A stretch of DNA of 64,000 nucleotides, from contig JAGDYB010000008.1 in the NCBI GenBank assembly GCA_023270055.1, positions 3,438-67,437 of the forward strand, in the 5' to 3' direction. The notes beneath the pieces are model-generated. The model ran no database searches and was not told where the DNA came from. It saw nothing but the letters and a program-made list of their open reading frames with translations. Both the position numbers and the translations under genes were made by a program. The stretch comes from Candidatus Micrarchaeota archaeon. Its GTDB lineage: Archaea; Micrarchaeota; Micrarchaeia; Micrarchaeales; CABMGC01. Shown piece by piece: positions 1 to 64,000 of this stretch. How positions within the stretch are numbered: the stretch's first letter is position 1; every line of letters begins with the position of its first letter.

Positions 1-1869
1 AGTCTGCAGGTATATGTAAGATATATTGTAATTTTCTATCGCAGTGCAATTGCCATCAAGCATCTGGCTGTTTGCTTCAGTTAGCAACGCCAGCGGATAC
101 GTGTATTCGTCTATGCTTACGTATGGCAACACCGAAATGAGCGTTGTCCTACCAGCTATCGTGGAAACAATCTGCGCTTTTGACTGGTAGTTGCTGACCG
201 CAAATACCGATGGCTCAGGCGTGTCTGCACCTATAAATTTAGCCGCATTTATCTGCGCGCTGCTTATCCACACGTATGGACGAATAGCCCAATAACCATA
301 CTCTATGGCAAAGTTTCCGCATATGAGCACAATTATCACTATTGTGGCAAACTTGAAGATGACACTATTTTTTCTATAAAGCAGGTAAAGGGAATAACCC
401 ACTATAGCGTCTATGATAAGAAGCACATAGACAAAAATTTTGTTTGAATCGAGCGGGTTTGGCTGTATGGAGAAAATGCTGATTAATATCCATATAATAA
501 AGAAAGGCACAAAGAAGATCCTGATTTCCCTCTTTGCAAACTTGTACCCGAAAATCAGTACCACTACCGGAATGCCGACAGTCTCAACCCAAAACGACGT
601 GTATGACAGCGCGGTTTCGGCTAGCGCCAAATAAGGGTTGCTATTGCCAACTACTAGATACTGGTATATGAAATGGAACCATCCGGCTGCAAGCCTTTGG
701 CGCAGCATGTAAGCAATTTGCGGCAAAGAGAATAGCGCAAGCACAACAATCGTTACTGCGCTGTTTCTCAGCAGCACTTTTTTGTCATGCTCTTTTGCAA
801 GAAGATACAAAAAAGCGAACGCAGCTACAATAACACTAACTACCAAGGTGCTTGGATGTACAAGTGGCGTCATGCCGATGGCAGCACCCAGAAAGGCATA
901 ATCCCTAATCTTCATTTTGCCGTTATCAAATATGAAAATATACAGCAGATAAATTATAAGGAGGCCTAACGGGAACCCAAGCACCAAATCATGCTGGGGC
1001 ATGAAAAGTGCATATATAGGGGAATTCCACGTGCTGAGCGTAAAACTCATTGAGGCCGTGGCCATTCCAAGCGCTCCGTTCGCTGTTATCCCATAAATTG
1101 AAAGAAATTGCCTTGGCGGCATGAGATACTGCATATAAAAAGGCAACAAATGTGCAAGCGGGTAAAATACAAAAGCCATTATAAAATCGCTCCCAAACCA
1201 AAAAATTGTCTCAGAAAAAATTGTAGCCATTGTGCTTCTAGTCATCTTATATATCAGTAGCGATGATATAGTTACCGATGAGAAAATTAGCAATATGTCT
1301 GTTATGATAAATGATCCTGTAATGCCAAACCCATATTTGTAAAGTACTGCCGAATAAAAATCGTTTATAAAAGGGAAGACGTTTATCGCTTTTATGGTGA
1401 AAGGGTATAATGGCGGGAAATGGTAAGTAAGGAGCGAAACGCCTATCCCAAAATGATACATAAAGTCCGAGCACATGCCTATATTGCCGCAATATATAGA
1501 TCCGTTGCTCATGTACAAATTTGAGGCAAAGACAATGCCGATTATTGCGGAAATCGCGAGCACGCCTGCAACCAAGTCATTTGGCATCGCTGCAAACTTG
1601 TTTGCACGTACCGCGCTAAAGTTCCTTTGCCGCTTGGCGCATAGAAGAACTGATGCCCCGGCAAGCAAGATTATTGTAGCATCAGTAACTGCATAAGAAA
1701 ATGTGCCCAAAATAGCGTAAATTGCGAGCATGATAAAAGCTGCTGACGCTATTCCAATCGGTATGCCGAGCCCGAATCTTTCCAGTGGGCTTTTTGCAAA
1801 ATCGAATTTGGAAAGCAGCACGTATCCGAATATCAGCGAAAGCAGCAAAAGAAAAATGCCTACAATCAT
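1..1869 (-). CDS. Large polytopic membrane protein, GT-C-type glycosyltransferase-like; C-terminus runs off the left window edge
   Basis: Absent from the ORF track because it has no in-window stop. My reverse-complement translation from ATG at 1869 (MIVGIFLLLLSLIFGYVLLSKFDFAKSPLERFGLGIPIG...) stays open for all 623 codons down to position 1 (...NCTAIENYNISYIYLQT). It has more than 10 hydrophobic segments followed by a soluble tail. The short + strand ORFs here (440-634, 787-969, 1475-1696, 1730-1990) are shadows of it. The function is inferred from architecture only. Confidence 0.8.
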   Translation of the reverse strand, partial: MIVGIFLLLLSLIFGYVLLSKFDFAKSPLERFGLGIPIGIASAAFIMLAIYAILGTFSYAVTDATIILLAGASVLLCAKRQRNFSAVRANKFAAMPNDLVAGVLAISAIIGIVFASNLYMSNGSIYCGNIGMCSDFMYHFGIGVSLLTYHFPPLYPFTIKAINVFPFINDFYSAVLYKYGFGITGSFIITDILLIFSSVTISSLLIYKMTRSTMATIFSETIFWFGSDFIMAFVFYPLAHLLPFYMQYLMPPRQFLSIYGITANGALGMATASMSFTLSTWNSPIYALFMPQHDLVLGFPLGLLIIYLLYIFIFDNGKMKIRDYAFLGAAIGMTPLVHPSTLVVSVIVAAFAFLYLLAKEHDKKVLLRNSAVTIVVLALFSLPQIAYMLRQRLAAGWFHFIYQYLVVGNSNPYLALAETALSYTSFWVETVGIPVVVLIFGYKFAKREIRIFFVPFFIIWILISIFSIQPNPLDSNKIFVYVLLIIDAIVGYSLYLLYRKNSVIFKFATIVIIVLICGNFAIEYGYWAIRPYVWISSAQINAAKFIGADTPEPSVFAVSNYQSKAQIVSTIAGRTTLISVLPYVSIDEYTYPLALLTEANSQMLDGNCTAIENYNISYIYLQT

Positions 1870-1964
1870 GGAGATCCTCTTCGCCTTAATTTTTAAATCA
1901 CGAAGTCTAATTTTTATGCGCTTGCAGGTATTTTATATTTTTGTAGCGGTAAACTATTGGTTTA

Positions 1965-3005
1965 ATGCAGATACTCCATTTCTACGATGATACAAACACG
2001 CTCAAGCTGCGCATAGACTCGCCCGACGACCTCTACGTAATACAGCGCGCGCTCAACAGCGGAGACAGCGTTGAAGGGAGGAGCTACAGGAGGTTTAAGT
2101 CGACCGAAGGTGACATTGGCTCGCAGAAGGAGATTGAAGTTAGGATAAGCATTGAGAAGGCAGAGCTCGACAAGGTGTCTGGCAAGCTGAGGCTAACAGG
2201 CAAGATACTCTGGGGAAGGCCGGAGCGCTACATATCCATCGCGAGCTACCATACGCTGAACATAGGCGTCGGCGACGAGGTACGCATAACAAAACCAGAG
2301 TGGAAGGGCTACATAATAAAGATGTTCAAGGAGGCCGAAAAGGAGTCGCGGAAGCCAAGGCTAGGCATAATAGCCATGGATGACGAAAAGGCAACGGTAT
2401 CGCAGGCAAAGGGCTATGGCATAGAAATCATCGCAGAGATAAGAAGCCACCTGAGCAAGAGAATGAAGATGCGAGAGTACGAGGAGGAGAAGCAGAAATA
2501 TTTCAACGAGATAATAAAGATGATTGGCAGCATTTCCGCGAGCACGGTAATAGTTGCAGGGCCTGGGTTCATGAAAAACGACCTGGAAAAGTACATAAAG
2601 GAAAAGGGGATAAAAATAGGCAAGAACATTGTCTATGCGAGCGCAAGCGACGCGGAGCGTTCAGGCATAAGGGAAGTAATGCAAAGTCCTGAGGCGATGC
2701 GGTTGCTAGAAGCAGAGCACATAAAGAAGGAGTTTGAACTGCTCAACAAGTTCATGGCTGGCCTGAGGCTGAATGCATCGTTTTCAAAGGAGGAAAAGAT
2801 AAGGGATTCCATAGAATCATATGAAGCGGGCGCAATAATAGTGAATGATGACATGCTCAACGACGCAAAGGCAAAGGAGCTGCTGGACCTGGCAGAGAGT
2901 CACAACATAAGCATATACATATTCAACAGCGACGACGATGCTGGCATGCAGTTGAAGGGGTTTGGCGGCATAGGAAGTATATCGAAGCGGCTGCTAGCTA
3001 GCTAG
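1965..3005 (+). CDS. pelA: Pelota (Dom34) mRNA surveillance / ribosome rescue factor
   Basis: 346 aa. The N-terminus MQILHFYDDTNTLKLRIDSPDDLYVIQRAL, followed by eRF1-like middle and C-terminal domains, is typical of archaeal Pelota. Confidence 0.88.
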   Translation: MQILHFYDDTNTLKLRIDSPDDLYVIQRALNSGDSVEGRSYRRFKSTEGDIGSQKEIEVRISIEKAELDKVSGKLRLTGKILWGRPERYISIASYHTLNIGVGDEVRITKPEWKGYIIKMFKEAEKESRKPRLGIIAMDDEKATVSQAKGYGIEIIAEIRSHLSKRMKMREYEEEKQKYFNEIIKMIGSISASTVIVAGPGFMKNDLEKYIKEKGIKIGKNIVYASASDAERSGIREVMQSPEAMRLLEAEHIKKEFELLNKFMAGLRLNASFSKEEKIRDSIESYEAGAIIVNDDMLNDAKAKELLDLAESHNISIYIFNSDDDAGMQLKGFGGIGSISKRLLAS

Positions 3006-4029
3006 GCAGGCCTGTTGTATTGAGCATCTGTGCGCCAGGCGCGCACACGTTGGACCACAAAACTGCAACATCAGTGAATCCGCTGCTCAGGCTCATTGTA
3101 TCTGGCCCATAAGCCTTGCAGCAACCCACGTAGCCACCAAAGACGTTCTGCCACGCCGTCGCGGAACTCGATTTGTAGTAGACATTCATTAAGTCGTCAG
3201 GCCACACGCTTACATTCACGCTTCTTCCACCAGGCGAGTATATTATGGTGTAGGCTAGGGACATGGTGCTGTTGTATGAAGGAGGGTTTGTTGCGCCGCA
3301 TTGCACATTGTTGTTGTTAAGCGTTGAGACGAGAGTCGGGAAGGGCACAACCTTCATGCCAAGGTAGCTGTTGCCTTGGTAGCTTGCAGTACCGTATGCA
3401 TAGCCATTGTGGTTTGTAACCCAGTCCCCATTCTGCACAACCATCCAGTTTGATGGTATCACCGGCGCGCTCTCGCTTGGCGGGCTCTGCTGGTTCCTGG
3501 GGCTCTGCAACGCGATGACTGCAAAGATGAGCGGCATAGAGTATACCGGCTGCACGCTGAAGTAGCCGCCATAGCTTGCAACGTTTCCGGTGCAATTGTA
3601 TGCTGAGATGTTGGAGAGGCCAGACGCACAGTAGCTTGCATTTACTGCGTAAAAACCTTTCACTAAACTCGGGCTTCCAACAAGCTTTGTTATCGGCACT
3701 GCGCATACCGTGTCGCCTCCAGGCATCACAACCGATGGATCACAGTAGCCCACAGAGCTTTCCGTATTTATGAGCACGCTGACATCTGTTATGTTTATCG
3801 GCACAGCTTCAGCATTGGTGAATGAGAACTCCATAAGCTTGTAGCCTGTGCTGTTATTTATGTACAGCGTGCCTAAATTGCACTGCATACCTGAATACGA
3901 CGTGCACTGAGTTGGAAGAAGGGATTTGGGCGATGTGCCTATGAAGAACAGCAGGTAAACGACAACGCCTAGTATTATGAAAAGGTAGCTGTATGTTGTA
4001 AGGAACTCTATTGCCGATTGCGCGCGCAC
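2998..4029 (-). CDS. Secreted protein with class III (type IV prepilin-like) signal peptide, sequon-rich
   Basis: The N-terminus is MRA|QSAIEFLTTYSYLFIILGVVVYLLF: a short charged leader, then a Q-x-A-x-E-[FY]-L hydrophobic helix as in archaeal type IV pilin-like proteins. Many N-x-S/T sequons follow. Confidence 0.75.
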   Translation of the reverse strand: MRAQSAIEFLTTYSYLFIILGVVVYLLFFIGTSPKSLLPTQCTSYSGMQCNLGTLYINNSTGYKLMEFSFTNAEAVPINITDVSVLINTESSVGYCDPSVVMPGGDTVCAVPITKLVGSPSLVKGFYAVNASYCASGLSNISAYNCTGNVASYGGYFSVQPVYSMPLIFAVIALQSPRNQQSPPSESAPVIPSNWMVVQNGDWVTNHNGYAYGTASYQGNSYLGMKVVPFPTLVSTLNNNNVQCGATNPPSYNSTMSLAYTIIYSPGGRSVNVSVWPDDLMNVYYKSSSATAWQNVFGGYVGCCKAYGPDTMSLSSGFTDVAVLWSNVCAPGAQMLNTTGLPS

Positions 4030-4081
4030 CTAATCACTATATACAGAAATAATCTTAAATATAAAAAACATATGTATATTC

Positions 4082-4876
4082 ATGTTGCAGCAAAGGCCAA
4101 AAAAGAGTCTTGGGCAGAACTTCCTTGTCAACAGGAAAATAGCAGAAGCCGAAGCGGCACATGCAGCTGGCAAAATTGTGCTCGAGCTCGGCGCCGGCTA
4201 CGGCACGCTCACCTCAGAGCTATGCAAGAAGGCAAAAAAGGTCGTAGCGGTGGAGAAAGACGAAGGGCTTTTTGACACGCTGAAGGCGGAGCTGAGCGCA
4301 AAAAACCTCAAGCTGATAAAGGGAGACTTCTTCGATGTGGAAAGCGAGATAGAAAAGGAGCATGTTGACATAATGATCGCCAACATACCGTACAACCTCT
4401 CAAGCAGGGTCATAGGTTGGCTCGAGCAGCACTCGCTTCCTGCGGTTCTTTGCCTGCAGAAGGAGTTTGTAGAACATATGACTGCAAAGCCCGACACGAG
4501 CAAGTACTCCAAGCTCAGCGTGATAGCGGCGCTGGAGTTCCGCATAGTTAAGATAATGGACGTAAGCAAGGGGAATTTCAATCCAGTGCCGAAGGTGGAC
4601 TCTGCCATCGTGCTGATAGAGCCAAGCGGAAGAAAGGTTAGCGAAGAGGAGAACAGGCTTATAAGCATGCTCATGCAGCACAAGAAAAAGAAGCTAAGGA
4701 ATGCGATATACGATTCTAGAAAGGAGCTTGGACTGAGCGACGAGATGGCGCGAAGCATCGCTGAGGCAACTGAGCACAATGCTGACCGCGTGTTCAAGCT
4801 CGAACCTGCTGTGCTGCTAAAAATAGCAGACTGGCTAATGGCAGAAATGGGCAAAATGCATATTCAGAACGAGTAG
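4082..4876 (+). CDS. rsmA: 16S rRNA (adenine-N6,N6)-dimethyltransferase KsgA/RsmA/Dim1
   Basis: KKSLGQNFLVN motif, SAM-binding VLELGAGYGTLT and NIPYNLSS motif. Confidence 0.92.
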   Translation: MLQQRPKKSLGQNFLVNRKIAEAEAAHAAGKIVLELGAGYGTLTSELCKKAKKVVAVEKDEGLFDTLKAELSAKNLKLIKGDFFDVESEIEKEHVDIMIANIPYNLSSRVIGWLEQHSLPAVLCLQKEFVEHMTAKPDTSKYSKLSVIAALEFRIVKIMDVSKGNFNPVPKVDSAIVLIEPSGRKVSEEENRLISMLMQHKKKKLRNAIYDSRKELGLSDEMARSIAEATEHNADRVFKLEPAVLLKIADWLMAEMGKMHIQNE

Positions 4877-5553
4877 TAAGGCTCCTGTATCTCTTTCATT
4901 ATCATGATGTTGTCGAGCTTCTCCCTTATCTTCTCCTCAGCCTTTGCAGAGCCTTCCTTCCCAAGCAGCGCCTTGTAATGCATAGGAACTATTGTCTTTG
5001 CGTTTATCATGCCTGCCGCCTTTGCCATCTCATCGACATCCATCGTGTATGTGCCGCCCATTGGCAGCAGCGCGATGTCAGTTCTGAGTCCTTTCATTTC
5101 CTCCACAGCATCAGTGTCCCCTGCGTGATATACCTTTGTATCCCCTACGTCTATCACGTAGCCAAGCCAGTTGTTGTCTTTTGGATGGTAGCTGAGCCTT
5201 TCTGGTTTTACATTGTAAGCCCGTACCGCTTCGTATCTGACGCCTTTGGCCTCTCCTTTATCATAAGGCTTTACCGCAATCGCATTCCACATGCTCACTT
5301 TTTTGGCAGCATCTTCCGGGGCGAGTATGACTGTATCATCCTTTGCTATTTTCCTTATGTCGTCTATGCTGAGGTGGTCGAAGTGCGAATGTGTTATGAA
5401 TATTACATCAGCCTTGCCGAAATCCTTTGATAGCCTGAAAGGATCGATGTATATCTTTGTAACGCCAACATCAAGCATAAAGCTTGCGTGTCCGATCCAT
5501 TTTATGAAATCGTATTCAGCCATCAGCTCATCCATGTCTTCCAGTGCCTTCAT
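4864..5553 (-). CDS. Metallo-beta-lactamase fold hydrolase (UPF0173-like)
   Basis: ITHSHFDHL zinc-binding motif. 229 aa. Overlaps the rsmA 3' end convergently. Confidence 0.85.
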   Translation of the reverse strand: MKALEDMDELMAEYDFIKWIGHASFMLDVGVTKIYIDPFRLSKDFGKADVIFITHSHFDHLSIDDIRKIAKDDTVILAPEDAAKKVSMWNAIAVKPYDKGEAKGVRYEAVRAYNVKPERLSYHPKDNNWLGYVIDVGDTKVYHAGDTDAVEEMKGLRTDIALLPMGGTYTMDVDEMAKAAGMINAKTIVPMHYKALLGKEGSAKAEEKIREKLDNIMIMKEIQEPYYSF

Positions 5554-5665
5554 ATTCTAAATATCGGCATAAAAATAAATATCTAACTGCGATATAATAA
5601 AGTAGAACAAATACGATGCTGCGGAAAATCCAACATGAAGGGCAGAATAAAAAAGGTGGCCTAAA

Positions 5666-8600
5666 TTGGCTGGCAAACATTTGACCATTTACACTCTTGC
5701 TCTAGCCTTCGCTTTATTCATGATAGTCTCTTTTGCCGAAGCCCCTACGGTTACCTACAATTATCAGTGTACTTCATCTACTTCCTACGATTACAACTGT
5801 CAGCTGACTGAAAACGTAATAACATACTATTCTGCGTCCACTGGGTTCTCTCAGTCGCAGTCCTCATCAAGTTCACAGGCAGCTAGTCCTGTAAATAACT
5901 ACAACTATAATAATGCCCCATGGCTTCTGACATGCCCTGTAACTCCATCGCAAAATCCAACCACCGATCTGTATTTCTATCCAGGCTATCCAGGAAGTGG
6001 CGGCGTGGCGAATGTCGGAGGTAATGCCTGTCAAATTACTTCATCATCATCAACTACGCAGGTCATACAGCAGCCTTGCTTAGAAGGCGCGCCGAACGGC
6101 TATTGTGGCTACTCTGCCTGCCCTTCTGGTTTTACCTGTGCAGGCTTGACCGGGCAACATGTTAGAAAGGAGAATGGGCAGTGTGCTACATCTGGTGGTG
6201 GCTATGCAGTTGGGAGTGAATGTGTCGGAAGTTCTTCACCAAGCCTTCTTACTACAGTAATCTTGCCAACGACTACATCAGGTGACGAGTACGATCTGGA
6301 GACGGCATCGCTCGGCTCGCTCTCAGTAACCAATCCCGCAACGCTCAGCATGACTAACCTCGCATATTCGCCAATGGTAAATTCAAACATTTCAAACGGC
6401 TTCAGCACAAATTCATACATATTCAGGCCGGTGCCATCGATGCCACAGAACGATCTTTGGACTTGGACCTCCGAATTTGTAAACTTCAGCACGACAAGCC
6501 CGTACCAGTATACGCTGCACGTGCCCGGCCTGACATACACCGAAACAGTAACGAACTCGAACACGCAAAACGGGGTGACGAGCACAAACTCAACCACATG
6601 CACATACTTGTACGATTTCAAACAGACAACAGAGCTGCAGCAGATAAGCAACAACTACATACCATTCAACGAAGTGCTGCCAACCACGCCCCCGTTCACC
6701 ACCTTCAACACCCCAATCCTGCCGTTCTTCACATACAACTTCAGCATGCCGTCGCTTTACCAGCAGTCCATGAATCTGTCTTATGATGTATATGGGCCTT
6801 GGAACTATTACACGCCGCAGAATTCAATCGACATGTTTCCTGTAGATGTAGGCCACAATCTGTATGTCAACTACTGCACAAGCAGTGGCTGCTCAACGCA
6901 ATACAGCAGCAGTGCCTTCTGCATAGGAAATCCAAACAACCCGATATGCCTTAACATGCCTGGCATGCCAAACATTCCTGGCAATGGCAATGGAAATGGA
7001 AATGGCATGCCTGGCATTGGCATAACGTTTCCCGGAGTAAAAAATCCACACATTGCGCAGCCTATTGCAATCGCCGCACTGCCAAACGATTACATATATA
7101 TATTAAATTCTACATCATCTGGTGGCTACAACATAACAATATTGAGACTTATACCGCACGGCTACTACAATACCTCTCCATACACCCCAAACAATGCAAG
7201 CCTTATCTCTTCGCAAGACAGCGAGGCTGCGTGGGTGAACCAGTGGAATGCATATTGGTCTAACATAATAAACCTGCAGAACACCTCTACTTACGTGCTC
7301 AAAACCATATCGGTATCAAATCATTTTTCCAATTTTAACCCCATGGGCATGGCGGTAAACATTTCAGGCTATGTCTACTTGACAGGCAACCTGACCAATC
7401 AAGCTGGCCTTGGTGTAGGTGCGCAGCCAGAGCTCGCAGTAATAACAAACACTCTGAGTGGCACCATGCAATTTATAAACGATACAATAAATGCGCCTGC
7501 AGTGATGCCCGAAATAGCTGTGTCGCCTTCAGGCAGGCTCGTATACCTTGCCAACCAGAGCGTGCCGGGCTATATATACGTATACAACGGATCATCCCCG
7601 ACATTTAACTCCCTGTACCAGATAAACCTCACGTTCGGGAAGGTTATTAGCCCAGGCAACACAGCTACGCTAAACATAACCTACTGGCTCGCAAACAACG
7701 GACTGTTTGGGCAATACATACCTTGGGTTGCGACTCAGGGGAACAACTACAACGAAAACCTTGATGTGCCTGAATTTCACCATCCTATAGGGCTTTATGA
7801 CGTTAACGGCTATCTCTACGTGCTTGACAACTGGGGCGGCCTGCTCAACGGCAATCTACAATCATGCGGAAACTGGTTTGGGGTAGGTTGTCCTTCAGGT
7901 CCCGTAAGTTTAAGTAATGCATTGTTCTTCGATATACTGTTGCTCAGGGCAATAAATTCGACCAATGCGAATGTGCCAATTAATCCGACAAAGTTCAACG
8001 ATATGTTTTCAACGTATACATGCGCCAATCCAACCTTAGGTCAAACCTCTATAAATCCTAGCACATGCTATTCATCTCAACTAAGTCCAAGCCCAACCTG
8101 CGGCGCCCACTGCACCCTTTCAACTTCATCCTGCGAGCAGAGCGCAAAATGCCCGGCTTACAATTACTGCTTCCTTGGCGGCACAACGCCAAGCTGCGGT
8201 TCACAATGCAATGCAGTGAAGGGAAATTCGTGCGATAAGGATAAAGGTTACTATTATACATGCCAGCCAAATACAGGCACTTCATACGCATGCGTTGCCT
8301 CTGGTTCTGGTTCGGGCAAAAAAAGCAGCACATATCTGTCGCTTGCAACATCGAGCTTCTTCCCTTATGATACCTATCCTCCGTACGGTTGGATACTTTC
8401 AGCCAACGTTTCATTGATTGGCAGCATGACAAATCTTGGTGATATAACCGGCACAAATGTATACAGCATTAACCCTTCCGAATACATATCAATTTCAGCA
8501 AACGGAATAATAAGCGGTCCACCTTCGGAAGAAATTACTCCGTACAATGCAATACCTTCCCAATATCCTCCGATAGGGCCACCAGTCACCGCAATATATA

Positions 8601-10987
8601 CTGCTGGCGTCAACAGCAATAACCCTAAGTTATGTCTTGGATATGGTTTGTGTATTGGCGGTTCTACAACTGTAAACAGGGCCATATGGAATGGTTCGCA
8701 AGAAGTCGGCGGCGCAAAGACAGCTGATGGCTTTGTACCATTCTATTATAATATTGGCTATTCAGTCAACTACAACCATACTGTCGACATGATATTTCCA
8801 AGCTTTTCTAGTAGCAGCGTACTCTCGTCCGAATGTCCAATTTTTTGGAGCTGCTATGCTTCAAACGCAAACATATACCCAGAGCTTGCGATATTGCACG
8901 CACCGATAGACAACTACACAAAGCTCTTTACAAGCGCAGGCGGTGAAACATGCTATTCAAGCAACAACTCAATAAACACCCCTAACGGAGCATGCTCATA
9001 TCTGCCTACTGTGGCAAACATGACTGCACCAGTGTACAGCGTCACCGATCCGTTAAAATATCTGGAGAATTTAGGAAGCTACAACCAATTCGTAACCTTT
9101 GGTGGCGCCACATCTTCAACATTCACTGGAGGCTCAGGCGCTCCGTCGAGCAACACCGTATGTGCTAACTCCATAGCATACAATGGAATAGGTAACTGCA
9201 ACGGTGCGTCGCTAAATTACAACAGCATATACACCTCTGCAAACAGCAATTATCTTAATCCAGCATCAACTGCATCATACGTATCTGATCTTGAGACGCT
9301 GAACAGCACGCTTAACGGTTATGTGATGATTCCATACTATTACTCTGACACAATGAGCTACTGGAGGTACAACGCGCAGCTGATTGCACAAACAACCCCA
9401 GTAAGCAGCGGACCTAACCCTCCGCCAGTAGCATGCCCTCCGGCAAGCAGTATCGACACCGGTCCAGTCACGACCAACTCATTGGTGTACACCGACGCTT
9501 TGGTTGATGGCAATTCAAACAAGCTCAGCAGCACCGTTGAGGGCGGCGATACATACTTCGAATACCCAAATACCTCGCACTACGTGCCATATCTTGGCGA
9601 CAACAACACGATAATACCTCCAGGCATATTCTTCCTCACACAGACAGACAGGATATTCGACAAGGTAATAGCTCTGCTCGAATTCAACATAACCGAGTAC
9701 TTCCTTAACCCTAATGAACCTCAATATAGTATAGCCAACCCTGAGGTGCTCAACGCAACAAGGCAGTTTGACTTCTATATAAATCAAATAACTCAGGACA
9801 GTGGTGCATATCCTGGTTACGAGACAATAACCATCTCCAGCAATCCTTCTTTCAACGTAGGAGATGAAAGTCCGCAATACTCATTCTCCCAGTTTTATAG
9901 CCCAAATGCTATAGGCTTCAACTACACCCCATTTTCAATTCCGACAGCAATGAACCTGTTCAACTGGTACAAGTTCAGATCGTATGAAAACCCCCTAAAG
10001 CTTTACCTTAATTCTACCAAGCTACTGGGGTACCACCGCTTCATGCTCAACTTCCTTGACACGTTCAACAATACTATACACGTGCCACTCGATGCTGATG
10101 TTGCCAATACAACAATAATATCGCTTTCGTCGAATCCGGCAGTAAACACAACAAATCCAAACCAGACAAATCTGTACATAAACGGCACTGTAACTTCGAT
10201 AGGATTTGGTGGCACGGAAAAGAATCTTAGCGGTGCACAAGTGTACCTGTACTTTGAAAAGAACATAAACTATGTGAACTTCAGTCCGGAGCAGAACCCG
10301 GTAAACGCGATGCTATGCGCATACACGAACACCATAGCGCCAAACAATTGCATACTTGCAAATCCGGTAATGCTAAATCTTCAAGCCAATTCAAGCATTG
10401 TCGACTTTTATCCGATGCTGAACAGCTCCGGTGCTTGCCCTATGCCGCCAAACAGCCTTCTGAATTATACGTATGGTACGCCATGCAACATTTATGGATA
10501 CGACGGCTTGCCTTCAAACTGCGGGCAGAATACATACAATCCTAATTATGCAGAATTCTGCCAGCCAATGTATGCAAATGGCACAGGCGTATGTACCTCA
10601 CAGCTGGGCCTCATGGCTATTGTTACTACAAATTCAAATGGTCAGTTCACCTACAACACCCTCGTATGTGGTGTTGGGAATCCAGAAATAATCGCCAAGT
10701 TCTACGGCTCGCCTTCACCACAGCCGGTGCAGATAACTCAGACCATACTCTCCAATTCCACATATTATGGCCCGATACCAGCGTATCCCGTATTCGCTGC
10801 GCTGCCTGTAACAATGAATGTGCTGAACTACACGCAGGCTCCAAATGCGAGTGCATTGCAGGTGCAGATAGGGCTTTTATACTTGAGCTACGGGAGCGTT
10901 GCAGTGTATGGCATCCTGGCAATCGCCGCGGCACTTCTCGTGATTGCCGCACGCAAAATAAAGATATTTAAATCAGAAAAGCGCTAA
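5666..10987 (+). CDS. Giant (1773 aa) cell-surface glycoprotein candidate (S-layer/adhesin-like)
   Basis: TTG start 10 nt after a GGTGG SD. Signal peptide MAGKHLTIYTLALAFALFMIVSFAEA. C-terminal TM helix plus basic tail (VAVYGILAIAAALLVIAARKIKIFKSEKR). Very many N-x-S/T sequons. NHL/YVTN-like beta-propeller repeat signatures (GYVYLTGN, GRLVYLANQ, GYLYVLDNWGG). A Cys-rich stretch and a GNGNGNGNG tract. Confidence 0.85.
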   Translation: MAGKHLTIYTLALAFALFMIVSFAEAPTVTYNYQCTSSTSYDYNCQLTENVITYYSASTGFSQSQSSSSSQAASPVNNYNYNNAPWLLTCPVTPSQNPTTDLYFYPGYPGSGGVANVGGNACQITSSSSTTQVIQQPCLEGAPNGYCGYSACPSGFTCAGLTGQHVRKENGQCATSGGGYAVGSECVGSSSPSLLTTVILPTTTSGDEYDLETASLGSLSVTNPATLSMTNLAYSPMVNSNISNGFSTNSYIFRPVPSMPQNDLWTWTSEFVNFSTTSPYQYTLHVPGLTYTETVTNSNTQNGVTSTNSTTCTYLYDFKQTTELQQISNNYIPFNEVLPTTPPFTTFNTPILPFFTYNFSMPSLYQQSMNLSYDVYGPWNYYTPQNSIDMFPVDVGHNLYVNYCTSSGCSTQYSSSAFCIGNPNNPICLNMPGMPNIPGNGNGNGNGMPGIGITFPGVKNPHIAQPIAIAALPNDYIYILNSTSSGGYNITILRLIPHGYYNTSPYTPNNASLISSQDSEAAWVNQWNAYWSNIINLQNTSTYVLKTISVSNHFSNFNPMGMAVNISGYVYLTGNLTNQAGLGVGAQPELAVITNTLSGTMQFINDTINAPAVMPEIAVSPSGRLVYLANQSVPGYIYVYNGSSPTFNSLYQINLTFGKVISPGNTATLNITYWLANNGLFGQYIPWVATQGNNYNENLDVPEFHHPIGLYDVNGYLYVLDNWGGLLNGNLQSCGNWFGVGCPSGPVSLSNALFFDILLLRAINSTNANVPINPTKFNDMFSTYTCANPTLGQTSINPSTCYSSQLSPSPTCGAHCTLSTSSCEQSAKCPAYNYCFLGGTTPSCGSQCNAVKGNSCDKDKGYYYTCQPNTGTSYACVASGSGSGKKSSTYLSLATSSFFPYDTYPPYGWILSANVSLIGSMTNLGDITGTNVYSINPSEYISISANGIISGPPSEEITPYNAIPSQYPPIGPPVTAIYTAGVNSNNPKLCLGYGLCIGGSTTVNRAIWNGSQEVGGAKTADGFVPFYYNIGYSVNYNHTVDMIFPSFSSSSVLSSECPIFWSCYASNANIYPELAILHAPIDNYTKLFTSAGGETCYSSNNSINTPNGACSYLPTVANMTAPVYSVTDPLKYLENLGSYNQFVTFGGATSSTFTGGSGAPSSNTVCANSIAYNGIGNCNGASLNYNSIYTSANSNYLNPASTASYVSDLETLNSTLNGYVMIPYYYSDTMSYWRYNAQLIAQTTPVSSGPNPPPVACPPASSIDTGPVTTNSLVYTDALVDGNSNKLSSTVEGGDTYFEYPNTSHYVPYLGDNNTIIPPGIFFLTQTDRIFDKVIALLEFNITEYFLNPNEPQYSIANPEVLNATRQFDFYINQITQDSGAYPGYETITISSNPSFNVGDESPQYSFSQFYSPNAIGFNYTPFSIPTAMNLFNWYKFRSYENPLKLYLNSTKLLGYHRFMLNFLDTFNNTIHVPLDADVANTTIISLSSNPAVNTTNPNQTNLYINGTVTSIGFGGTEKNLSGAQVYLYFEKNINYVNFSPEQNPVNAMLCAYTNTIAPNNCILANPVMLNLQANSSIVDFYPMLNSSGACPMPPNSLLNYTYGTPCNIYGYDGLPSNCGQNTYNPNYAEFCQPMYANGTGVCTSQLGLMAIVTTNSNGQFTYNTLVCGVGNPEIIAKFYGSPSPQPVQITQTILSNSTYYGPIPAYPVFAALPVTMNVLNYTQAPNASALQVQIGLLYLSYGSVAVYGILAIAAALLVIAARKIKIFKSEKR

Positions 10988-10992
10988 TTATA

Positions 10993-12285
10993 TTGATGCG
11001 TATGCCGTTGCAAATGCTGCTTGTCACGGTCCTGCTTTCCGTTGGCGCGGTTAACGCGCTTGTTCCGATAATAATAATACTCATACTTATAGCGGCAGCA
11101 GCTGCAGTGCGCGGAACAAACCTCCTTCAAATGTTCGGTATCTCCGCTTTAGCAGGCATAGGCATCGCTGGCAGAGGTTCGCTGTCGCAGCGCAACGCGT
11201 TTAACATGCCCGCACGAAGCCTGTTGTCAGGCAAGGTAAAGAAAAACTTAGGGCCGATTAAAAATAAGATCTCAAAAAAGATAGATCCATACAGTGGCGA
11301 CAAGAAAATTCAAAATTATCAAAAGCAGCTGTTAGGGCACGAAATAACCCTTGCGCAGTATAAAACCCTATATAACAAACGCAAGCAAGAGATAGACAAA
11401 GAACTGAAACTGCAAAAAGTGCAAAAGAAATGGCAAAGGTCCGGCTCTGGAAGCGCCATCATGGGTAATGCGGTGGAAGAAGAATTAAACAGGAATACGA
11501 TTAAGGTCAAATTTAGGAAAGAAAAAGATAATGGAATATTAATATCGCCTTTGTACGCAGGCACAACAGGAGGTTTGCTCTACCGCAATGCCAAAAAGTA
11601 TGCAGTGGGGAAGGAGGGTAAGCCGGTGAAAATACCTAAAAATATGACAAAGGCTGAGAGATCGCTCAAAAAGATAGTGAACAGCGAAAAGGCATCAGCT
11701 TATGAGAAGGCGATGGCTCAGGAGCAGTTGGATACGCTCGGCAGCTTGCGACACCAGCTTACGGAAATGCAGCACAGCGAGGCTGCAAAAATGAAGGAGT
11801 TCAACAAGAAGAGAGACGCAGCGCTTAAAGATTTGGAAAAGAAGCGCCAATCTGGGGAGATAACAAAGAATGAATACAAAAAAGGAAAAGAAGCGCTGCG
11901 TAAAGAGGAGCTTGAAATGAAGAGGAATTTCTTCGAAAAACATGCTTCAACATTCAAAAACTGGTATGAGAATGAGTGGGTGCCGAACGTAGAGCTGAAA
12001 ACTATTGTGAGCCAGCGCAACGCGCTTGACCAGAAATTCCTTAAGGGGGAAGTAACGAAAGAGCAATACCGGAAGGAACTTTCCGACATAAAGAATCATC
12101 TTGAATATATAGCACCAAATGGGGAATACGATACCCACACCATGCAAAATGACATAAACTACAAGCTTGAGAAAGGCATATTCCCAAAGAAGGAGTGGAG
12201 CCCTGAAAGAGAGTCAACTAGGGGCATAAAAGAGTTTGAAGAAAGAAGCAGAATAAACAAAAGAATAAACAAAAAGCTGAAGTGA
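10993..12285 (+). CDS. Membrane-anchored Lys/Glu-rich coiled-coil protein
   Basis: N-terminal hydrophobic helices (LLVTVLLSVGAVNALVPIIIILILIAAAAA) are followed by about 350 aa of K/E-rich, low-complexity helical sequence. It lies 5 nt after the giant surface protein gene. The start could be ATG at 10996. Confidence 0.7.
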   Translation: MMRMPLQMLLVTVLLSVGAVNALVPIIIILILIAAAAAVRGTNLLQMFGISALAGIGIAGRGSLSQRNAFNMPARSLLSGKVKKNLGPIKNKISKKIDPYSGDKKIQNYQKQLLGHEITLAQYKTLYNKRKQEIDKELKLQKVQKKWQRSGSGSAIMGNAVEEELNRNTIKVKFRKEKDNGILISPLYAGTTGGLLYRNAKKYAVGKEGKPVKIPKNMTKAERSLKKIVNSEKASAYEKAMAQEQLDTLGSLRHQLTEMQHSEAAKMKEFNKKRDAALKDLEKKRQSGEITKNEYKKGKEALRKEELEMKRNFFEKHASTFKNWYENEWVPNVELKTIVSQRNALDQKFLKGEVTKEQYRKELSDIKNHLEYIAPNGEYDTHTMQNDINYKLEKGIFPKKEWSPERESTRGIKEFEERSRINKRINKKLK

Positions 12286-12339
12286 CTTTTCAAGAAAAAA
12301 ATCAGCTGATGTAAGGCCTAAAAACAAAAACCAAAAACT

Positions 12340-12450
12340 TCATTCGTCGTCTTCGTCGTCGATGTCTTCAGTGTCGTCTGTGTCGTCATCAAGGTCCTCA
12401 TCATCATCTTCATCTTCTCCTTCAAAGTCTTCGTCGTCGTCTTTTGCCAT
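12340..12450 (-). CDS. Putative 36-aa hyper-acidic micro-protein
   Basis: The reverse strand reads ATG GCA AAA GAC... = MAKDDDEDFEGEDEDDDEDLDDDTDDTEDIDDEDDE*. It is preceded by GAGGTG 5 nt upstream of the ATG and an A/T-rich TATA-like stretch. It is too short for the ORF track. The listed + ORF 12362-12544 (poly-Ser) is its antisense shadow. Confidence 0.45.
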   Translation of the reverse strand: MAKDDDEDFEGEDEDDDEDLDDDTDDTEDIDDEDDE

Positions 12451-12569
12451 GTTAACACCTCTCATTTATTGTATATACAAAACATATAAAAAGCTAATGC
12501 AAACTTGGCGCTGCATGCACGCTTTTCTTGCCAAATCTTTATAATGTTTGCCGGCAATATTTTTATGCT

Positions 12570-12666
12570 GGGCTCTTAGCTCAACGGTAGAGCGTCCGCT
12601 TTGCAGGCGGAAGGTTGCGGGTTCGAATTTGGCTTCTGCGAGGCCACGAAAATCCCGCAGAGTCCA
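12570..12666 (+). tRNA. tRNA-Ala(UGC) with a ~25-nt non-canonical intron in the T-arm (12629-12653)
   Basis: Fold: GGGCTCT TA GCTC AACGGTA GAGC G TCCGC TTTGCAG GCGGA AGGTT GCGGG TTCGAAT [TTGGCTTCTGCGAGGCCACGAAAAT] CCCGC AGAGTCC A. It has the G3:U70 alanine identity pair. The cloverleaf closes only if the bracketed insert is removed. A TTTATAA box lies about 30 nt upstream. No CCA is encoded. Confidence 0.85.
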
Positions 12667-12892
12667 CTGGATTTTTCAGAGGGAACTTTATCGTAAGCCA
12701 GTGAAAAATTCAAAATGCAATGCAGGGTCAGTCAGCTCAGGCCAAATTATAGAGCACCTAGCATATCCAAGCCTAGAAAAGGCGCATAATATCTTGTTTA
12801 AACTTGCCAATTCTGTCCCCATATATATTGCGCAAACGCCGCGCGCAGCATATGAGCCTGAAAACTTATAAGCATTTGCACCTTAACTATTA

Positions 12893-14152
12893 ATGGTTTG
12901 CATGATCGGCGTAGGCATACTCTTCATAGCAATAGCTGCAATAGCCTTCTTGGGATTTGTCATAAACGCACTTTTCGAGAGGTTGAAATTTACAGATGTG
13001 CTTCCACTCATGCTCATAGGCCTGCTCATAGGTCCGCTGCTGCATCTTGTCAACGTGAGCCCGACAAGCACCGTAGCAGAGCTTACGCCGTACGTCACCG
13101 CAATCGCAATAGCTTTCGTTCTTTTCAACATAGGCATGAACATAAAGGCGAAGGAACTGAGCAAGGTTTTCGGAAGGGCAAGTGCCTTCACATTCGCAGT
13201 GCAAATAGCTATAGGCATTACGCTTGCTATAGCCACCTTTTTCATATTCAAATGGAGCCTGATAGAAGCCTTCATTTTCGGCTTTGCGGTTTCGGGGCCC
13301 AGCACAATAATAGTGCCGGTGCTTGCTAGCGTGGTCAGGGTGCCAAATAAACTAAAGGTATCGCTTGTGTACGAGAGCGTGATAACTGACATAGCCGAGC
13401 TTATCGTGCCCATACTACTGCTTGGCTTCATGATAAATTCAAGCATAATAAATGCCACATACATAGGCTCCTTCGTCTTCACAGTGATATTCGGTTCAAT
13501 ACTTATAGGTTTTCTTTCGGCACTTTTCTGGCTTTACATAATGAACAGGTTCAAGGACTACAGCCGCGGATACAGCTGGGTTCTTACTATGACAATGGTC
13601 ATCGCGACATACGGCATTGCGCAGCAGTTTGGGCTGAACGGCGCAATAACAATATTTGTCTTCGGCCTTCTGTTCTACAACATAGGTGCGAGGGAAAAGA
13701 AATCCATGAAAAGCAAGGACATACTTGGCAAGTACTTTGCGATAGATGGCGACGTTGACCATGTCATTAAATACCAGAGGGAAGTTGTATTCTTCGTTAG
13801 CACATTCTTCTTCGTCTACATCGGTCTTCTTTTCAATGTGCAGCAGGCGACGCTGTTCAGCATAGGCATCGCCGCATTACTCTCCGTTGCGATAGTTCCT
13901 ATGCGCGCCTTATTCACTCCTATATTGGGCAAGTTTATGTCAGAAGGCGGAATAAGGCGAAAGGTGGAGCGCCGTCTGGTAAGTTTCGACATGGCAAGGG
14001 GTCTTTCCCCAGCTATAGTTGCCACATTGCCACTCAGCATGGGAATAAACATACCCTATTTTGTCGATTTGATATTCATGCTCATACTCTTTACCAACAT
14101 TATATCAAGCGTAGGCATTGCCTATTCTTACAAGCCCAAAGTGTACAAGTAG
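12893..14152 (+). CDS. Cation/proton antiporter (Na+/H+ exchanger family)
   Basis: 419 aa with about 11-12 TM helices. The N-terminus ...IAFLGFVINALFERLKFTDVLPLMLIGLLIGP is typical of CPA-type exchangers. Confidence 0.8.
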   Translation: MVCMIGVGILFIAIAAIAFLGFVINALFERLKFTDVLPLMLIGLLIGPLLHLVNVSPTSTVAELTPYVTAIAIAFVLFNIGMNIKAKELSKVFGRASAFTFAVQIAIGITLAIATFFIFKWSLIEAFIFGFAVSGPSTIIVPVLASVVRVPNKLKVSLVYESVITDIAELIVPILLLGFMINSSIINATYIGSFVFTVIFGSILIGFLSALFWLYIMNRFKDYSRGYSWVLTMTMVIATYGIAQQFGLNGAITIFVFGLLFYNIGAREKKSMKSKDILGKYFAIDGDVDHVIKYQREVVFFVSTFFFVYIGLLFNVQQATLFSIGIAALLSVAIVPMRALFTPILGKFMSEGGIRRKVERRLVSFDMARGLSPAIVATLPLSMGINIPYFVDLIFMLILFTNIISSVGIAYSYKPKVYK

Positions 14153-14184
14153 CCCAATACCTTGGCCACCGCAGCGCGAAAATG

Positions 14185-14297
14185 CGCCGGAGCTGGGATT
14201 TTCAGCATGCGCATTTGAACCCAGATTGCCAAAAGGCAACCAGATCTCGAGTTTCGCCAAAAATTACTGGCGCGTTACCTGGTTCCGCCACTCCGGC
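14185..14297 (-). tRNA. tRNA-Ser(CGA), class II, with two non-canonical introns (14253-14266 in the anticodon stem; 14198-14212 in the T-arm)
   Basis: The reverse strand folds as GCCGGAG TG GCG GAACCAGGTAA CGC G CCAG[TAATTTTTGGCGAA]A CTCGAGA TCTGG TTGCCTTTTGGCAA T CTGGG TTCAAAT [GCGCATGCTGAAAAT] CCCAG CTCCGGC G. It has a perfect 7-bp acceptor stem, a G73 discriminator and a long variable-arm hairpin. TATAAAA lies about 30 nt upstream. The listed ORFs 14118-14429 and 14182-14448 are spurious. Confidence 0.8.
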
Positions 14298-14483
14298 ACA
14301 AATACATCTGTCTATGAATTATTTTATACTTATCTATGCCTGCGCCAGCGTGGACTCATCAATTCGGCCGCCTGTGCTTCGGTATATACTAGTGCCGCTA
14401 AATTGCAAAATCCTATCAACGCAACCTAACAAATATAAAAGTTTTTAAATAAGATATTCCTATAAAAGATAGATGGTATTTCT

Positions 14484-16019
14484 ATGAGTGGTTCCAGCTA
14501 TGCGCTAAGGGTAACCATATTCGTGTTTGTGGTTGCCGTTTCGGCGTTGAGCGTAGGCATCTCCGTATACTTTATCTCAATGTCATACAACCTCTACATG
14601 CTGGTAGTTTCACTGCTTTTCCTAATACTTTCGCTTATAGCCTCGATATTTAACATCATAGCTGCATTCTGGTATTACAACTCTTATTTCTACAAGAGCA
14701 AATACACCTACGCTGCCTCAAGAAACAAGAGGTTGGATTACTATCCGACCGTGGCAATCGCGGTACCAACCTACAATGAGCCTGCTTCAGAAGTCATATC
14801 CACAATGGAAAAGGCTAAGAGGATCAAGTATCCGCGCAACAGGATAAACTTTTACCTTCTTGATGATTCGACAAACGAGGAGATAGCGTCAAAGCTGTCC
14901 AAATACGCTTCTGAGAGTGGCGTAAATTACATACACCGCGACAACAGGAAAGGCTTCAAGGCGGGTGCACTCAACAATCTCCTCAGGCAGAGCAGCGAGG
15001 AGTTTATAGCAATATTTGACGCGGACGAGTATCTTACCAACAGGAACTTCCTGATTGAGCTTTTGCCCATATTCAATGACAAGGACATTGCCTATGTGCA
15101 AACCGAGAAAAGATATGCGAAAAACAACCTGTTTTCGAACGCGGTTGACATGATGTTCGCATTCTTCTTCAAATTCGCGCAGACGTCGAGAGCAATGCGC
15201 GACACGGCAAACTTTGCGGGTTCATGCGCAATAGTAAGGAAGGATGCGCTGCTGAAAATAGGCGGCTTTCCTGAACATGTGCTCGAAGATACGTTCCTGT
15301 CATTCGAAATGAAAAACAACAACTTCAAGGGAGTTTATATACACAAGAACTATGCATTGGGCAGGCCCATGAACAAGTTCATTGCCTTTGCGAGGCAACA
15401 GTGGAGATACAACTACGGAGGCACGGAATTTCTATACCACTACCTGAAAACAAAAAAGGAATATAAGGCAAACACCATGTCTAAGCTGGACTACATAAGC
15501 CACGGCTTCGGCCTAAACTACATTTCCATAATTCTTATATTGTTCACAATACTTTCCGTGCTCATAACCTTTGGCGGATTTCCGTTTGCCCACGCTTCGG
15601 TGAGCCAGCTGCTAAGCGCCAATTACATAAACGAATTTTTTGAGCTAGGCCTTCTCACAACCCTAGTTATTTTCATCGCGCCGCTGCTGCTTTCCAAGAT
15701 ATATTTCAATTCTTTCAAATCCGGAATAATGGTTTACATACTGAACTTTTCCGTTGCGTTCATAAGGGCAAAGGCAGCTGTGCAAGCCACGCTTGGCCTC
15801 AAGCCTAAGAATCTGTGGGCAAAAGGCAATCTGGGCACGAGGCGTGGTGCGTTCCTGTTTGCGCTTAAAAACTCCGTTGCGGAGGTATCTTTTTCGACTG
15901 TGCTCTTCGCATTTTCGGTATTTGCCATAGCAAACAGCAATTTCTCTGGCGGCATCTGGCTGTTGTGGTACAGTCTGCTGTACGGCTCCACATTCGTTTT
16001 CTTCTACAAATACCGGTAA
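14484..16019 (+). CDS. Membrane-integrated processive family-2 glycosyltransferase (cellulose/chitin/hyaluronan-synthase-like)
   Basis: Two N-terminal TM helices, a GT2 core with LLDDS, FDADE and LEDTF, a Q-x-x-R-W signature (ARQQWRYNYG), then 4-5 C-terminal TM helices. Confidence 0.8.
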   Translation: MSGSSYALRVTIFVFVVAVSALSVGISVYFISMSYNLYMLVVSLLFLILSLIASIFNIIAAFWYYNSYFYKSKYTYAASRNKRLDYYPTVAIAVPTYNEPASEVISTMEKAKRIKYPRNRINFYLLDDSTNEEIASKLSKYASESGVNYIHRDNRKGFKAGALNNLLRQSSEEFIAIFDADEYLTNRNFLIELLPIFNDKDIAYVQTEKRYAKNNLFSNAVDMMFAFFFKFAQTSRAMRDTANFAGSCAIVRKDALLKIGGFPEHVLEDTFLSFEMKNNNFKGVYIHKNYALGRPMNKFIAFARQQWRYNYGGTEFLYHYLKTKKEYKANTMSKLDYISHGFGLNYISIILILFTILSVLITFGGFPFAHASVSQLLSANYINEFFELGLLTTLVIFIAPLLLSKIYFNSFKSGIMVYILNFSVAFIRAKAAVQATLGLKPKNLWAKGNLGTRRGAFLFALKNSVAEVSFSTVLFAFSVFAIANSNFSGGIWLLWYSLLYGSTFVFFYKYR

Positions 16020-16023
16020 TATT

Positions 16024-16332
16024 ATGCTCTATATCAAGACATACGCGACCGAAAAAGGCTCGATGCTTGCAATGTGCGATGAGAAACTTATTGGCAAGGT
16101 AATAGAAGAAGGGGACATCGTTATAGACCTCGACAGTTATGCTGACTTCTACAAAGGCGACCTGGTTGATGTGGAACTGGCAAAGGAAAGAATCAACAAA
16201 TTGAAGATCCATACCGCAAACATAATAGGAGACGAATCCGTTGGCATCTTGATAGAAGAAGGCATAGTAAAGAAGGGCGATGTGGGCGTCGTAGCCGGCG
16301 TGCCATACGTACACATTTACCGCATTGACTAG
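16024..16332 (+). CDS. DUF424-family small protein
   Basis: 102 aa. MLYIKTYATEKGSMLAMCDEKLIGK... resembles the conserved archaeal DUF424 family. Confidence 0.6.
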   Translation: MLYIKTYATEKGSMLAMCDEKLIGKVIEEGDIVIDLDSYADFYKGDLVDVELAKERINKLKIHTANIIGDESVGILIEEGIVKKGDVGVVAGVPYVHIYRID

Positions 16333-16673
16333 CCTTTTGCGTTCAGCTTCGCTATTGCCTCAGCAATATTGCCGTTCACTTCCTCGAGCGTGGACCTTAT
16401 CAGGTTCATGTCGCTTATGCCAGTCTGTTCGCTAACGAACTTAATATCGTCGTCGGTTATCTCTATCTTGGCCTTGCTTTTCTCTGTTACGTTTCCTGCC
16501 ACCTGGAACGAGAGCGCGCCTTGCATTTCTATCTTAACCACTTGCGGGTTTTCTATTATTATATCAACGTCGTCCCCTTCTATGATTACGCGTTTTGCTG
16601 ATATTTCTTCGCTCTTTATCCCCATCCTGTCCATCATTCCTTTCAGTGCCCTCGGATCTATATTAGGCATCAT
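16329..16673 (-). CDS. nac: Nascent polypeptide-associated complex protein (NAC alpha)
   Basis: MMPNIDPRALKGMMDRMGIK..., a NAC domain and a C-terminal UBA-like tail (LIRSTLEEVNGNIAEAIAKL). Confidence 0.88.
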   Translation of the reverse strand: MMPNIDPRALKGMMDRMGIKSEEISAKRVIIEGDDVDIIIENPQVVKIEMQGALSFQVAGNVTEKSKAKIEITDDDIKFVSEQTGISDMNLIRSTLEEVNGNIAEAIAKLNAKG

Positions 16674-16758
16674 TTAAACAACCTCAACAAATGCTTTTCA
16701 CAGTGAAAGTATATTTATCTTTTGCTGGCACCGCCGCGCGGCGTTTGCGCGTGCTAGG

Positions 16759-17976
16759 CTATTGCTGCCCGTTTTTCATTATTTCGTCGAGCAGGACGGT
16801 GGCGTAAGATCCTGCCGGCAGTGAAAATCCAATGCGTAAGCTCCCCCCTTCGTCTTCCTCTGCAATATTTGTATCCCTTACTGGTGCAAGTATACACCTA
16901 AAAGATCCTTTCATGCTTAGCTCCGGCATGCCCTTTACTTTGAACATCTCTTTTGATATTCCGAGCTCCCGCATTGCTTTAAGTTCATAATCGCCGATGT
17001 ACCTCTCGTTGGTATCATAACCAATCAGTGGCGCAACCGGATATGTGCCAGATTCAGAAATACTACCCATGTCCGGGAATTGGTATGTGCCAATTCCAGC
17101 ATAAACTTTCGTTCCAAAGTCCGCCTGTTCTATTCTGAAGTCCAGAGCGGCATTGAATATAGTGTCCTCAACCGCATGCACGAAAAGTAGCGCAATCCCC
17201 CTCGGAAGTATGCGTATCGCATTGGCAAAATTCTCATATTTGCTTAGATAAGCAATCATCTTTCGCTCGTATTTGAGATACTTCGGGAAATACTCAAGCG
17301 CCTTGGAAAAGTCCATCTCCTCTGCAAGTCTCCTGCGCGCCTCTATCGCCTCAGCATTTTTCTCATTATCGGTGTTTAGCAGGAATTCAAGCACCGCATC
17401 CCTGAAATTGCCTGCAAGCATGTGCAATCCGACTTTGGCGTTGTTCTGCCGCGATCCGAATCTCTGTTTGTCAAAGTAGTTGGGCATAAGCCCGTTTAGC
17501 TCCTCAAGCGTTGCCATCGCGTTTTGCGCTGCGTTTCCCTCAACATGCTCTATTTTTATGTCAAAATTATTGCCCAAAAGGTCACCAAGCTTCACTCCGG
17601 TTTCCGAGTTCCAAGCCCCATTTATAGAGATATCCTTTAATTTGAGCGCACGCAGCTTTTCCAGTTCCGCGCCATAAATACTTGCAAGCTGCACGCTTGA
17701 CGATATGCGATCCTTCATACCTGCATATCCAAGCGATTTCCTGCCCCTGCCAACCATGCGGCCTATTTTCTCCAGTGCCTGCACAGTGTTCCAATTGTGC
17801 TTCTCAAGAACAAACTTTACGAACTTGCCTCCCTCGCTTTCGCCAAGCTCAAGAGCGGAATATATCCTGCCGGGGCGCAGCACGGTGCCATTCTTTGTAA
17901 TTTCATTCACTGAAAAGGCTTCGGCGCTCTGCTTTATGCTGCCTTTTATACCTTTGCCTTTTGTCAAATACTGCAT
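16759..17976 (-). CDS. truD: tRNA pseudouridine synthase D (TruD/Pus7 family)
   Basis: 405 aa. GYAGMKDRISSSVQ (catalytic Asp motif GxKD) and NYFDKQRFG motifs. Confidence 0.88.
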   Translation of the reverse strand: MQYLTKGKGIKGSIKQSAEAFSVNEITKNGTVLRPGRIYSALELGESEGGKFVKFVLEKHNWNTVQALEKIGRMVGRGRKSLGYAGMKDRISSSVQLASIYGAELEKLRALKLKDISINGAWNSETGVKLGDLLGNNFDIKIEHVEGNAAQNAMATLEELNGLMPNYFDKQRFGSRQNNAKVGLHMLAGNFRDAVLEFLLNTDNEKNAEAIEARRRLAEEMDFSKALEYFPKYLKYERKMIAYLSKYENFANAIRILPRGIALLFVHAVEDTIFNAALDFRIEQADFGTKVYAGIGTYQFPDMGSISESGTYPVAPLIGYDTNERYIGDYELKAMRELGISKEMFKVKGMPELSMKGSFRCILAPVRDTNIAEEDEGGSLRIGFSLPAGSYATVLLDEIMKNGQQ

Positions 17977-18132
17977 ATAAAAACCTATGGCAAAAGGTTA
18001 ATAATATATTAATATTTATAATAACAATACCTTAGTGACCTGATTGGTCATGCTGGCAGAAACATCAATGGAAAGCCGGCGGAATAACAAGGGCGTTTAT
18101 AGCCCTAAATCATTTGCCGCGTTCCATCTTGC

Positions 18133-19059
18133 ATGGAGCTGGCTTGCAAAATGTCAAAAGGTACAGGCCTTTTATCAAGTGGTCGCTTGGAACACGATTC
18201 GCTGCTTACCAAGGTAATATACAAATTGGTCAAAAAGCATATTGCAGGGCATACCATGGCTTCTGCCATAGCCAAGGCAAAGGAATTCAATGCACTTGGC
18301 ATACCAGCATCGATAACATTCCTGACGCAGACGCCACAGGATAAGGCAAAGGCAAACTACGTGCTTGCCACGTACATGCAGCTTATACGCGAGGTATCCA
18401 GGCTTAACGTCAAGGCCAGCGTGCACATGCATATCAAGCAGCTTGGCAGCACCATAAGTGCCGATACTGCTGCATCAAACCTCGAAAAACTTCTGAAGGT
18501 CGGAAACAAGAGTGGTGTGTTTCTTTGGTGCGAAGTAGACAGCGTAAATGACGAATACAGCATAATAAAAAAATTCGAGAATGCGAGAGGCCTTGGGTTT
18601 GCGTGCAGCAGCATAGACGACGCTTTGCATTACGTAAGCAGGCAGAGGAAGGCAGGTGTGCTGAAGGTGTCATGCAGCGATGGCATAAGTGCAACAAGAA
18701 AGGATACATCTGAGGCTGGCGCGAAAAAAGAAAAGAAAAAGGGCAAAGAGACGGGCAACATTGAAAAGGTTGCGAAGCTTTTGGATGCGAGCTCAAGCCT
18801 TGTGCTTCTGTCGCCAGATGAGCGCCTGGTCAAGAATTTAACGAAAGGCAAGAGGAATTACAAAAAATCTTTAGTTTTTGAGTTTCAACTTGGATATAAC
18901 GAAAAGAGGCTAAGGGAAATGGCGAAGCTTGGGCTAAACCTAAGTATCTACATGCCATTCGGCAAGGATTGGGTGAGCTATGCAATGAGCAGGGTTCCTG
19001 AGGGCTATCTCAGGGCCGTCAGCCATAGATTGCTTAAGGAGCAGGGGGAAGAGCCTTGA
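18133..19059 (+). CDS. Proline dehydrogenase-family (PRODH-like) protein, paralog 1
   Basis: HIAGHTMASAIAKAKEFNALGIPASITFL... and C-terminal YMPFGKDWVSYAMSRVPEG resemble monofunctional PRODH. It is more divergent than the paralog at 60667-61518. Confidence 0.6.
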   Translation: MELACKMSKGTGLLSSGRLEHDSLLTKVIYKLVKKHIAGHTMASAIAKAKEFNALGIPASITFLTQTPQDKAKANYVLATYMQLIREVSRLNVKASVHMHIKQLGSTISADTAASNLEKLLKVGNKSGVFLWCEVDSVNDEYSIIKKFENARGLGFACSSIDDALHYVSRQRKAGVLKVSCSDGISATRKDTSEAGAKKEKKKGKETGNIEKVAKLLDASSSLVLLSPDERLVKNLTKGKRNYKKSLVFEFQLGYNEKRLREMAKLGLNLSIYMPFGKDWVSYAMSRVPEGYLRAVSHRLLKEQGEEP

Positions 19060-20039
19060 TGGAAGCGGAAAATGTGGACAAGGGCGAAGCGAGCACCATA
19101 TTGGTCACTGGATCCAACGGCAAGCTGGGAAAGGAGCTTATAAAATCGCTGATAAAGAAAGGCGATACAGTCAGGGCGCTCATAAAAAGGAAAGAGATGG
19201 TTGTTGAGCTTCCCGCTGGCATAATACCTTTCATTGGGGACCTGACCGACATCCACGCGCTCAAAAAAGCGGTAGAAGGCGCAGACACGGTGTTCCATCT
19301 AGCTGCAATAGTAAGCGAATACAAGGCTACAACAGAGGAGATAATACGTGTCAACGTTGATGGTACGAGGAACATTATGGATGCCGCAGAGGAAAGCGGC
19401 GGGCCGCATGTGATATTCGCAAGCACCGTCGACGTATACGGGCACAAGAGAAAGGATTTGCTCACCGAGGAGTCGGCCATAGATCCAAAGGATCGCTATG
19501 CATACAGCAAGGTGCTTGCGGAACAGGTGATAAACCGCTACAAGCCGGTTGTGCCGTTTACCATATTCCGCATGGCTAACATCTATGGCCCCGGCTTTGA
19601 AGCTCCATTTTTCAAGGTGTTCAGGCTCATAAAAGAGGGCAAGGCAAGGATAATAGGCAAAGGCGACAACAAGCTCAACCTTGTGCATATATACGACGTC
19701 TTGCAGGCTATGCTGCTCGCAAAGGAGAACAAAGTCAGCAGGGGGAAGGTCTACAATCTCACGGATGGGCAAGCGCATACGCAGGAGTTCCTGTTCGACT
19801 TCATTGCAGACAAGCTTAAAGTGCCGAGACCGTCAAAGCACGTGAGCGAACTGCTTGTAAGGTTTCTTGCAAAGCAGTACGGAATCGACAGCGACGAGCT
19901 GAGGTTCCTGATGAGCAGCAGGCTCATTGACATATCGAAAATAAGGAACGAGCTTGGTTATTCTCCGCTGATAGACATAGAGAAGGGAGGCAGCAGCATG
20001 ATTGAAGATTTCCTGAAGAGTGGCGGAAAGGGTGTGTAG
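19056..20039 (+). CDS. NAD-dependent epimerase/dehydratase (extended SDR)
   Basis: ILVTGSNGKLGKELIKSL Rossmann motif and YAYSK catalytic motif. ATGA overlap with the upstream gene. Confidence 0.85.
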   Translation: MMEAENVDKGEASTILVTGSNGKLGKELIKSLIKKGDTVRALIKRKEMVVELPAGIIPFIGDLTDIHALKKAVEGADTVFHLAAIVSEYKATTEEIIRVNVDGTRNIMDAAEESGGPHVIFASTVDVYGHKRKDLLTEESAIDPKDRYAYSKVLAEQVINRYKPVVPFTIFRMANIYGPGFEAPFFKVFRLIKEGKARIIGKGDNKLNLVHIYDVLQAMLLAKENKVSRGKVYNLTDGQAHTQEFLFDFIADKLKVPRPSKHVSELLVRFLAKQYGIDSDELRFLMSSRLIDISKIRNELGYSPLIDIEKGGSSMIEDFLKSGGKGV

Positions 20040-20828
20040 ATGAAAATAGGCAAAACGGAAAAATACATAGACGAGGTTCTTGAAAGCAAGGGGGCGATGA
20101 TGTTTACGGTAATAGATCCAGTGGACTACAAGACTCCCGACATTGCGGTAAAGGCGGGGCTTGAAAGCGTAGAGGGAGGCACGGATCTGCTGCTGATAGG
20201 AGGCAGCATAGGGGCGCAGGGGGAACTGCTCGATTATGTCTGCAAGGGGATAAAGGATAAGGAGAGCAGCGTGCCTATAACACTTTTTCCCGGAAACATA
20301 GCCACGCTGACAAGATACGCAGACGCGGTATATTTCATGTCGCTTCTTAATGCCAGAAATCCATACTGGATAACGCAGGTGCAGTCGCTTGCCGCTCCTG
20401 TAATAAAAAGGATTGGCATAGAGCCTATACCAATAGGATATATAGTAATCGCGCCGGGTGGCACTGTGGGTTGGGTCGGCGACGTGAATCTTGTCCCAAG
20501 GGAAAAGCCGAAGATAGCGGCTTCGCTGGCCATGGCAGGCGAATTCTTGGGAAACAGGATAATAATAACTGATGTTGGTTCAAACCCGCAGTTGCAGAAC
20601 GAGGGCCCAGTTCCAGTAGAGATGATAAAAATGGTAAGGAGCTCTATAACGGTTCCATACATAGTTGCCGGCGGCATAAGGACCACGGACGCGCTGCGCA
20701 CTGTTTACAGGGCAGGCGCCGACATAACCCAAATAGGCACTGCAGTAGAGCAAAGCAGCAATTTCAAGGCCAAGGTAGAAGCATTTGCAAAAGTGGTAAA
20801 GGAAGAGGGAAAGAGAAAAATAAAATGA
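20040..20828 (+). CDS. Geranylgeranylglyceryl phosphate synthase (PcrB/GGGPS family)
   Basis: 262 aa. FTVIDP..., GGTDLLLIGGS and VAGGIRT motifs of the archaeal ether-lipid GGGP synthase. Confidence 0.85.
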   Translation: MKIGKTEKYIDEVLESKGAMMFTVIDPVDYKTPDIAVKAGLESVEGGTDLLLIGGSIGAQGELLDYVCKGIKDKESSVPITLFPGNIATLTRYADAVYFMSLLNARNPYWITQVQSLAAPVIKRIGIEPIPIGYIVIAPGGTVGWVGDVNLVPREKPKIAASLAMAGEFLGNRIIITDVGSNPQLQNEGPVPVEMIKMVRSSITVPYIVAGGIRTTDALRTVYRAGADITQIGTAVEQSSNFKAKVEAFAKVVKEEGKRKIK

Positions 20829-20832
20829 TTTA

Positions 20833-21957
20833 ATGCGCGAAATCGCCGCGGTGGAGCTCAGTCTTGTTGTTAATGAGCTGAATGGCATCGTCGACTCGTT
20901 CCTGAGAAAATTCTACGAGGTTTCGGAAGATGCATTCAGGATGAACTTTTATTCGCAGTCCGAAGGCGGCAAGATCGACGTGTTCATATCATTGAACAAG
21001 ACAATAAACATTACCGCGTACACAGAGCACGCAGGCGAACCAACTGGCTTCGCAATGTCGATAAGGAAAAGGATAGAAGGCAGAAGGCTCGCTTCGATAA
21101 AACAAATAGGCATGGATAGGATAATAGAAATGGACTTCTCTGGCAGCGAGGGCTACAAGCTGATAGTAGAGATGTTTGGCAAGGGAAACATGATACTTGT
21201 GAATGGGAGCATGAGCATAGAGTCCGCATACAGGTTCGTGAAATACAAGGAGAGGGAAATAACGCGCGGGTCAGCCTATGCGTTTCCTGCAGGAGATCAG
21301 AGAGGAATATGGGATATTGATAAGGAATATATTGCGAAAAAATTGGAGGAGCTGCGCGAGGGCGAGCAGGCGATACGTGAGCTCAGCAGGTGCTTCAACT
21401 TTGGGCCGCTGTATGTAGAAGACATACTGCTGCGATGCGGGCTTGATCCTCGTACGCCGTTGAAACGCGAGCATTACAAGGCAATTGGCGATGGCGTATA
21501 CGAATTCATAGAAAGGGCAAGACATCCCAGCCCGTCGGTATACGTGCGTGGCGGCAAATACATAGACTACTCTGTTGTGCCGCTCAAAAAATATGAGAGC
21601 GCTGAAGCAGTGCATTTTAACACAGTTTCCGAGATGCTTGACAGTTTTTATCTGGAAGAGCGTCGGAGCTCAGCAAAGGGCGAAGAGCCCGAAGGCGGCA
21701 GGAAGCGGAAGGAGATAGAGCTAAGCATAGAAAAGCAGAAAAAGATCGCGGAAGAGATGAGAAGCGAGGCAGAGGAGAGCAGGAAAAGTGCAAACGCAAT
21801 ATTCAAGCATATCAACGAAATAAACCAGCTCATAATGATGCTGAAGGAGAACGAGAAGGCGCCAATAGACGAACTTAATAAGAACCTTAAGGACATAAAA
21901 GTAAAGAGCATAGACCTCAAGAGAAAGAAGGTGAAAATACAGCTTGAAGATGGATGA
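20833..21957 (+). CDS. NFACT-N domain protein (Rqc2/FbpA-like), short form
   Basis: The N-terminal ~270 aa resemble the NFACT-N domain (ELNGIVDSFLRKFYEV..., MFGKGNMILVN), followed by a K/E coiled coil. No NFACT-R/DUF814 part is visible. The ORF ends inside the start of rnz. Confidence 0.6.
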   Translation: MREIAAVELSLVVNELNGIVDSFLRKFYEVSEDAFRMNFYSQSEGGKIDVFISLNKTINITAYTEHAGEPTGFAMSIRKRIEGRRLASIKQIGMDRIIEMDFSGSEGYKLIVEMFGKGNMILVNGSMSIESAYRFVKYKEREITRGSAYAFPAGDQRGIWDIDKEYIAKKLEELREGEQAIRELSRCFNFGPLYVEDILLRCGLDPRTPLKREHYKAIGDGVYEFIERARHPSPSVYVRGGKYIDYSVVPLKKYESAEAVHFNTVSEMLDSFYLEERRSSAKGEEPEGGRKRKEIELSIEKQKKIAEEMRSEAEESRKSANAIFKHINEINQLIMMLKENEKAPIDELNKNLKDIKVKSIDLKRKKVKIQLEDG

Positions 21958-22855
21958 TGCAATGGACATAAGGGTCGTAATGTTGGGCACTTCCGGTTCC
22001 ACGCCGACAAAGGCAAGAGGCATGCCTGCGGTCGCGGTGGTTTACGAAGGCTCCGTTTACCTTTTTGACTGCGGCGAAGGCACGCAGATGAAAATGATGA
22101 AATACGGAATAAACATGTCGAAGATAGAGGCAATATTCATAACGCATGCACATGGGGACCACATACTCGGGATCGCGGGCCTGGTGAGAACCCTTGCGCT
22201 GAACAAGCGCACCACACCGCTCACAATATTTGTTCCGAAAGGCTATGAAAAAACAATACAGACGCTGATCTCTTTCGACAGGGCGCTCATAAGCTATCCT
22301 ATAGAAGTGAAAGGAGTCACTTCTGGCACAGTGTACAAGGGTGCCGGCATTAAGGTTAGTGCGTTCAAGCTTGTGCACACGATACCCGCATGCGGCTACG
22401 TGTTCAGCAAAGAGGAAAAGAGAAGATTTGACAAGGAAAAGTGCAGGAAACTGGGCATCAAGGGGAAGATGTTTGCCGAGCTGGAAGCAAGGAAGAGAAT
22501 AAAAATAGACGGCAGGCTTGTGAAGCTGGGCGATGTGACATACGAAGTTGGCGGGAAGAAAATAGTATACGCAAGCGACACTAGGCCTGCTGTTGGCACC
22601 ATAAGGGCTTCAGGCGGCGCAGACCTGCTTATACATGAGGCGACGTATCTTGAAAGAGATATAGAAAAGGCCAAGAAGCGCGGTCATTCTACAGCTGCGG
22701 AAGCGGCTAGCGTGGCGCGCAAGGCAAAAGTGAAAATGCTGGTGCTGACGCATATAAGCGCAAGGTACAGGAGCACGATAATGTCGCTCAACGAGGCGAA
22801 GAAGGGATTCGATAACGTCATTGTGGCAAGGGACGGGTATGTTATAAATTTGTGA
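21944..22855 (+). CDS. rnz: Ribonuclease Z (tRNA 3' endonuclease)
   Basis: VVMLGTSGSTPT..., ITHAHGDH and THISARY motifs. 303 aa. Confidence 0.9.
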   Translation: MKMDDAMDIRVVMLGTSGSTPTKARGMPAVAVVYEGSVYLFDCGEGTQMKMMKYGINMSKIEAIFITHAHGDHILGIAGLVRTLALNKRTTPLTIFVPKGYEKTIQTLISFDRALISYPIEVKGVTSGTVYKGAGIKVSAFKLVHTIPACGYVFSKEEKRRFDKEKCRKLGIKGKMFAELEARKRIKIDGRLVKLGDVTYEVGGKKIVYASDTRPAVGTIRASGGADLLIHEATYLERDIEKAKKRGHSTAAEAASVARKAKVKMLVLTHISARYRSTIMSLNEAKKGFDNVIVARDGYVINL

Positions 22856-22918
22856 CAGCGCCGCATGCCGCATGCAAAAATATTTTAACATGCGCAGCAA
22901 ATATAACCTATGGATTTC

Positions 22919-22989
22919 GGAGGCATAGTCTAATGGTAGGACGGCAGATTGACATTCTGCAAGCCGGAGTTCGATTCTCCGTGCCTCCA
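22919..22989 (+). tRNA. tRNA-Val(GAC)
   Basis: Fold: GGAGGCA TA GTCT AATGGTA GGAC G GCAGA TTGACAT TCTGC AAGC CGGAG TTCGATT CTCCG TGCCTCC A. A clean cloverleaf with no intron and no CCA. Confidence 0.92.
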
Positions 22990-23063
22990 TCACCTTAATC
23001 CTTTCCCTTTTATTCCATAACCGCCAAATCTAAATATTTGCGTTTGAAAACATATTTGGTGAA

Positions 23064-23600
23064 ATGGGCGTAGAAGATATTGTTGTTGCAAAGATAAGGA
23101 ACATAAAGGACTACCCCAAAAAAGGCATAGTGTTCAGGGACATAACGCCGCTGCTGAAAGATCCAGATGCCTTCTCCATGTGCATAAATCATCTTTCAAA
23201 GGAAGTTGAAAAGTTGCCAGACTGGAAAAAGATAAACTATCTGGCAGCAGTCGAGGCGCGCGGATTTATAGTAGGCTCAGCGCTTGCCTACAAGATGGGA
23301 ATCGGCTTGATACCTGTAAGGAAGCCGGGGAAGTTGCCGTACGAGAAAGAGAGCGTGAAGTACAGATTGGAATACTCAAGCGGCAGGCTTGAGATGCACA
23401 AGGATGCGCTGTCAAAGGGGGATCGGGTTCTTATAGTTGACGATCTTCTTGCAACTGGCGGAACTTCGCTTGCAGCGATGGATCTTGTACAGCGTCTAGG
23501 CGGCACAGTGTCTGGATTTGCATATTTGATAGAGCTCAAGGGTATGGAGGGAAGAAAGAATCTGTCGGGATACAAAGTGATCTCGCTGGTCAAGCTCTGA
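23064..23600 (+). CDS. apt: Adenine phosphoribosyltransferase
   Basis: VLIVDDLLATGGT PRPP-binding motif, FRDITPLL and 178 aa. Confidence 0.9.
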   Translation: MGVEDIVVAKIRNIKDYPKKGIVFRDITPLLKDPDAFSMCINHLSKEVEKLPDWKKINYLAAVEARGFIVGSALAYKMGIGLIPVRKPGKLPYEKESVKYRLEYSSGRLEMHKDALSKGDRVLIVDDLLATGGTSLAAMDLVQRLGGTVSGFAYLIELKGMEGRKNLSGYKVISLVKL

Positions 23601-23635
23601 AATGCGCATTGCCGAACGTCTTGCAATTACTCTTA

Positions 23636-24328
23636 TTATATGTTATTCAGCCTTGCCTTAAGCTCGTCTATGCCTACCTTTGTGGTGAGCAGCGGTATCT
23701 TCTCTATCTGGGCTATCTTTATCGCCAGCTTGTCGACGTTTTCCAAATTGAATATCACAACTATTTTAGGCTTTATGGGTGCAACCCTAACCACAACCAT
23801 CGGCGACCTTCCTGTTGTAACCTGCTCAAATATGAAAGCTCTTTCAGTGGTAGTGCCGAAAAGCTTCGGATAGTCGCCAAGCGACATCTCCAGTATAACC
23901 CTAAGGCTGTCAAGCAGCGTGTATCCAAATATCTTTATGCTGTCAAGGTAGCTCGGGTTGGCCACAACTTTTGCATCTATCATGCGCGCAAAGTCAACAC
24001 CTGTTATCGGCGCCGAGAAATCCTTTAGAATGTAAGGCGCCTCCTGCTGCGTCTCCTTTATCTCAACCTTCTCCAAGTTTGCGGCAACAGTGCCTCCTTT
24101 TTTATCATCTATTTCGAAGAGCGCGTTAACAAACCTCTTTATGACCCCTACACCAGGGCTCATTCTCCTGTTGCCTTCATAATCGCTTATAGTTGACGTT
24201 GATATCTTCAGATGCTTGGAAAGTTCTATCTGCGACACGCCGAAAAGCTCGCGCCACTTTTTCATTGTGGTTCCTGGAGTTTCTGAAAGCGCTATTTCCC
24301 CAGCGATAATCTCCTTCAAGCTGTCCAT
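23636..24328 (-). CDS. XRE-type HTH transcriptional regulator with C-terminal uncharacterised domain
   Basis: MKKWRELFGVSQIELSKHLKISTSTISDYEGNRR is a classic HTH_3 motif. It is followed by a ~150-aa conserved archaeal C-terminal domain. Confidence 0.75.
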   Translation of the reverse strand: MDSLKEIIAGEIALSETPGTTMKKWRELFGVSQIELSKHLKISTSTISDYEGNRRMSPGVGVIKRFVNALFEIDDKKGGTVAANLEKVEIKETQQEAPYILKDFSAPITGVDFARMIDAKVVANPSYLDSIKIFGYTLLDSLRVILEMSLGDYPKLFGTTTERAFIFEQVTTGRSPMVVVRVAPIKPKIVVIFNLENVDKLAIKIAQIEKIPLLTTKVGIDELKARLNNI

Positions 24329-24469
24329 ATATAGAAATTACAACTTCAAGCTTATTAAAGTTATGTCATATAACGAATATACATTAGACAAAACACGCTT
24401 GACAGAAAGATATAAAAATGTTGCATGCGAAACAATTCGCATTGCAGATAAGATATCCTCACTCCCATC

Positions 24470-25162
24470 TTATCTGCTTTCCTTTTTCTTACCCTTCTTT
24501 TCTATTTCTTCATACGCCTTTCTCACGTTTTCAGGTGGCGTTTGCATTTCATTTGCCGCAATGGTTTTTGGCTTCTTAAATATGCCCCATATGATAAGCA
24601 CCAATCCAGCAACGAACCCCAGAATCACAAATATGCCAAGGCCCAGGAAGCCATTCATGTTTATGTTGAGCACACCTATAGTAACTTTTGCCGTTACAAT
24701 ATTGTTCCCAACATTTTGCAGTATCGAATAGTAAGTGCCTGGCACGAAGAGTGGCGTCTTGGACAAGAAATACACGTGCGAGCTGTTTGTCGAATTAACC
24801 GCCGGTTGCCTTAGCAGCGTGTCAACCGACGAATTGTAGGCAAACGCGAGCACGCCTATTTTGCCTAGGTTTTTCAGCATGTCCGGCAAAGCAAGGTTGC
24901 TCTTGTTCGTTATATACCCTTCTACTGCCTGAAGGTTTGAGCCGTTGATCAAGTATACGTTCAGCGGTCCGGTCGAATTGTAATACTCGGCTATCTCCCC
25001 TTCGCCTGCAAGCTGCACCTTCATTGTTTGAATCCCGCTGCTGTTTATGGCAAAGCTGTTGTTGTAGTATGTTGTGCTCATGAGGAGACCGCTTGCGAGC
25101 ATCGGTATGAGGAACACAAGCACTATCAGCAATATGCCTATATATACGAATTTTTTATACAT
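24470..25162 (-). CDS. Extracellular protein anchored by N- and C-terminal TM helices
   Basis: N-terminal helix YIGILLIVLVFLIPMLASGLL and C-terminal helix GLGIFVILGFVAGLVLIIWGIF plus a KK-rich tail. No recognisable domain. Confidence 0.65.
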   Translation of the reverse strand: MYKKFVYIGILLIVLVFLIPMLASGLLMSTTYYNNSFAINSSGIQTMKVQLAGEGEIAEYYNSTGPLNVYLINGSNLQAVEGYITNKSNLALPDMLKNLGKIGVLAFAYNSSVDTLLRQPAVNSTNSSHVYFLSKTPLFVPGTYYSILQNVGNNIVTAKVTIGVLNINMNGFLGLGIFVILGFVAGLVLIIWGIFKKPKTIAANEMQTPPENVRKAYEEIEKKGKKKESR

Positions 25163-25310
25163 AAAATTACTCCAAAGCTATCAGTTACTATTCCGCTGCT
25201 TTCTTTTAAATTTCTTTCCATGAAAACCTAACCTTCAAACTTCTTCTGCACTTTTTGTTGATAAGTTTATAAATCATAACTGCACATATAAAAACAAGGG
25301 AATAAGATAA

Positions 25311-26057
25311 ATGGATGGTGGTTATTTGGAAAGGGTTCAAACAGGCATAAAAGGCTTGGATTCAATGCTTTTTGGTGGTATACCTGCAGGCAATCAGGTC
25401 CTTGTAGTCGGCGGGCCAGGCGCCGGAAAGACGCTGCTCTCATTCGAGTTCCTGTACAGAAACGCGCTGCAAGGAAGCAAAGGTATATTCTTTGCACTTG
25501 AAGAGCAGAAGGACAGGCTCATAGAAAATGTGAAGGAAGCATTCAGCGATCTGGGCAAGGGCATAGACGAGATGATCAGCAAGGGAATGCTCATAATAGA
25601 CGGCGAGGACATAGTCTCAAGACTCAACGAGGGCGTCACGCAGCCGACCTACGAGTTCGGAAAGGTGGTTTCTGATATAGAAACAATGGTTACTGATGTT
25701 GGAGCCAAGTTCGTAGTGATAGACCCGATAACCTCAATGAGTGTGATACTCGATGATCCTAAGGTTTATAGAAGAACTCTGCTTGCACTTGTTGCGAATC
25801 TACGCAGGCTTGGGCTGACATCTTTGATAACGATGGAAGCAAAGACGCCGGAGCGAAAATTTGCAAGGTTTGCCCCAGAATATTACCTTTTTGATGGAAT
25901 ACTGTCCCTGTACCAGCTTGGCGAGGAGGAAAAGAGGATACTGGCAATGGAAATAATGAAGATGCGCGGAACAAACCACAGCTTCGTGACAAGCCCCTAT
26001 GAAATAACCTCCTCTGGCTTTAGGGTGATTTCCGCCGAAGACGTGGCGCTGCCTTGA
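25311..26057 (+). CDS. KaiC/RadA-like single-domain RecA-superfamily ATPase
   Basis: GIKGLDSMLFGGIPAGNQVLVVGGPGAGKT (Walker A), VVIDPI (Walker B) and MKMRGTNHS. Confidence 0.85.
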   Translation: MDGGYLERVQTGIKGLDSMLFGGIPAGNQVLVVGGPGAGKTLLSFEFLYRNALQGSKGIFFALEEQKDRLIENVKEAFSDLGKGIDEMISKGMLIIDGEDIVSRLNEGVTQPTYEFGKVVSDIETMVTDVGAKFVVIDPITSMSVILDDPKVYRRTLLALVANLRRLGLTSLITMEAKTPERKFARFAPEYYLFDGILSLYQLGEEEKRILAMEIMKMRGTNHSFVTSPYEITSSGFRVISAEDVALP

Positions 26058-27151
26058 CGGTGGTTAAGATAGAAGCCTCAGAAAAGAAAGATGCGAAAGA
26101 AGAAGATTTGTCAGCGCACATAAGCATCAAGAGGCTCGGGCTTCTTACTGTAGTGCTTGTTATTGTGGCAGTTGCCCTAGTTCTAATTCCAAGGCCTGCA
26201 AATCCGGTAAAGGGCTGCCTTGGCATAGTGTTGCAACAGAACAGAATAAGCTGCCTTTATGATCTCGCGGTTTCGTCGCATAATGCGTCTGTCTGCAGCT
26301 ATATAACACAGCCAAATGTGGAGGCATCATGCTACGCAAAGGTAGGAACGGAGACGCTAAACCCAGAATACTGCAGTGGCATCTCCAAAATAAACAGCAG
26401 CACCTATTCCTACTGCATGTCTTATATCGCTAAACATACAAACAATGCGAGCATGTGTGCCGCAGTGCAAAACGACAGCTGCGTGACATCCGTCGGCATG
26501 CAAACTGAAAATATAAGCACGTGCAATCTTATCTCAAACCAATCGGAGAAAAGCATATGCCTCTCTTCTGTAGGCATAGAGAAGGCGCTTGCATACGAAA
26601 ATTCGTCATACTGCTTGGACGTTTCTTCGTCGATCAACTCAACTGAACTGCAGGCTATCGCGCTGAACATAAATATGTCCACGCTGCTTGGCTCGGCATC
26701 AAACACAATGCTCATAAATGAGCTCTCACTGGCGCCATCACTTCAGTCATCGCCACGCGACATATGCTACATAGCCCTTGCGGCAAAAACGGGAAATGTG
26801 AGCTATTGCAGCGGTATAAATTCTTCCGAGTCAAGGGGAATATGTGAATCATCTATACTTCCTCCGCGCACTGAAAACCTGACCTACAACTATACAGAGC
26901 TTCTTTCCCTTTGCAAGAATGCAAGCTACTCGTCAATATGCTCGAAAATATCTGGCATGTCGCTCACAATTGCGGAAGCAATACAATACGATAACGTTAC
27001 GAAGTGCAGCACGCTGAACTCCACCGCTTCATGGGTGTGCTATGCGGCCATGGCGAAGGCGTTTGACAATGAAAGCTACTGCAGTTATATATCTAACTCC
27101 ACATATAATTCTGCGTGCATATTCGATATAAGCAGCAACAGTTCCACATGA
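26054..27151 (+). CDS. Membrane-anchored extracellular protein built of ~9-10 Cys-pair repeats
   Basis: The TTG start overlaps the KaiC-like stop. One TM helix (LLTVVLVIVAVALVLI) is followed by repeats of the type C-x7-10-C-Y-x-x-[VIA]-A-x5-N-x-S-x-C (e.g. RDICYIALAAKTGNVSYC, SWVCYAAMAKAFDNESYC). Confidence 0.7.
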   Translation: MTVVKIEASEKKDAKEEDLSAHISIKRLGLLTVVLVIVAVALVLIPRPANPVKGCLGIVLQQNRISCLYDLAVSSHNASVCSYITQPNVEASCYAKVGTETLNPEYCSGISKINSSTYSYCMSYIAKHTNNASMCAAVQNDSCVTSVGMQTENISTCNLISNQSEKSICLSSVGIEKALAYENSSYCLDVSSSINSTELQAIALNINMSTLLGSASNTMLINELSLAPSLQSSPRDICYIALAAKTGNVSYCSGINSSESRGICESSILPPRTENLTYNYTELLSLCKNASYSSICSKISGMSLTIAEAIQYDNVTKCSTLNSTASWVCYAAMAKAFDNESYCSYISNSTYNSACIFDISSNSST

Positions 27152-27161
27152 GCGTATAAGC

Positions 27162-28586
27162 ATGTTCTCCGGCCAGGTAGTTTCAATAAGGCATTCTTCT
27201 GATCCACGGGAGAATGTATATTACATTTTGGGTTATGACAGTGGTGTTTCCGAAGCAAAGGTCTCGCTGATCGCGTGCAGCAGCAGCCTTGTCCTGAATG
27301 TCGGGGAGTGCGTTTCCGCTGAAATTGCTGAAGGCAGCATAAAAAAGTTTTCCCCTCTTTCTGAACGCGCGTCTGCGGAGCTGAAGTCGCGAATGGATGA
27401 AGGGGTGCGCTCTTTTGTAGAATCCGCCGTCTCCCCCGCATTCAAATCTGGCATATCTGACCTCGACAATATTACCTCAAAAATGGAAACCAAGCTTCAT
27501 GCCGCAGCGGCGCTGCTGCTCTGGAAGCTCGCCTACGGCGCACCAGTGGTGGTAAGGTTTCACAACGATGCAGACGGTGCAAGCGGCGCGTATGCTGTGC
27601 ATATTGCGGCAAAGCATGTGTTCGAGAACGGGATTTTCGCGACAGAGCCAAGGATAGCGTGGCACATGCACAGGTCGATAGCGTACGGCGCAGACAGCGC
27701 ATTCGAAGACGAAGTTTCGGCGAGTGCTTACGATTCTGTTGAGAAACCCCTACTAATTATAATAGACTTTGGCACATCACCCGACAGCAATGCCGGCATA
27801 GAGCGTGCGCTGAAGAAGTTCGACATAATATGGCTTGATCATCATCCTGTAGTCGAAGGCTTTTCCGGCGCCACGCTTGAGCACTACATAAATCCTTGGC
27901 TTTTCGGCGGAGACTCGAACTACACCGCAGGCTTCCTGGCGTGCGCATTTTCCAGCATTTTGTCAAGCGCGGACTATTCCGCGATATACGACGCGTCGCT
28001 CATAGGGGATTACAGCACGTACGCGAAGCACACTGCAGAAGGCAACGATTTGGCAATAATACTGGATTTGATAACAAGCGACAGGAGAATAGCATACGGC
28101 GATGCGAGCGGCGACATAACGCCACAGCTCATAGACAGGATAATGTATGACGGAAAGAGGAAGGCGGAGCTCCTAGGCTATGCAAAAATGAGGCTGAGCG
28201 AGGCTATGGATTTGGCAGTTGCGCGCGTGAAGGAGTACAAGTCGCGGGCTGCGAATGTTTACCTCCTTGATTTCAACGAGATACGCGGTGATGACGAGGG
28301 CAGGTATCCGTTGCCGGGGAGGTTTGCGTCAAAGGTGTTCGAGCACATGGAGAAGCTTAGCGACAGAAGCTGCGTGGTAATACTGCATTTCAACCTCTTC
28401 ATATCTATAAGGGCAAGCTACGATGTGGATGCGCTTTCAATAGTGAACGCGGTTGCCGGAGAGTACAGCACAATAGAATCTGCCGGCGGGCACAGGAACG
28501 CATGCAGCATAAAACTCAAGGATGAGCAGGAAAAACGCAGTATCATAAATTCTATATTGCGCAGGTTAGGCGTGGAGAAGAACTGA
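27162..28586 (+). CDS. DHH/DHHA1 phosphoesterase, RecJ/GAN(Cdc45)-like, with extra N-terminal domain
   Basis: DHH motifs VVRFHNDADGASGAY, IIIDFGTS and IWLDHHP. DHHA1 motif ESAGGHRNACSIK. The first ~110 aa are not recognisable. Confidence 0.65.
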   Translation: MFSGQVVSIRHSSDPRENVYYILGYDSGVSEAKVSLIACSSSLVLNVGECVSAEIAEGSIKKFSPLSERASAELKSRMDEGVRSFVESAVSPAFKSGISDLDNITSKMETKLHAAAALLLWKLAYGAPVVVRFHNDADGASGAYAVHIAAKHVFENGIFATEPRIAWHMHRSIAYGADSAFEDEVSASAYDSVEKPLLIIIDFGTSPDSNAGIERALKKFDIIWLDHHPVVEGFSGATLEHYINPWLFGGDSNYTAGFLACAFSSILSSADYSAIYDASLIGDYSTYAKHTAEGNDLAIILDLITSDRRIAYGDASGDITPQLIDRIMYDGKRKAELLGYAKMRLSEAMDLAVARVKEYKSRAANVYLLDFNEIRGDDEGRYPLPGRFASKVFEHMEKLSDRSCVVILHFNLFISIRASYDVDALSIVNAVAGEYSTIESAGGHRNACSIKLKDEQEKRSIINSILRRLGVEKN

Positions 28587-28604
28587 GCGGTGAACTCTAA
28601 TCTT

Positions 28605-29114
28605 TCATTTCCCTCCGAATATGAGCATGCCCTTCTTTGCCTTCTCCTTCCTGTTTCTTTTCTCCTGTATCTTTGCATATTCCTCCCTAGTCCAGCCGTA
28701 CGGTGCTGAATGTCTTATCTCTGGTGGGAAGAAGGCGTAGGAATAAAACTCCTTGACATAATCGTAGTCTCTTTCCGCGATGTTGCTCGCATCTACGTTT
28801 ATGCCTTCCTTTTTCAGGAACTCAATCAGCTCGTCCCTGCTTATCTTTGGCTTTTTGTTTTCAGCCTCTGGATGATTGTAGATTACGCTTATGCGCCTTT
28901 TTACAAATTCCACCTTGGCCTTGATTATCGCGTCATGCAGCATAAGCCTGTATTGCAGCCTTGCGCAGTGCGGTATGTCAATGAGCTCCTCCTTTTTAAG
29001 GTTGTTGAACTCTATGCGCTTTATCATGCCGTAAGGTATATTTATCGCGCTTGTGCTCTGCTCTGCAGATGCACCATCGGCTTTCGCGACACCACTCGCG
29101 TTTTCAGTTGTCAT
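28605..29114 (-). CDS. Hypothetical protein, co-directional with and 10 nt downstream of the radical SAM gene
   Basis: 169 aa. Coding-like composition, no recognisable motifs, basic C-terminus. Confidence 0.55.
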   Translation of the reverse strand: MTTENASGVAKADGASAEQSTSAINIPYGMIKRIEFNNLKKEELIDIPHCARLQYRLMLHDAIIKAKVEFVKRRISVIYNHPEAENKKPKISRDELIEFLKKEGINVDASNIAERDYDYVKEFYSYAFFPPEIRHSAPYGWTREEYAKIQEKRNRKEKAKKGMLIFGGK

Positions 29115-29123
29115 TCCCTCGCC

Positions 29124-30938
29124 TCATTTGCCCTTTTCCTTTTCGACTTCTACAGCTTCAGCCGCCTTCTCCACATTCATGCTCTTGCTTACTCCTGGTA
29201 TGCTTATCTTGTCAAGCACCGGTATCCCTCCGTTGACCGGCAGTGCAAAATAGTCTATCATGTTGCCATATGTCTTCTGGTAAAGAGGGTCGTTTTCCAG
29301 CAGCTTTACGTTTCTCATGTATTTGTCAGCCCTGTAATTCCAGTCAGGATGCATCTTCTTCCATTCCTCCGCAGGTATGCTGTACTGTCTCTGTATTTTG
29401 TCCCTGTACACCTCCGGGAACACGTTGAACGTGCAGAACGGAAGAACCTCCCCGTCTGGCATTGCGTAGTGTATGTCGCACTTCTCCACCCTGTGGATGT
29501 CGTACGTATAGTCGTCTTGGAAATGCATCATGCCCAAGAACAGCGTCTTCATGTGGAAAGCCCCGAGTGAGCTGAAGTCATGCTTCGTAAGAATAGAATA
29601 AAGAAGCTTCCCGAAGTTGACCGATTTCGGCTGCTTGTCCTTGTTTATGAGCCCGTTGATGCCAAGCAGAGCCTTCATCGCTATCATCTTCCTCTGTATG
29701 CCGTTCTTTCCCTCCATGGAGTTAACAGCCTTCTGCAGCAGTTCCTCAAGGCCTACGACATCTACAAAGTCCGTTATGGGTATTATCTTGTTGTCGCTGT
29801 CAAGGAACAGGTACGTTCCGGCGCCGCACGCGAAGTGTATGGACAAGTCGTACTGGAACTTGCCCGTGAGCGCCTCAACAAACTTGCTTATGCCGCCAAC
29901 GTAAGGCACCGAAAACCATGCATCCTTAGGTATGGCCCCGTGCGTCTGCTCCTCTATAAGCTTTATCGCGCCAGGTATTGTTATCCTCTGCTGCTGCCTC
30001 ATCCTTGTTGGCATCCTGCCAACGAGCGATACGGGCTGGAAATTCACCGCCCTGACTATGTCTATGTTATCAAGCGCGAAGTTTATCATGGCTCCAAGCT
30101 CCTGCTCGTTTATAGTCCTTATCACCGTTGGCACGAGCACAATGCCGATATGCGCCTTTCTTGCAGCGTCAAGTATATGCGGTATCTCCCAGTGGTTTTT
30201 CGGGTTTGCCCTTGGGCTCACTCCGTCGAAGCTCATGTACAGCGTGCTTACGCCAGCCTTCCTGAGCTTCACCGCCAGATCCGGATTCATGCCAAGGTTT
30301 ATGCCGGTAGTGTTAAGCTGTACCTGGTCGAAGCCGGCCTCTTTCGCCTGCTTGACTATTTCCACTATCTCAGGATGCATAGTCGGTTCGCCACCGGTTA
30401 TTTGTATAGCGTTCGCAGGTATAGGTTTCGCCGACCTTAGGTTGTCAAATATCTTCCTTATCTGCTGCACCGTTGGCTCGTATATGGGCTCGCCCTCCTT
30501 TGCGTAGAAGAAGCAGTACCAGCAGCTAAGATGGCATCTGTTTGTAACGACCACGTTTGCAAGGCCTGTGTGGGTCTTGTGCCTTTCGCATATGCCGCAA
30601 TCGAACGGGCAGTTTTCCCCGGCATTGAGATAGTTAGGGTTGTCGAAGCCCCTGCCGTTGTAGCCATAGCCGCGCATCTTCATGTACATGTCGTAGTCCT
30701 CCCAGTACTTCTCAATGAACCAGCCGTGCTCTGGGCAGTACTTCCTTATCATGACGTTGTCTCCGTCCTTGTAGATCGTGCCCTTTATTATGAGCTTGCA
30801 TTCTGGGCACACTGTCATTGTCTCTTCTATAACTGGCATCTTCTCTATTTCTTCCATTGTCCTGTGGTACGGCTTCAGGTGCTCCGGTACGTCCGGCCCC
30901 TTCGCAGCTTCAGCAACATGTTCTTTTCCAGTTGACAT
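29124..30938 (-). CDS. Radical SAM enzyme, MJ0619/Tes (tetraether lipid synthase, GDGT-MAS)-like
   Basis: 604 aa. N-terminal zinc-ribbon/rubredoxin-like CPEC...CPEHG, an auxiliary cluster motif NCPFDCGICERH and the radical SAM motif CHLSCWYCF. This layout matches my recollection of the MJ0619/Tes family. The specific function is not proven. Confidence 0.6.
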   Translation of the reverse strand: MSTGKEHVAEAAKGPDVPEHLKPYHRTMEEIEKMPVIEETMTVCPECKLIIKGTIYKDGDNVMIRKYCPEHGWFIEKYWEDYDMYMKMRGYGYNGRGFDNPNYLNAGENCPFDCGICERHKTHTGLANVVVTNRCHLSCWYCFFYAKEGEPIYEPTVQQIRKIFDNLRSAKPIPANAIQITGGEPTMHPEIVEIVKQAKEAGFDQVQLNTTGINLGMNPDLAVKLRKAGVSTLYMSFDGVSPRANPKNHWEIPHILDAARKAHIGIVLVPTVIRTINEQELGAMINFALDNIDIVRAVNFQPVSLVGRMPTRMRQQQRITIPGAIKLIEEQTHGAIPKDAWFSVPYVGGISKFVEALTGKFQYDLSIHFACGAGTYLFLDSDNKIIPITDFVDVVGLEELLQKAVNSMEGKNGIQRKMIAMKALLGINGLINKDKQPKSVNFGKLLYSILTKHDFSSLGAFHMKTLFLGMMHFQDDYTYDIHRVEKCDIHYAMPDGEVLPFCTFNVFPEVYRDKIQRQYSIPAEEWKKMHPDWNYRADKYMRNVKLLENDPLYQKTYGNMIDYFALPVNGGIPVLDKISIPGVSKSMNVEKAAEAVEVEKEKGK

Positions 30939-30980
30939 TAATTCACCAAATTATTACTGAGTTATAAACATGCAAAGTAT

Positions 30981-31778
30981 TTAAAATTTGTGCTCCTTTC
31001 CTTTTCCTTCCGATGCTTGTATCCTCTTTATCGCACTCTCGAGCCCGGCCTTCAGCTCGTCTGCAATGAACCTTTTCGAGAAGGCGTCAGCCTTGGCCGC
31101 GATGCTTATCTTGTTTGCATACACCCTAGCTATCTTCCCCCTGAGCTCGCGCTTGCCATTGCTTATGTCAGCCAGCTTGAATATTATGCCATATTTCGGC
31201 GACTTGCTTCCGTACTTCAGGTGCTTGAAGAAGGCCTTCTCCGCGCCGAGCAGTTGTATCGTGCTCGATGGCATCGTGGCAAGCTTTTCCAGCGAGCCGG
31301 CCTTGCCCAGCAGCTCAGCCGCTATATGATAGTCTATTATATATGATACGTTTGGCATGACTCTTTTCGTCGCCGCGGCGAGGTAGGCATCGATCGCCTT
31401 CTGAACGTCGCTGAGCCTGAGATAGTTGCTCGCCACCTCTTTTATTGCCACATATTCGTCGCTGTTTGGCTCCCTGCCCATGCTTTGCTCCGCCAGCCTT
31501 GCCACTTCCTCCGCAGCTTTGCTGCCGAGCAGCTCTGCAAGCTTGCCCTTTTCCACCTTTTTCTTGTCCATCCCGAAGCTTACCACAAATCTCGCATAGC
31601 TTTCCGGATTGCTCAGTTTGAGCTCTGGGAAATACAAGCTGTACCATTCGTTTAGCCTTTCGTAAACCAGATTCATTATCTTGTCTATCTCGAGGTACGT
31701 GCTTATTGCCTGCATGAGCGGGTACTCCTCGCTGCTGTACGCTTCAGCTATGCCGCTCTTCGCCCTCTCTATTAGCAT
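30981..31778 (-). CDS. nop5: Nop5 (Nop56/58) box C/D RNP core protein, short form
   Basis: Nop-domain motifs LLGAEKAFFKHLKYGSKSPKYGIIF and ARVYANKISIAAKADAF. I prefer ATG at 31778 (MLIERAK...), preceded by GAGGAGA. The 45 extra residues of the tracked ORF (to 31913) translate an A/T-rich promoter-like region. Confidence 0.8.
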   Translation of the reverse strand: MLIERAKSGIAEAYSSEEYPLMQAISTYLEIDKIMNLVYERLNEWYSLYFPELKLSNPESYARFVVSFGMDKKKVEKGKLAELLGSKAAEEVARLAEQSMGREPNSDEYVAIKEVASNYLRLSDVQKAIDAYLAAATKRVMPNVSYIIDYHIAAELLGKAGSLEKLATMPSSTIQLLGAEKAFFKHLKYGSKSPKYGIIFKLADISNGKRELRGKIARVYANKISIAAKADAFSKRFIADELKAGLESAIKRIQASEGKGKEHKF

Positions 31779-31995
31779 TCTCCTCTTCTTCTCCCTTTCC
31801 TCAAATTCGCTCCCCAAAAGAACACCTAAACTATTTGCCCGGATAAAAATAAAAAAATGGCAGTTGCCGCAAAAGTGCAAACTCGCATCAAATGCGGATA
31901 TTACCAGCATCAATGTTAAAGATATTATTGAAACTGTATTATATATTGATGCATAAGCAATTTAGATTTAACCCCTTATAATCTCTTAGATATTT

Positions 31996-33459
31996 ATGGA
32001 AGGCAACGTTGGCATACAGGACATAGTCGCCAGGAGGGGCATATACTATCAGGCGTTCGGCATATACCACGAGGTTGGCGGCTTCTTCGACTACGGGCCG
32101 GTTGGCGTAAGAATAAGAAGGAACATAGAATCGGCATGGCGCAATATATTCGTTGAGCAGCTCGGCGCCGTGGAAATAGAAACGACAACAATAATGCCAG
32201 AGCAAGTATTCAAGGCAAGCGGGCACCTCAGCACGTTCGCCGATCCGATAACAAAGTGCTTGAAGTGCGGCACACACTACCGAGCAGACAAGCTGCTTGA
32301 GGAATACTACGAAAAGAAGGGCGAGAGCAAGAAGGAGGAGGAGATAAAGAAGATGGACATAGGGCAGCTTGACGGCGAAATAAGGAAAAACGGCATAAAG
32401 TGCGAGAAATGCGGCGGAGAGCTTTCAAAGGTGGAAAGATTCAATTTGATGTTTCAGACGCAGATAGGTCCTCTTACTACGGACAAGGGCTATTTAAGGC
32501 CCGAGACTGCGCAGGGTATGTTCGTGGATTTCAAGTACCTGTTCCGCATATCGGGGGCCAAGCTGCCTATGGCGGTGGCGCAGGTGGGGAAAGTGTACAG
32601 GAACGAGATATCCCCGCGACAGCAGCTGGTCCGGCTCAGGGAGTTCTCGCAGATGGAAACTGAGCTTTTCTTCGATCCAGAGGAGATGCCAGGCGAGGTG
32701 GGCGAAATTTCTGTGGACGCAATACTGGGCGCAAAGCTCAATTTCGAAGAGGCAGGGAAGGAGGAGGTAAGGGAAAGGAGCATAGGCGAGCTGCTTGAAG
32801 CAGGCAAAATACCAAACAAAATGCTTGCGCTGCTGATATACCTTGAAAAGAGGCTTGTTGACACTTTGGGCATTCCAACGGAGCTTTGCAGGTTCAGGGA
32901 GTTGGAGAAGGAGGAATTGCCGCACTATTCGAAGGGCAACATAGACTTGGAGGTCAAGACATCATACGGCTACATAGAAATCGCGGGAAATGCCTACAGG
33001 ACTGATTACGACCTTTCGTCGCACGCGAAGCTTTCCGGCACCGACCTTTCGGTGACGAGCGGCAGCAAGAAGCTCGTACCGCACGTTGCAGAGGCCAGTA
33101 TCGGAATAGACAGGACGCTGTTCGCGCTTCTTGACAGCTCACTTCAGACTGGAGACAGGGATTGGGCTTGGCTCAGGCTGAGCAGCGCCGCAGCACCATA
33201 CCAGTACGCAATCTTCCCGCTCCAGAAGGACGAGAAGCTGGAAGCAAAGGCGCGCGAGATATATAAAAAGCTTGCGGCTCGCGGTTTGCAGGCATACTAT
33301 TCAAGCTCCGGCAGCATAGGAAAAAGGTATGCGAGGGCAGACGAGATAGGCGTGCCTTCGTGCATGACCATAGACTACCAAACGCTGGAAGATGGCACAG
33401 TTACGGTAAGAAACAGGGACACGATGAAGCAGGAGCGCGTTGAGGAAGGCAAGCTGTGA
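31996..33459 (+). CDS. glyS: Glycine--tRNA ligase (archaeal/eukaryotic dimeric type)
   Basis: ARRGIYYQAFGIYHEVGGFFDYGPVG, LRPETAQG and FSQMETELF class II motifs. 487 aa. Confidence 0.92.
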   Translation: MEGNVGIQDIVARRGIYYQAFGIYHEVGGFFDYGPVGVRIRRNIESAWRNIFVEQLGAVEIETTTIMPEQVFKASGHLSTFADPITKCLKCGTHYRADKLLEEYYEKKGESKKEEEIKKMDIGQLDGEIRKNGIKCEKCGGELSKVERFNLMFQTQIGPLTTDKGYLRPETAQGMFVDFKYLFRISGAKLPMAVAQVGKVYRNEISPRQQLVRLREFSQMETELFFDPEEMPGEVGEISVDAILGAKLNFEEAGKEEVRERSIGELLEAGKIPNKMLALLIYLEKRLVDTLGIPTELCRFRELEKEELPHYSKGNIDLEVKTSYGYIEIAGNAYRTDYDLSSHAKLSGTDLSVTSGSKKLVPHVAEASIGIDRTLFALLDSSLQTGDRDWAWLRLSSAAAPYQYAIFPLQKDEKLEAKAREIYKKLAARGLQAYYSSSGSIGKRYARADEIGVPSCMTIDYQTLEDGTVTVRNRDTMKQERVEEGKL

Positions 33460-34376
33460 GTCATGGCATGGATGGGGAAAAATACATAAGCGTGCGCGAC
33501 TTCAGCTTGAAGTATACGGTGGAGAGCGCACAGCCGCTCACCTTCTACGGCGACATTGAAAGCGGGGGCAATGCCGTTTCGTTTGTCAGCGGAAGCACAA
33601 AGGTTTTTGTGAGGCAGAAGGGAAGAAAACTCTATTTCCGCCGCATTGGTTCGGCGAGTGCCGGCAGCGTGGAGAAGGAGCTGCGCAGAAGGTTCGGCTT
33701 GGATCACGACATGCGGAGAATATACGAAAGCATAGATACAGATCCTTTCATGCACAGCGCAATAGAAAAATATCGCGGCATGCGCGTAACGCTGAACGAC
33801 CCTTGGGAGACTGCGCTGTCGTTCGTGGTATCACAGTTCAACAACGTCAAGCGCATCAGGGGAATAATGAAATGCATGATAAGCAGGTTCGGCGAGCAGG
33901 TGAAGTACGGCACAAGCGGCGTTGCATTCAACAAGTTTCCATCGTACCAAGCGCTTGCGGAGGCGAGCGTGTCAGATCTGATGCGCTGCGGCGCCGGCTT
34001 CAGGGCGAAGTACATAAAAGAGATGGCAGCGGAATTGTCCGCGGGCTTCAGCCTGCGCGAGATTCGCGGAATGAGTTATGAAAGGGCAAAGGAAAGGCTG
34101 ATGGAGCTTAAGGGTATTGGGGACAAAGTGGCCGACTGCATACTGCTCATGGGCTATGGCAAGCTTGAGGCGTTTCCGATAGATACCTGGGTGAAGCGCA
34201 TAGTTGAGCATGTCTATTTCAACGGTGGAAAAAAGAGCGTTAAGGAGATTCATGCTTTTGCGCAGGAGATGTGGGGCAAGCACGCCGGATACGCCCAGCA
34301 GTACCTGTTCTGGCACGGAAGGGAAGCGAAGGTAGGAAAGCGCGGCCAAGCCTCTGTTGCGGCAACAGAAAAATAG
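33456..34376 (+). CDS. ogg: 8-oxoguanine DNA glycosylase / HhH-GPD family (archaeal Ogg-like)
   Basis: HhH-GPD motif LMELKGIGDKVADCILLMGYGKLEAFPIDTWVKR. ATGA-type overlap with glyS. Confidence 0.8.
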   Translation: MSHGMDGEKYISVRDFSLKYTVESAQPLTFYGDIESGGNAVSFVSGSTKVFVRQKGRKLYFRRIGSASAGSVEKELRRRFGLDHDMRRIYESIDTDPFMHSAIEKYRGMRVTLNDPWETALSFVVSQFNNVKRIRGIMKCMISRFGEQVKYGTSGVAFNKFPSYQALAEASVSDLMRCGAGFRAKYIKEMAAELSAGFSLREIRGMSYERAKERLMELKGIGDKVADCILLMGYGKLEAFPIDTWVKRIVEHVYFNGGKKSVKEIHAFAQEMWGKHAGYAQQYLFWHGREAKVGKRGQASVAATEK

Positions 34377-34417
34377 AATAATAATAAAAACTTTAAAACA
34401 AAAATGACACATGAGGT

Positions 34418-34978
34418 GTGGAGGTGCTTGGGGAAATAAACGGGCTTACCGGAAAGATAGCCAAGATGCAGGAAAGGCTTGACAAGGTAATGGAGCTGTC
34501 GAGGGAAGTGGTCAGGCTCAGCGGCGAAGCAATGTCCGCAATACACGCGAAGGACAGCGCAAAGCTGCGCGCAAAGACGAAGGAGCTGGGTGCAAAGATG
34601 AAAAGCCTCAAGGCCGTAGAACGCGGCTTCGAGTACTACTCGCAGGACGCGCACCAGGAGTATGTGGAGCTGATGATGCTTGACAGCATATTGAGCAGCG
34701 GCAGGGTGCCAACAAGCAAGGAGCTGAAGGAAAAGCCCATAGCATACATACTGGGCATGATGGACGTCGTCGGCGAGCTCAAACGAGAGGCGCTTGACGA
34801 GCTCATGAAGGGCAACGTGGAAAAGGCAAAGAGCTACTACGGCTTCATGAAGGAGATATACGACTCGACGCTGCACATACGCTTCGCGAACTCTCTAATG
34901 CCGGGCTTCAGGAGAAAACAGGACACAGCGAGAATACAAATAGAAGGAATAGCGGCGGAGCTCATAAGCAGGCGCTGA
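34418..34978 (+). CDS. Translin-family protein
   Basis: 186 aa, all-helical. The YILGMMDVVGELKREALD motif is typical of translin/TRAX-like proteins. Confidence 0.7.
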   Translation: MEVLGEINGLTGKIAKMQERLDKVMELSREVVRLSGEAMSAIHAKDSAKLRAKTKELGAKMKSLKAVERGFEYYSQDAHQEYVELMMLDSILSSGRVPTSKELKEKPIAYILGMMDVVGELKREALDELMKGNVEKAKSYYGFMKEIYDSTLHIRFANSLMPGFRRKQDTARIQIEGIAAELISRR

Positions 34979-35056
34979 TGAGCGTGCACTGAGCTTCAAT
35001 TGCAGCATTGCTAATATTTAAATACTTTATTATCTCACTATAAGTAGAGTGATGGT

Positions 35057-35629
35057 ATGAAGCTAAGGAAATCAAAAGCGCAAAGCGCTATGGAATATTT
35101 GATGACATACGGCTGGGCAATATTGATAATTGCCGTGGTGCTTGGAGCACTATTCAGCCTCGGCGTGTTCAAGGGAACGGTAGGTTCGCACTGCATTGCT
35201 GTGCCTCCATTCACGTGCCAGACGCCAACAATGACAACTGCCGGTGTGGTTTCAGTGCCAATCGGTGTTGCAACTGAGTCGATAAATGTTTATGCAGCGG
35301 CGTGTTCATCTGCTTCTAGCGGTACAGGCTATCCACTTTATGGCAACATTGGTGTATCTCCAGCAGGAAATAATGCACTGTCTACTGTGGCTCCGTCGCT
35401 AGGTGGAACACCATTACCAACAACACCTTCTGGTCCAGTTGTATTAAATGCTGGAACTATAGAAACATTAATTGTATCTTGCCTTTCTAGCAATACTGCA
35501 TTGGCGGCGACGTCATATCCAATCGGCTCTTCATTCACCGGAACAATCTGGCTGAACTACACAACAGGAACTAGCAGCACACCTATCGTGCAGCCGATAA
35601 CATCTTCGTTCTCAGTAACAGCATCCTGA
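35057..35629 (+). CDS. Type IV pilin-like protein with class III signal peptide
   Basis: MKLRKSKA|QSAMEYLMTYGWAILIIAVVLGALFSL is a textbook archaeal prepilin N-terminus. The mature part is 160 aa, Ser/Thr-rich, with two Cys pairs. Confidence 0.8.
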   Translation: MKLRKSKAQSAMEYLMTYGWAILIIAVVLGALFSLGVFKGTVGSHCIAVPPFTCQTPTMTTAGVVSVPIGVATESINVYAAACSSASSGTGYPLYGNIGVSPAGNNALSTVAPSLGGTPLPTTPSGPVVLNAGTIETLIVSCLSSNTALAATSYPIGSSFTGTIWLNYTTGTSSTPIVQPITSSFSVTAS

Positions 35630-35635
35630 ACAGCA

Positions 35636-35695
35636 GCTTTTCTTTCTTTTATTTTTAATTTTTGCTTCTTGTTCTTTTTAATTAGTTTTTCTGTT
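35636..35695. terminator. Oligo-T rich bidirectional termination region between convergent genes
   Basis: The sequence cttttctttcttttatttttaatttttgcttcttgttctttttaattagtttttctgtttt contains several T5-T6 tracts, the usual archaeal intrinsic termination signal. Confidence 0.5.
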
Positions 35696-35702
35696 TTCCT
35701 AT

Positions 35703-36620
35703 CTACTTGTCTTGTTTCTGCTTTCTCATATCAAGAAGAGTCATAAGTTCATTCGCGTTGAGCAGCGGCTTCCTGAGCCTGTCCGTGTCTTCTGTCGCGA
35801 GCCTTGGGCATGCAGTGTTGACGAATGCGTCTATCTCCATCATGTTGTTAAGGGAGTCAAAGTCGAAGGTGTTTGATACCAGTATTGCAGCTTCGCTTCC
35901 AGCCTTTTCAATCCTTTCCTTCAGCACTTTTGCCAGGTTCAAGTTGTATTGTCCTATCTTCGTACTCACCAGTATGCCAAACCTCTTTGCGTCGAAGCTC
36001 CTCAGGATCTTGCCATTCACCTCCCTCCTGTGCCTTTCCCTGTAATCGTCAAGCCATTCCATCTTGTGTGCAAAGGGCTCTATGGAAAGGAAGGGCTTCG
36101 TTGTCTGGTAAACGGCTCCTAGCGGGTGAAATAGCCCTCCTCCAAAATAGATGAAGCATTCAACTTCCCTGTCTATGCTTGCTGCACTGCCCACGTCGCA
36201 GCCCAGTATCTGCCCGTTGTGCCTGGCAAAGCCATAAGGTCTGCCTATTATAACCTCCTTTCCGTTTTTCTCGTAAAAGTTCTTTATGTCTTCAAGCTGC
36301 GCCACGTGCTGCACCGTTGTGACTATGCCTATTTTCCTGAATTTTTCAATTAGGGGAAGGCTTTCCTTAAGTATCGACAAATCAGCATTTATACTGTATT
36401 CCACATACTCCACGTTGAAATCAATGTGCACGAATTCAGCGTGACCGAAGTGTACTATCTTTTCTGCCCCTATTTTTTTGGCCTCTTCAACAGCTATGTC
36501 GCACGCACCAAAAGTCGGGGAAGCTGAAATGTATACCTCGTCTCCCTTTTCTTCAAGCTTTTTCGCATACTCCAAGCCGTACTGTTTCAAGCCTTCAGGG
36601 AATTGTAGTAGCACTTTCAT
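35703..36620 (-). CDS. dph2: Diphthamide synthase subunit Dph2 (2-(3-amino-3-carboxypropyl)histidine synthase)
   Basis: MKVLLQFPEGLKQYGLEYAKKLEEKGDEVYISASPTFGACD... and a conserved Cys triad context. 305 aa. Confidence 0.88.
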   Translation of the reverse strand: MKVLLQFPEGLKQYGLEYAKKLEEKGDEVYISASPTFGACDIAVEEAKKIGAEKIVHFGHAEFVHIDFNVEYVEYSINADLSILKESLPLIEKFRKIGIVTTVQHVAQLEDIKNFYEKNGKEVIIGRPYGFARHNGQILGCDVGSAASIDREVECFIYFGGGLFHPLGAVYQTTKPFLSIEPFAHKMEWLDDYRERHRREVNGKILRSFDAKRFGILVSTKIGQYNLNLAKVLKERIEKAGSEAAILVSNTFDFDSLNNMMEIDAFVNTACPRLATEDTDRLRKPLLNANELMTLLDMRKQKQDK

Positions 36621-36624
36621 GGGA

Positions 36625-37167
36625 TCATGCGGGGCTTTTGGCCTGCTGCAGCTCCTCGACCACTATTTTGTAGGTGCCTGACAGCTTTGAGGAAGCCCTG
36701 CGCATTGCCTCCTTTACTACGTTTACCTTGTCCTTAGAGCTTTTCATCTCAAATACCGTTTGCCCCTTGGATACTCTTGCAGCGACCGAAACGGGCTTGC
36801 CGAATGCCAGGGTCATACCCTGGGAAATTCTGTCTGCGCCTGCACCCGTAGCCATCTTCTTTTCTCTTATCACGTTGTGCGGATAAGTTATTACCTTGAA
36901 TAAGTATGCGTTCGGTATTTCCCTTTCCAAGTACTTGTTTGCAGCCTCTCTAGCAGCCTCAAGTGCGTTGGATCTGAGCTGTATGTCGTAGTTTGATACA
37001 AGCCTCGCCTTTATATCATAGCTTGGCTTGTCAACCCCCATTTTGAATATAAGAAGGCTCGTGTGCGGCAGTGCCTTTACATAACTCTTCCTAGGCTTTC
37101 TCCTCGAATACCTGCTCCATGCCTGGCTGTTTACCTTTCTTACGCTCCTTGCTGGCCTCAATTTCAT
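36625..37167 (-). CDS. rpl10e: 50S ribosomal protein L10e (uL16)
   Basis: MKLRPARSVRKVNSQAWSRYSRRKPRKSYVKALP... is the conserved L10e N-terminus, with ATG at 37167. The tracked ORF's upstream 81 codons (to 37410) read through intergenic DNA. Confidence 0.9.
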   Translation of the reverse strand: MKLRPARSVRKVNSQAWSRYSRRKPRKSYVKALPHTSLLIFKMGVDKPSYDIKARLVSNYDIQLRSNALEAAREAANKYLEREIPNAYLFKVITYPHNVIREKKMATGAGADRISQGMTLAFGKPVSVAARVSKGQTVFEMKSSKDKVNVVKEAMRRASSKLSGTYKIVVEELQQAKSPA

Positions 37168-37278
37168 AATAACACCGTAAACTCGGGACAACGAGATTAT
37201 ACTTTTATTTTGTATAATAAGATTTATATAACTGACGTGCCCTTTAAAGTCCAGAAAATTGACATCTACCATAAAAAC

Positions 37279-37352
37279 ATGCAGGATTTTCGTATTCTCG
37301 GCATGCCCTGGCTTTATCAAGAATAAGAAACTGTCAAATACCAACTTGCTAT
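37279..37352. repeat. Copy A of an ~80-bp imperfect direct repeat (partner at 37785-37867)
   Basis: A: gcaggattttcgtattctcggcatgccctggctttatcaagaataagaaactgtcaaataccaacttgct. B: gcaagatttcgtatttgatattcttggcatgctcgaagtttatcgagaataagaaattgtcaaatgtcaatttgct. About 80% identity with one 7-nt indel, aligned by eye. Confidence 0.75.
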
Positions 37353-37700
37353 TCACTTTCTGCGAATTGAAAAATTGGCGCCCTCTACGCTTTGCAGCGC
37401 ATCGGCCCACACCTTAACCCTGGCTTCAGCAATCCGTCTTGGCGCGTCGCTGAGCATGGCAAGCCCCCTCTCGTTAAGACGGTAACTGTTGTTGCGTTTT
37501 TCAACAAAAAGTGCAAGCGGCAGGCGGTTCAATTGTGAGTAGAATTCATCGATGCTGTCCCTGAGAAATTTGATACCAACACCAGCGTAATCCGCTATTT
37601 CATCTGCTGTCCTCGTGCCGTGCCCTATATATAGTATTATTTTGGCAAGCAACGGCGCCACAGCATTAGCATCGTCTATTGCGCTACACTCTTTATCCAC
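37353..37700 (-). CDS. Small winged-helix (wHTH) DNA-binding protein, divergent from the T4SS-like operon
   Basis: 115 aa. ILYIGHGTRTADEIADYAGVGIKFLRDSIDEF...NNSYRLNERGLAML fits an HTH plus wing pattern. Confidence 0.6.
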   Translation of the reverse strand: MDKECSAIDDANAVAPLLAKIILYIGHGTRTADEIADYAGVGIKFLRDSIDEFYSQLNRLPLALFVEKRNNSYRLNERGLAMLSDAPRRIAEARVKVWADALQSVEGANFSIRRK

Positions 37701-37784
37701 AATATTAATCGGATAAAAAAATCTATAAAATGCTTATCTCCAGCACTTATGTTTATGGGTTCAGCGTCTATCTATTTAAGAGCT

Positions 37785-37867
37785 TGCAAGATTTCGTATT
37801 TGATATTCTTGGCATGCTCGAAGTTTATCGAGAATAAGAAATTGTCAAATGTCAATTTGCTGTGGCT
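37785..37867. repeat. Copy B of the ~80-bp imperfect direct repeat (partner at 37279-37352)
   Basis: See copy A. It lies between the wHTH gene start (37700) and the operon start (37971). Confidence 0.75.
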
Positions 37868-37912
37868 CCGCTTCCTTTGGCGTTGCCACAATTTTCTATT
37901 AAGGCGTCTACC

Positions 37913-37966
37913 AAAATATTTATATATTTATTTAAGTATATAATTTTGTATCAAAGTATAAGGTGA
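37913..37966 (+). promoter_or_regulatory. Putative promoter and SD of the T4SS-like operon
   Basis: The A/T-rich stretch aaaatatttatatatttatttaagtatataattttgta has several TATA-like boxes. AGGTGA (37961-37966) lies 4 nt before ATG 37971. Confidence 0.5.
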
Positions 37967-37970
37967 ATAC

Positions 37971-38357
37971 ATGTGGGGAAGCAGCAATAAAAGCAGAATT
38001 GTTGCAGTAATAGAGCGCGCGGCGTTGAAATCTTTGATTGTAATTGGCCTATTTGGGGCTAGAAACGCATATGCATCAGGTGTGGTGTCGCTAGATATTG
38101 TCGGAACTATATCCTACATACAGCAGATTCTCATGCATATAGGTCCGGCACTGAGTGCCACACTATTCATAACTGCTGGCATCTTCTATGCGATAGGGCA
38201 GCTTCTGCCACCAGACAAGAGGGCAAATTTCCATACAACCTCTATAAACATAATAATAGGCGCGGTCACCATAGCGGTGCTTTCGGTTGCATCCGGCGGC
38301 CTTGCTGTCGCCTCATCGCATCTCCTTGCAAATGCGTCCTCAAACTCGCTGACGTGA
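37971..38357 (+). CDS. VirB2/TrbC (CedA1/TedC)-like conjugative-type pilin candidate
   Basis: 128 aa. Sec-type signal peptide ending ARNAYA|SG. The mature ~90 aa form two hydrophobic helices (IGPALSATLFITAGIFYAIGQLL and INIIIGAVTIAVLSVASGGLAVA) joined by a basic loop, PPDKRANFH. This is the helix-loop-helix layout of T4SS pilins. Confidence 0.6.
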   Translation: MWGSSNKSRIVAVIERAALKSLIVIGLFGARNAYASGVVSLDIVGTISYIQQILMHIGPALSATLFITAGIFYAIGQLLPPDKRANFHTTSINIIIGAVTIAVLSVASGGLAVASSHLLANASSNSLT

Positions 38358-38358
38358 T

Positions 38359-39396
38359 TTGTTGCCAAGCATTTACCCATTTGGCACATATGGCTTTGGC
38401 CTGTCAATAGATATAATAGGTATAATGATGGGCATAAGCGGCATTATCCTTGGATTCGGTTACGCGTTTGACGACAAAAAACTAAAGGAGTTTGGAAGAA
38501 GTGAACTCTACCAGTCAATGATAAACGTGGCGCTGGTTGTATTTCTTCTCTCGCTATTCATGCCGGGCGGTATTGTCACTGGCGTAATAAGCACGTTGGT
38601 AGGGAAGAGTCCCGCCACATTCAGCTGTCCCGAATACATGTCAGGAAACAGCGCAATATGCCTTGCATATTCATATCTTGCCGGTCCCGGCGGCTACACA
38701 TTCAACGGTATAGCGTATCAGTCGCTTTTTTCAATCATAATGGAAGTTTTCCTAGCAGTTACCGCTTTGATTGTAATACTCGGCGGCATCTCTTCGCTTT
38801 CGCTAAGTTTCCTATTCGCGAAGATTAACTTTGCGCCCATGGTAACTCCTTTTCTTCATGAAATGCAGTACATGCTTGACATAGTAACGTCAATGGCGAT
38901 AAGCGTGCTTGTACAGGCATCAATACTTTCGTTTGTAGCGATAGCTGCTGTTGCGGTAATACTTCCAACCGGCATAGTGCTGCGTGCATTCTACCCGTCA
39001 AGAAAGCTTGGCGGCTTTTTGATAGCATCTGCAATAGGCCTTTATGTAGTTCTACCCCTCTCATATCTGTTCAACATATATATGCTTTATTCATATACAA
39101 GCGGCCTAAACGAGACAAGCATGCAGGCGACTGTTGCGAGCGCTAGTTCTGCGGAGAATCTTTTGCTTAACGCAACAAACGCATCGTCTTCGGTAGTGCA
39201 TCTTGTATCTTCAACAAACTCGCTGCTCAGTTCAATCTCATACCTGCTGGATTCACTTTTTTCCTTTGTTGCCAACTTCATAGTAAAGACATTTATTCTT
39301 CCGATATTTAGCCTCATACTCACAGGCATATCGATAAGGGAGCTTGCCGCAATGCTTGGTTCAGAGGCGTTTTTTGGCAAATTCAAAATATTGTAG
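38359..39396 (+). CDS. Polytopic (6-7 TM) membrane protein, VirB6/TrbL/CedA-like by position and topology
   Basis: 345 aa with about 7 hydrophobic helices and a Cys-containing external loop (FSCPEYMSGNSAICLAY). It starts 1 nt after the pilin stop. The start codon is uncertain (TTG 38359 or ATG 38427). Confidence 0.55.
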   Translation: MLPSIYPFGTYGFGLSIDIIGIMMGISGIILGFGYAFDDKKLKEFGRSELYQSMINVALVVFLLSLFMPGGIVTGVISTLVGKSPATFSCPEYMSGNSAICLAYSYLAGPGGYTFNGIAYQSLFSIIMEVFLAVTALIVILGGISSLSLSFLFAKINFAPMVTPFLHEMQYMLDIVTSMAISVLVQASILSFVAIAAVAVILPTGIVLRAFYPSRKLGGFLIASAIGLYVVLPLSYLFNIYMLYSYTSGLNETSMQATVASASSAENLLLNATNASSSVVHLVSSTNSLLSSISYLLDSLFSFVANFIVKTFILPIFSLILTGISIRELAAMLGSEAFFGKFKIL

Positions 39397-39404
39397 GGGG
39401 ATTC

Positions 39405-40118
39405 ATGATAGGAGAATATCTAGCATGCAAATCGATAGGAATCTACATAACATACTCGCTGATGGGAATATTCCTCATACTTTCCGTGTTCACCCTTAAT
39501 GCTTATGTGATATCACTTGGTGTTGTTGCTTGCCTTGTCTCGCTTGCATACCTGAAAATGCACAATGTGATAGAAGCAATATTCTTGAAAAAGTCCAGGA
39601 TCACAGTTTCCAACGGTGCATACATACTAAATTCTGCTTTGGACGCGGCGGTTAAGAAGACTGAAGACGGCTACGAGGCAATTTCTGCAGCCGTGCTAGA
39701 GCCAGGAGGTGAGATAAGGAACAGCGAAGGTATAACCGACATAATAAACAAGTCAAAATCCCCATTCGAATTTAGCGTTGTGGTCAGCAGCCTCAACGCA
39801 AAGAAGTTCATAGAGCATATAGAGACAAGGCGAAACATTGCCGAAATAAACCTTTCAAAAGTCGGTGGTGACAGCAGAAAAAGCAACGCCATAAGGAGGG
39901 AAATAGAGATGCTTGACGGCGAGATAGCATCAATAGCAAAGGGCGGCGCGCCTATGGACATAACAATACGGCTCAAGGTATTTGGCCATGGCTACAGCAT
40001 AGCCGAGGCGTCTGCCAACGCGAAGAGAAGCATGGAAGGCATGCTTTCGCTGTTCGCATCATCGCTAGGCGCAGGCTACAGCGTGCTCAAGGGGGAAGAT
40101 TTGCTGGGGGTTGTATAG
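39405..40118 (+). CDS. 2-TM (VirB3-like hairpin) protein with soluble domain, possible N-terminal half of a split VirB4-like ATPase
   Basis: 237 aa. Two N-terminal TM helices, then a ~170-aa soluble domain. GGGGGA SD. It ends 7 nt before (or overlaps) the ATPase ORF. Confidence 0.55.
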   Translation: MIGEYLACKSIGIYITYSLMGIFLILSVFTLNAYVISLGVVACLVSLAYLKMHNVIEAIFLKKSRITVSNGAYILNSALDAAVKKTEDGYEAISAAVLEPGGEIRNSEGITDIINKSKSPFEFSVVVSSLNAKKFIEHIETRRNIAEINLSKVGGDSRKSNAIRREIEMLDGEIASIAKGGAPMDITIRLKVFGHGYSIAEASANAKRSMEGMLSLFASSLGAGYSVLKGEDLLGVV

Positions 40119-40125
40119 TGGTTAT

Positions 40126-41250
40126 ATGAGTATCAAGTTGACTCCGGCAAGCGTATCAAAGCTTATATGCATGCCATACTCAGACGATCCTTCAGCAGAA
40201 GCTGCACTTAAGCTCGCTTCATCATGCATATACATCGGAAGGACGCTGCATAGGTCAATACCTTATTTTCTAGATTTCAGCCAGCTCATAAATCCGCATG
40301 TATTCGCGATTGGCATGACCGGCAGCGGCAAGAGCTATCTAATAAGGTCGCTGGCGCTGAAGCTTGGCATTTTTATGAATGTGGCTGTGCTTATAATAGA
40401 CTTTACCGGCGAGTATGCCGAGCTATCACAGTTCGGAAACAACGCTGGAGAAGGGGACATAGAGGTAGTGCTGGAAGAGACACATCAGGGCGTAATCTAT
40501 GTGGACCTTTCTGAATATGGTGAAGCAAAGAAGGTGGAGAGTGCAAAGAGGATCCTAAGCGCTATAATAGTGCGCATGCGCGCCAGCAGGGCTGATTCAG
40601 AGCTGAAGTTCTTCACAGTAATAGATGAGGCGTGGAAGCTTCTGCTGGGAAGCGGGCTCGTGGAAACGCTGGTTAGGGAGGGAAGAAAATATGGATATGG
40701 TGTGATAATCGCTTCCCAGATGCTTGGCGATGCAGGCGCCGGTATCGCCTCCAACATAGGCACGTTATTCGTGTTCAGGGTCAACGATTCGTCATCGCTG
40801 CAGAAACTTTCGGATAACTATGCCCTGGACGAGAAGAAAACGTCTGCGATCAAAGATTTGAACGTAGGTTCATGCCTTGTAATCCAAGTTTTCAAAAGGG
40901 AAGGTATGGCAAGGTTTTTCATAGAAAGGGTCAGCGGCGTAGAATATTTGAATAGAATAACAATTATCGTGGGTGGAAAAATGGAAGTAGAGGTCGGCGA
41001 GGAAAAATTCAACCAGATAATGGCGGAGCTCGGAATATCTGGCGCTTCGCTTGCAGAGCTCAAGGGGCTCATGGTTGGAGGCACGATAAGGTTACCTGCA
41101 CTTTTGGCGTGGCTAATATTGCATGGCGCGGATAGGGAGCTCGTGTTGTACAAATTCAGGCGTTTGGGGCTTAGCGACGATACGCTTGCGGACAATTATG
41201 CAAACGCATTGGTGGAAGTGGTCAGTGATGGGCGAAACAAAAGAACGTGA
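40126..41250 (+). CDS. VirB4/TrbE/HerA-superfamily P-loop ATPase (ATPase 1)
   Basis: Walker A PHVFAIGMTGSGKSYLIRS, Walker B FFTVIDEAWKLL (a DEAW signature common in VirB4/TrbE) and REGRKYGYGVIIASQ. An alternative TTG start at 40111 overlaps the upstream ORF by 8 nt. Confidence 0.75.
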   Translation: MSIKLTPASVSKLICMPYSDDPSAEAALKLASSCIYIGRTLHRSIPYFLDFSQLINPHVFAIGMTGSGKSYLIRSLALKLGIFMNVAVLIIDFTGEYAELSQFGNNAGEGDIEVVLEETHQGVIYVDLSEYGEAKKVESAKRILSAIIVRMRASRADSELKFFTVIDEAWKLLLGSGLVETLVREGRKYGYGVIIASQMLGDAGAGIASNIGTLFVFRVNDSSSLQKLSDNYALDEKKTSAIKDLNVGSCLVIQVFKREGMARFFIERVSGVEYLNRITIIVGGKMEVEVGEEKFNQIMAELGISGASLAELKGLMVGGTIRLPALLAWLILHGADRELVLYKFRRLGLSDDTLADNYANALVEVVSDGRNKRT

Positions 41251-41914
41251 AAAGCTTGGTTTGCACATGTCAGTGCCTATAAGTGCAAGGCTTACCTCAA
41301 CATTCGGAGCAGTAAAACACTCCCTTTCCGCATATCCTGGGGTTTCATTGGTTCAAGATGGAACTACCCTAAGATATCAGCTCAACGCTAGCGAAGAATC
41401 GAGTACATATTACGTGGAGCTGGCAAGAGAGTATATCCTTATCGAGGTGTTTTCCGATACGTCGCCCATATACCTAATGGAATCCTGTCTGGTGAAGCTT
41501 CTTTCTGTATGCTCTATGCTGCGCGGCGAATATGTGTTCAAGATCGAGAGCCTTTTCCCCTACATTATCTATGCGCTTGAATCTCAGAAGATTGACGCGT
41601 TGGCAGCATCAGTTGCAGCAGCTCGTCAAGATTACCGTTATACTGATATAATCTTGGCAAAGAGAATAATGGCGCTTTCATTCAGCATAGGAGAGAAAGA
41701 CAAGGCAATATCTTTGCTTGAGGATACCGTTGCACAGCTCACTGCAGATATGATAATAATGCTTGCCGCCAGTGGCGCCGTTGATGGCACTTCGCTGCAC
41801 GCAAAGTATGGTATAAGCATCGATACACTGAAGCGCTCTCTTGAGATTATACGTTCAGCTGGTTACAGGATCATTTACAAGCCTGGTGGCAAGTTTGTAC
41901 TGGCGAGGCAATGA
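41228..41914 (+). CDS. Cytoplasmic hypothetical protein with C-terminal wHTH-like segment (operon member)
   Basis: The start at 41228 is preceded by GGAAGTGG and overlaps ATPase 1 by 23 nt. The C-terminus ISIDTLKRSLEIIRSAGYRIIYKPGGKFVL looks like a winged helix. Confidence 0.55.
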   Translation: MGETKEREKLGLHMSVPISARLTSTFGAVKHSLSAYPGVSLVQDGTTLRYQLNASEESSTYYVELAREYILIEVFSDTSPIYLMESCLVKLLSVCSMLRGEYVFKIESLFPYIIYALESQKIDALAASVAAARQDYRYTDIILAKRIMALSFSIGEKDKAISLLEDTVAQLTADMIIMLAASGAVDGTSLHAKYGISIDTLKRSLEIIRSAGYRIIYKPGGKFVLARQ

Positions 41915-42546
41915 ATCCGGTCGCAAGCTTGTTTTCGCAGGAAATTCCAATACTAATCGGGGCAGCTATATTCGTTCTTGTGGCAAAGTTTAGGTTTGAA
42001 AGGCGAAAAATAAGCATAGAAGTTAGTGAGGAGGCATTAGCTATTAACGATGTTGTTTCATCGCATGAGTGTCAAATACCTGCAGCACAGCGTACAATGC
42101 CTCGTAGCCTCCCTGTGGATTTTCGCGAAATTTTTCCTGTTTTGAACGACAATGCAAGGTTCGTACCTTTGCTTTGCGGAGAATATGAAAAGTACTTTTA
42201 CTGGCACGGATTTATCGGCAACGGCGATTCACTAAAACGCGAAGCCATAATGTTGCATATCTACGAAAGGCTGATTACCGAAGGCAAGCTTCGAAAAGGC
42301 GATTTTAAGTGGCTTAACAGACGCAGTATATATCGCATCGGATTCAGCGAACTTGGCATGCTTCCCATATTTATGGTTTACAAACTACATAGCATGGAAT
42401 CAGTAGTCAAGCCCAACACTATCAATATCCTAATGTCTCAAGACGATACCAGCAAGCTTCTTCTTTCGCTCCTCTCATTTTCTCCCGTCTCAGGCATGCT
42501 TCTTTCATATTTGTCATTGCAAAACTTAAGCGTGCAGGTGGTCTGA
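41911..42546 (+). CDS. Single-pass membrane protein (operon member)
   Basis: ATGA overlap with the upstream gene. N-terminal TM helix IPILIGAAIFVLVAKF. 211 aa. No recognisable domain. Confidence 0.55.
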   Translation: MNPVASLFSQEIPILIGAAIFVLVAKFRFERRKISIEVSEEALAINDVVSSHECQIPAAQRTMPRSLPVDFREIFPVLNDNARFVPLLCGEYEKYFYWHGFIGNGDSLKREAIMLHIYERLITEGKLRKGDFKWLNRRSIYRIGFSELGMLPIFMVYKLHSMESVVKPNTINILMSQDDTSKLLLSLLSFSPVSGMLLSYLSLQNLSVQVV

Positions 42547-42749
42547 TGATTCAGCTGCTTTTCGATTTGGCAAGGGAAGTTGCCGCAATAAGCGGCGCGA
42601 TTGAGGGAATGCTGCTCAGCATATCGATGCTTAAAAGAATATTCTGGCGCGCTTCACCTGCAGTACAGCCACTCCTTCCAAGCATCTACAGGGCGTTCGG
42701 GCTACTGTTCGCCATATCAGCAGCAGTGGTGATAATATGGATGACATGA
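42546..42749 (+). CDS. Small (67 aa) membrane protein (operon member)
   Basis: GGTGG SD and start overlapping the previous stop (TGATG). C-terminal TM helix AFGLLFAISAAVVIIW. Confidence 0.45.
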   Translation: MIQLLFDLAREVAAISGAIEGMLLSISMLKRIFWRASPAVQPLLPSIYRAFGLLFAISAAVVIIWMT

Positions 42750-43012
42750 CTATTATTTACAAGCGGCTAAACAATGGCAACGAGCATGCGGCAAAGATCT
42801 TGCTTTCGGTATCGCTGTCAGCGGCAGTTTCGACAGTGATTGAAACATTGCTAGGTCATGCCTCGCCCAAGGCATTCCTATTGCTGTGCCTGGTTTTTGG
42901 TTTTATGCTATATAGACGTAGGTCGGCGCAGGACGTGCCGCTTGGCAATCTATTGCTAATGTCAGTCGCAGTTGTGACAATACTTTTTGTTGAGGCAGTT
43001 GTGTGCGCATAA
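42737..43012 (+). CDS. Small (91 aa) 2-3 TM membrane protein (operon member)
   Basis: GGTGA SD. Hydrophobic helices ILLSVSLSAAVSTVIETLL, FLLLCLVFGFMLY and LLLMSVAVVTILFVEAVV. Confidence 0.5.
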   Translation: MDDMTIIYKRLNNGNEHAAKILLSVSLSAAVSTVIETLLGHASPKAFLLLCLVFGFMLYRRRSAQDVPLGNLLLMSVAVVTILFVEAVVCA

Positions 43013-43022
43013 AGGAGATCAA

Positions 43023-45254
43023 ATGCAAAAAATTTTCGAAATGATAGAAGTGCCGGTGGATTTGGACTATGAGATGCTGCTGAACTCGTTTTTGGGGAGG
43101 CAGTTTATAATGCACCACGATTTGTCAAGCTCAAAGACATACGTTGTTGCTGATTCGGATTGGCCAGAAATAGCCCGCAATGCCATAGCGGGGCTAACAA
43201 CTGTGGCGGCGAGCGGCAGCTTTAAGCTAAATAACCCTCTGCTGGCAGTAGTCTATGTTCCGTCAGCATCGCCAAGTGCAAAGGCTCAAGAGTCAGGGCA
43301 ACTGCTTGGTGCATTGTACAATCTGTTTTCAGGTACTGACGCACAAGTTTCGATCGCTTTTGCTCCGGGAAACCTTGAGGATGCAAGGCGCATAAAGGGT
43401 AGAGTTGAGGAGCTGCTCAGCAGGATAGCGACAAGGGCAACAAAAAGCTACTCAAATAAAGCAACAATTTCATCTTCAACCTCGCTGCAATCAGATATCT
43501 ATTATAATTCAGATGACAAGGTTTTGTTCTCGAACATGCTAGATAACCTTAACAGCATAATCGCAATGAATGGAACCTCTTATAAGGCGCTTATTGTTCT
43601 TTCCGGCGAATACGAGCAGATACTTTCATACATAAAATCAAAGCTGCTTGTTATGGAAATGCATAAGATAAACGTCAGCAGTTTGGAAGAGCTTGCAGAT
43701 ATCGCTTGCAGCATAGAGGCAATGCCATTGAACCATTCTATATTATCGCGTCTGTTTGTCTTTTCAGAACGCATATTGCGCATCGCAAGATCCAATGTCC
43801 AAGTACCGCGCCAGTCTGGCAACATAGATCTTGGCGTGTTCCTGGACAGAGCCGTATCCCCATCAGGTACCCATGTCATGCTAGACGCATCAACCTTAAA
43901 TCTTGGCACTATAGTAACGGGCATGCCAGGCACGGGCAAGACAACATTGGTAATGTCAATGCTGAGCCAACTAAATGCACTCGCTGAAAAACCGGTAATG
44001 GCAATAATATCGCCTACCCACGAGTGGTCTGCATTTGCCAATGCGAATGGGTTGAACTTCTTTCAGCTTTATGAATCTAAACTTCCAGTGAACTTTTTTA
44101 CCTGCTATGACGCGGCGTCGAAGGAGAAATACTATGAGAATCTTGCAATGCTTCTTGCAAACGCATCGGTCGCCGGCCCATATAAAAATTCGCTTGAGAA
44201 AAGCTTGCTTGCAGCCTTCAGGAAAGTGTATTCCCTCACATTGAATCCTGATCCTGTGGAAATGTATTATACTATAGAGGAAACGGTAATAGAACAACAT
44301 GCAACAAAGACAAATGTTGGGGTGAAATATACAAAACACGGCGAAAACATAAGAGCTGCACTTGAGAACTTGCGCCTGCTTCTGTTCCGGCCTGAGTTTG
44401 CCACAAAAGATGGCATCAACATGATGTCATTTCTGAAAGGGGGTGCAGTCTTCGATCTTTCCAAAGTGAGCAACAGTATGAAGCAGTTCTACTACTCTTT
44501 GATACTTAATATTGTATACGCATTCTCTGAAAATTTTGACGAAAATGCGGATAACGAAAGGAAGCTGAAGCTCGTGATAGTGCTTGATGAGGCGCAGGAA
44601 GTGATAAATGCCGATGAGACATCCGCAGTTGTTCTCGATTTGAAGCAGAGGATACAGGATTTTAGAAAAAAGGGCATAGGTATAGTGCTGATAACGCACA
44701 ATCCAATTGACATAAGTGGTAGTATACGCAGGGTATGTCAGACAAAAATATATTTTAGGCAAAGTGCAGACATGGTGAAATATTCCGCTACCGATTTAGG
44801 ATTTATTGAGCAGGATTCAAGTACCATGAGCCTTCTTAGGGGTTTAGGCGAGCGAACTTTTGTACTTGATTATGTTAGGCGTGATGACGTCACTGGCTAT
44901 GCATCTCCTGCCGGCCCAATTTTTGTAAGATCAAAAGAATATGCACTTCCTGCTGGTGAGGCTCAGCCAACTAGCCTTAATTGCAATCTGCACGGCGATG
45001 TTTGCGATTGCAAAATTTACATCCGAGATCGGGAAAAGGCGCCGCTCGCACTCGCAGAAGTTAAGTTGTTCTATTTGGGTGAGCTTGTGTCAGAGTCGAA
45101 AACCGATGAGGCTGGAAAAGTGGTTTTCAATGGGTTGCTGAGAGGCAAGAAATACTCACTGCAATTGCCCGCCAAAAAGAAAAAGGATACAAGAATCTTC
45201 CAATTCAGCGCTCAGGACAACATAGATATAACCGCTGACGTACCTAAACAATGA
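43023..45254 (+). CDS. VirB4/CedB/HerA-type ATPase (ATPase 2) with C-terminal Cys cluster and beta-sandwich-like domain
   Basis: ATG 43023 is preceded by AAAGGAG. A ~290-aa N-domain is followed by LNLGTIVTGMPGTGKTTLVMS (Walker A), KLVIVLDEAQEV (Walker B) and GIGIVLITHNP. The C-terminal ~90 aa, CNLHGDVCDCKIYIRDREKAPLALAEVKLFYLGELVSESKTDEAGKVVFNGLLRGKKYSLQLP, resemble a carboxypeptidase-regulatory-like fold. Confidence 0.75.
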   Translation: MQKIFEMIEVPVDLDYEMLLNSFLGRQFIMHHDLSSSKTYVVADSDWPEIARNAIAGLTTVAASGSFKLNNPLLAVVYVPSASPSAKAQESGQLLGALYNLFSGTDAQVSIAFAPGNLEDARRIKGRVEELLSRIATRATKSYSNKATISSSTSLQSDIYYNSDDKVLFSNMLDNLNSIIAMNGTSYKALIVLSGEYEQILSYIKSKLLVMEMHKINVSSLEELADIACSIEAMPLNHSILSRLFVFSERILRIARSNVQVPRQSGNIDLGVFLDRAVSPSGTHVMLDASTLNLGTIVTGMPGTGKTTLVMSMLSQLNALAEKPVMAIISPTHEWSAFANANGLNFFQLYESKLPVNFFTCYDAASKEKYYENLAMLLANASVAGPYKNSLEKSLLAAFRKVYSLTLNPDPVEMYYTIEETVIEQHATKTNVGVKYTKHGENIRAALENLRLLLFRPEFATKDGINMMSFLKGGAVFDLSKVSNSMKQFYYSLILNIVYAFSENFDENADNERKLKLVIVLDEAQEVINADETSAVVLDLKQRIQDFRKKGIGIVLITHNPIDISGSIRRVCQTKIYFRQSADMVKYSATDLGFIEQDSSTMSLLRGLGERTFVLDYVRRDDVTGYASPAGPIFVRSKEYALPAGEAQPTSLNCNLHGDVCDCKIYIRDREKAPLALAEVKLFYLGELVSESKTDEAGKVVFNGLLRGKKYSLQLPAKKKKDTRIFQFSAQDNIDITADVPKQ

Positions 45255-46473
45255 GTCTCTTCTGCAGCATGTGGTGCCTAAGTATAGTACTGTTTCTGAT
45301 CCACGTTGATATCGAAATATCCATTTTGTTGTCTACATAACGAAGCGCATCGTATATGCTGTCAAACTTTATGGGCTGTGTCTTAAGCGTTTCCCTTACG
45401 TGTTCTCTCACATTCCATACTCCTACTGGCATTATATATCCCGGATGCGTTTCCCTCAAGATTACAACGCTTGCGATTTTGCCTATCCTATTCAAATGCT
45501 CCGATACTGCAAGCCTTGCAGCATAATAGCACCCGCCTATTTCCGCGTACGTCTTTCTTCCTTTGCTGAATTCGTGCGAGGAATATATCTGTATGTTTGG
45601 GTTGTCTCTGTTCCACGTTGTGTTCGGGTACCACGCCTCGATCAGTTCATAACTCCACTCGCCAGGCATCATAAGCACTATCCACCTGGTGTCAAGCGCG
45701 ATGCTCTCGTATATTGTTGTTGCATCTATAGTATTATAGGTCATTACCTTCTCCAAGTTGGCTTTTGATATGGTATCATCCACTGCTGTTATGCTCCATC
45801 TTGTAGGTACAAATTTCCTTTTGCCATGCGTCCCTAAAACGCCTGCGGAGAGCGCCTTCTGTATTTTTGACACGATCACCTTTTTGTTGTACAACTCTAC
45901 TATCGCATCTTTTGCATGAAGGTCGGTGTCAAAGTATGCCTTTTCAACGTCTCTGTTTGGAGAGACATCTTCTATTTTAAGGTTCTTCAGCGGCGCGCTA
46001 GGCCCAAATGGCTGCGAATTGTCATCAAACCTCAAACCCATATCCGGTTTCTTCTTCAGTTCCACTTCAGCATAAGTATATTTGTCTGCAATTGCAAGCT
46101 CAGTCATAATTTCTTCTACCTTCCCTTTGTCAACATTGTTTACGTTGGTTTCATAGATCCCGCGCACCAATAGTGACCGGTATTTTACTATTTCTTCAAT
46201 ACTCTTGTCTGCCCACATTTCAGGCGTGCCAAGCACGGTGGTATCGCCAAGCTGCGGCGGCACAAGAGGGCCTATATACACGTGCGGATATCCGTATCTC
46301 CCCACGAAAAGATCAGGCGGAGAAGAGCCCTCTATTTCCTCCTTGTCAAGCATCGACACTGTCTTGAATTTGTAGTAGTATTTGAGGAACTGCGGGCTCT
46401 TCATATACTGGTATATAGATTTTGATCTTACTGCGCTCGTTTCGCTGCGGTTCTGTGTCGAATTAGCATGCAT
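45244..46473 (-). CDS. Nre-family archaeal DNA repair protein (DUF650/DUF651)
   Basis: 409 aa. SSPPDLFVGRYGYPHVYIGPLVPP matches the conserved Nre N-terminal signature as I recall it. Confidence 0.65.
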   Translation of the reverse strand: MHANSTQNRSETSAVRSKSIYQYMKSPQFLKYYYKFKTVSMLDKEEIEGSSPPDLFVGRYGYPHVYIGPLVPPQLGDTTVLGTPEMWADKSIEEIVKYRSLLVRGIYETNVNNVDKGKVEEIMTELAIADKYTYAEVELKKKPDMGLRFDDNSQPFGPSAPLKNLKIEDVSPNRDVEKAYFDTDLHAKDAIVELYNKKVIVSKIQKALSAGVLGTHGKRKFVPTRWSITAVDDTISKANLEKVMTYNTIDATTIYESIALDTRWIVLMMPGEWSYELIEAWYPNTTWNRDNPNIQIYSSHEFSKGRKTYAEIGGCYYAARLAVSEHLNRIGKIASVVILRETHPGYIMPVGVWNVREHVRETLKTQPIKFDSIYDALRYVDNKMDISISTWIRNSTILRHHMLQKRLIV

Positions 46474-46525
46474 AATATATACTTATTCTTTATTATATTT
46501 ATTTTTTTGTATATAAATTGATTTC

Positions 46526-47599
46526 ATGAATGGAGTCATAAGGAAGAGGTTGTCAAGGCTATTCAACGGTGCCGAATTTGATGCCGTGCTAATATCAAAT
46601 TCGGGTCCTAGTGAAATAGATCCAGATTTTGTCTATCTATCAGGCCTAAAACGAGGTGTATATGAATCCAACATGGTTGTAGCCACAAAAGAGCGCAGAT
46701 TTGTATTTACAACACCTCTTGATTATGACGATTGCGTCTCACAGCTAGGGAGCAAAGCGGATGTAATAGACATGTCGGCAAACGGCGCGAAAAATGACCT
46801 AGTAAGCTTGCTTGAAGGAAAAGTGGTAGGCATAAACGGCTCATATCTACCATATTCGGAATACAGAAGAATAAAGCGCGAATACAAGATTAAGAGCCTT
46901 GTTGATGTAAGCGGAAAGCTGCTTGAAGCACGTTTGGTAAAGGACAAAACTGAAATAATGTCAATGAAGCGCGCGATAGGCATAACAAAGAAAGCGATGA
47001 AAGAAATAATAAGTCATGTCAAGCAAGGTATGACCGAGCTTGAGCTCGCGGGCATATTTGAGGAAATTCTGCATAGGAACGGTGCCGACGGGACGTCATT
47101 CAAGACCATAGTTGCATTTGGAAAGAACAGTGCCATCCCTCACCATATGCCGGACAGCACAAGGTTCAAACATGGCGATGTGGTGCTCATAGATGCAGGT
47201 GCAACATACGAATTCTATTGTGCTGACATGACAAGAACATTTCTCACCGGCAAGAAAGATGAGGGCATAAAGAAAATATACGATACCGTGGCAGAGGCTC
47301 AGCGCCGGGCGATAAGCATGATGCACGTGGGGGAGAATGGCAGAAACGTAGACAAGGCAGCAAGGGACTACATAGACAGCGTGTACGAAGGCAAATACAA
47401 AGGAAGATTCACGCACTCTCTTGGACATTCGGTAGGAATAGAAGTGCATGATGGTTATGTGCTTTCGCCTAAATCCAACGTAGTTCTGAAGGAAGGAATG
47501 GTGTTTACAGCTGAGCCAGGCGTATACGTTCCGGGGCTCGGTGGCGTAAGAATAGAAGACGACATACTTATAACAAAAAACGGTCCAATAAAAATGTAG
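46526..47599 (+). CDS. M24-family Xaa-Pro peptidase
   Basis: VLIDAGATYEFYCADMTRTF, HSLGHSVGIEVHD and GGVRIEDD metal-ligand motifs. Confidence 0.88.
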   Translation: MNGVIRKRLSRLFNGAEFDAVLISNSGPSEIDPDFVYLSGLKRGVYESNMVVATKERRFVFTTPLDYDDCVSQLGSKADVIDMSANGAKNDLVSLLEGKVVGINGSYLPYSEYRRIKREYKIKSLVDVSGKLLEARLVKDKTEIMSMKRAIGITKKAMKEIISHVKQGMTELELAGIFEEILHRNGADGTSFKTIVAFGKNSAIPHHMPDSTRFKHGDVVLIDAGATYEFYCADMTRTFLTGKKDEGIKKIYDTVAEAQRRAISMMHVGENGRNVDKAARDYIDSVYEGKYKGRFTHSLGHSVGIEVHDGYVLSPKSNVVLKEGMVFTAEPGVYVPGLGGVRIEDDILITKNGPIKM

Positions 47600-47601
47600 A
47601 T

Positions 47602-47675
47602 GGGGAGCTCTGCTAGCTTGGTTAGGCTTCCAGGTTCGGGACCTGGCGACCCGTGTTCAAATCACGGGCTCCCCG
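47602..47675 (+). tRNA. tRNA-Pro(CGG)
   Basis: Fold: GGGGAGC TC TGCT AGCTTGGTTA GGCT T CCAGG TTCGGGA CCTGG CGAC CCGTG TTCAAAT CACGG GCTCCCC G. The acceptor, anticodon and T arms are perfect and the D-stem is weak (3 bp). It is followed by CTTTTTT and starts 2 nt after the peptidase stop. Confidence 0.85.
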
Positions 47676-47722
47676 CTTTTTTCGCTCTTCTTGTGTAGTA
47701 GCAGGCGGAGTGGGCGAATAAG

Positions 47723-48826
47723 CTATATCAACTTCAAATATGCTTCTAGCTGTCCTGCATCGCTGAAATATCTGTGGCCTGAGGCTTTCCTAAGTCTGTT
47801 CATTATCGCGAGCCCCACTCCGCGTTGCGGAAAAGACTCGGCTATGGCAAAGCTTACTTTTGTGCTATCTAAAAATATCAGCCTGTCGAACAGGTTGTGT
47901 GCTATCTCTCTAAGGTTTCTCCTGTTGCCTAATGCTATAAACCTGACATTTTTATTTTGCCTTGCGCTAAGCTTATTGCGTATTTCATCGCACATTTCTA
48001 CGGAACCAACGAATGCGAACCTGCGCTTGCTTTTTTCTGTAGCAGCCATTATGACATAAGGCAGCCTCGACAAAGCGCCGCTGTAAAGAAGCAAAGGAGT
48101 TTCAGGTGCATAATGTTTGTACTTCGTGCCAGGGCTTATTGCAATTTTTGCATTCTTGTTGCCTAATGCTTCAGGAGTTATTTTTGGCATTCTGCCAAAG
48201 TGCTTTGCTATCTCTTCAACACTGAATGCGCCGGCCCTTACAAGAGCGAACCGTCTAAGGTCTATTATTGTCGATTCAATCCCATTCTGCGCTGGGCCGG
48301 AGTCTATTATGACATCCACTTTGTCCCTGAAATACTGCAATGCATGTTCGGCCTTCGTTGCAGAAGGCATCGTTGATACATTTGCGCTCGGCGCTGCAAT
48401 TGGCACGCCGGCCTTATTTATTAGTCTCAGCGCTACCTTGTGTGCTGGCATCCTTACTGCTATAGTATCTAATTTGGCGACTGCGACTTCTGATAGTATC
48501 TTCTTACTCTTCAATATGAATGTGATCGGTGCAGGCCACAACCTTTTGATAACATTCCTATACATTTCCGGTATGTAAGCTATCTTCTCGGCCATTTCAA
48601 TGCTTGAGACGTGGATTATGAGTGGGTTGTCCACATTCCTATTCTTCACCTTATATATTCTTCTGCACGCTTCTGAGTCAAAAGCGTTTGCGCCTATGCC
48701 ATATACGGTTTCAGTTGGAAATACAACAAGCTTGCCTGCCCTTATGGCCTTTGCAGCAACTTCTATCTTTTTACTTTCAGGTCTATTCCTATTGATCTTG
48801 AGCAATATTGTCTTCATGACTATCAA
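47723..48826 (-). CDS. sua5: L-threonylcarbamoyladenylate synthase Sua5/TsaC (with Sua5 C-terminal domain)
   Basis: AIRAGKLVVFPTETVYGIGANAFD and APSAN motifs. 367 aa. Confidence 0.88.
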   Translation of the reverse strand: MIVMKTILLKINRNRPESKKIEVAAKAIRAGKLVVFPTETVYGIGANAFDSEACRRIYKVKNRNVDNPLIIHVSSIEMAEKIAYIPEMYRNVIKRLWPAPITFILKSKKILSEVAVAKLDTIAVRMPAHKVALRLINKAGVPIAAPSANVSTMPSATKAEHALQYFRDKVDVIIDSGPAQNGIESTIIDLRRFALVRAGAFSVEEIAKHFGRMPKITPEALGNKNAKIAISPGTKYKHYAPETPLLLYSGALSRLPYVIMAATEKSKRRFAFVGSVEMCDEIRNKLSARQNKNVRFIALGNRRNLREIAHNLFDRLIFLDSTKVSFAIAESFPQRGVGLAIMNRLRKASGHRYFSDAGQLEAYLKLI

Positions 48827-49947
48827 TGTAAGACTTTTGACACTGCCTTTCTTGCTTCATCAACCTTGCTTTTGTCGCATGCAACAAGAAGCTGGTACTT
48901 TTTCTTGAGAACATCCTCTAGAGTCTTTATAAAAGGTGAGAAGTCCGTAAGCTTGCCTATCAATTCACCGTTCTTGTCCACTATCGGTATGTCTTCTCTC
49001 CCCTCATCTCTCAAGCTTATCAGCTTTACGACATATTCGTCTGCATTGAGCCCAATGTTGCTCAGGGCGTTCTCAATTTCCCCAAGCTTGACATCGCCCC
49101 TCACCTTGCCATAATACGCCCTCTTGAACAGCACACGCCGCTCTATGTTTTTCACGATATTCGCCGCAGAAGTGGAGTGCAGCTTGTACAAGAGCACGTT
49201 GTCGTTTGTTTCAACGAGCTCCTTTGGATCGAACTCGCCATTTTCTATTGCCTTCTCCAGCGCCGTCCTAAGCATACCTTCGGCTATGAGCACTGTGTGG
49301 TGCATGTAAACGTTCGAATACATGAAATATCTGGCTATCAGTATTGATTCGGCCTCAGCGATTGCATGCTCGTAAACAGCGAGCTTGTGGCCTTTCAGCA
49401 CGAAGTTGTTTATGAGCCTTGCGTAATCTATTATGCCATATGCGACGCCGATGTGGTACGAATCCCGCATGAGGTAGTCCAGCCTATCCGAGCCTAATAT
49501 GCCCCCCACAATTTCATATGCACTTCCACCGTCAAAATAGCTCATCACCTTTCTTATCGAAAAGCCTGCGTCGCTTATAATATCTTTTATCTCAGATTTG
49601 GCTACTATCTCCTTGCCTACCTCCTCATGACTCTTATGCAGATACTTTTTCATTGCGTATTCTGTCTGGTGAGAAAATGGGCCATGGCCTATGTCATGCA
49701 GGAGCCCTGCATATTCAAATTCCGGTACGCGCCTGCCATACACCTTGCTCGCCACTTCCTTGGTAAGGTGCATAGTACCTATTGAATGCTCAAGCCTTGT
49801 GTGCATGCCACTCGGATATACTAGGTACGTGAGGCCCAGCTGCTTTATGTAGTATAACCTTTGCATGCGTTCGCTGCTCAATATCCTGCTTTCTACATCG
49901 TCAAATTCGATTATCTTGTATATTGGGTCTCTTATGTACATTCCCAC
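48823..49947 (-). CDS. HD-domain metal-dependent phosphohydrolase (dNTPase/SAMHD1-like)
   Basis: RLEHSIGTMHL and GLLHDIGHGPFSH motifs. 374 aa. Confidence 0.82.
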   Translation of the reverse strand: MGMYIRDPIYKIIEFDDVESRILSSERMQRLYYIKQLGLTYLVYPSGMHTRLEHSIGTMHLTKEVASKVYGRRVPEFEYAGLLHDIGHGPFSHQTEYAMKKYLHKSHEEVGKEIVAKSEIKDIISDAGFSIRKVMSYFDGGSAYEIVGGILGSDRLDYLMRDSYHIGVAYGIIDYARLINNFVLKGHKLAVYEHAIAEAESILIARYFMYSNVYMHHTVLIAEGMLRTALEKAIENGEFDPKELVETNDNVLLYKLHSTSAANIVKNIERRVLFKRAYYGKVRGDVKLGEIENALSNIGLNADEYVVKLISLRDEGREDIPIVDKNGELIGKLTDFSPFIKTLEDVLKKKYQLLVACDKSKVDEARKAVSKVLH

Positions 49948-49973
49948 ACTACCATATTTTTTGCAGCAGCAAC

Positions 49974-50627
49974 CTATTTACCCATTTCCAATATAGCGCT
50001 TAAGAATTTCTTCCTGTCTCCTATCTTTGCCGAAAGTGCGCTTATTCTCCTGTCCTTTGCCCTTATTCTTCTTCTTATCGCTGTTATCCTTTTCTTCCTG
50101 AGGAACTTAAATATGCTTGATTCGTTATACTTAAGCTTCAGCACAAGCGACTCCAATTCTGCGCTTTCCTTTCTCGACTTATCCTCAAGCTTGCGTATTC
50201 TTCTGCCATACCTGTCTACATACATATTGTAGAATTTCCGCATGTTTTCAAGACTCTTCGCCTTCGAAACCATGCCTATAACAAGCGCTTCTGCAAGTTC
50301 GCTTCCAAATTCACTCTTGTATGCATAGCTCAGTGCCTCAACTATCCTTATATATCTCCGCAGTTCGTCGCTGCCCATACCTTTTGCGGTTGCAGCAAAG
50401 TCCTTCATGATACAAACTTCATAGCTTTTGCTGCCGAGTATGCTGTTTATTTTCTGCACGTGATTTTCTAAAAGCTCGCGCATCTCCGCCTGTTTTATCT
50501 TCGCAGTCCACTCCTTTCTTACTATGTTTGATGCTATCTCGTCTATTCCAAGGCTATGCGTCTCCCTATTCTCTATGCTTGGCAGTTGCTGCCCTATCTC
50601 ATCATATCCAAAAGCGCTTGCTTCCAT
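49974..50627 (-). CDS. Hypothetical helical protein
   Basis: 217 aa. Coding-like, with a basic coiled C-terminus (RKKRITAIRRRIRAKDRRISAL). No recognised domain. Confidence 0.5.
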   Translation of the reverse strand: MEASAFGYDEIGQQLPSIENRETHSLGIDEIASNIVRKEWTAKIKQAEMRELLENHVQKINSILGSKSYEVCIMKDFAATAKGMGSDELRRYIRIVEALSYAYKSEFGSELAEALVIGMVSKAKSLENMRKFYNMYVDRYGRRIRKLEDKSRKESAELESLVLKLKYNESSIFKFLRKKRITAIRRRIRAKDRRISALSAKIGDRKKFLSAILEMGK

Positions 50628-50628
50628 A

Positions 50629-52350
50629 TCACAAACCTATGAAAACCATTTTCTCCTTGTCATCCAGCTTCGCAAATCCGACCCGTTCGAATTGGACTAC
50701 CTCGTTTACGCCAAGCTGCTCAGCATATTTTTCCACATAACCCGGAACACGCTTAAGGCTTTCAGGGTTGAATTTTCCGTCTACAATAAGATCTCCTGGC
50801 ACAAGCAGCGTCGCGTTGGTGAAGTTACCTTCATCGACCCACTGTATCCTTTTTGCATCAGCATTTCCCCTCTCAACATATTTTGCTGTTATTGTTGCAT
50901 CAACTTTCTCTACTTCTATGTCGTATGCGTCCTTGAGCTTTACTATTTCGCCAGGCTTTAAGGCACTAGCATCATTCTTGCTTATGTATAATGTGTTTCC
51001 AATTACATATTCTCTATTTCCCATGTCGTTTTGCGGATGCAGCGGAATGCTGACTTTTAATTTGTCTATTCCCATTACTTTTACCATCACTGGTTCTGCA
51101 ACGAAAAATAACCTTTTGGAAACAGGATCGATTATCTTTCTATTTTCAGATAGCAGCATGTCTATCTTTACCTTGCTTTCAACCTTGCTGAGTCCGAAGC
51201 GTAGCACAAATCTTTTTATTGCCTCTGGTGCTATGCCTCTCCTGCGCAGGCCGGAAATAGTGACAAGCCGTGGGTCGTCGTATCCGGATATAAGCCCCTT
51301 TGCGACAAGCTGGTTTATTTCCCTTTTTTTTGTCGTGTTGTCCAATATCTCAAGCCTTGAGAATGAGTGTATCTTGGGCTTTCTAAGCTCCAGCTCGTCA
51401 AGAATCCTGTAATAAAGCTCGTCCCTAAGTTCATATTCCTTTGACCTTATTGCATCGGTGACCCCATGCAGGGAATCATTTATCGGGGTGTTGAAATCAT
51501 AAGTAGGCCATACTCTGTACTTGTTTCCCTGTCTATAATGCGCGTGGTGCTTTATCCTAAACAGCGTTGGGTCTCTCATGACTGTGTTCTGTGCCTTCAT
51601 ATCCCCCTTGAACCTCAAGACAGCAACATTATCTTCGAAGGCATCGTTGAGCATCTTCTTCCACAATTCAAGGTTTTCATTAACACTTTGCCTCCTATGC
51701 TCGCATTCTCTCATGTTTTTCCTATTTTCCTTTATCGTGTCCGTGGTGCAAAGGCAAACGTATGCGGCACCTTTCTTTATAAGGTTTTCAGCGTAGTAGT
51801 AAAGCTTGTCAATGTTGTCGCTTGCATAATACTCATCGTCAAACTTTACTCCAAGCCAGTCGAGATCCCTTTTTATCGCATCAACATATTCCTGTAGCTC
51901 CTTCTCCGGATTAGTGTCGTCAAAATAGAGGAAGATTTTTCCGCTGTATTTTTTTGCGATCTCGCTTGCCACAAATGCCGCTTTCGCATGGCCTATGTGC
52001 ATGTACCCGCTAGGCTCAGGCGCGAACCTTGTGGCTATACTGCCGGAGCTTGTTTCAATCGCTATGTTTGGTTTCGCGCTTTTTTCCAGCTTCTCCTGTT
52101 CCCTTTTTTCCAACATCTCCTTGTTAGCTTCATAGCCCTTGCCATATAGCTCCTCTATCTCGCTCCTGCTCATTTTATTTATCCTTTCCACGATCTGCGC
52201 TATCTCGGTTGCCGTGCCTTTCACATCAGCCTTCAGCTCAGGAAAATCTGCAAGCACCTTGCCAAGCACCGCATTGGCATTGGCCGTCCCGTAGTCAATA
52301 GCGTTTTTCGCCGCATACATCAATGCTCTTTCCTCAACGTCTTTTCTCAT
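50629..52350 (-). CDS. gltX: Glutamate--tRNA ligase (archaeal type)
   Basis: RFAPEPSGYMHIGHAKAA (HIGH motif), FDDTNPEKE. 573 aa with a C-terminal anticodon-binding beta-barrel region. Confidence 0.9.
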   Translation of the reverse strand: MRKDVEERALMYAAKNAIDYGTANANAVLGKVLADFPELKADVKGTATEIAQIVERINKMSRSEIEELYGKGYEANKEMLEKREQEKLEKSAKPNIAIETSSGSIATRFAPEPSGYMHIGHAKAAFVASEIAKKYSGKIFLYFDDTNPEKELQEYVDAIKRDLDWLGVKFDDEYYASDNIDKLYYYAENLIKKGAAYVCLCTTDTIKENRKNMRECEHRRQSVNENLELWKKMLNDAFEDNVAVLRFKGDMKAQNTVMRDPTLFRIKHHAHYRQGNKYRVWPTYDFNTPINDSLHGVTDAIRSKEYELRDELYYRILDELELRKPKIHSFSRLEILDNTTKKREINQLVAKGLISGYDDPRLVTISGLRRRGIAPEAIKRFVLRFGLSKVESKVKIDMLLSENRKIIDPVSKRLFFVAEPVMVKVMGIDKLKVSIPLHPQNDMGNREYVIGNTLYISKNDASALKPGEIVKLKDAYDIEVEKVDATITAKYVERGNADAKRIQWVDEGNFTNATLLVPGDLIVDGKFNPESLKRVPGYVEKYAEQLGVNEVVQFERVGFAKLDDKEKMVFIGL

Positions 52351-52354
52351 TGGA

Positions 52355-52969
52355 TCAGCCCGTCACCGGAGTTATGGTCGCATTGAATAGTGTAGCATTT
52401 GACGCTATTATTATTCCGAATACCCTCACATTCGCTGTAGTGCTGTTAGTAACGTGCAGTTTTACAATATAATTCATAAGCTTTTGCGGGACAAGCACCC
52501 TTACTAGCTGTCCGCCTATGCTGAAGTTGATATATTGTGGAAGGCTTACGAACGCTTGCGAATAGAAAGCGGTGCACTTTAGCTCGCTAGCGTTAAGCTG
52601 CTTTGAAAATGCGTCGTATATGTTCATCGGGGTGGTATTGGTATTGATGTCTATTGTGAAGTTTTCTCCCCTCGAATAATAGCTGTACACGGTATTGTTG
52701 TCTTCCATCTTTAGCAGCGTGTTTGACACGGTCGCATTTGCAATACTGCCGAGTGTCGTGTTGGTGCAGTTTATTTCTATAGTCATTGGCTCTTCATACC
52801 TTACTATAGATGCACTAACATTTGTCAGCGCTGCAACGGTTCTGAGATTTATGATCGTGGTCGTGCTCACGTTGCCGCTGTTTCCAAAGCCACCGCTGAC
52901 ATAGGAACCTATGAATATCACGAATACGAACAGCGCGCCAAGTATTTGTATAAGTTTTTTCTTGTCCAT
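52355..52969 (-). CDS. Secreted/membrane-anchored sequon-rich protein
   Basis: N-terminal helix LIQILGALFVFVIFIGSYV, then a 180-aa Asn/Thr-rich domain with many N-x-S/T sequons. Confidence 0.6.
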   Translation of the reverse strand: MDKKKLIQILGALFVFVIFIGSYVSGGFGNSGNVSTTTIINLRTVAALTNVSASIVRYEEPMTIEINCTNTTLGSIANATVSNTLLKMEDNNTVYSYYSRGENFTIDINTNTTPMNIYDAFSKQLNASELKCTAFYSQAFVSLPQYINFSIGGQLVRVLVPQKLMNYIVKLHVTNSTTANVRVFGIIIASNATLFNATITPVTG

Positions 52970-53062
52970 GCAATCATAAAGCTTTATATTATGTTAAGTT
53001 AAAATAAATAAGATATTAAGGTTATCCTTAAATCTAAATATGTTTTTATAAAAGGTGAAGCA

Positions 53063-53779
53063 ATGAGCTTTGTAGATGGCGACTTCGTAAAGATCGAGTA
53101 CGATGCATGGCGCGCGGTAGACAATAAGCTTGTATATACCACCGACGAAAAAAAAGCCGAGGAAAATGGCATCCATTACAAGGACGTAAAGTACGGGCCG
53201 CAGCTTATAGTGATAGGAAAAAGCAACACCATACAGGGCCTTGACAAGGCAATAAAAAGCATGAGTGTTAACGAGTCAAAGAAGATTGAGTTGGAGCCGA
53301 AGGACGCATTCGGTGAGCGTGATCCGAACCTCGTCAGAATAATGCCGCTGTCAGATTTCAGGGCGAGGAACATCAACCCGCAGGTTGGCATGCAGGTGGA
53401 TCTTGACGGCATAATCGCTGTGATAAGAAGCGTGAACTCCGGCAGAGTTGTTGTAGATGCAAATCATCCGCTTGCAGGAGAGAAGTTAATTTACAATGTC
53501 AAAGTTGTCGAGAAGCTTGACAAGGACGAAGATCGGGTAAAGGCGCTGCTGGAGGCGAGTTCTCTTGCGCCAAAGACTCTGAAGGTGGAAGCAGAAGTGG
53601 TAAGGATGCAGTTCGGTGGCGATGTTGACAAAAACGCCGATTTTTTCGTTAACAAGTCGACCGCAATAGCTTCAATCTTCAGGTACATGGACAAGATAAA
53701 CAAGGTATTTTCTGAGGAGGAATACGACAGGCCGAAAGGCAACACTGGCGGCGCAGATAAAGCGCAAGCGCAGGCGTAG
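53063..53779 (+). CDS. FKBP-type peptidyl-prolyl cis-trans isomerase (long archaeal SlyD-like form)
   Basis: GDFVKIEYDAWRAVDNKLVYTT, VVDANHPLAGEKLIYNVKVVE. 238 aa. Confidence 0.85.
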   Translation: MSFVDGDFVKIEYDAWRAVDNKLVYTTDEKKAEENGIHYKDVKYGPQLIVIGKSNTIQGLDKAIKSMSVNESKKIELEPKDAFGERDPNLVRIMPLSDFRARNINPQVGMQVDLDGIIAVIRSVNSGRVVVDANHPLAGEKLIYNVKVVEKLDKDEDRVKALLEASSLAPKTLKVEAEVVRMQFGGDVDKNADFFVNKSTAIASIFRYMDKINKVFSEEEYDRPKGNTGGADKAQAQA

Positions 53780-53872
53780 TGCTATTTATCTCTAAAGCCT
53801 GCTAAAAATTAGACAGATGCGAGGCGTTAATCCGCACGCGCTAAGCCTTTCAAAGATGGGGGCGCGCGCGAT

Positions 53873-54061
53873 TTAGCCATTTATCCTGAGGGCATAGGCA
53901 CCGTTGACCTTCATGCCCATCTTTTTGGCCATCTCTGATTTTTCGGCATTTAACACAATGACATAGCCGCTCCACTTCGTAGTTAACTCTGTAGATCCGC
54001 ATATTGGGCACACTTCCCCCTGCGCTATAATTAACCTGCAGTTTTTACAAGCCTTAGCCAT
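53873..54061 (-). CDS. spt4: Transcription elongation factor Spt4 (RpoE'')
   Basis: Zinc ribbon CKNC...CPIC and TTKWSGYVIVLN. It sits immediately downstream of rpoE', the conserved archaeal arrangement. Confidence 0.88.
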   Translation of the reverse strand: MAKACKNCRLIIAQGEVCPICGSTELTTKWSGYVIVLNAEKSEMAKKMGMKVNGAYALRING

Positions 54062-54065
54062 TCAA

Positions 54066-54647
54066 TTACCCTTTCTTTTTTGCAGTCCTGCGCTTTTCCC
54101 GTGCAGGCGCAGCCGGCTCCGTTATCCATTCTAGTTTGCCAAGCCCCTCCGGCCTCATTGTAAGTGCGATCTTAGAATCCTTTATAGTGTTCTTTATGCT
54201 TACCGTAGACACTTTGGCAAATACTGTATCCCCTTTTTTAAGCGTCTTTCCGCTGCTTCTTGCCACAAACATGCCTGCCTTTCTGTCGTAATTCATAAAG
54301 TCTGTGGTTATCTGCGATAGGTGGACAAGGCCGTCAATAGGTCCGATCCTGACAAAGCATCCGAACTCTGTTACCTCCGAAACCTCTCCCATGACTACCT
54401 CTTCTGGCTCAAGGTTGAAAGTCAGCACGTCAAACGTAACGTAATGGTGCGTGTTCGGATCTCCAGGGAGGATAAACCCGTCACTAATATCCCTAATATT
54501 GTAGACTACGAGTATGATACCAAGGTCCCTATCCATTAACCTTTCATACTTGCTTCTGAGCAGCTCCGTCATCGCCTCGTCTATTTTTTTGCTGAAATAT
54601 TCGGGCGGTAAGCTTACCAGATCTTTTATAGTATGCACATAATACAA
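54066..54647 (-). CDS. rpoE1: DNA-directed RNA polymerase subunit E' (Rpo7)
   Basis: MYYVHTIKDLVSLPPEYF... N-domain followed by an S1 domain (GEVSEVTEFGCFVRIGPIDGLVHLSQI). Confidence 0.9.
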   Translation of the reverse strand: MYYVHTIKDLVSLPPEYFSKKIDEAMTELLRSKYERLMDRDLGIILVVYNIRDISDGFILPGDPNTHHYVTFDVLTFNLEPEEVVMGEVSEVTEFGCFVRIGPIDGLVHLSQITTDFMNYDRKAGMFVARSSGKTLKKGDTVFAKVSTVSIKNTIKDSKIALTMRPEGLGKLEWITEPAAPAREKRRTAKKKG

Positions 54648-54842
54648 CGACTCACCTAGGATTTGATATTATTATTAATCAATTAATATTTAAAAGAGTT
54701 CCCTTAACCCAATTGAAGGCTGCATTATATACTTTTGCACCTTATTCTGCAAATTCTGCACGTTTTAATGCTATGCGGCGCCCTTCAAGCGGATGAAGTT
54801 GTTGCCTTTCTGCCAGGCATTCCATAATAGGCTTTGTGATCA

Positions 54843-55889
54843 TTATCTGTAATCAACACTGTTTGCCTCCTTCAATATGCGTAACTCCCTATACAAGTTT
54901 TGAGCTATGCCAACTATGTGCGGCCCAACATAATTTTCTCTTCTCATCTCCTCAAGATACGGCTCTATCATCTTGCTATCCTTTTCGATACCTTCTCTAT
55001 CTTTTTTATCATGAGCAGCTGCCACAGCACTCTCCAGGCTAATGACAATCATGTCGACAAACAATGTACCTAAACTTTTATTTGAAAAGCCGTTTTTGGC
55101 ATAGTGCTGCAACATAAGGCTGAGCTCACCAGCCACATCGGCAGGGAAAGCTTCGTTGACATATTCATCGAAAGATGCGGGCAGGAAACGCATGCCGTAA
55201 TCCTCTCTGACCTTCAGATAAATATTGGCAATATCCCTTGAAAATTTTTCCATATCATTGTAATATTTCTCCATATTCTCATAATACTCTGCGCCAGCTT
55301 CACCGTGGCCGTTTCGCTCTACCATTGCCAGGAACGGGACCGGCAAATCCTTAATCTTCATTTTCAAGTCCATGGCGAAAGGCACATACTTGCTTTCCTC
55401 AACAGATTTAATTATGTCTATCGCGGCTAGAGGCAAAAGCACGTTTATGTAGAAGTGAAGGGAGGCTTTGCCATAATCGTGTTTCACATCCCTTCTCGCA
55501 TCGAAAAGCTTCTTGTTTTCAATTAACTCATATATCTGGTATTTGCTGTAAGTTTCCTTTTCACGCTCAATTTTTTCCAATACTGCCTCATAGACCACAC
55601 TGAGCAAAACCTTACCAAGTCCTTCTTCATTCGCATTTACATTTCTTATGGTCTCGCCAACATCCTTAATTATATCCCTTCCGAGAAACGCATTCAACCC
55701 GTCTAGATCACCCAAGAGCCTATCCTCAACAATAAGCGCTGTGGCAAGCATATTGGTTTTTGCCAGTTTTTGGCTTATATCAGGATATACGATGACGTTC
55801 ACTGCGCCTTCATGCTCTCTGATATCCCTCCATTTAATGTAAGCGTGCTCCAGCCTTTCCTTTAGGTTTTCTCTGACAATTTCCATCAT
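54843..55889 (-). CDS. Hypothetical cytoplasmic protein
   Basis: 348 aa. Helical, coding-like composition. No domain recognised. Confidence 0.55.
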   Translation of the reverse strand: MMEIVRENLKERLEHAYIKWRDIREHEGAVNVIVYPDISQKLAKTNMLATALIVEDRLLGDLDGLNAFLGRDIIKDVGETIRNVNANEEGLGKVLLSVVYEAVLEKIEREKETYSKYQIYELIENKKLFDARRDVKHDYGKASLHFYINVLLPLAAIDIIKSVEESKYVPFAMDLKMKIKDLPVPFLAMVERNGHGEAGAEYYENMEKYYNDMEKFSRDIANIYLKVREDYGMRFLPASFDEYVNEAFPADVAGELSLMLQHYAKNGFSNKSLGTLFVDMIVISLESAVAAAHDKKDREGIEKDSKMIEPYLEEMRRENYVGPHIVGIAQNLYRELRILKEANSVDYR

Positions 55890-55932
55890 TTTTATTCTTC
55901 TTTTCTAATATTTAAGCATATCTCCGCTTTTG

Positions 55933-56307
55933 TCACGCTCTCAGTTTTTTGTCCATCGCAAGCGTGAAGACTCTTACGTTTTTAGCCCTAAGCCTTTTCC
56001 GAAGCTCGCTGTCGTTGGTAACAACAGCACAACCCATCTCAGACGAAATCGCCAAAATAGCATCATCTGCATTCTCGTTTGATTCCGCAACGGTTTTGCT
56101 GTTCTTTTCAATAAGTTCAAGCGCAATGCGCGCATGCATCCCTCTCTTGCCTCTTTCTGTCTGCATGCCTTCGAGCTCCCGCAACACTGGCCTAGGCACA
56201 ACCACCTGTGTGCCAGGCATGTCAAATCTTATAATCTCAAACAGATTCATTCCTTTTTCAATACCGAACAGAAGCGAGCTAGTGTCTATCAACACGCAAT
56301 CTGGCAT
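55933..56307 (-). CDS. PIN-domain ribonuclease (Fcf1/Utp24-like)
   Basis: VLIDTSSLLF, VVPRPVLRELE and VVTNDSELRKRL, with acidic residues in PIN positions. No adjacent antitoxin-like ORF. Confidence 0.75.
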   Translation of the reverse strand: MPDCVLIDTSSLLFGIEKGMNLFEIIRFDMPGTQVVVPRPVLRELEGMQTERGKRGMHARIALELIEKNSKTVAESNENADDAILAISSEMGCAVVTNDSELRKRLRAKNVRVFTLAMDKKLRA

Positions 56308-56309
56308 AA

Positions 56310-56351
56310 AATCAATAAATATTTATTACAAATCAATAAATATTTATTACA
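56310..56351. repeat. Perfect tandem duplication of a 21-nt unit containing a 14-nt palindrome
   Basis: The unit aatcaataaatatttattaca occurs twice (56310-56330 and 56331-56351). Each holds the palindrome AATAAATATTTATT. The repeat lies in the divergent intergenic region between the PIN and PAP2 genes. Confidence 0.9.
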
Positions 56352-56377
56352 ACAATTTTAATATTTGACCGGTAACC

Positions 56378-56947
56378 ATGTCTAGCATTTTTTATTCCAT
56401 GAACATGGAAGCGTTTCGTCTTGTAAAAGACATAGCAAGCCCGCAGTTAAATCTCATAATGCACTATCTCGGAATGAGCTATCTGATAGTGCTGCCCGCC
56501 GTCGCACTTTACCTGTATTACAGGAAGGACAGGAACGTAGTCTCGCTCATAGTGGCGTTTGTTCTTCTCTACGTGATCGGCGACACGATAAAGCTCATAG
56601 TCAAGGAGCCCAGGCCGTGCAACGTAGCTGATCTCTCATGGATAAACCAAATAGGATGCGAGAATACTTACTCGTTTCCAAGCAACCACGCAACGGTGCT
56701 AACAGGCATAGCGGCATTTACTAACAAATACAAGTACATAAGAGCGCTTTATATAATATGGCTTCTGCTTGTGCTTTTTGGAAGGGTATATCTTGGCTTG
56801 CACTACCTTACCGATGTCATAGCCGGCGTTATAATAAGTTTGGTGGTGGTTGCGTTCATATGGCCTTTCAGGAAGAATATAAATGGCATTGTAATAAAGG
56901 TGGTGAACAAGATACTGCCTTGGGCAATACCAAAAAGCTGGAAATAG
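56378..56947 (+). CDS. PAP2-family membrane phosphatase
   Basis: KLIVKEPRP, SFPSNH and GRVYLGLHYLTDV, the three PAP2 signature motifs. Confidence 0.88.
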   Translation: MSSIFYSMNMEAFRLVKDIASPQLNLIMHYLGMSYLIVLPAVALYLYYRKDRNVVSLIVAFVLLYVIGDTIKLIVKEPRPCNVADLSWINQIGCENTYSFPSNHATVLTGIAAFTNKYKYIRALYIIWLLLVLFGRVYLGLHYLTDVIAGVIISLVVVAFIWPFRKNINGIVIKVVNKILPWAIPKSWK

Positions 56948-57007
56948 CGAAAGCAATTTATAACTGAATCGGCAATAAATTAACATAAGACAAGAGGATG
57001 CATTGGA

Positions 57008-57412
57008 ATGTCCCTTGACATATATGCTGAACAGCTGCTGCAGAACTGGGAGCATCCGCACAATCGGGGCAAGCTGGAAAATGCCAGCATAAGCTGGCAT
57101 GAAGAAAACACGTCCTGCGGGGACCAGATAACGGTATACATCAACGTTAAAGACGACAAGATTGACGATGTAAAGTTTGAGGGCATTGGATGCACCATAA
57201 GTATGGGCAGTGCAAGCATCACTACAGACTACGTAAAGGGAAAAGACCTCAAATCCATAGAAAAGATGGGGCCGAAAGATGTGATAAAAATAATAGGCGT
57301 TGATCCTGGGCCTTCAAGACTGCATTGCGCGACGCTGGCAATGCGTGCAATAAAGCTTGCAGTGCTTGCCTATGAAAAAAAGAAGCCGGATGCGGATATA
57401 TCCGAGCTATGA
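57008..57412 (+). CDS. Fe-S cluster assembly scaffold, NifU/IscU/SufU-like
   Basis: HPHNRGKLENA, NTSCGDQITVYI, GIGCTISMGSAS and RLHCATLAMRA (three Cys ligands). Confidence 0.88.
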   Translation: MSLDIYAEQLLQNWEHPHNRGKLENASISWHEENTSCGDQITVYINVKDDKIDDVKFEGIGCTISMGSASITTDYVKGKDLKSIEKMGPKDVIKIIGVDPGPSRLHCATLAMRAIKLAVLAYEKKKPDADISEL

Positions 57413-57415
57413 CAT

Positions 57416-58141
57416 TTAGCTTGCGTTCTCCAATGTTATCTCGACTCGCTTGTTGTGCTTGCCTTTGTTTTCGTATTTGCCAAGCACTATGCGCCCTATC
57501 TCCTTTGTGTTCCTTACGTGTGTTCCGCCGTCCGCCTGCTCATCAACGCCGACAATTTCAACAACGCGGACCACATCAAGCTTGCTTATGAGCTCCCTTC
57601 CCGGGGCAGTTCTGGAAAGGCGTGGTATGCTGAGCGCCTCATCTCTGCTGATCTCCTTCACGATTATTTCATGTCCTTCAGCGCTTATCTCATTTGCCTT
57701 TTTTATTATCTCCTCCGCCTTCTCCCTAGTCAAGTCCTGCATGTCGATGTCTATCCTTGCTCTGTCGTCATATATCTGTCCTCCAGTCAGCATGCCCGCG
57801 TTGAAGTACTTTTCAATTATGCCGTCAAGCAGGTGTATTGCAGTGTGCAGGCGCATGTGTGCATACCTCTTCTCCCAGTCAATGTGCCCTTTCGTTTCAG
57901 CTCCAACTTCTATGCCTTGCGTCTTGTCCAGTACGTGAATAACCTCCTCTCCCTCCTTCCTGACGTCTATAACATTGAACCTGTTTCCGTTTATCTCAAG
58001 AAAGCCCGTATCTCCCGGCTGCCCTCCGCCCGTTGGATAGAATGCTGTTTTATCAAGCACAACCGAAGCGCCTTCGACCTTTGTCACTTTTGCCTCGAAG
58101 TCCTTTGCGTATGCATCATGCAAGTAAATTTTTTCTGTCAT
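57416..58141 (-). CDS. alaX: Alanyl-tRNA editing protein AlaX (AlaX-M type)
   Basis: HTAIHLL and GGTHV zinc/editing motifs. 241 aa. Confidence 0.88.
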   Translation of the reverse strand: MTEKIYLHDAYAKDFEAKVTKVEGASVVLDKTAFYPTGGGQPGDTGFLEINGNRFNVIDVRKEGEEVIHVLDKTQGIEVGAETKGHIDWEKRYAHMRLHTAIHLLDGIIEKYFNAGMLTGGQIYDDRARIDIDMQDLTREKAEEIIKKANEISAEGHEIIVKEISRDEALSIPRLSRTAPGRELISKLDVVRVVEIVGVDEQADGGTHVRNTKEIGRIVLGKYENKGKHNKRVEITLENAS

Positions 58142-58213
58142 AAAAAACCACTTAAATCAAGATTATTTGGCTCAAAACAATTATATATGTTTTATGCAAT
58201 GATTATATTGCTC

Positions 58214-58286
58214 AGCCCCGTCGTCTAGCGGCCAAGGACCGCGGGCTTTGGACCCGCGTACATCGGTTCGAATCCGGTCGGGGCTA
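58214..58286 (+). tRNA. tRNA-Gln(UUG)
   Basis: Fold: AGCCCCG TC GTCT AGCGGCCAA GGAC C GCGGG CTTTGGA CCCGC GTAC ATCGG TTCGAAT CCGGT CGGGGCT A. 73 nt, no intron. Confidence 0.9.
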
Positions 58287-58374
58287 TCGATTTTGGCGTA
58301 ACGCGTGGCAGATGATCCTATCAGTACGGCGAGCATAGCAAAATCTATATTCATAGCAGTGCAAATAAAAATGA

Positions 58375-58423
58375 ATGATGACACGAGGTATTTCTGATTT
58401 GTGATGAGCTTAGAGTCATCTGA
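58375..58423 (+). ncRNA. Box C/D sRNA (2'-O-methylation guide), canonical double-guide layout
   Basis: ATGATGA (C) - CACGAGGTATTT (12 nt) - CTGA (D') - TTT - GTGATGA (C') - GCTTAGAGTCAT (12 nt) - CTGA (D). Both spacers are exactly 12 nt. TATA-like AAATCTATATTC lies about 25-30 nt upstream. It sits between tRNA-Gln and the nucleoside phosphorylase stop. Confidence 0.85.
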
Positions 58424-58431
58424 CGAGGCAT

Positions 58432-59148
58432 TCATCTGGTCAATGCCTCGAGAACCACCCTGCCTGCGAGCATTACCGTTTTCTCAAGCTCCTCGTGCGT
58501 GTAAAGCTTTGTGTGTCTTATCACGTTGTCACTTACGACGAGCAGCGCTGCAGTATCAAGCGCTTTTACCTTGCCCAGCATGAACAGCGTTGCTATCTCC
58601 ATCTCCACAACGTCGTTTCCGAATTTGGAAAGCGCTTTAGCAGTCTCATCTTTCAGCGAATAGAATGAGTCAGAGCTGAATGTGTTAGTTATAATATATT
58701 TCACGCCCTTTTCCTTGAGCGCATCGACAAGCTTCTCGGTAAGCTCAAAGTCTGGCGTCTGCGCAAGCGCAAAATTGCCAAGGTCGCTGCCTGCATATTG
58801 CGTTACCGTGCTGCCATGCGCATATGTTGCGCCGCTCACGACAACAAGATCTCCGACCTTTATATCGGGCCTCAATCCGCCGCAAGTGCCAAGCCTCACA
58901 ATTTTTTTGGCGCCAAGCTGAGCAAGCTCCTCTATAACAATAGCTATTGACGGCTGGCCTATGCCATGCGTTGCGAGCGTGACTCTTTTGCCGTTAAACT
59001 TTCCCGTGTACGCCAGAAAACCCCTGTTTTCATTTACTATTTTTGCACTGTCAAGCAGCTTAGACAAAGCCCTTATCCTCGCCGGGTCTCCTCCAACAAG
59101 CACTCTTTCTGCTATATCCCCCTCCTTGGCACGTATATGTATTGGCAT
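58432..59148 (-). CDS. Nucleoside phosphorylase (PNP/UDP family 1, DeoD/Udp-like)
   Basis: GDIAERVLVGGDPARI, TLATHGIGQPSIAIVIEEL and RLGTCGG. I prefer ATG at 59148 (MPIHIRAK...), which avoids overlapping proS. The tracked ORF extends to 59217. Confidence 0.82.
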   Translation of the reverse strand: MPIHIRAKEGDIAERVLVGGDPARIRALSKLLDSAKIVNENRGFLAYTGKFNGKRVTLATHGIGQPSIAIVIEELAQLGAKKIVRLGTCGGLRPDIKVGDLVVVSGATYAHGSTVTQYAGSDLGNFALAQTPDFELTEKLVDALKEKGVKYIITNTFSSDSFYSLKDETAKALSKFGNDVVEMEIATLFMLGKVKALDTAALLVVSDNVIRHTKLYTHEELEKTVMLAGRVVLEALTR

Positions 59149-59159
59149 TAAATCCCCTA

Positions 59160-60623
59160 TCAGTATGATCTTGCGAAGTTTGCCACGTATTTCGCTTTTT
59201 TTCCGCAATATATGCATTTGTCATCCAACGACATTTGGTCTAAAGGCACATTGAGTATCTTTGCCCCGGTCTCCTCCTTTATCTTTAGCTCGCATTCGCT
59301 CTCGCCACACCAAGGGGCAACTAGTATACCCTTCTTTTCCTTTAGAATCTCCTTGAATTTCTCGTAGCTTTTGACCTCATGCATATTGTTTTTTAGAAGT
59401 TTTTCGGCCCTCTCAAGCATGTCCTTTTGCATCTGCTCCATCGCCTTTCCAATGTCCTCCTTTACCTTGCTCGCCTCAATCTTGCTTTTTACGCCGTTAT
59501 CGCGCCTTACCGCGGTCACGAATCTGCCCTCCGCCTCCTTGGCACCTATCTCTATTCTTATCGGCACTCCCTTGAGCTCCCATTCGTTGTACTTGTATCC
59601 TGGCGAGTAGTAGTCCCTGTCGTCAAGCTTGGTCCTGTACTTGGTCTTGAGCTCTGAGTAGATCTGTTGCGAAAACTCAAGAACGGTCCTTTCGCTTCCT
59701 TTTTTCATTATCGGTACTATAACCACTTGTATATACGCTAGGTTTGGAGGCAGTACCAGCCCCTTGTCGTCTCCATGCACAGCTACCATGGCGCCGAGCA
59801 CCCTCGTGCTTATCGCATACGTGTTCTGCCACGCGTATTCATACTTCCCCTCCCTGTTGAGAAACTTTACATCAAAAGCCTTTGAAAAGTTCTGGCCGTC
59901 GTTGTGAAAGTCGGGCCCTTGCAACGCCCAGCCGTCAGGCAGGAGCAGCTCTATGCTGTAGCTGTTTACCGCGCCTGCGAACCTCTCGTTTTCCGTTTTC
60001 CTTCCCACAACGCCCTTCAGCGCGGCAAGCTCCGCCAGCGCCTTTTGGTACACTCCGAGAACGAAATCCCTCTCATTTTCAGCTTCCTCCTTGCTTGCAT
60101 ATACTGTGTGCCCCTCGTTCCACAAGAACTCCCTTGTGCGTATTAGCGGAGTAGGATTTTTGAACTCCCACCTTATCACGTTGTTCCACTGGTTGTACCG
60201 CATTGGGAGATCACGCCATGAGCGTATCCATTTCGCAAAGCTCGGGTACATTATTGTTTCTGATGTGGGTCTCACTGCAAGCCTTTCCTTAAGCTTGGAT
60301 TTGCCCGCCTCTGTTACCCACGCCACCTCAGGGTTGAAGCCCTTGAAATGCGTTTTTTCCCTTTCAAGCAGGCTTTCCGGTATAAGCATTGAAAAATAGA
60401 CGTTTTCTACGCCGTCCTTTACGAACTCGTTGTTTACGAATTCGACTATCTTCTGCCATGCAAAGTAGCTGCTTGGCTTAAATACTACGGTGCCTGAAAC
60501 TATGCCATAGTCTATGAATTCCGACTTTGTAAGAACCTGCGAATACCATTCCGAAAAATTCTCGCTCTTTTTTACAGTTATCCCTTCACTTTTTTCATTT
60601 TCCAAGTTAACACCGCTTAGCAA
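59160..60623 (-). CDS. proS: Proline--tRNA ligase (archaeal/eukaryote-like type)
   Basis: 487 aa. Class II motifs (RPTSETIMY, FLWNEGHT), a C-terminal zinc-binding domain (CGESEC...CIYCGKK) and a terminal Tyr. Confidence 0.92.
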   Translation of the reverse strand: MLSGVNLENEKSEGITVKKSENFSEWYSQVLTKSEFIDYGIVSGTVVFKPSSYFAWQKIVEFVNNEFVKDGVENVYFSMLIPESLLEREKTHFKGFNPEVAWVTEAGKSKLKERLAVRPTSETIMYPSFAKWIRSWRDLPMRYNQWNNVIRWEFKNPTPLIRTREFLWNEGHTVYASKEEAENERDFVLGVYQKALAELAALKGVVGRKTENERFAGAVNSYSIELLLPDGWALQGPDFHNDGQNFSKAFDVKFLNREGKYEYAWQNTYAISTRVLGAMVAVHGDDKGLVLPPNLAYIQVVIVPIMKKGSERTVLEFSQQIYSELKTKYRTKLDDRDYYSPGYKYNEWELKGVPIRIEIGAKEAEGRFVTAVRRDNGVKSKIEASKVKEDIGKAMEQMQKDMLERAEKLLKNNMHEVKSYEKFKEILKEKKGILVAPWCGESECELKIKEETGAKILNVPLDQMSLDDKCIYCGKKAKYVANFARSY

Positions 60624-60666
60624 TTACATAAACACTATGCCGCTTAATCTTTTTAGTGTTAATCTT

Positions 60667-61518
60667 TTAACCCTGCAGCAGAGACCTGAACACAAGCTTT
60701 GCGTGCCCAGCCTCCCTCAGCCGCCTTATTGAGTATGCCACCCATTCTCTTCCAAATGGCACATAGATATAAACCGCATATCCCTTTTCCGCGAGCTTCA
60801 GCGCAAGCTTTGGCCTTATGCCTCTGAGCATGCCGAACATAAGCCTTCTTCTACGCGCCCTGTTAAGCTCTATGGCTTTGTCTATCATCTTCTCATCGTG
60901 GGTAGCAATCATGAACTTTGGCGAATGGTCGAAAAGGTATTCCATCAGCCTTACATAATTCCTATTTCTCTCTTCAGCTTTGTTGAAAGCAACCCTATCG
61001 CTCTCTTTGTACGCCCCTTTGACAAGCCTGATTATTCCCCCTCCGCCCACTATCCTTGCAACATCCTTGTAGCTCCTTTTCAGATTTGCTTGTATGCATA
61101 TGCCTACGTTGTCAAACCTCCTGCGCGCCTTTAGATAAGCTCGAATTGTATGTTCAACGTATCCGGACTCTTCCATGTCAAGCCACAAGAACAAATTTTT
61201 GCGTTTTGCCAATTCTGCAAGCTGCATGTAGTTTTTCAAAAAGAGCCTATTGCTTATCCTGAGGCCCAGCTGGGACGGTTTTGCTGAAATGTCAGCATCA
61301 ACGCCCTGTTGTTGCACCTTGCTCATCACATCTTCATATACTGTCATTACCCTAACTACCTGGTCCTTGGATTCATAGTTCTCTCCTAGGTAATTGATTA
61401 TTGCTTTTTCTCCATTTTTGTTTATCTCTGCCGCCGCCAGAAGCGCATCGTGCACACTGGTGCCAGCTATCCATTTCTTTGCAAGCGGCAGGCCCAAATT
61501 GCTTATAAAAGACATCAT
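60667..61518 (-). CDS. Proline dehydrogenase (monofunctional PRODH family), paralog 2
   Basis: KWIAGTSVHDAL, LWLDMEES, IRLVKGAYKE, IATHDEKMI and YVPFGREWVAYSIRRLRE follow the PRODH barrel motifs closely. Confidence 0.8.
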   Translation of the reverse strand: MMSFISNLGLPLAKKWIAGTSVHDALLAAAEINKNGEKAIINYLGENYESKDQVVRVMTVYEDVMSKVQQQGVDADISAKPSQLGLRISNRLFLKNYMQLAELAKRKNLFLWLDMEESGYVEHTIRAYLKARRRFDNVGICIQANLKRSYKDVARIVGGGGIIRLVKGAYKESDRVAFNKAEERNRNYVRLMEYLFDHSPKFMIATHDEKMIDKAIELNRARRRRLMFGMLRGIRPKLALKLAEKGYAVYIYVPFGREWVAYSIRRLREAGHAKLVFRSLLQG

Positions 61519-62132
61519 ATCCCAAGCCTCAAAAGCTTTGTCTTAAGATCTCTGGCACTCTTGAACAACAGCGAATGCATACCAGCAGCAAGCGCCCCTT
61601 CAACATTGCTTTTCATATTGTCTATGAATAGTATATCGCCTACCTTGACTTTCATTCTCCTTGCTGCTTCAACATATATTCTTTTGTCCGGTTTCCTAAA
61701 CCCTATGTTGCACGATGCAAATCTGTAATCAAACATGTCAAAGTCAAGCAGCCTGCTGAGATATGCATACCTGCACTTGTCTATGTTTGAAAGGAGGCCA
61801 ACAATATAACCTTTGCTTTTCAATTCCTTCGCAATTTCTATCGTCTCAGGATTAGGAGTTGCGTGTTTCCTAAAATAGCCGCACCAGTCAAGCTCTCTGT
61901 CGCTTATGCCAAGCTTTGACGTGGTCTCTTTTACAAACATTTCCTTACTGATCATTCCCCTTTCAAATTTATCCAAATACTTCTCAATGGTAGTATATAC
62001 CTGTTTAACGTCTATCCTCTTGCGCTTTCTCATCATCTCAGCAAGGTATTCTGTGTGCTTGTGTTCCGAGTAGTCTACCAGCACTCCGCCCACATCAAAC
62101 AATATCGCGTCCATGAAATTTCCCTCTGGCAT
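61515..62132 (-). CDS. HAD-superfamily hydrolase
   Basis: AILFDVGGVLV (motif I DxG variant) and LFIDNMKSNVEGA (motif IV region). The start may be ATG 62114. Confidence 0.75.
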   Translation of the reverse strand: MPEGNFMDAILFDVGGVLVDYSEHKHTEYLAEMMRKRKRIDVKQVYTTIEKYLDKFERGMISKEMFVKETTSKLGISDRELDWCGYFRKHATPNPETIEIAKELKSKGYIVGLLSNIDKCRYAYLSRLLDFDMFDYRFASCNIGFRKPDKRIYVEAARRMKVKVGDILFIDNMKSNVEGALAAGMHSLLFKSARDLKTKLLRLGI

Positions 62133-62628
62133 AATATTCTAGAAACGCAATGCTCTTTTCATCCATTATCTGTTTGCTTCTTATCATTCCGAGCGCTTTC
62201 CCTATCTTTATCCTTCTAATGCTTATTATTTCATCCTTATCAAGATGCGTATTGCCCTTGCAAAGTCCGCTTGCCACAAAATGGAAAAATTTCGATTTGC
62301 TCCTGCCAGGAGTTGAATAAGCCACAAATTCTAACTTTAATGTTTTTGCTCTGTAACCGGTTTCCTCTGCAAGCTCACGTTTTGCCGCTTCGGCAGGTTT
62401 TTCGCCCCTATTCAAGTGCCCTGCAGGCAATTCGTAAATGAATTTGCCGAGTACAGGCCTAAAATTCCTTTCAATTAATATCGTGTCATTTTCCAAAATA
62501 GGCAATATCACCGCTACGTCTGGCTCGACAACCTCTGCATATGCGATCTCCTTTCCATTTTTTCTTATTCTTCCCTCTGCCACTGAAAAATCTTTTCCTT
62601 TGTAAGAAACCTTCATACAAAAGCCCAA
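62095..62628 (-). CDS. NUDIX hydrolase (ADP-ribose pyrophosphatase-like)
   Basis: Nudix box GHLNRGEKPAEAAKRELAEETGY. Confidence 0.85.
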   Translation of the reverse strand: MGFCMKVSYKGKDFSVAEGRIRKNGKEIAYAEVVEPDVAVILPILENDTILIERNFRPVLGKFIYELPAGHLNRGEKPAEAAKRELAEETGYRAKTLKLEFVAYSTPGRSKSKFFHFVASGLCKGNTHLDKDEIISIRRIKIGKALGMIRSKQIMDEKSIAFLEYYARGKFHGRDIV

Positions 62629-62664
62629 TCTTTTATAATTTGTTATTTATATATTAAAAATATA

Positions 62665-62807
62665 GGGGTTGTAGCGTAACCTGGCAGCGCAGCAGGCTCC
62701 AGATGTTTTAAAATGTTATGAGCCAAGTGCGATGATGAGGATTTGGAGCGGTGATTCGTGATATCAGGCGTTACCTGCTGGTCGGGGTTCAAATCCCCGC
62801 AACCCCA
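62665..62807 (+). tRNA. tRNA-Trp(CCA) with ~70-nt anticodon-loop intron (about 62703-62772) carrying box C/D guide elements
   Basis: Fold: GGGGTTG TA GCGT AACCTGGCA GCGC A GCAGG CTCCAG [intron] A CCTGC TGGT CGGGG TTCAAAT CCCCG CAACCCC A. The intron contains ATGATGA (62732-62738), the 12-nt spacer GGATTTGGAGCG, GTGA (62751-62754) and GTGATA. The ORF listed at 62643-62936 is spurious. Confidence 0.88.
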
Positions 62808-63021
62808 AACTTTTTCTGCGAAAGCAGCATAAGCAAGCGCAGCCAACAGATAAAGCATAAAAAGGAGAAATAATTTTGGCAAAGCCCAGCAGACAGCAAG
62901 GTATTTATTGTTTTTTAATAGTATCAGCGAGGGCATGCATAAGAACTGTGTGGATTGTTTTAAGCACTTTTTCTAAGTGAATAATAACATCCTCAAACTC
63001 TTATTTCTTGCCTGTAAGTCA

Positions 63022-63474
63022 CTAAGCATTCTGTAATGTTTTCCTTGCAATCTGCCACCAGTCCAATATGTCCTTTTCGGAATCCAACATCTTATCTGGC
63101 AGCTCATTTTTCTTGAACCACGCGTATCCTCTAGATTCGCTGCTAAGCTGTATTCTGGTGTTGCCGCCGATTGATGCAGCATAAAAATAGATGGGCCATC
63201 TGAGCTGCCCAGGGCCTTTGACACTCTTGACACATATAAATGCTAGACTTTTCGGACTAAGAGACATGCCAATTTCTTCTTCCGCCTCCCTTATGCATGC
63301 ATATAGCGGTTTTTCTCCGTGCTTAATTGTACCGCCGACATTACCCCATCCTAAAACAGTTTTCCCTCTTTTTTCCTTCTTACGCCACAGAAGCAGTATT
63401 TCGGAGAAGTCCCTGTTGAACACGCATACGTATGCGCCGCTCCACGACCTTTTCATTTTGTATATATTTTTCAT
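63022..63474 (-). CDS. NUDIX hydrolase
   Basis: Nudix box GGTIKHGEKPLYACIREAEEEIG. 150 aa. Confidence 0.85.
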   Translation of the reverse strand: MKNIYKMKRSWSGAYVCVFNRDFSEILLLWRKKEKRGKTVLGWGNVGGTIKHGEKPLYACIREAEEEIGMSLSPKSLAFICVKSVKGPGQLRWPIYFYAASIGGNTRIQLSSESRGYAWFKKNELPDKMLDSEKDILDWWQIARKTLQNA

Positions 63475-63479
63475 GGTTT

Positions 63480-64000
63480 TTAACCTTCGCCTTCGAGAAG
63501 CTTCCTTACTTTCTCAATGTTGGCATTCTGCCCTTCCTCCCTAAGCCTCCTTGCTGAATTGGTAAAGTACTTGTGGCTTTCCAAAAGCGACAGCTGGCTT
63601 CTGTACCATTCTGCAAGCGTGTACCTCTTGCCTTTGTTGGCCTCAAGCTCGTCCATTAGGTCCAATGACCTCAGCAGGAACCTGTCAGTGCCAAGCGTGT
63701 CAAGATCAGCATCACATATTATGTATTCGAGCTCATCCTTCGGGTGTTGAGGAAACTCGGTCGCGAGTATCAGCTTCTGCGCAAGCTTCACCTCTTTGCT
63801 GTCAAATCCAAATTTTGGAAGTATCTCGCCGGCCATCTCTGCGCCGATGGGCTCGTTTGCATCATATTGCTTAGCATAGCCTATGTCATGCAGGAGAGCT
63901 GCTGCAAGCAACGGTTCAACGTATTCTTTCTCGATTTGCTCTGCTTCCGCATACCTCTTTGAGCTTTCGTACACATCGTTAGTGTGTATTATGTTGTGGT
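63480..64000 (-). CDS. HD-domain phosphohydrolase; N-terminus runs off the right window edge
   Basis: LLHDIGY motif. The frame stays open upstream of the tracked GTG at 63974 (…HNIIHTNDVYESS…) to the window end, and the first His of the HD domain lies there. Confidence 0.8.
   Translation of the reverse strand, partial: HNIIHTNDVYESSKRYAEAEQIEKEYVEPLLAAALLHDIGYAKQYDANEPIGAEMAGEILPKFGFDSKEVKLAQKLILATEFPQHPKDELEYIICDADLDTLGTDRFLLRSLDLMDELEANKGKRYTLAEWYRSQLSLLESHKYFTNSARRLREEGQNANIEKVRKLLEGEG

Follow-up and report, generated by a model that had tools for sequence, protein, structure and literature searches.

A tRNA-Ser(CGA) gene with introns at positions 30/31 and 59/60 in a micrarchaeal genome that encodes a three-unit splicing endonuclease

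The minus strand at positions 14297..14185 of the window (the whole 64,000-nucleotide stretch of DNA analysed here) very probably carries the single functional tRNA-Ser(CGA) gene of a hot-spring Micrarchaeota archaeon, with two introns, which would be cut out by the EndA endonuclease of this genome and whose flanking exons would be joined by RtcB. The gene is 113 nt long with its introns and 84 nt long when spliced, and CCA is not encoded. On the minus strand, 14297..14185 reads GCCGGAGTGGCGGAACCAGGTAACGCGCCAG-[TAATTTTTGGCGAA]-ACTCGAGATCTGGTTGCCTTTTGGCAATCTGGGTTCAAA-[TGCGCATGCTGAAAA]-TCCCAGCTCCGGCG, where the inner brackets mark the introns. Exon 1 (14267..14297, minus strand; tRNA positions 1-30) supplies the 5' strand of the acceptor stem, the D-arm and the 5' strand of the anticodon stem as far as G30. 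It is followed at 30/31 by intron 1, the 14-nt TAATTTTTGGCGAA (14253..14266, minus strand), which has a relaxed, BHL-like bulge-helix-bulge (BHB) motif. Exon 2 (14214..14252, minus strand; positions 31-59) holds the anticodon loop, the 3' strand of the anticodon stem, the variable arm, the 5' strand of the T-stem and the T-loop from U54 to A59; the anticodon CGA lies at 14249..14247 (minus strand) within the loop CTCGAGA. Intron 2, the 15-nt TGCGCATGCTGAAAA (14199..14213, minus strand), sits at 59/60 with a strict hBHBh' motif. Exon 3 (14185..14198, minus strand; positions 60-73) contributes U60, the 3' strands of the T-stem and acceptor stem, and the discriminator G73.

Once spliced, the tRNA has the acceptor stem GCCGGAG/CTCCGGC followed by the discriminator G73, a D-stem of 3 bp, the anticodon stem CCAGA/TCTGG around the loop CTCGAGA, the variable arm TTGCC-TTTT-GGCAA and the T-arm CTGGG-TTCAAAT-CCCAG. 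On a second reading of the minus strand, sequence, strand, coordinates and cloverleaf features all agreed with the original prediction, which had been made from the DNA alone. Its flanks are two plus-strand genes, for a Na+/H+ exchanger (12893-14152) and a GT2 glycosyltransferase (14484-16019), which leave 331 bp between them; no homing-endonuclease gene lies beside it. A TATA-box-like TATAAAAT (14321..14328, minus strand), with its midpoint about 28 nt upstream from the 5' end of the mature tRNA, is a putative archaeal promoter. A TTTT run (14179..14182, minus strand) that begins 3 nt past the discriminator may serve as an archaeal oligo-T termination signal; both elements were read from the sequence.

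Would standard tools report this gene? ARAGORN found nothing on the full 113-nt gene and made no Ser call when just one insert was removed; with or without its intron option, the unspliced gene was invisible to it. Removal of both inserts gave the 84-nt sequence, which ARAGORN calls as tRNA-Ser(cga). The Rfam model RF00005 gave no match to the gene at its gathering score, nor in the whole genome at E<=1, nor at E<=10 within positions 14100-14400 (301 bases). With ARAGORN and RF00005 both silent on the native sequence, the expectation that default finders would miss the gene held. So did the warning that spurious ORFs cover it: three mechanical ORFs overlap the gene, at 14118-14429 and 14182-14448 on the plus strand and at 14105-14260 on the minus strand.

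For the comparative analysis, orthologous loci were gathered by sequence similarity, not structure, in a DNA search over 60 related genomes, one per species, from families f1 (the window's own), f2 and f3 of one order. Of 48 loci fetched, 44 were parsed, the window's own included: 30 from f1 and 14 from f3. All 44 orthologues retain the same exons. Among the 39 distinct spliced sequences, 98.7% of the cloverleaf cells are paired, as against 23-50% when the partners are slid by 1-3 columns; the parser accepted only loci whose acceptor, anticodon and T stems pair throughout and so slightly favours the paired percentage, and the variable stem was left unfiltered. Both-side, compensatory changes occur in 10 of the 24 cloverleaf pairs, and none of 500 shuffles of these 39 sequences reached the observed covariation. 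Conservation of the exons and of the cloverleaf is far beyond chance, and the comparison indicates that the exons are under strong purifying selection.

Membership of the class II tRNA-Ser family is clear in these 39 orthologues. The 7-bp acceptor, 5-bp anticodon and 5-bp T stems, the three on which the parser insisted, are 100% paired and carry compensatory changes. The 4-bp variable stem is also 100% paired, with three of its four pairs covarying, and G73 is invariant. A long variable arm and the discriminator G73 are the identity elements of SerRS. The locus is confirmed as an archaeal class II tRNA-Ser(CGA): the assignment had been proposed for the form lacking both inserts, and it is upheld by the ARAGORN call on the 84-nt form together with the orthologue cloverleaf. 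Serine charging and decoding of UCG are predicted from the CGA anticodon and from UCG usage; UCG accounts for 11.9 per 1000 codons in long ORFs, and UCA is equally common.

The inserts themselves come and go among the relatives. Insert 1 is present in 43 of the 44 parsed orthologues (30/30 in f1, 13/14 in f3) and in two unparsed loci, one at a contig end (G036) and one at a scaffold gap (G039). It is missing, with the exact junction GCGCCAG|ACTCGAGA, in G051, and it is also missing in the f2 genome G037; CCAG|A is uninterrupted in both. Insert 2 occurs in 24 of 30 f1 orthologues and in none of the 14 from f3; the 20 genomes without it (14 f3 and 6 f1) have an intact T-arm, for example TTGGG-TTCAAAT-CCCAA. 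Because the inserts are naturally present in some relatives and absent from others, both exon-junction pairs are fixed. We conclude that the inserts are introns, as had been proposed, since orthologues lacking them show exactly the predicted junctions (G051 and G037 for insert 1, the 20 genomes for insert 2). The lengths of the inserts in the relatives range from 11 to 30 nt for insert 1 and from 11 to 40 nt for insert 2, in 39 and 24 distinct versions, respectively. G051 (locus L051) is the sole f3 genome with a wholly intron-less tRNA-Ser(CGA).

What enzymes might process such a transcript? The genome's sole tRNA-intron endonuclease frame is a 397-aa EndA (G000:C10:3938-5083, minus strand) with two tRNA_int_endo_N and two to three tRNA_int_endo Pfam matches. 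In a phmmer search it aligned over its full length with residues 5-387 of PDB 4fz2_A (E 7.6e-155); the next PDB matches were ordinary EndAs at about 1e-22, with one unit covered. The protein fits the three-unit layout, a single polypeptide with alphaN, alpha and betaC units. In the alignment with 4fz2, the equivalents of the catalytic residues Y236, H251 and K282 and of K161 in the specificity loop (GSYK) are conserved; the numbering is that of the ARMAN-2 enzyme after Hirata et al. 2012 (PMC3488258). The original prediction had named two types of endonuclease that could serve introns of this kind, and the end-to-end match of the only EndA with 4FZ2 identifies the three-unit ARMAN type. Full-length EndA homologues (open frames of 382-481 aa) are present in 60 of 61 related genomes, and the relatives of this EndA that have names come from MAGs of Candidatus Micrarchaeota and Micrarchaeaceae. 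Of the full-length EndAs in the related genomes, that of G051 (G051:C1:264151-265272) diverges most, at 45% identity. An RtcB ligase is encoded at C1:32657-33961 (548 bits).

In vitro, a strict 37/38 intron and a relaxed 59/60 intron of 13 nt are each cleaved by the ARMAN-2 enzyme (PMC3239211), which needs a loop lysine to cut the relaxed one (PMC3488258; PMC12397907). By analogy with that enzyme (PMC3239211, PMC3488258), the EndA described here would form a homodimer and cleave relaxed substrates.

In the canonical archaeal BHB, a 4-bp helix lies between two 3-nt bulges, and on either strand the cut follows the second nucleotide of the bulge (PMC3239211). BHB-type motifs in this cleavage register can be drawn at both junctions, strict at intron 2 and relaxed at intron 1. 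At intron 1, the exonic C25-G26-C27-C28 (14272..14269) pairs with the intronic GGCG (14258..14255). The 3' bulge, AA|A31, is in the canonical register (GGCG, two intron nucleotides, exon), and the 5' site, A29-G30|U, lies within a 10-nt terminal loop. Both the MFE and the centroid folds of the precursor hold this CGCC/GGCG helix. Intron 1 hence has the core of a relaxed BHB/BHL (hBH-type) motif: a 4-bp helix, one 3-nt bulge and the other site in a loop. Its outer helix consists of G24-C32 alone or, in the MFE fold, of C23-G35 and G24-C34 with a 5-nt bulge, and the exon bases concerned are invariant. In most genomes the inner part is 4-9 nt long, too short for a helix; in the intron of the window it forms at best two A-U pairs. 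The precursor MFE also offers an outer helix in which the D-loop sequence ACCAGGU pairs with AUCUGGU of the 3' strand of the anticodon stem. We rejected this pairing as chance because the D-loop varies among the orthologues (TCAGG, ACCGG, ACTGG, TCCGG) and the partner is invariant.

Intron 1 ends in GGCGAA in 42 of 43 orthologues (GGCGAG once), and its interior comprises 38 distinct sequences. A 3' end that is kept while the remaining intron varies is the expected signature of a recognition element. By simple arithmetic, a 4-nt Watson-Crick match at one fixed register would arise by chance about once in 256. Covariation is limited to intron 2 of one genome (G028), with none for intron 1, because tRNA function fixes the exon-side partners of the helices. 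Retention of intron 1 across the order with a near-invariant GGCGAA could mean that it is kept for a non-neutral reason.

Is the CGCC/GGCG helix alone sufficient for recognition of intron 1? Even with a real gene and an intron 2 that EndA cuts in the ordinary way, cleavage at 30/31 might rely on another conformer, on the context of the mature domain (for instance, the D-stem stacked on the central helix where an outer helix would be), on a set order of removal or on a helper factor. The outer helix has only one or two base pairs, and the 11-16-nt versions of the intron have no usable inner helix. With the outer helix almost absent and at most two inner A-U pairs, intron 1 is more relaxed than the tested ARMAN-2 hBH substrate. 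Tests of the ARMAN-2 enzyme covered only the strict 37/38 intron and the hBH 59/60 intron, the latter with the T-stem as outer helix (PMC3239211), and co-crystals of that enzyme with relaxed substrates were not obtained (PMC12397907). However, GGCGAA stands in the exact canonical register in 42 of 43 genomes, as direct BHB-type recognition predicts, and the 30-nt intron 1 of G054 contains an extra 7-bp inner hairpin, TATAACA/TGTTATA, with which a fuller BHB can form. We therefore regard dependence on such additional features as unlikely and favor direct recognition of the relaxed motif.

Intron 2 has the full geometry. Its outer helix h is the 5-bp T-stem CUGGG/CCCAG, and in its central helix the exonic UUCA of U54-A57 (14219..14216) pairs with the intronic UGAA (14204..14201). 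Both bulges read AA|U, and the inner helix h', GC/GC, closes the loop GCAU. With a 4-bp central helix, two 3-nt bulges, and h and h' each of >=2 bp, the motif is a strict hBHBh'. The central helix keeps all four pairs in 22 of 24 orthologous introns, and in G028 it shows the compensatory change UUCG/CGAA. In longer orthologous introns, h' grows to 4-13 bp, a hairpin flush with the bulges. Of the ViennaRNA folds, we counted those in which the BHB arose in the free MFE; G035 and G013 are among the genomes whose unconstrained MFE fold is the canonical motif. Long introns 2 of 36-40 nt (L032 in G026, L030 in G011, L039 in G027, L019 in G014 and L026 in G023) contain a hairpin and a repeat of one of its strands. 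In G026 this reads AAGCTTTTGG-AAAAAGCTT-AACCAAAAGCT; the feature is absent from the 15-nt intron of the window.

The exact position of intron 2 required more than the sequence. AAAT is repeated at both junctions, so that an insert at 60/61 yields the same mature product as one at 59/60, and five cut registers, from 56/57 to 60/61, are equivalent in sequence. The original prediction was right about a 15-nt insert in the T-arm; its placement at 60/61 did not stand and is refined to 59/60 by the BHB rule. The intron could in principle be cut at 60/61 or at another of the equivalent registers, outside the canonical bulge register, and in sequence these look alike. Yet 59/60 is the sole register in which both cuts fall after the second nucleotide of 3-nt bulges around UUCA/UGAA, atop the T-stem. 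It fits 22 of the 24 orthologous introns, even those with bulges other than AAU (AA|A, AT|U, UC|U, AG|U), and it is also the position reported for ARMAN-2 (PMC3239211). A cut in any other register is thus very improbable. Sequence itself cannot separate 59/60 from 60/61, and it is the BHB rule that places intron 2 at 59/60.

Together, these observations suggest the following pathway. Transcription would yield a precursor of 113 nt plus leader and trailer, with two introns. A homodimeric three-unit epsilon2 EndA would cut each intron at the two bulges of its BHB motif. For intron 2 (59/60) this would be the strict hBHBh' built on the T-stem. For intron 1 (30/31), the helix between C25-C28 and GGCG would direct the 3' cut to the AA|A bulge and the 5' cut (AG|U) to the terminal loop, making it the type of substrate predicted to require the broad-specificity loop of the epsilon2 enzyme. 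RtcB would then join the exons, and CCA would be added post-transcriptionally. The data show the gene, its exon junctions, their conservation and covariation, the geometry of the motifs and the presence of both enzymes; that the precursor is in fact cleaved and ligated, the order of these steps, and the sites of promoter and terminator are inferred.

Does the genome possess another gene for this tRNA? ARAGORN, Rfam and BLAST revealed no second tRNA-Ser(CGA) in the assembly, and at its completeness of 84% the gene is probably the sole copy. A BLAST query with the spliced sequence hit its own three exon blocks and nothing else in the genome. In its intron mode, ARAGORN labels C7:40393-40500 as 'tRNA-Ser(cga)'. 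That candidate is class I: its variable loop is short and its discriminator is U. We read it as tRNA-Thr(CGT) with a canonical 37/38 intron and not as another Ser(CGA) copy. The original prediction was to be abandoned if no BHB could be drawn and an intact second tRNA-Ser(CGA) existed; instead, motifs can be drawn at both junctions and the assembly holds no other copy. All runs holding the locus are DNA runs from hot-spring metagenomes, with no RNA run among them. That the locus is a decaying tRNA pseudogene with two insertions, with UCG read by tRNA-Ser(UGA), is scarcely credible: the standard finders are silent on it, no RNA run holds it and a tRNA-Ser(TGA) gene is present at C17:18684-18788, but the 39 distinct orthologues show purifying selection and compensatory stem changes, the insertions are exactly bounded and their splice motif is kept in two families, the assembly has no other Ser(CGA) gene, and numerous other tRNA genes of the genome are interrupted likewise.

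Those other genes extend the picture. Across 766 kb, ARAGORN lists only 22 tRNAs without an interruption. Scanning for the strict motif at 59/60 added tRNA-Ala(UGC), tRNA-Ala(GGC), tRNA-Arg(UCU), tRNA-Arg(CCU), tRNA-Ser(GGA) and probably tRNA-Cys(GCA). The tRNA-Ala(UGC) gene, with G3:U70, lies in the window at 12570-12666 (plus strand) and has at 59/60 a strict BHB intron of 25 nt, GCGGG-TTCG-AA|T-TTGGCTTCTGCGAGGCCA-CGAA-AA|T-CCCGC; the Rfam match to it covers model positions 8-63 only, with 31.5 bits. The intron of tRNA-Ala(GGC), at G000:C12:38410, is homologous to that of tRNA-Ala(UGC). tRNA-Ser(GGA) (G000:C10:88115-88229, plus strand) has two introns, one of 14 nt in the anticodon-loop region and one of 15 nt at 59/60, and is reported by neither ARAGORN nor Rfam. 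Further disrupted loci (Arg, Thr, Leu, Cys) are at G000:C3:31235, C10:65417, C12:1222, C1:32191 and C1:~9475. Among individual genes, tRNA-Arg(CCU) and tRNA-Arg(UCU) have 15-nt introns at 59/60, tRNA-Thr(GGU) a 15-nt D-loop intron and tRNA-Leu(CAA) a relaxed T-loop intron; the T-loop intron of the probable tRNA-Cys(GCA) resembles the ARMAN-2 substrate.

Two more tRNA genes of the window deserve mention. At 62665-62807 (plus strand), tRNA-Trp(CCA) carries a 70-nt anticodon-loop intron in which a C-box-like AUGAUGA occurs; other archaea have a tRNA-Trp intron that is a box C/D guide RNA. At 47602-47676 (plus strand), ARAGORN calls a tRNA-Pro(CGG) that Rfam matches with 23 bits over model positions 10-63 and whose D-arm looks irregular. 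The tRNA-Pro(CGG) of ARMAN-2 has a D-arm that contains just one Watson-Crick pair (Fujishima 2011, PMC3239211).

T-loop introns of unrelated tRNAs share a 3' end of the form (U/C)GAA-NN. This is not evidence of shared descent, because the intron must complement U54-U55-C56-R57 and then supply two bulge nucleotides. Where, then, did intron 2 of tRNA-Ser(CGA) come from? In every one of the 29 genomes parsed from the two families, tRNA-Ser(GGA) has a 59/60 intron, with the conserved form (A/U)-GC-N4-8-GC-UGAA-(U/A)A; the 59/60 intron of tRNA-Ser(CGA) is confined to f1 (24/30, against 0/14 in f3). The window's TGCGCATGCTGAAAA matches the Ser(GGA) intron of G028 at every position and that of G022 at all but 2 of 15. 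The identity with G028 is not compelling, because only about four positions are free given the GC/GC helix and it is one of some 300 comparisons. Most long f1 Ser(CGA) introns 2 look related to one another (TAAG-YTTCC...) and unlike the GC...GC form, and within G000, G016, G022 or G028 the T-loop introns of the two isoacceptors show no sign of having evolved in concert. We can propose only tentatively that the Ser(CGA) 59/60 intron might be a datable gain, copied from the isoacceptor Ser(GGA) by T-arm recombination or intron transposition; as an account of its origin, this is possible but doubtful.

For this genome, the gene fills a hole in the decoding table: the tRNA cognate to UCG is otherwise left unannotated by default finders and covered by spurious ORFs. 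The 44 orthologues, among which each of the two introns is either present or precisely absent, form a comparative resource. The set displays the constraints of the epsilon2 system, namely GGCGAA for 30/31 and UGAA plus two nucleotides for 59/60, with the rest free. As a natural substrate with almost no outer helix, intron 1 would be a useful test RNA for the limits of relaxed specificity. Position 30/31 is among the catalogued crenarchaeal intron positions.

Disrupted tRNA genes cut by a three-unit enzyme were described for ARMAN-2 in 2011 (PMC3239211), and the two-intron tRNA-Ser is a new, well-supported example of a phenomenon already described for the lineage, not a new kind of element. The mechanism, as predicted from sequence, is the known protein-catalysed tRNA splicing of archaea, and the picture of ARMAN-2 drawn in 2011-2012 and in 2025 is left unchanged. 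The ARMAN-2 cases (PMC3239211) come from the same phylum and involve the same type of endonuclease; both organisms have short introns at non-canonical positions, 59/60 included, genes with more than one intron, and a mix of strict and relaxed BHB motifs. Set against those cases, as far as the available portions of that account extend, what differs here is the tRNA, Ser(CGA), and the position pair, 30/31 with 59/60. In outer helix, the 30/31 motif is poorer still than the hBH substrate on which the ARMAN-2 enzyme was tested (PMC3239211). The epsilon2 EndA of ARMAN-2 (Candidatus Micrarchaeum acidiphilum; PDB 4FZ2, 9W2K; PMC3488258, PMC12397907) has the same alphaN-alpha-betaC layout, catalytic Tyr/His/Lys and loop Lys, but the specificity loop reads GSYKAADR here and GTYKVSEH in ARMAN-2, and K241 of ARMAN-2 aligns with Q. 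The Thermoproteales (Crenarchaeota) likewise combine multi-intron tRNAs, interrupted at non-canonical positions, with a broad-specificity enzyme, and they have up to three introns per tRNA and relaxed HBh'/hBH motifs (PMC3239211). Their (alpha-beta)2 endonuclease, however, belongs to another phylum and has a convergently evolved architecture, unlike the epsilon2 form found here.

Follow-up and report, generated by a model that had tools for sequence, protein, structure and literature searches.

What do the nine tightly packed plus-strand ORFs found at positions 37971-45254 of the window (the whole stretch of Micrarchaeota DNA analysed here, 64,000 nucleotides long) encode? A preliminary description had taken them for a divergent transfer machine. 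We favour, with a probability of about 0.6, the reading that the nine genes specify a minimal machine akin to type IV secretion systems (T4SS), of the archaeal Ced/Ted kind, chromosomal and vertically inherited across the Micrarchaeota. No description of this operon was found in the searchable literature.

Layout, conservation and context of the operon

With start codons taken from the gene-caller choice in a 97%-identical relative, the successive junctions from ORF1 to ORF9 measure +1, +8, +7, -23, -4, -1, -13 and +10 nt, in agreement with the range of gaps and overlaps (-23 to +10 nt) reported earlier for these co-directional ORFs. Eight of the nine starts have a purine-rich GGTG/GGAG-like motif ahead of them, the TTG start of ORF2 only a weak one, which bears out the previous mention of Shine–Dalgarno motifs ahead of most ORFs. 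Upstream of ORF1 (37900..37970, plus strand), an AT-rich putative promoter can be read from the sequence: aaaatatttatatatttatttaagtatataatttt, then the Shine–Dalgarno-like AAGGTGA, 7 nt ahead of the ATG.

The preliminary description had called for a comparison of gene neighbourhoods in related genomes. About 43 species-level genomes of Micrarchaeota share this gene order, with ATPase identities of 28-42%; because the families recur in dozens of genomes at this degree of divergence, the order reflects more than chance. Micrarchaeota carry two further, shorter paralogous cluster types, which have a core of ORF1, ORF2, ORF3, an ATPase and ORF5 in common, and some genomes hold two types. On the chromosomes, membrane genes and ATPase genes are conserved strictly together. 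The lineage itself belongs to the DPANN, as suspected when a DPANN-type symbiont was considered.

The operon context is chromosomal, not mobile. Dph2 and ribosomal protein L16 genes lie upstream in the window and at about 13 other loci (other genes occupy this place elsewhere), housekeeping genes are present on both sides, and the GC content equals that of the surroundings, with no compositional anomaly. No integrase, relaxase, replication gene or repeat boundary was found at the operon; no TM-bearing VirD4-type coupling protein or DNA-processing gene is linked to the cluster, and none of the partners NurA, Mre11, Rad50, SIR2 and DUF4297 occurs there. A tRNA-Pro gene is located 2.3 kb downstream.

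The pilin family and the two ATPases

ORF1 (37971..38357, plus strand; 128 aa) has the features of a VirB2/TrbC-type pilin precursor: a Sec-type signal peptide with an A-x-A-like end site (NAYA followed by SG) and, according to hydropathy, a mature part made of two hydrophobic helices with a basic PPDKRANFH loop between them. The family alignment also reveals a conserved N-x-S/T sequon in the C-terminal tail. The window protein matches Pfam T4SS_pilin with E=0.0017, and the match recurs in 31 of the 47 family members (best 3.3e-7), as does that to TrbC/VirB2 in 29 (best 1e-6); any further Pfam family recurs in at most 6 of the 47. Individual matches mostly lie under the Pfam gathering score. 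When the PDB was searched with the ORF1 profile, no natural protein other than TrwL, the VirB2 protein of R388 (E=0.35), aligned across the pilin core, and the solved archaeal pilins CedA1 and TedC were not retrieved. A direct comparison with TrwL by hhalign gave E=7.2e-5 and a probability of 63%, with helix 1, loop and helix 2 all aligned in register. Membership of ORF1 in the VirB2/TrbC pilin families, as first proposed from its architecture, is thus supported by these profile comparisons.

ORF4 (40126..41250, plus strand; 374 aa, or 379 aa if translation starts at the TTG at 40111) is a P-loop ATPase of the FtsK/HerA superfamily, a group of motors that are typically DNA pumps. It is soluble, lacks an N-terminal domain and ends in a helical domain of about 80 aa, which type C clusters encode separately, in a gene of about 100 aa. 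Its Pfam matches are AAA_10 (5.5e-14) and DUF87 (8.7e-14). Among the 18,950 NCBIfam models searched, the best is CedB (2.5e-19; 69 bits for a cut-off of 700), and TraC is also matched (8e-13). Fold and PDB searches rank HerA-type helicases over VirB4: the ORF4 profile retrieved HerA with 1.7e-21 and VirB4 (4ag5) with 4.8e-9, and Foldseek with the AlphaFold model (pLDDT 89) retrieved HerA (2e-12), TrwK/VirB4 (5e-9) and the coupling protein TcpA (7e-9). The top HerA matches include the anti-phage SIR2-HerA.

ORF9 (43023..45254, plus strand; 743 aa, or 755 aa if the TTG at 42987 is used) is likewise soluble. Its N-terminal domain spans about 290 aa, about 110 aa are inserted between Walker A and Walker B of the ATPase core, and the C-terminal domain, which gives weak matches to bMG3, SpaA and CarboxypepD_reg, resembles a beta-sandwich. 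As judged from hhalign (probability 97.7%, E=1.7e-12), ORF4 and ORF9 are paralogues. The ATPase motifs listed earlier (GMTGSGKS, IDEAW and GYGVIIASQ in ORF4; GMPGTGKT and VLDEAQ in ORF9) were all recovered. In NCBIfam, 16 of 27 ORF9 family members match CedD (best 7e-14), 10 of 27 the VirB4-like CD1110 model (8.4e-10), 10 of 27 VirB4_plasma, 5 of 27 CedB and 1 of 27 HerA; for the window protein, VirB4_CagE aligned from Walker A to B (E=3e-4). The VirB4 N-terminal domain (PF03135) was not detected.

In the NCBIfam comparison, HerA models thus score under the CedB, CedD and VirB4-like models for both ATPases, and the scores of ORF4 and of the ORF9 family are nowhere near any curated family cut-off. 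The nearest named relatives are CedB for ORF4 and CedD for the ORF9 family; VirB4 of monoderm conjugation systems comes next, and all these similarities lie below the level of family membership. The earlier assignment of two VirB4/HerA-type ATPases accordingly stands at the level of the FtsK/HerA superfamily and of the nearest relatives (CedB, CedD and CD1110), but not at that of a named family. CedB and CedD of Sulfolobales are themselves paralogous and both required for DNA import (PMC11868833).

The membrane proteins and ORF5

ORF2 (38359..39396, plus strand; 345 aa) is a polytopic membrane protein with 6-7 predicted TM helices (hydropathy, AlphaFold), two conserved Cys in its first large loop and an S/T/N-rich disordered loop at about residues 250-276. 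The AlphaFold model (pLDDT 84, pTM 0.78) displays very long helices (159-210, 212-250 and 279-332). With 2,316 representative proteins retrieved at E<=1e-3, ORF2 is, as far as profile searches can tell, a large unnamed family of its own. By analogy of gene order, it occupies the position where VirB6, CedA or TedA would sit. Yet the previous designation of ORF2 as VirB6-like found no backing: no relative was detected in Pfam, NCBIfam or the PDB or by profile comparison with the VirB6 proteins TrwI and PrgH, and Foldseek with the confident model matched neither VirB6 nor any other PDB chain. Among 71 distant relatives, 3 gave a faint match to CedA; this lone hint did not recur when subfamily consensus sequences were used. 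The S/T/N-rich loops of ORF2, like the sequon of ORF1, would fit exposed, glycosylated parts. In related clusters, ORF2-like genes occur in up to six tandem copies and are also fused into giant proteins.

ORF3 (39405..40118, plus strand; 237 aa) comprises an N-terminal TM hairpin (hydropathy) and a soluble domain of about 185 aa that contains a coiled coil; because basic residues follow TM2, the topology suggests that this domain is cytoplasmic. The gene lies directly upstream of the ATPase gene in all three cluster types and is duplicated in type C. No match was obtained with Pfam, the PDB, TrwM, TrwG, TrwK or PrgI; judging from its topology and its place, which is that of VirB3/PrgI, ORF3 may anchor the ORF4 ATPase to the membrane or act as its adaptor. 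ORF6 (41911..42546, plus strand; 211 aa) is specific to type A clusters, where its HMM maps 35 ORFs of the loci. One N-terminal TM is followed by basic residues and by a soluble domain that makes up most of the protein and is poorly conserved, the mean column identity across 32 aligned members being 19%. It matches no Pfam or NCBIfam family, and similarity to VirB8 was not found either.

ORF7 (42546..42749, plus strand; 67 aa) has one clear TM in the window by hydropathy, whereas the ORFs of 60-70 aa found at the same position in most type A loci usually have two predicted TM and show low sequence conservation; its alignment with the pilin family by hhalign was not significant. ORF8 (42737..43012, plus strand; 91 aa), a small membrane protein with 2-3 predicted TM, adjoins the large ATPase gene ORF9 on the upstream side. 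Most type A loci have an ORF of 80-105 aa with 2-3 TM at this position; no similarity to VirB3 (TrwM, PrgI) was found.

ORF5 (41228..41914, plus strand; 228 aa) is devoid of TM and consists of an N-terminal domain, a coiled coil and a C-terminal winged-helix-like domain (Pfam HTH_11, E=4e-4). Family members match scattered winged-helix families, and the PDB winged-helix matches are weak. ORF5 is found in all three cluster types and was mapped in 77 ORFs of the loci. Apart from this weak winged-helix tail, it joins ORF2, ORF3, ORF6, ORF7 and ORF8 as lacking a recognisable family, which makes six of the nine proteins rather than the five counted before. The topologies predicted previously agree with hydropathy (and, for ORF2, with AlphaFold), except that ORF6 is not simply a small membrane protein. 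Pilin and ATPase similarities were found, the best named relatives of the ATPases are not the HerA repair helicases, and the membrane genes are co-conserved; the findings that would have refuted the preliminary description were thus not made, and its interpretation is partly supported.

Relation to known systems and rival explanations

The Ced system of Sulfolobales (CedA, CedA1, CedA2 and CedB, plus CedD and CedE) is, like the Micrarchaeota cluster, chromosomal, independent of a mobile element and without relaxase, and it combines a VirB2-like pilin, one polytopic membrane protein and several small ones, and a pair of paralogous HerA/VirB4-like ATPases. The differences are several: ORF4 and ORF9 score at about a tenth of the equivalog cut-offs (CedB: 69 versus 700 bits) and have no detected TM helices or CedB/CedD-type N-terminal domains; the signal peptide of ORF1 is cleavable, but CedA1 reportedly undergoes no processing (PMC9905601); ORF2 is not demonstrably CedA, and ORF3, ORF5 and ORF6 have no Ced counterpart. 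Moreover, the Micrarchaeota genes form one operon of nine, in a DPANN rather than a crenarchaeal host. The Ted system of Thermoproteales (TedC, TedA, TedB) is also chromosomal, with a signal-peptide VirB2-like pilin gene followed by a gene for a protein of about 7 TM, and further HerA-like ATPases nearby (PMC9905601). However, TedB is a full VirB4 with its N-terminal domain, while ORF4, next to the membrane genes, is a motor domain only; TedC was not retrieved by ORF1 in the PDB, and the Micrarchaeota cluster has no linked ParA or Rad50.

The order pilin, polytopic protein, TM hairpin, ATPase mirrors both tedC-tedA (PMC9905601) and prgH-prgI-prgJ of pCF10, the latter, a monoderm MPF-FATA T4SS, sharing the order from the polytopic protein onwards. 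The monoderm VirB4-like model CD1110 is, in addition, the one matched by 10 of 27 ORF9 family members. The T4SS of Patescibacteria is relaxase-less, chromosomal and near-universal, has VirB2-like pilins and belongs to ultra-small episymbionts, for whose epibiotic growth it is essential (PMC12102498). By contrast with these monoderm and patescibacterial systems, homology to PrgH, PrgI or PrgL was not detected in the Micrarchaeota cluster, which also lacks a cell-wall hydrolase and a VirD4/TcpA-type coupling protein; its ATPases are far more divergent, the motor being split into two soluble paralogues.

We infer that the nine products assemble as one apparatus. ORF1 would be exported by Sec and cleaved at its A-x-A-type site; it would then stay in the membrane as a hairpin of two helices, and the hairpins would polymerise into a thin VirB2-type, probably lipid-containing pilus or a short conduit. 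ORF2, aided by ORF7 and ORF8, would form the membrane platform or channel, to which ORF3 and ORF6 would tether the cytoplasmic motors. The hexameric-type ATPases ORF4 (CedB-like) and ORF9 (CedD/VirB4-like) would drive pilin extraction and/or substrate movement. ORF5, with its winged helix, and the helical C-terminal domain of ORF4 may handle a nucleic-acid substrate, DNA being the leading guess, whichever the direction of its travel. The apparatus may also take part in host-cell contact, and the operon is a candidate route by which Micrarchaeota exchange DNA or other material with partners.

It is possible, though we consider it doubtful, that the same T4SS-like apparatus instead fixes the symbiont to its host, as a contact or pilus device, and transfers proteins, lipids or small molecules rather than DNA. 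Such a role would suit a DPANN episymbiont lineage and a cluster with no relaxase or DNA-processing partner in or next to it, and a similar one has been proposed for the relaxase-less patescibacterial T4SS required for epibiotic growth (PMC12102498); the tandem copies and giant fusions of ORF2-like proteins also look like diversification of a partner-facing surface. Nevertheless, Ced and Ted move DNA although they too lack relaxases, both Micrarchaeota ATPases are nearest to DNA-import ATPases in a superfamily of typical DNA pumps, and the ORF5 winged-helix domain and ORF4 helical domain also speak for DNA. More unlikely is a membrane complex that has nothing to do with T4SS and is powered by HerA-like ATPases, serving for example defence, membrane remodelling, or chromosome segregation or division; the pilin-like similarity of ORF1 would then be just compositional, as between short membrane proteins with two helices. 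Indeed, the HerA proteins of HerA-NurA resection and anti-phage systems share the ATPase core fold and motifs and, SIR2-HerA included, top the PDB and Foldseek lists of ORF4; ORF2, ORF3, ORF6, ORF7 and ORF8 bear no T4SS signature, and most single ORF1 matches are below the gathering score. But about two thirds of the ORF1 homologues match two independent VirB2 families and nothing else recurs, the TrwL alignment is in register throughout, the NurA, Mre11, Rad50, SIR2 or DUF4297 partners of HerA are absent, the ATPases are strictly linked to a pilin and six membrane proteins, and CedB, CedD and VirB4-like models outscore HerA models.

Finally, the cluster could belong, as a transfer module, to an integrated conjugative element or plasmid remnant rather than being a host system. 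Archaeal conjugative elements do possess VirB4/VirD4-like ATPases without recognisable relaxases (PMC9905601; PMC12857230), and the tRNA-Pro gene is close by. This origin is nonetheless largely refuted and highly improbable: the cluster lacks an integrase, a replication gene and repeat boundaries, housekeeping genes flank both sides, the GC content does not depart from that of the surroundings, and the same L16/Dph2 neighbourhood is found in distant species, about 43 species-representative genomes carrying the cluster.

Operon layout and genomic context

The nine plus-strand ORFs reported within 37971-45254 are present as claimed, and all the sequence motifs quoted for them were found. With start codons adopted from gene-caller calls on a 97%-identical contig, the successive junctions are +1, +8, +7, -23, -4, -1, -13 and +10 nt, and GGTG/GGAG-like motifs lie ahead of 8 of the 9 starts. 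ORF1 is preceded by an AT-rich stretch, and at the other end a convergent Nre gene overlaps the end of ORF9. Hydropathy analysis gives ORF1 a signal peptide and two hydrophobic helices, ORF2 6-7 transmembrane (TM) segments, ORF3 an N-terminal hairpin, ORF6 one N-terminal segment and ORF7 and ORF8 1-3 each; ORF4, ORF5 and ORF9 have none.

The GC content of the cluster (0.45-0.475) is the same as that of the remainder of the window. Housekeeping genes of archaeal type flank it on both sides, with diphthamide synthase and ribosomal protein L16/L10e upstream and Nre, an M24 peptidase, tRNA-Pro and Sua5 downstream. The closest homologues of ORF4 and ORF2 belong to Micrarchaeota/Micrarchaeia metagenome-assembled genomes, which places the window in a DPANN archaeon, a possibility raised in the preliminary description. 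No second cluster of the same kind occurs elsewhere in the 64-kb window. A 115-aa ORF without family match (37353-37700, minus strand), divergent from the operon, was considered as a conserved regulator and rejected: it is kept only in the 97%-identical relative and so does not count as a conserved component, its wider HMM matches being ribosomal L16 ORFs, an artefact.

Pilin candidate and membrane proteins

The alignment of the ORF1 family comprises a variable signal peptide with an A-x-A-like site at its end and a conserved core of ~85 residues made of a helix, a hydrophobic helix, the loop GQLxPxxKRAxFH, a hydrophobic helix and a tail. ORF1 has the features of a VirB2/TrbC-type pilin, i.e. 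a signal peptide and two hydrophobic helices joined by a basic loop. T4SS_pilin (PF18895) was matched by 31 of the 47 family members (best E=3e-7) and TrbC/VirB2 (PF04956) by 29 of 47 (best E=1e-6), while any other Pfam family was matched by at most 6 of 47; window ORF1 alone scored 18.8 bits against T4SS_pilin, below the gathering score of 26.6. When the PDB was searched with the family profile, TrwL, the VirB2 protein of R388, was the sole natural protein whose alignment covered the pilin core, with an E-value (0.35) that is not significant alone, and the solved pilins CedA1 and TedC were not retrieved; direct comparison of ORF1 with TrwL by hhalign gave E=7e-5. On these profile comparisons, we accept ORF1 as a predicted VirB2-type pilin, as initially proposed. 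Its predicted cleavable signal peptide is shared with TedC and bacterial pilins but not with CedA1, which is reported to have none (PMC9905601).

The proposal that ORF2 is a VirB6-like channel had to be abandoned, since only its position and TM count agree with it. We compared ORF2 with VirB6 proteins by Pfam and NCBIfam searches on 50-71 family members, three PDB profile searches, hhalign, AlphaFold modelling followed by Foldseek against the PDB, and NCBIfam searches with six subfamily consensus sequences, and none of these sequence and structure comparisons gave support. Indeed, no ORF2 relatives were found in Pfam, NCBIfam or PDB sequences, Pfam TrbL was matched by 0 of 50 members, hhalign probabilities against TrwI (R388 VirB6) and PrgH (pCF10) were below 1%, and the six consensus sequences gave no VirB6 match in NCBIfam. 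The AlphaFold model, a confident one (pLDDT 84, pTM 0.78) with very long helices and a disordered loop, retrieved nothing better than E=0.37 with Foldseek-PDB. A match to an ABC-transporter TM region (E=3e-5) was judged compositional, the alignment spanning a low-complexity loop plus helices. CedA (NF041796) was the top recurrent NCBIfam match among distant ORF2 relatives, yet it concerned only 3 of 71 (best E=1.6e-4) and was absent for window ORF2 and the six consensus sequences. The N-terminal hairpin of ORF2 could be aligned to the pilin in the same register as has been reported between CedA and CedA1, at a non-significant E=0.033. As these hints are not significant and the other comparisons are negative, we regard ORF2 only as an analogue, by position and topology, of VirB6, CedA or TedA. 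Its family amounts to 2,316 representative proteins at E<=1e-3 and is unannotated. The disordered loop (39075-39240) is rich in S, T and N and contains many sequons, and an N-x-S/T sequon is conserved in the C-terminal tail of the ORF1 family (38240-38357 in the window), which suggests that both segments may be N-glycosylated and surface-exposed.

No relatives of ORF3, ORF6, ORF7 or ORF8 were detected in family and profile comparisons. The homologue search with ORF3 returned the near-identical relative alone; comparisons with VirB3, the VirB4 N-terminal domain and VirB8 gave no support and these assignments were rejected, as was homology of its soluble domain to the N-terminal domain of ORF9 (hhalign probability 0.3%). 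Neither ORF7 as a second pilin nor ORF8 as VirB3 reached significance. ORF5 carries a weak winged-helix signal at its C-terminus. Note that the order polytopic protein, TM-hairpin protein, ATPase (ORF2-ORF3-ORF4) mirrors that of prgH-prgI-prgJ in pCF10.

Two FtsK/HerA-superfamily ATPases

VirB4, which combines an N-terminal CagE_TrbE_VirB domain with a C-terminal motor, is the single ubiquitous protein of type IV secretion systems (T4SS). ORF4 matched AAA_10 (5.5e-14) and DUF87 above the Pfam cut-offs. Its top NCBIfam model was the DNA-import ATPase CedB (2.5e-19), followed by TraC, TcpF, CedD and HerA models, all with scores far under the curated cut-offs (69 bits against 700 for CedB, NF041017). 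In the PDB, the ORF4 family profile retrieved HerA proteins, EccC/FtsK and one VirB4 (4ag5). Foldseek of the confident AlphaFold model (pLDDT 89) likewise returned HerA (2e-12) above VirB4, with DndH, EccC, TrwK/VirB4 (5e-9), 4ag5 (1e-8) and TcpA among the matches. As modelled, ORF4 is a predicted motor of the FtsK/HerA superfamily, and the fold comparison gives no finer placement.

ORF9 is, as judged from an hhalign probability of 97.7%, a divergent paralogue of ORF4, from which it differs by a ~290-aa N-terminal region and a ~110-aa insertion between Walker A and Walker B; its C-terminal domain is beta-sandwich-like and gave weak matches. CedD (NF053655, cut-off 600 bits) was matched by 16 of 27 ORF9 relatives (best 7e-14), VirB4-like CD1110 (cut-off 325 bits) by 10 of 27 (best 8.4e-10), the mycoplasma ICE VirB4 model by 10 of 27, CedB by 5 and HerA by 1. 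VirB4_CagE scored 24 bits for ORF4 and 19 for ORF9 (cut-off 643), and the VirB4 N-terminal domain (PF03135) was not found by family and profile searches of the operon proteins. Both ATPases had been described as VirB4/HerA-type: the FtsK/HerA fold and the CedB, CedD and VirB4-like models as nearest matches uphold this in broad terms, but membership of any named family does not follow, as all equivalog cut-offs were missed. CedB and CedD are the best-scoring models, yet by a wide margin too low for equivalogs, and the window proteins are best regarded as their nearest relatives rather than as members. The CedB-like ORF4 and CedD-like ORF9 parallel the paralogous pair of Sulfolobales, in which each protein is essential for DNA import and the two have been proposed to substitute jointly for VirB4 (PMC11868833).

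Two other affiliations of the motors were considered. HerA helicases stand in an operon with the NurA nuclease, often plus Mre11 and Rad50. The window cluster and four related loci contain none of these three genes, and HerA equivalog models gave 26-29 bits against cut-offs of 800-970; membership of the HerA-NurA group is thus not indicated, and a HerA repair module is a poorly supported reading of the operon. FtsK/SpoIIIE translocases consist of an N-terminal membrane domain, a motor and a C-terminal gamma winged-helix domain. FtsK_SpoIIIE was matched under its cut-off (E=0.013) and ORF4 and ORF9 have no TM segment, so that they do not appear to belong to this group either; ORF4 does end in a C-terminal helical domain. 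TrwB_AAD_bind matches were confined to the P-loop region, and hydropathy revealed no VirD4-type N-terminal TM helices in ORF4 or ORF9.

Conservation and nature of the apparatus

Three divergent ORF4 homologues (32-39% identity) are embedded in the same arrangement of nine or eight genes, between other housekeeping genes. When one genome per GTDB species was scanned, 189 stretches proved to encode a relative; the best 80 loci, labelled nearly all Micrarchaeota, Micrarchaeia or Anstonellales, were analysed. Searching all ORFs of these loci with iterated HMMs built from the window proteins resolved three paralogous cluster types. Type A, that of the window, reads ORF1 (125 aa), ORF2 (345), ORF3 (240), ATPase (370), ORF5 (226), ORF6 (150-200), two small membrane proteins and ATPase (740); it recurs in ~43 of the best 80 of 189 loci, and ribosomal L16 lies upstream in ~13 of these, as it does in the window. 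The small ORF7 and ORF8 have diverged too far to be detected by HMMs, but most type A loci have ORFs of matching size and TM count at the corresponding places. Type B (~14 of the same 80) reads ORF1 (81 aa, without signal peptide), ORF2 (310), ORF3 (260), ATPase (478) and ORF5 (232). Type C (~22 of the 80) has up to six tandem ORF2 paralogues, two ORF3 genes, an ATPase (500 aa), a ~100-aa gene corresponding to the ORF4 C-terminal domain, and ORF5; its ORF2 paralogues are divergent and 344-650 aa long (loci L075-L084 and L059; e.g. L077:26-11862). Types A and C occur together in at least six genomes.

ORF2-like domains also head some giant proteins (1313-1457 aa) without Pfam domain, such as P0353 (1457 aa, domain at the N-terminus) at L086:5786-20374, which stand in runs of other large unannotated genes; these loci look like another variant of the system. 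Two ATPase-relative loci, L068 (QIGD01000087.1) and L082 (JAMCYP010000009.1), are labelled Methanobacteriota and Marsarchaeota, respectively, instead of Micrarchaeota. Wrong binning or labelling of these contigs may account for this, or the system may exist outside Micrarchaeota as well.

The best-supported reading is that the operon encodes a minimal T4SS-related apparatus of the Ced/Ted kind, native to Micrarchaeota, in which a VirB2-type pilus or conduit would be combined with a membrane platform of lineage-specific proteins and two paralogous motors, ORF4 and ORF9. The conserved clusters, their differing housekeeping flanks and the recurrent L16 neighbourhood argue for a chromosomal, vertically inherited system. 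The opposite reading, a mobile element, is poorly supported: the window cluster lies among housekeeping genes with no integrase, relaxase or replication gene near it, and an integrated element was rejected on this context and on a GC content like that of the surroundings. A defence system is also a poorly supported reading of the operon. The coupling protein (VirD4/TcpA) and relaxase expected for DNA conjugation are missing, no relaxase or Rep family being found among the nine proteins or their neighbours. DNA is the leading candidate for the substrate, because DNA-import ATPases are the nearest named relatives and the operon includes winged-helix or helical accessory domains. The Ced system of Sulfolobales imports chromosomal DNA upon DNA damage, in a Ups pili-dependent manner. 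A serious alternative is that the apparatus might move proteins, lipids or other material at symbiont-host contacts, by analogy with what has been put forward for the chromosomal T4SS of Patescibacteria, which lacks a relaxase (PMC12102498). A bolder and doubtful extension is that Micrarchaeota keep, phylum-wide, a T4SS-like nanomachine that is highly derived, is passed on vertically and exists in up to three paralogous versions with expanded and giant ORF2-like surface components, and that this machine is a symbiont-host conduit; if so, one and the same class of machine would have been kept independently by DPANN archaea and by Patescibacteria as the core of their ultra-small episymbiotic lifestyle.

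In archaea, comparable machinery has been published for Crenarchaeota (Ced and Ted), for conjugative plasmids and integrated conjugative elements of Sulfolobales and Nitrososphaeria and for the Thermococcus conjugative plasmid pT33-3; in nanohaloarchaea, giant proteins contain a VirB4-like domain. Full-text searches on Micrarchaeota and DPANN retrieved no account of a T4SS- or Ced-like system from Micrarchaeota, for which, to our knowledge, no dedicated transfer apparatus has been defined so far. The ATPase link is not wholly new, since some ORF4 homologues are automatically annotated as 'type IV secretory system conjugative DNA transfer family protein'. What does appear undescribed is the operon with its pilin, its conservation throughout the phylum, the three paralogous types and six families that lack annotation. 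Domesticated conjugation machinery of the Ced/Ted type would thereby extend past Crenarchaeota, with the CedB/CedD-like pairing now seen in a distant lineage, several unannotated families defined (the ORF2 relatives alone form >2,300 representative clusters), and a parallel offered to the essential chromosomal T4SS of Patescibacteria. The operon bears on how DPANN archaea acquire DNA, nucleotides, lipids and proteins from hosts, as a concrete phylum-wide transfer candidate in which ORF1 is predicted to be the subunit of an extracellular filament; Micrarchaeota-Thermoplasmatales co-cultures exist.

Elsewhere in the window, 62665-62807 (plus strand), where an Rfam tRNA match is spread over 143 nt and ARAGORN predicts none, is probably an intron-containing tRNA. 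A partial Rfam tRNA match (model positions 8-63, 31.5 bits) lies at 12577-12633 (plus strand), again with none called by ARAGORN. Just upstream, at 5666-12285 (plus strand), ORFs of 1773 and 430 aa follow each other, both without Pfam match, and may encode a giant surface protein like those reported in other DPANN archaea.

Follow-up and report, generated by a model that had tools for sequence, protein, structure and literature searches.

A candidate VirB2/TrbC-type pilin precursor encoded at the start of a conserved chromosomal operon of Micrarchaeota

DPANN archaea attach to hosts and exchange material with them, and cryo-ET shows intercellular filaments and tubes. The stretch of Micrarchaeota DNA analysed here (64,000 nucleotides, referred to as the window) raises the question of whether a small membrane protein encoded at positions 37971..38357 of the plus strand could be the subunit of a pilus, as suggested by an original prediction that called it a candidate T-pilin. 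The answer that we consider probable, while well short of certain, is that this protein is a VirB2/TrbC-type pilin precursor, and that its gene opens a vertically inherited chromosomal, T4SS-derived operon that occurs across Micrarchaeota (DPANN) and is the best conserved of the operon's members.

The predicted prepilin and its upstream region

The open reading frame at 37971..38357 (+) begins with ATG and encodes 128 residues plus a stop codon, and its translation is exactly the protein sequence that had been quoted for it. The gene is real and under selection, with homologues in 87 clusters at E <= 1e-23 and a relative encoded in 150 species-representative genomes, and a family HMM search found no paralogues in the window. 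The fold is predicted to consist of a leader helix followed by a helical hairpin. In the AF2 model, built on an alignment of 45 sequences (mean pLDDT 82.7; 89-98 over residues 50-110), a leader helix at residues 6-34 and a low-confidence linker precede two long helices at residues 43-78 and 81-127, the latter with a pLDDT of 86-98. Kyte-Doolittle hydropathy agrees, with a short N-terminal hydrophobic run at residues 21-29, long runs at about 53-79 and 87-116 and a hydrophilic dip centred on 76-92 between the long runs, and the expectation of two long hydrophobic helices separated by a short loop is thus borne out. In the mature pilin, helix alpha-1 (residues 43-78; 38097..38204, +) carries the residues L54, G58, P59, L65, F66, A69, G70, Y73, G76 and Q77, which are conserved among the 45 orthologues, while helix alpha-2 and the C-terminal tail (residues 81-127; 38211..38351, +) reach their hydropathy maximum at residues 90-110.

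The predicted leader peptide (residues 1-35; 37971..38075, +) ends in AYA and is delimited by the AF2 helix and by a heuristic reading of the n/h/c pattern. The AYA↓S site at residues 33-36, with predicted cleavage before Ser36, conforms to the AxA type that had been proposed. Across the 45 orthologues the leader is variable in sequence and the mature part highly conserved, and the leaders keep a basic n-region, an h-region of 10-14 residues and, commonly, small residues at -3 and -1; removal of the leader by signal peptidase I is predicted from these sequence features.

The loop between the helices, PPDKRANFH (residues 80-88; 38208..38234, +), lies within a motif, GQxLPPDK(R/K)ANFHT, that is near-invariant in the 45 orthologues. 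G76, Q77, P80, K83, A85 and H88 are the same in all 45, and residue 84 is Arg or Lys in every one. The original prediction described this loop as positively charged, which is correct, although the charge is mild: K83 and R84 set against D82 give a net charge of only +1, to which His88 may be added. The C-terminal tail contains an N-x-S/T sequon, N121-A-S (38331..38339, +), of which the Asn is invariant in the 45 sequences, and a sequon of this kind occurs in the C-terminal region of 78 out of 88 sequences of the family. Since Lys and Arg are confined to the loop and the sequon lies in the C-terminal tail, a topology with both termini outside fits the protein. Asn121 would accordingly be a candidate N-glycosylation site on the outer face, and the loop of the membrane-embedded form is likely to be cytoplasmic by the positive-inside rule and by analogy with solved conjugative pili (PMC9905601).

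As had been proposed, the gene stands first in its operon: upstream lies an AT-rich intergenic region of 270 bp followed by a divergent gene, and the next gene downstream begins 1 nt past the pilin stop codon. An AT-rich block, TATATATTTATTTAAGTATATAATTTTG (37914..37948, +), is found about 25-55 nt before the start codon and, as read from the sequence, may be an archaeal TATA/BRE promoter region. A Shine-Dalgarno-like AGGTGA (37961..37966, +), which matches the anti-SD consensus GGAGGTGATC over 6 nt, precedes the ATG by 4 nt. The motif is therefore present as predicted, although it is not uniquely the strongest of the operon, as the GGTGAT in front of the gene for a 91-aa protein is a match of equal length.

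Similarity to T4SS pilin families

On its own, the window protein matches the Pfam family T4SS_pilin (PF18895) with 18.8 bits (E=0.0017), below the gathering cut-off of 26.6, in an alignment of residues 43-103 onto positions 5-63 of the 71 in the profile; TrbC/VirB2 (PF04956) gives no match at E<=1. The orthologues carry the assignment further. At E<=0.01, PF18895 is matched by 41 of the 45 and PF04956 by 17, and two orthologues, each sharing 62% identity with the window protein, score above the PF18895 cut-off of 26.6 (P0002 with 28.3 bits and P0005 with 29.4 bits). The matches to either family always span helix 1, the loop and helix 2, and that to TrbC includes the leader as well, aligning from there onward. 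When five orthologues were read backwards, which keeps composition and hairpin symmetry, none matched PF18895 or PF04956 at E<=1, compared with five out of five in the forward direction, and the matches to the pilin profiles are therefore not driven by composition. A profile search of 1.84 billion representatives returned 71 relatives of the pilin. The 57 that rank below the closest members of the family were scanned in turn, with 25 matching T4SS_pilin and 19 matching TrbC, and any other family being matched at most twice.

Direct comparison with Agrobacterium gave a negative to weak outcome (here, and for VirB4 and VirB6 below, the reference is plasmid pTiC58). A profile of the remote relatives aligned with the VirB2 profile in hhalign over 77 columns in register (probability 39%, P 3e-4), against 14-15 columns and P values of 5e-3 to 6e-3 for reversed controls, whereas the profile of the pilin family itself was negative against the VirB2-clade profile (probability 0.3%), both alignments in that comparison being narrow (Neff 2.6 and 3.3). 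Searched against the sequences of the PDB, the family profile had no match at E<=10, even though T-, F-, CedA1 and TedC pilins have been solved. Simple hairpins are poorly discriminated by fold and profile comparison tools. The full-length model retrieved generic helical hairpins and coiled coils from the PDB in Foldseek (best E=0.65) and no solved pilin; Foldseek is uninformative for so simple a fold, and the attached leader helix probably hurt the search. The proposed T-pilin identity, in the sense of a VirB2/TrbC-type (T4SS) pilin, is thus largely supported by the sequence matches of the orthologues and their controls, together with the predicted architecture and the linkage to the genes described below, with the window protein itself remaining sub-threshold.

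Operon layout and genomic setting

The pilin gene is followed on the same strand by eight further genes, for several of which the start codon is uncertain. Public names for the proteins are uninformative ('hypothetical protein', 'membrane protein' and a spurious 'riboflavin transporter FmnP'). Directly downstream lies the gene for a polytopic membrane protein of 345 aa (38359..39396, +), which is a candidate VirB6/CedA/TedA-like platform or channel. The model (pLDDT 82.7, pTM 0.77) has about six long helices and a Cys-containing, beta-rich insert. The protein has no match in Pfam, NCBIfam, the PDB (profile search) or Foldseek, and hhalign against VirB6 of pTiC58 found nothing; the VirB6-like role is consequently a positional and functional candidacy, and homology to VirB6 finds no support in sequence or fold searches. 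Weak similarity to the pilin is seen in the N-terminal hairpin of the 345-aa protein (P 2.8e-4, probability 41%). A remote match of 343 aa (P0243) was considered as an intermediate between pilin and VirB6 and rejected, as it is unrelated to the 345-aa protein.

The next gene (39405..40118, +) encodes a 237-aa protein with an N-terminal two-TM hairpin and a soluble domain, which has no family or PDB matches. It overlaps by 8 nt with the gene for a 379-aa ATPase of the HerA/VirB4/FtsK superfamily (40111..41250, +), a candidate motor for assembly and translocation. Judged by its size and position relative to the domain layout of CedB (PMC11868833), the 237-aa protein may represent the TM and N-terminal domain detached from an ATPase like CedB/VirB4 or, alternatively, an adaptor resembling VirB3. 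The 379-aa ATPase itself matches AAA_10 (52.4 bits), DUF87 (52.6 bits) and TrwB_AAD_bind (23.9 bits) in Pfam, all above cut-off, and in NCBIfam its best match is CedB (2.5e-19), followed by TraC, TcpF, CedD and HerA; its PDB matches are of the HerA type. BLASTP comparisons of this protein with VirB4 of pTiC58 and with the second ATPase of the operon were not significant. That second member of the HerA/VirB4 superfamily, a 755-aa protein with a long N-terminal domain (42987..45254, +), matches HerA_C, AAA_22 and AAA in Pfam, with a weak C-terminal beta-sandwich signal, HerA-like structures in the PDB, and CedB (2e-7) and CedD (3.3e-7) in NCBIfam, and is a possible CedD-like or coupling-type partner. 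Models of HerA, mad8 and phage terminases fit both ATPases about as well as those of CedB and VirB4, and for this reason neither is placed in VirB4 rather than HerA.

Between the two ATPase genes lie four smaller ones. A protein of about 228 aa (41228..41914, +; start uncertain, the longest ORF beginning at 41123) has a weak C-terminal HTH (HTH_11, E=5e-4, below the Pfam cut-off) and orthologues of 220-226 aa. It is followed by a 211-aa protein with one N-terminal TM segment (41911..42546, +), which has no family matches in Pfam or NCBIfam and whose position is taken by a gene of similar size in four other loci (L001, L007, L008 and L009). A small two-TM protein of 67 aa (42546..42749, +), with genes for 56-69 aa at its position in other loci, and a small membrane protein of 91 aa (42737..43012, +), which has an 85-aa counterpart in L007, complete the set. 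Pfam and NCBIfam recognised no relaxase or other DNA-processing gene in the operon, and no homologues of VirB1, VirB3, VirB5 or VirB7-VirB11 were recognised in it.

The arrangement was followed through 80 Micrarchaeota species genomes, with only loci that are long enough counted for each gene. The ~345-aa polytopic protein adjoins the pilin gene in 76 of 76 eligible species loci and a HerA/VirB4-superfamily ATPase lies downstream in 70 of 70, and the core gene order is the same in every species genome examined. Other members are more variable, with the 237-aa protein found in 57 of 74 loci, the 228-aa protein in 46 of 70 and the 755-aa ATPase in 38 of 63. The pilin is the most conserved protein of the operon, with a median identity of 57% as compared with 41, 35, 30, 28 and 37% for others, which is expected of a subunit packed in a polymer.

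The operon is flanked by housekeeping genes (L10e, diphthamide synthase, ProRS, OGG, Nre, prolidase and Sua5), from which it follows that the system is chromosomal and not plasmid-borne, and its GC content is the same as that of the rest of the window. Both observations favour a chromosomal system that has been domesticated, as in Ced and Ted (PMC9905601). A mobile element is rejected on account of the same flanks and window-like GC, together with the lack of an integrase in the ten flanking ORFs scanned (window positions 31996-37410 and 45244-49947). Readings of the locus as a defence system or a provirus are rejected as well: the pilin and the other membrane proteins match nothing in PADLOC or PHROGs, and the chromosomal synteny is phylum-wide. 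In these two collections the ATPases match generic HerA, mad8, DndH and terminase models, and the 228-aa protein has one marginal WYL match (E 0.007).

Proposed mechanism, alternatives and related systems

In the proposed mechanism the prepilin would be inserted into the cytoplasmic membrane, and type I signal peptidase would then cut after AYA and remove the 35-residue leader. The mature hairpin of ~93 residues would have both termini outside and its invariant PPDK(R/K)ANFH loop in the cytoplasm, with Asn121 in the outward-facing tail probably N-glycosylated. The 345-aa neighbour would act as a VirB6/CedA-like platform, while the HerA/VirB4-superfamily ATPase(s) would pull the pilin out of the membrane, probably together with membrane lipid, for polymerisation into a hollow helical pilus with a lumen lined by the basic loop. 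In forming filaments, exposing its loop to the lumen and binding lipid, the pilin would follow the pili of known structure, namely the T-, F-, CedA1 and TedC pili (PMC9905601). The cargo would most likely be DNA, transferred from cell to cell between conspecifics or between host and symbiont, by analogy with Ced and Ted; other cargo moving to or from the host would be the alternative.

A true VirB2-superfamily homologue might build no extended pilus at all and remain close to the membrane, as a subunit of a short stalk or channel in the translocon. Such a role is assumed for the VirB2-like proteins of Patescibacteria and of monoderm bacteria, in which conjugative pili have not been observed. 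The best Pfam match being to T4SS_pilin rather than to TrbC/VirB2 would suit such a role, as PF18895 is one of the two profiles used for finding Patescibacteria VirB2-like proteins (PMC12102498). According to the same paper, the T4SS classes of Gram-positive bacteria are devoid of major pilin genes, and it contains no report of an observed pilus (PMC12102498); the literature searched gave no report of a pilus of this kind in Micrarchaeota. However, CedA1 and TedC, the two archaeal relatives studied, both build long lipid-containing pili (PMC9905601), and the strong conservation of the pilin and its place as the first gene after an AT-rich, promoter-like region suit an abundant structural subunit, while the conserved outward-facing sequon suggests exposure at the surface. 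A stalk or channel subunit is on balance somewhat unlikely.

It is much harder to see the protein as an unrelated two-helix membrane protein whose pilin matches stem from hydrophobic composition, for instance an accessory of a HerA-type ATPase in defence or DNA repair. The sub-threshold Pfam score of the window protein, the PDB and Foldseek searches that returned no pilin, the ATPases, whose matches to HerA defence models and mad8 are as strong as those to CedB, and the 345-aa neighbour that showed no VirB6 homology in the comparisons run would all be compatible with this explanation. It is made improbable by the reversed controls, by the convergence of 41 of the 45 orthologues, two of them above cut-off, on the same two related pilin families, and by the remote relatives, which match those families and essentially nothing else; moreover, the non-ATPase proteins of the operon have no PADLOC match, and Pfam, NCBIfam and PADLOC detected no nuclease domain in it, of the NurA type or otherwise. 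The idea of a rotary-ATPase proteolipid (c/K subunit), or of another hairpin that translocates ions in a similar way, is effectively refuted. ATP-synthase c-subunits are the best compact Foldseek matches (target-normalised TM-score 0.62-0.70, rmsd about 3 A, E > 1), yet none of the 45 orthologues matches ATP-synt_C in Pfam, helix 2 has no conserved carboxylate (Asp/Glu), ATP-synthase genes are absent nearby, and the gene encodes a predicted cleavable leader and is linked to a HerA/VirB4-type ATPase operon.

With a VirB2/TrbC-type pilin as the preferred identity, the Ted system of Thermoproteales (Pyrobaculum calidifontis; PMC9905601) offers a close parallel, being likewise archaeal and chromosomal. 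Its pilin TedC is small and has a leader, predicted to be cut by signal peptidase I at AVA↓QA (PMC9905601) where the Micrarchaeota protein has AYA↓S, followed by a helical hairpin. In both systems the pilin gene is clustered with those for a polytopic protein (VirB6/CedA-like in Ted) and an ATPase of the HerA/VirB4 superfamily, and no relaxase is recognised in either. Unlike in Ted, the first Micrarchaeota ATPase is short (379 aa), looks more like HerA/CedB than like VirB4 and is preceded by the separate 237-aa TM protein, and the operon contains a second ATPase of 755 aa and four to five further conserved small proteins; its host lineage is DPANN and not Thermoproteota.

The Ced system of Sulfolobales and Desulfurococcales (PMC9905601, PMC11868833, PMC11823120) is similarly a domesticated T4SS-like machine. 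It too combines a hairpin pilin of small size with further small membrane proteins, a polytopic protein (CedA in Ced) and two HerA/VirB4-like ATPases, in this case CedB and CedD. The N-terminal hairpin of the 345-aa neighbour bears a weak resemblance to the Micrarchaeota pilin profile, as is reported for CedA and CedA1. In contrast to the pilin of Micrarchaeota with its predicted cleavable leader, CedA1 is reported to be unprocessed (PMC9905601), and the Ced genes are scattered whereas those of Micrarchaeota form one operon. The 379-aa ATPase scores 69.3 bits and the 755-aa ATPase 30 bits against the CedB model (equivalog cut-off 700), and the two reach 34 and 29 bits against that of CedD (cut-off 600); at 69 bits against a cut-off of 700 the 379-aa protein is not a CedB orthologue. 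The pilin and the 345-aa protein have no NCBIfam match to the Ced membrane components. Between the components of Ced and those of Ted, too, there is no sequence similarity that can be recognised (PMC9905601).

The Micrarchaeota pilin shares a long leader, two hydrophobic helices and a short basic loop with VirB2, TrbC and TraA (PF04956, PF18895), and, like the Patescibacteria T4SS (PMC12102498), it belongs to a chromosomally encoded system without a relaxase in an ultrasmall organism that depends on a host. It differs from the bacterial VirB2 systems in that its host is an archaeon, which has only one membrane and whose lipids are ether-linked, in the presence of one pilin gene per operon instead of arrays, and in the mature pilin, which at ~93 aa is longer than VirB2 and bears the conserved C-terminal N-x-S/T sequon. 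The literature searched held no description of a T4SS- or Ced-like system in Micrarchaeota or other DPANN archaea. The VirB4/TraG-like domains of nanohaloarchaea sit in giant SPEARE-type proteins and are a different thing.

A more far-reaching proposal, which we regard as speculative and unlikely, is that the operon specifies a, or even the, conduit between Micrarchaeota and their hosts, a glycosylated, lipid-containing T4SS-type pilus that takes up DNA, nucleotides or other cytoplasmic material from Thermoplasmatales or Sulfolobales. If this is true, the operon would account in molecular terms for the 'pili-like' or 'filamentous' connections that cryo-ET has revealed between cells (PMC4110969, PMC11329633), Ced and Ted would be joined by a third archaeal T4SS lineage of independent domestication, and the Patescibacteria T4SS would have an archaeal counterpart. 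At the more general level, with its recognisable conjugative-type pilin, polytopic protein and HerA/VirB4-type ATPases, the operon is a concrete and testable candidate for exchange between DPANN archaea and their hosts, and may help to explain how Micrarchaeota exchange DNA or other material with their partners. It would extend the domesticated T4SS-derived machines of archaea from Thermoproteota (Ced, Ted) to DPANN, in parallel with the T4SS reported across the ultrasmall bacterial symbionts of the Patescibacteria, and it is relevant both to the question of whether T4SS machinery represents an adaptation common to episymbionts in general and to the early history of conjugation pili.

The predicted hairpin and its conservation

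The candidate T-pilin is encoded by an ORF at positions 37971-38357 (+) that has an ATG start and specifies 128 aa, the translation being identical to the sequence of the original prediction. A search of 5.8 billion proteins returns 87 clusters of homologues (E 1e-70 to 1e-23), of which those with a named source derive almost always from Micrarchaeota or Micrarchaeia MAGs and carry the label 'hypothetical protein'. When each GTDB species is represented by a single genome, 150 genomes encode a relative, and the best 80 of these are all Micrarchaeota with the exception of a few that are probably mislabelled. The pilin is thus a real and strongly conserved Micrarchaeota gene.

A hydropathy scan reveals a short hydrophobic core within the first 30 residues followed by two long hydrophobic segments that are parted by a hydrophilic dip at about residues 76-92. 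AlphaFold2, run with a 45-sequence alignment, predicts helices at residues 6-34, 43-78 and 81-127 with a mean pLDDT of 82.7, which reaches 89-98 in the hairpin and is about 54 in the linker (31-40). Scan and model bear out the proposal of two long hydrophobic segments on either side of a short loop. In the orthologue alignment the mature part (residues 36-128) is highly conserved and the loop motif GQxLPPDK[RK]ANFHT is near-invariant. The leader is variable in sequence and retains a basic n-region followed by a 10-14-residue hydrophobic core; the residues at -3 and -1 are small, as in the ends VHA-S, SFA-A, SYA-G and AYA-S (hyphens mark the end of the leader). This is the pattern of a cleaved signal peptide, and cleavage is predicted.

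According to the positive-inside rule the mature hairpin would be oriented N-out/C-out, with the loop containing K83 and R84 in the cytoplasm. Two features support this orientation: the Lys and Arg residues of the mature pilin are confined to the loop, and the C-terminal tail of 78 of the 88 family sequences carries an N-x-S/T sequon that coincides with the invariant Asn121 or lies close to it. A subclade with the sequence LLANSVSTT lacks the C-terminal sequon; in its place, NSS or NGS occurs near the mature N-terminus in six of the nine full-length members.

Relationship to the VirB2 and T4SS pilin families

The window protein itself matches the T4SS_pilin family PF18895 below threshold (18.8 bits against a curated cut-off of 26.6 bits, E=0.0017), with residues 43-103 aligned to positions 5-63 of the 71-position profile. 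Two orthologues that are each 62% identical to it, P0002 (28.3 bits) and P0005 (29.4 bits), exceed the cut-off. In a Pfam scan 41 of 45 orthologues match PF18895 and 17 match PF04956 (TrbC/VirB2), while any other family is matched by five at most; the TrbC matches extend from the leader through the end of helix 2 (profile positions ~8-91 of 98). Reversed sequences, which preserve both composition and the symmetric hairpin pattern, serve as a test for a compositional artefact: none of five matches either pilin family at E<=1, whereas the same five orthologues read forward all match both. A profile search that uses no index, run over 1.84 billion representatives, yields 71 proteins at E<=1e-3. 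Among the 57 scanned once the closest family members are set aside, 25 match PF18895 and 19 match PF04956, and each other family appears only once or twice. Because orthologues and remote relatives alike match the pilin families and the reversed controls are negative, the family very probably belongs to the VirB2/T4SS-pilin superfamily, and with the family-wide matches and the predicted hairpin the pilin interpretation is well supported in homology and architecture. For some orthologues the protein collection already has an automatic label of PF18895 or PF04956, which implies that the homology can be found by routine annotation.

Comparisons with solved or authentic pilins lend the assignment little or no support. 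The family profile has no match among all PDB sequences, and a Foldseek search of the PDB with the pilin model returns generic hairpins only, including ATP-synthase c-subunits with target-normalised TM-scores of 0.62-0.70 but E>1. Against a VirB2-clade alignment built from authentic pTiC58 VirB2 the Micrarchaeota family is negative in hhalign (probability 0.3%). For the broader profile of the remote relatives, an in-register alignment to VirB2 spans 77 columns, starting at the AxAQ cleavage region and reaching the C-terminus (P 3.1e-4, probability 39%). Reversed controls align over 14-15 columns with P about 5e-3 to 6e-3. The alignment exceeds background but is weak.

Several remote relatives have unusual architectures or surroundings. 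Three are fusions: P0199 and P0203, of 278 and 295 aa, each contain two pilin domains in tandem, and P0243 (L090:29-1060, 343 aa) joins a pilin-like N-terminus to a GLUG-motif region. P0243 is unrelated to the 345-aa protein of the operon. The pilin-like genes L003:9001-9342 and L004:6949-7407, on other archaeal contigs that probably represent other DPANN lineages, are solitary and lack an adjacent ATPase operon. Both lie 3' of a GatB_N (GatE-like) gene, immediately in L004 and with one 107-aa ORF between in L003.

The operon and its chromosomal setting

The gene upstream of the pilin is divergent, the intergenic region is 270 bp long and the next gene begins 1 nt past the pilin stop, so that the pilin is the first gene of its operon as proposed. 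An AT-rich block (37914-37948) lies in the intergenic region and an SD-like AGGTGA (37961-37966, +) lies 4 nt 5' of the ATG. The description of this motif as the strongest of the operon is only partly right, since GGTGAT, the match of the 91-aa gene, is just as long. The longest ORF of the neighbouring L10e gene (36625-37410, -, 261 aa, GTG start) overlaps a 115-aa divergent ORF (37353-37700) and is probably over-extended at its N-terminus, since its Pfam match begins at residue 101. The 115-aa ORF has no family match, and the gene tables of the contig loci L001, L007, L008 and L009 show no conservation of it ahead of the operon.

All downstream genes of the operon are on the same strand. They encode a polytopic membrane protein of 345 aa; a protein of 237 aa that has a two-TM hairpin at its N-terminus and whose gene overlaps the next by 8 nt; a 379-aa ATPase that matches AAA_10, DUF87 and TrwB_AAD_bind above cut-off; proteins of ~228 and 211 aa; a 67-aa and a 91-aa small membrane protein; and a second ATPase of that superfamily, 755 aa long, which matches CedB and CedD weakly. 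Scored by tblastn on 80 species loci, counting as eligible those with enough downstream sequence, the operon has an invariant core: the pilin is present in 80/80 (median identity 57%, the most conserved protein), the 345-aa protein in 76/76 (41%; three of these matches overlap the end of the pilin match) and the 379-aa ATPase in 70/70 (35%). The 237-aa protein is found in 57/74 (30%), the 228-aa protein in 46/70 (28%) and the 755-aa ATPase in 38/63 (37%).

Gene order and sizes are the same in L001, L007, L008 and L009, where the upstream neighbours differ and comprise TCA-cycle genes, UbiA, a beta-CASP nuclease or a type IV pilus cluster. In the window it is housekeeping genes that flank the operon (L10e, diphthamide synthase, ProRS, OGG, Nre, M24 peptidase and Sua5), and the GC content equals that of the remaining window. 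The system is chromosomal and vertically inherited and does not represent a plasmid or integrated element. Nre, an archaeal DNA-repair-associated protein, is encoded directly 3' of the operon, often with an M24 prolidase gene, in the window (45244-47599), in L007 and L008 and in 11 of 59 species loci, a chromosomal neighbourhood conserved in several distant species. The link of Nre to DNA repair could be relevant to a DNA-exchange system or could be incidental. The type IV pilus/TFF cluster of one Micrarchaeota species (L007:3247-8956; one T2SSE ATPase and two T2SSF platform genes) is divergent and lies ~1 kb upstream of the pilin operon, past two small unannotated ORFs, an arrangement that recalls the cooperation of Ups pili with the Ced system in Sulfolobales. 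Elsewhere in the window, Rfam tRNA matches at 62665-62807 (143 nt, probably with an intron inside) and 12577-12633 (partial, model positions 8-63) are not called by ARAGORN and may represent intron-containing or split archaeal tRNA genes.

The best NCBIfam match of the 379-aa ATPase is CedB (2.5e-19), followed by TraC, TcpF, CedD, HerA and VirB4. Because the PDB matches of both ATPases are HerA-type, and because the scores for CedB are close to those for the PADLOC models HerA and mad8 and for a PHROG terminase model, they cannot be assigned to VirB4 over HerA. CedB and CedD have a TM+NTD+ATPase layout (PMC11868833), which the 237-aa and 379-aa pair resembles in size and order, with the CedB match starting at about position 247 of 590; the two may represent a 'split ATPase'. 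The C-terminus of the 755-aa ATPase (42987-45254) gives weak beta-sandwich signals (residues ~681-749, bMG3 and SpaA prealbumin-like), which is odd for a protein without a predicted TM segment as such domains are usually extracellular.

The 345-aa protein (38359-39396) is modelled confidently (pTM 0.77) and matches neither VirB6 nor any other protein in sequence or fold. The sole hint for this protein is a match of the remote-pilin profile to its N-terminal hairpin (residues 18-95; P 2.8e-4, probability 41%; reversed controls 0.04-0.09), which is no more than suggestive. The same kind of relation has been reported for CedA1/CedA and VirB2/VirB6 (PMC9905601). A beta-rich insert between helices contains Cys101, which is invariant, and Cys90, which is nearly so, and the two probably form an extracellular disulfide; residues 251-276 constitute a Ser/Asn-rich loop of low confidence.

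Known systems, the proposed pilus and symbiosis

The closest known systems are Ted, Ced and the T4SS of Patescibacteria. Ted shares the archaeal chromosomal setting and a pilin processed by SPase I (predicted here), and Ced likewise combines additional small membrane proteins with two ATPases of the HerA/VirB4-like type, but its pilin is reportedly not processed. The Patescibacteria systems are chromosomal, have VirB2-like proteins detected with PF18895 and PF04956, and in most clusters lack a relaxase (PMC12102498). The Micrarchaeota system is not a Ced orthologue, because NCBIfam equivalog scores are at least tenfold under the cut-off for Ced and the membrane components have no match. Among some 8.3 million articles and preprints searched, none was found to describe a VirB2-like pilin in Micrarchaeota or a system there that resembles a T4SS, Ced or Ted; the Micrarchaeota and DPANN papers checked make no mention of symbiont pili or secretion genes, and the Ced/Ted paper makes none of DPANN.

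By reference to the T-, F-, CedA1 and TedC pili, for which structures are solved (PMC9905601), the pilin would polymerise with lipid into a hollow tube with the loop lining the lumen, and both termini would be on the outside of such a VirB2-type pilus. The actual formation of a pilus is plausible and somewhat favoured. By analogy with Ced and Ted, DNA would be the default cargo; no relaxase or other DNA-processing gene was recognised.

Cryo-ET has revealed that ARMAN/Micrarchaeota are linked to Thermoplasmatales by connections of pili-like and filamentous appearance (PMC4110969). Between Metallosphaera and the micrarchaeon ARM-1 it has revealed proteinaceous tubes 6.7 nm wide, which the authors ascribe to the host, with a barrel-like docking structure in the symbiont envelope (PMC11329633). 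It is unlikely that the operon is the symbiosis conduit itself. A T4SS-type operon that is present phylum-wide in such small genomes is nevertheless an obvious candidate participant in the connections between symbiont and host.
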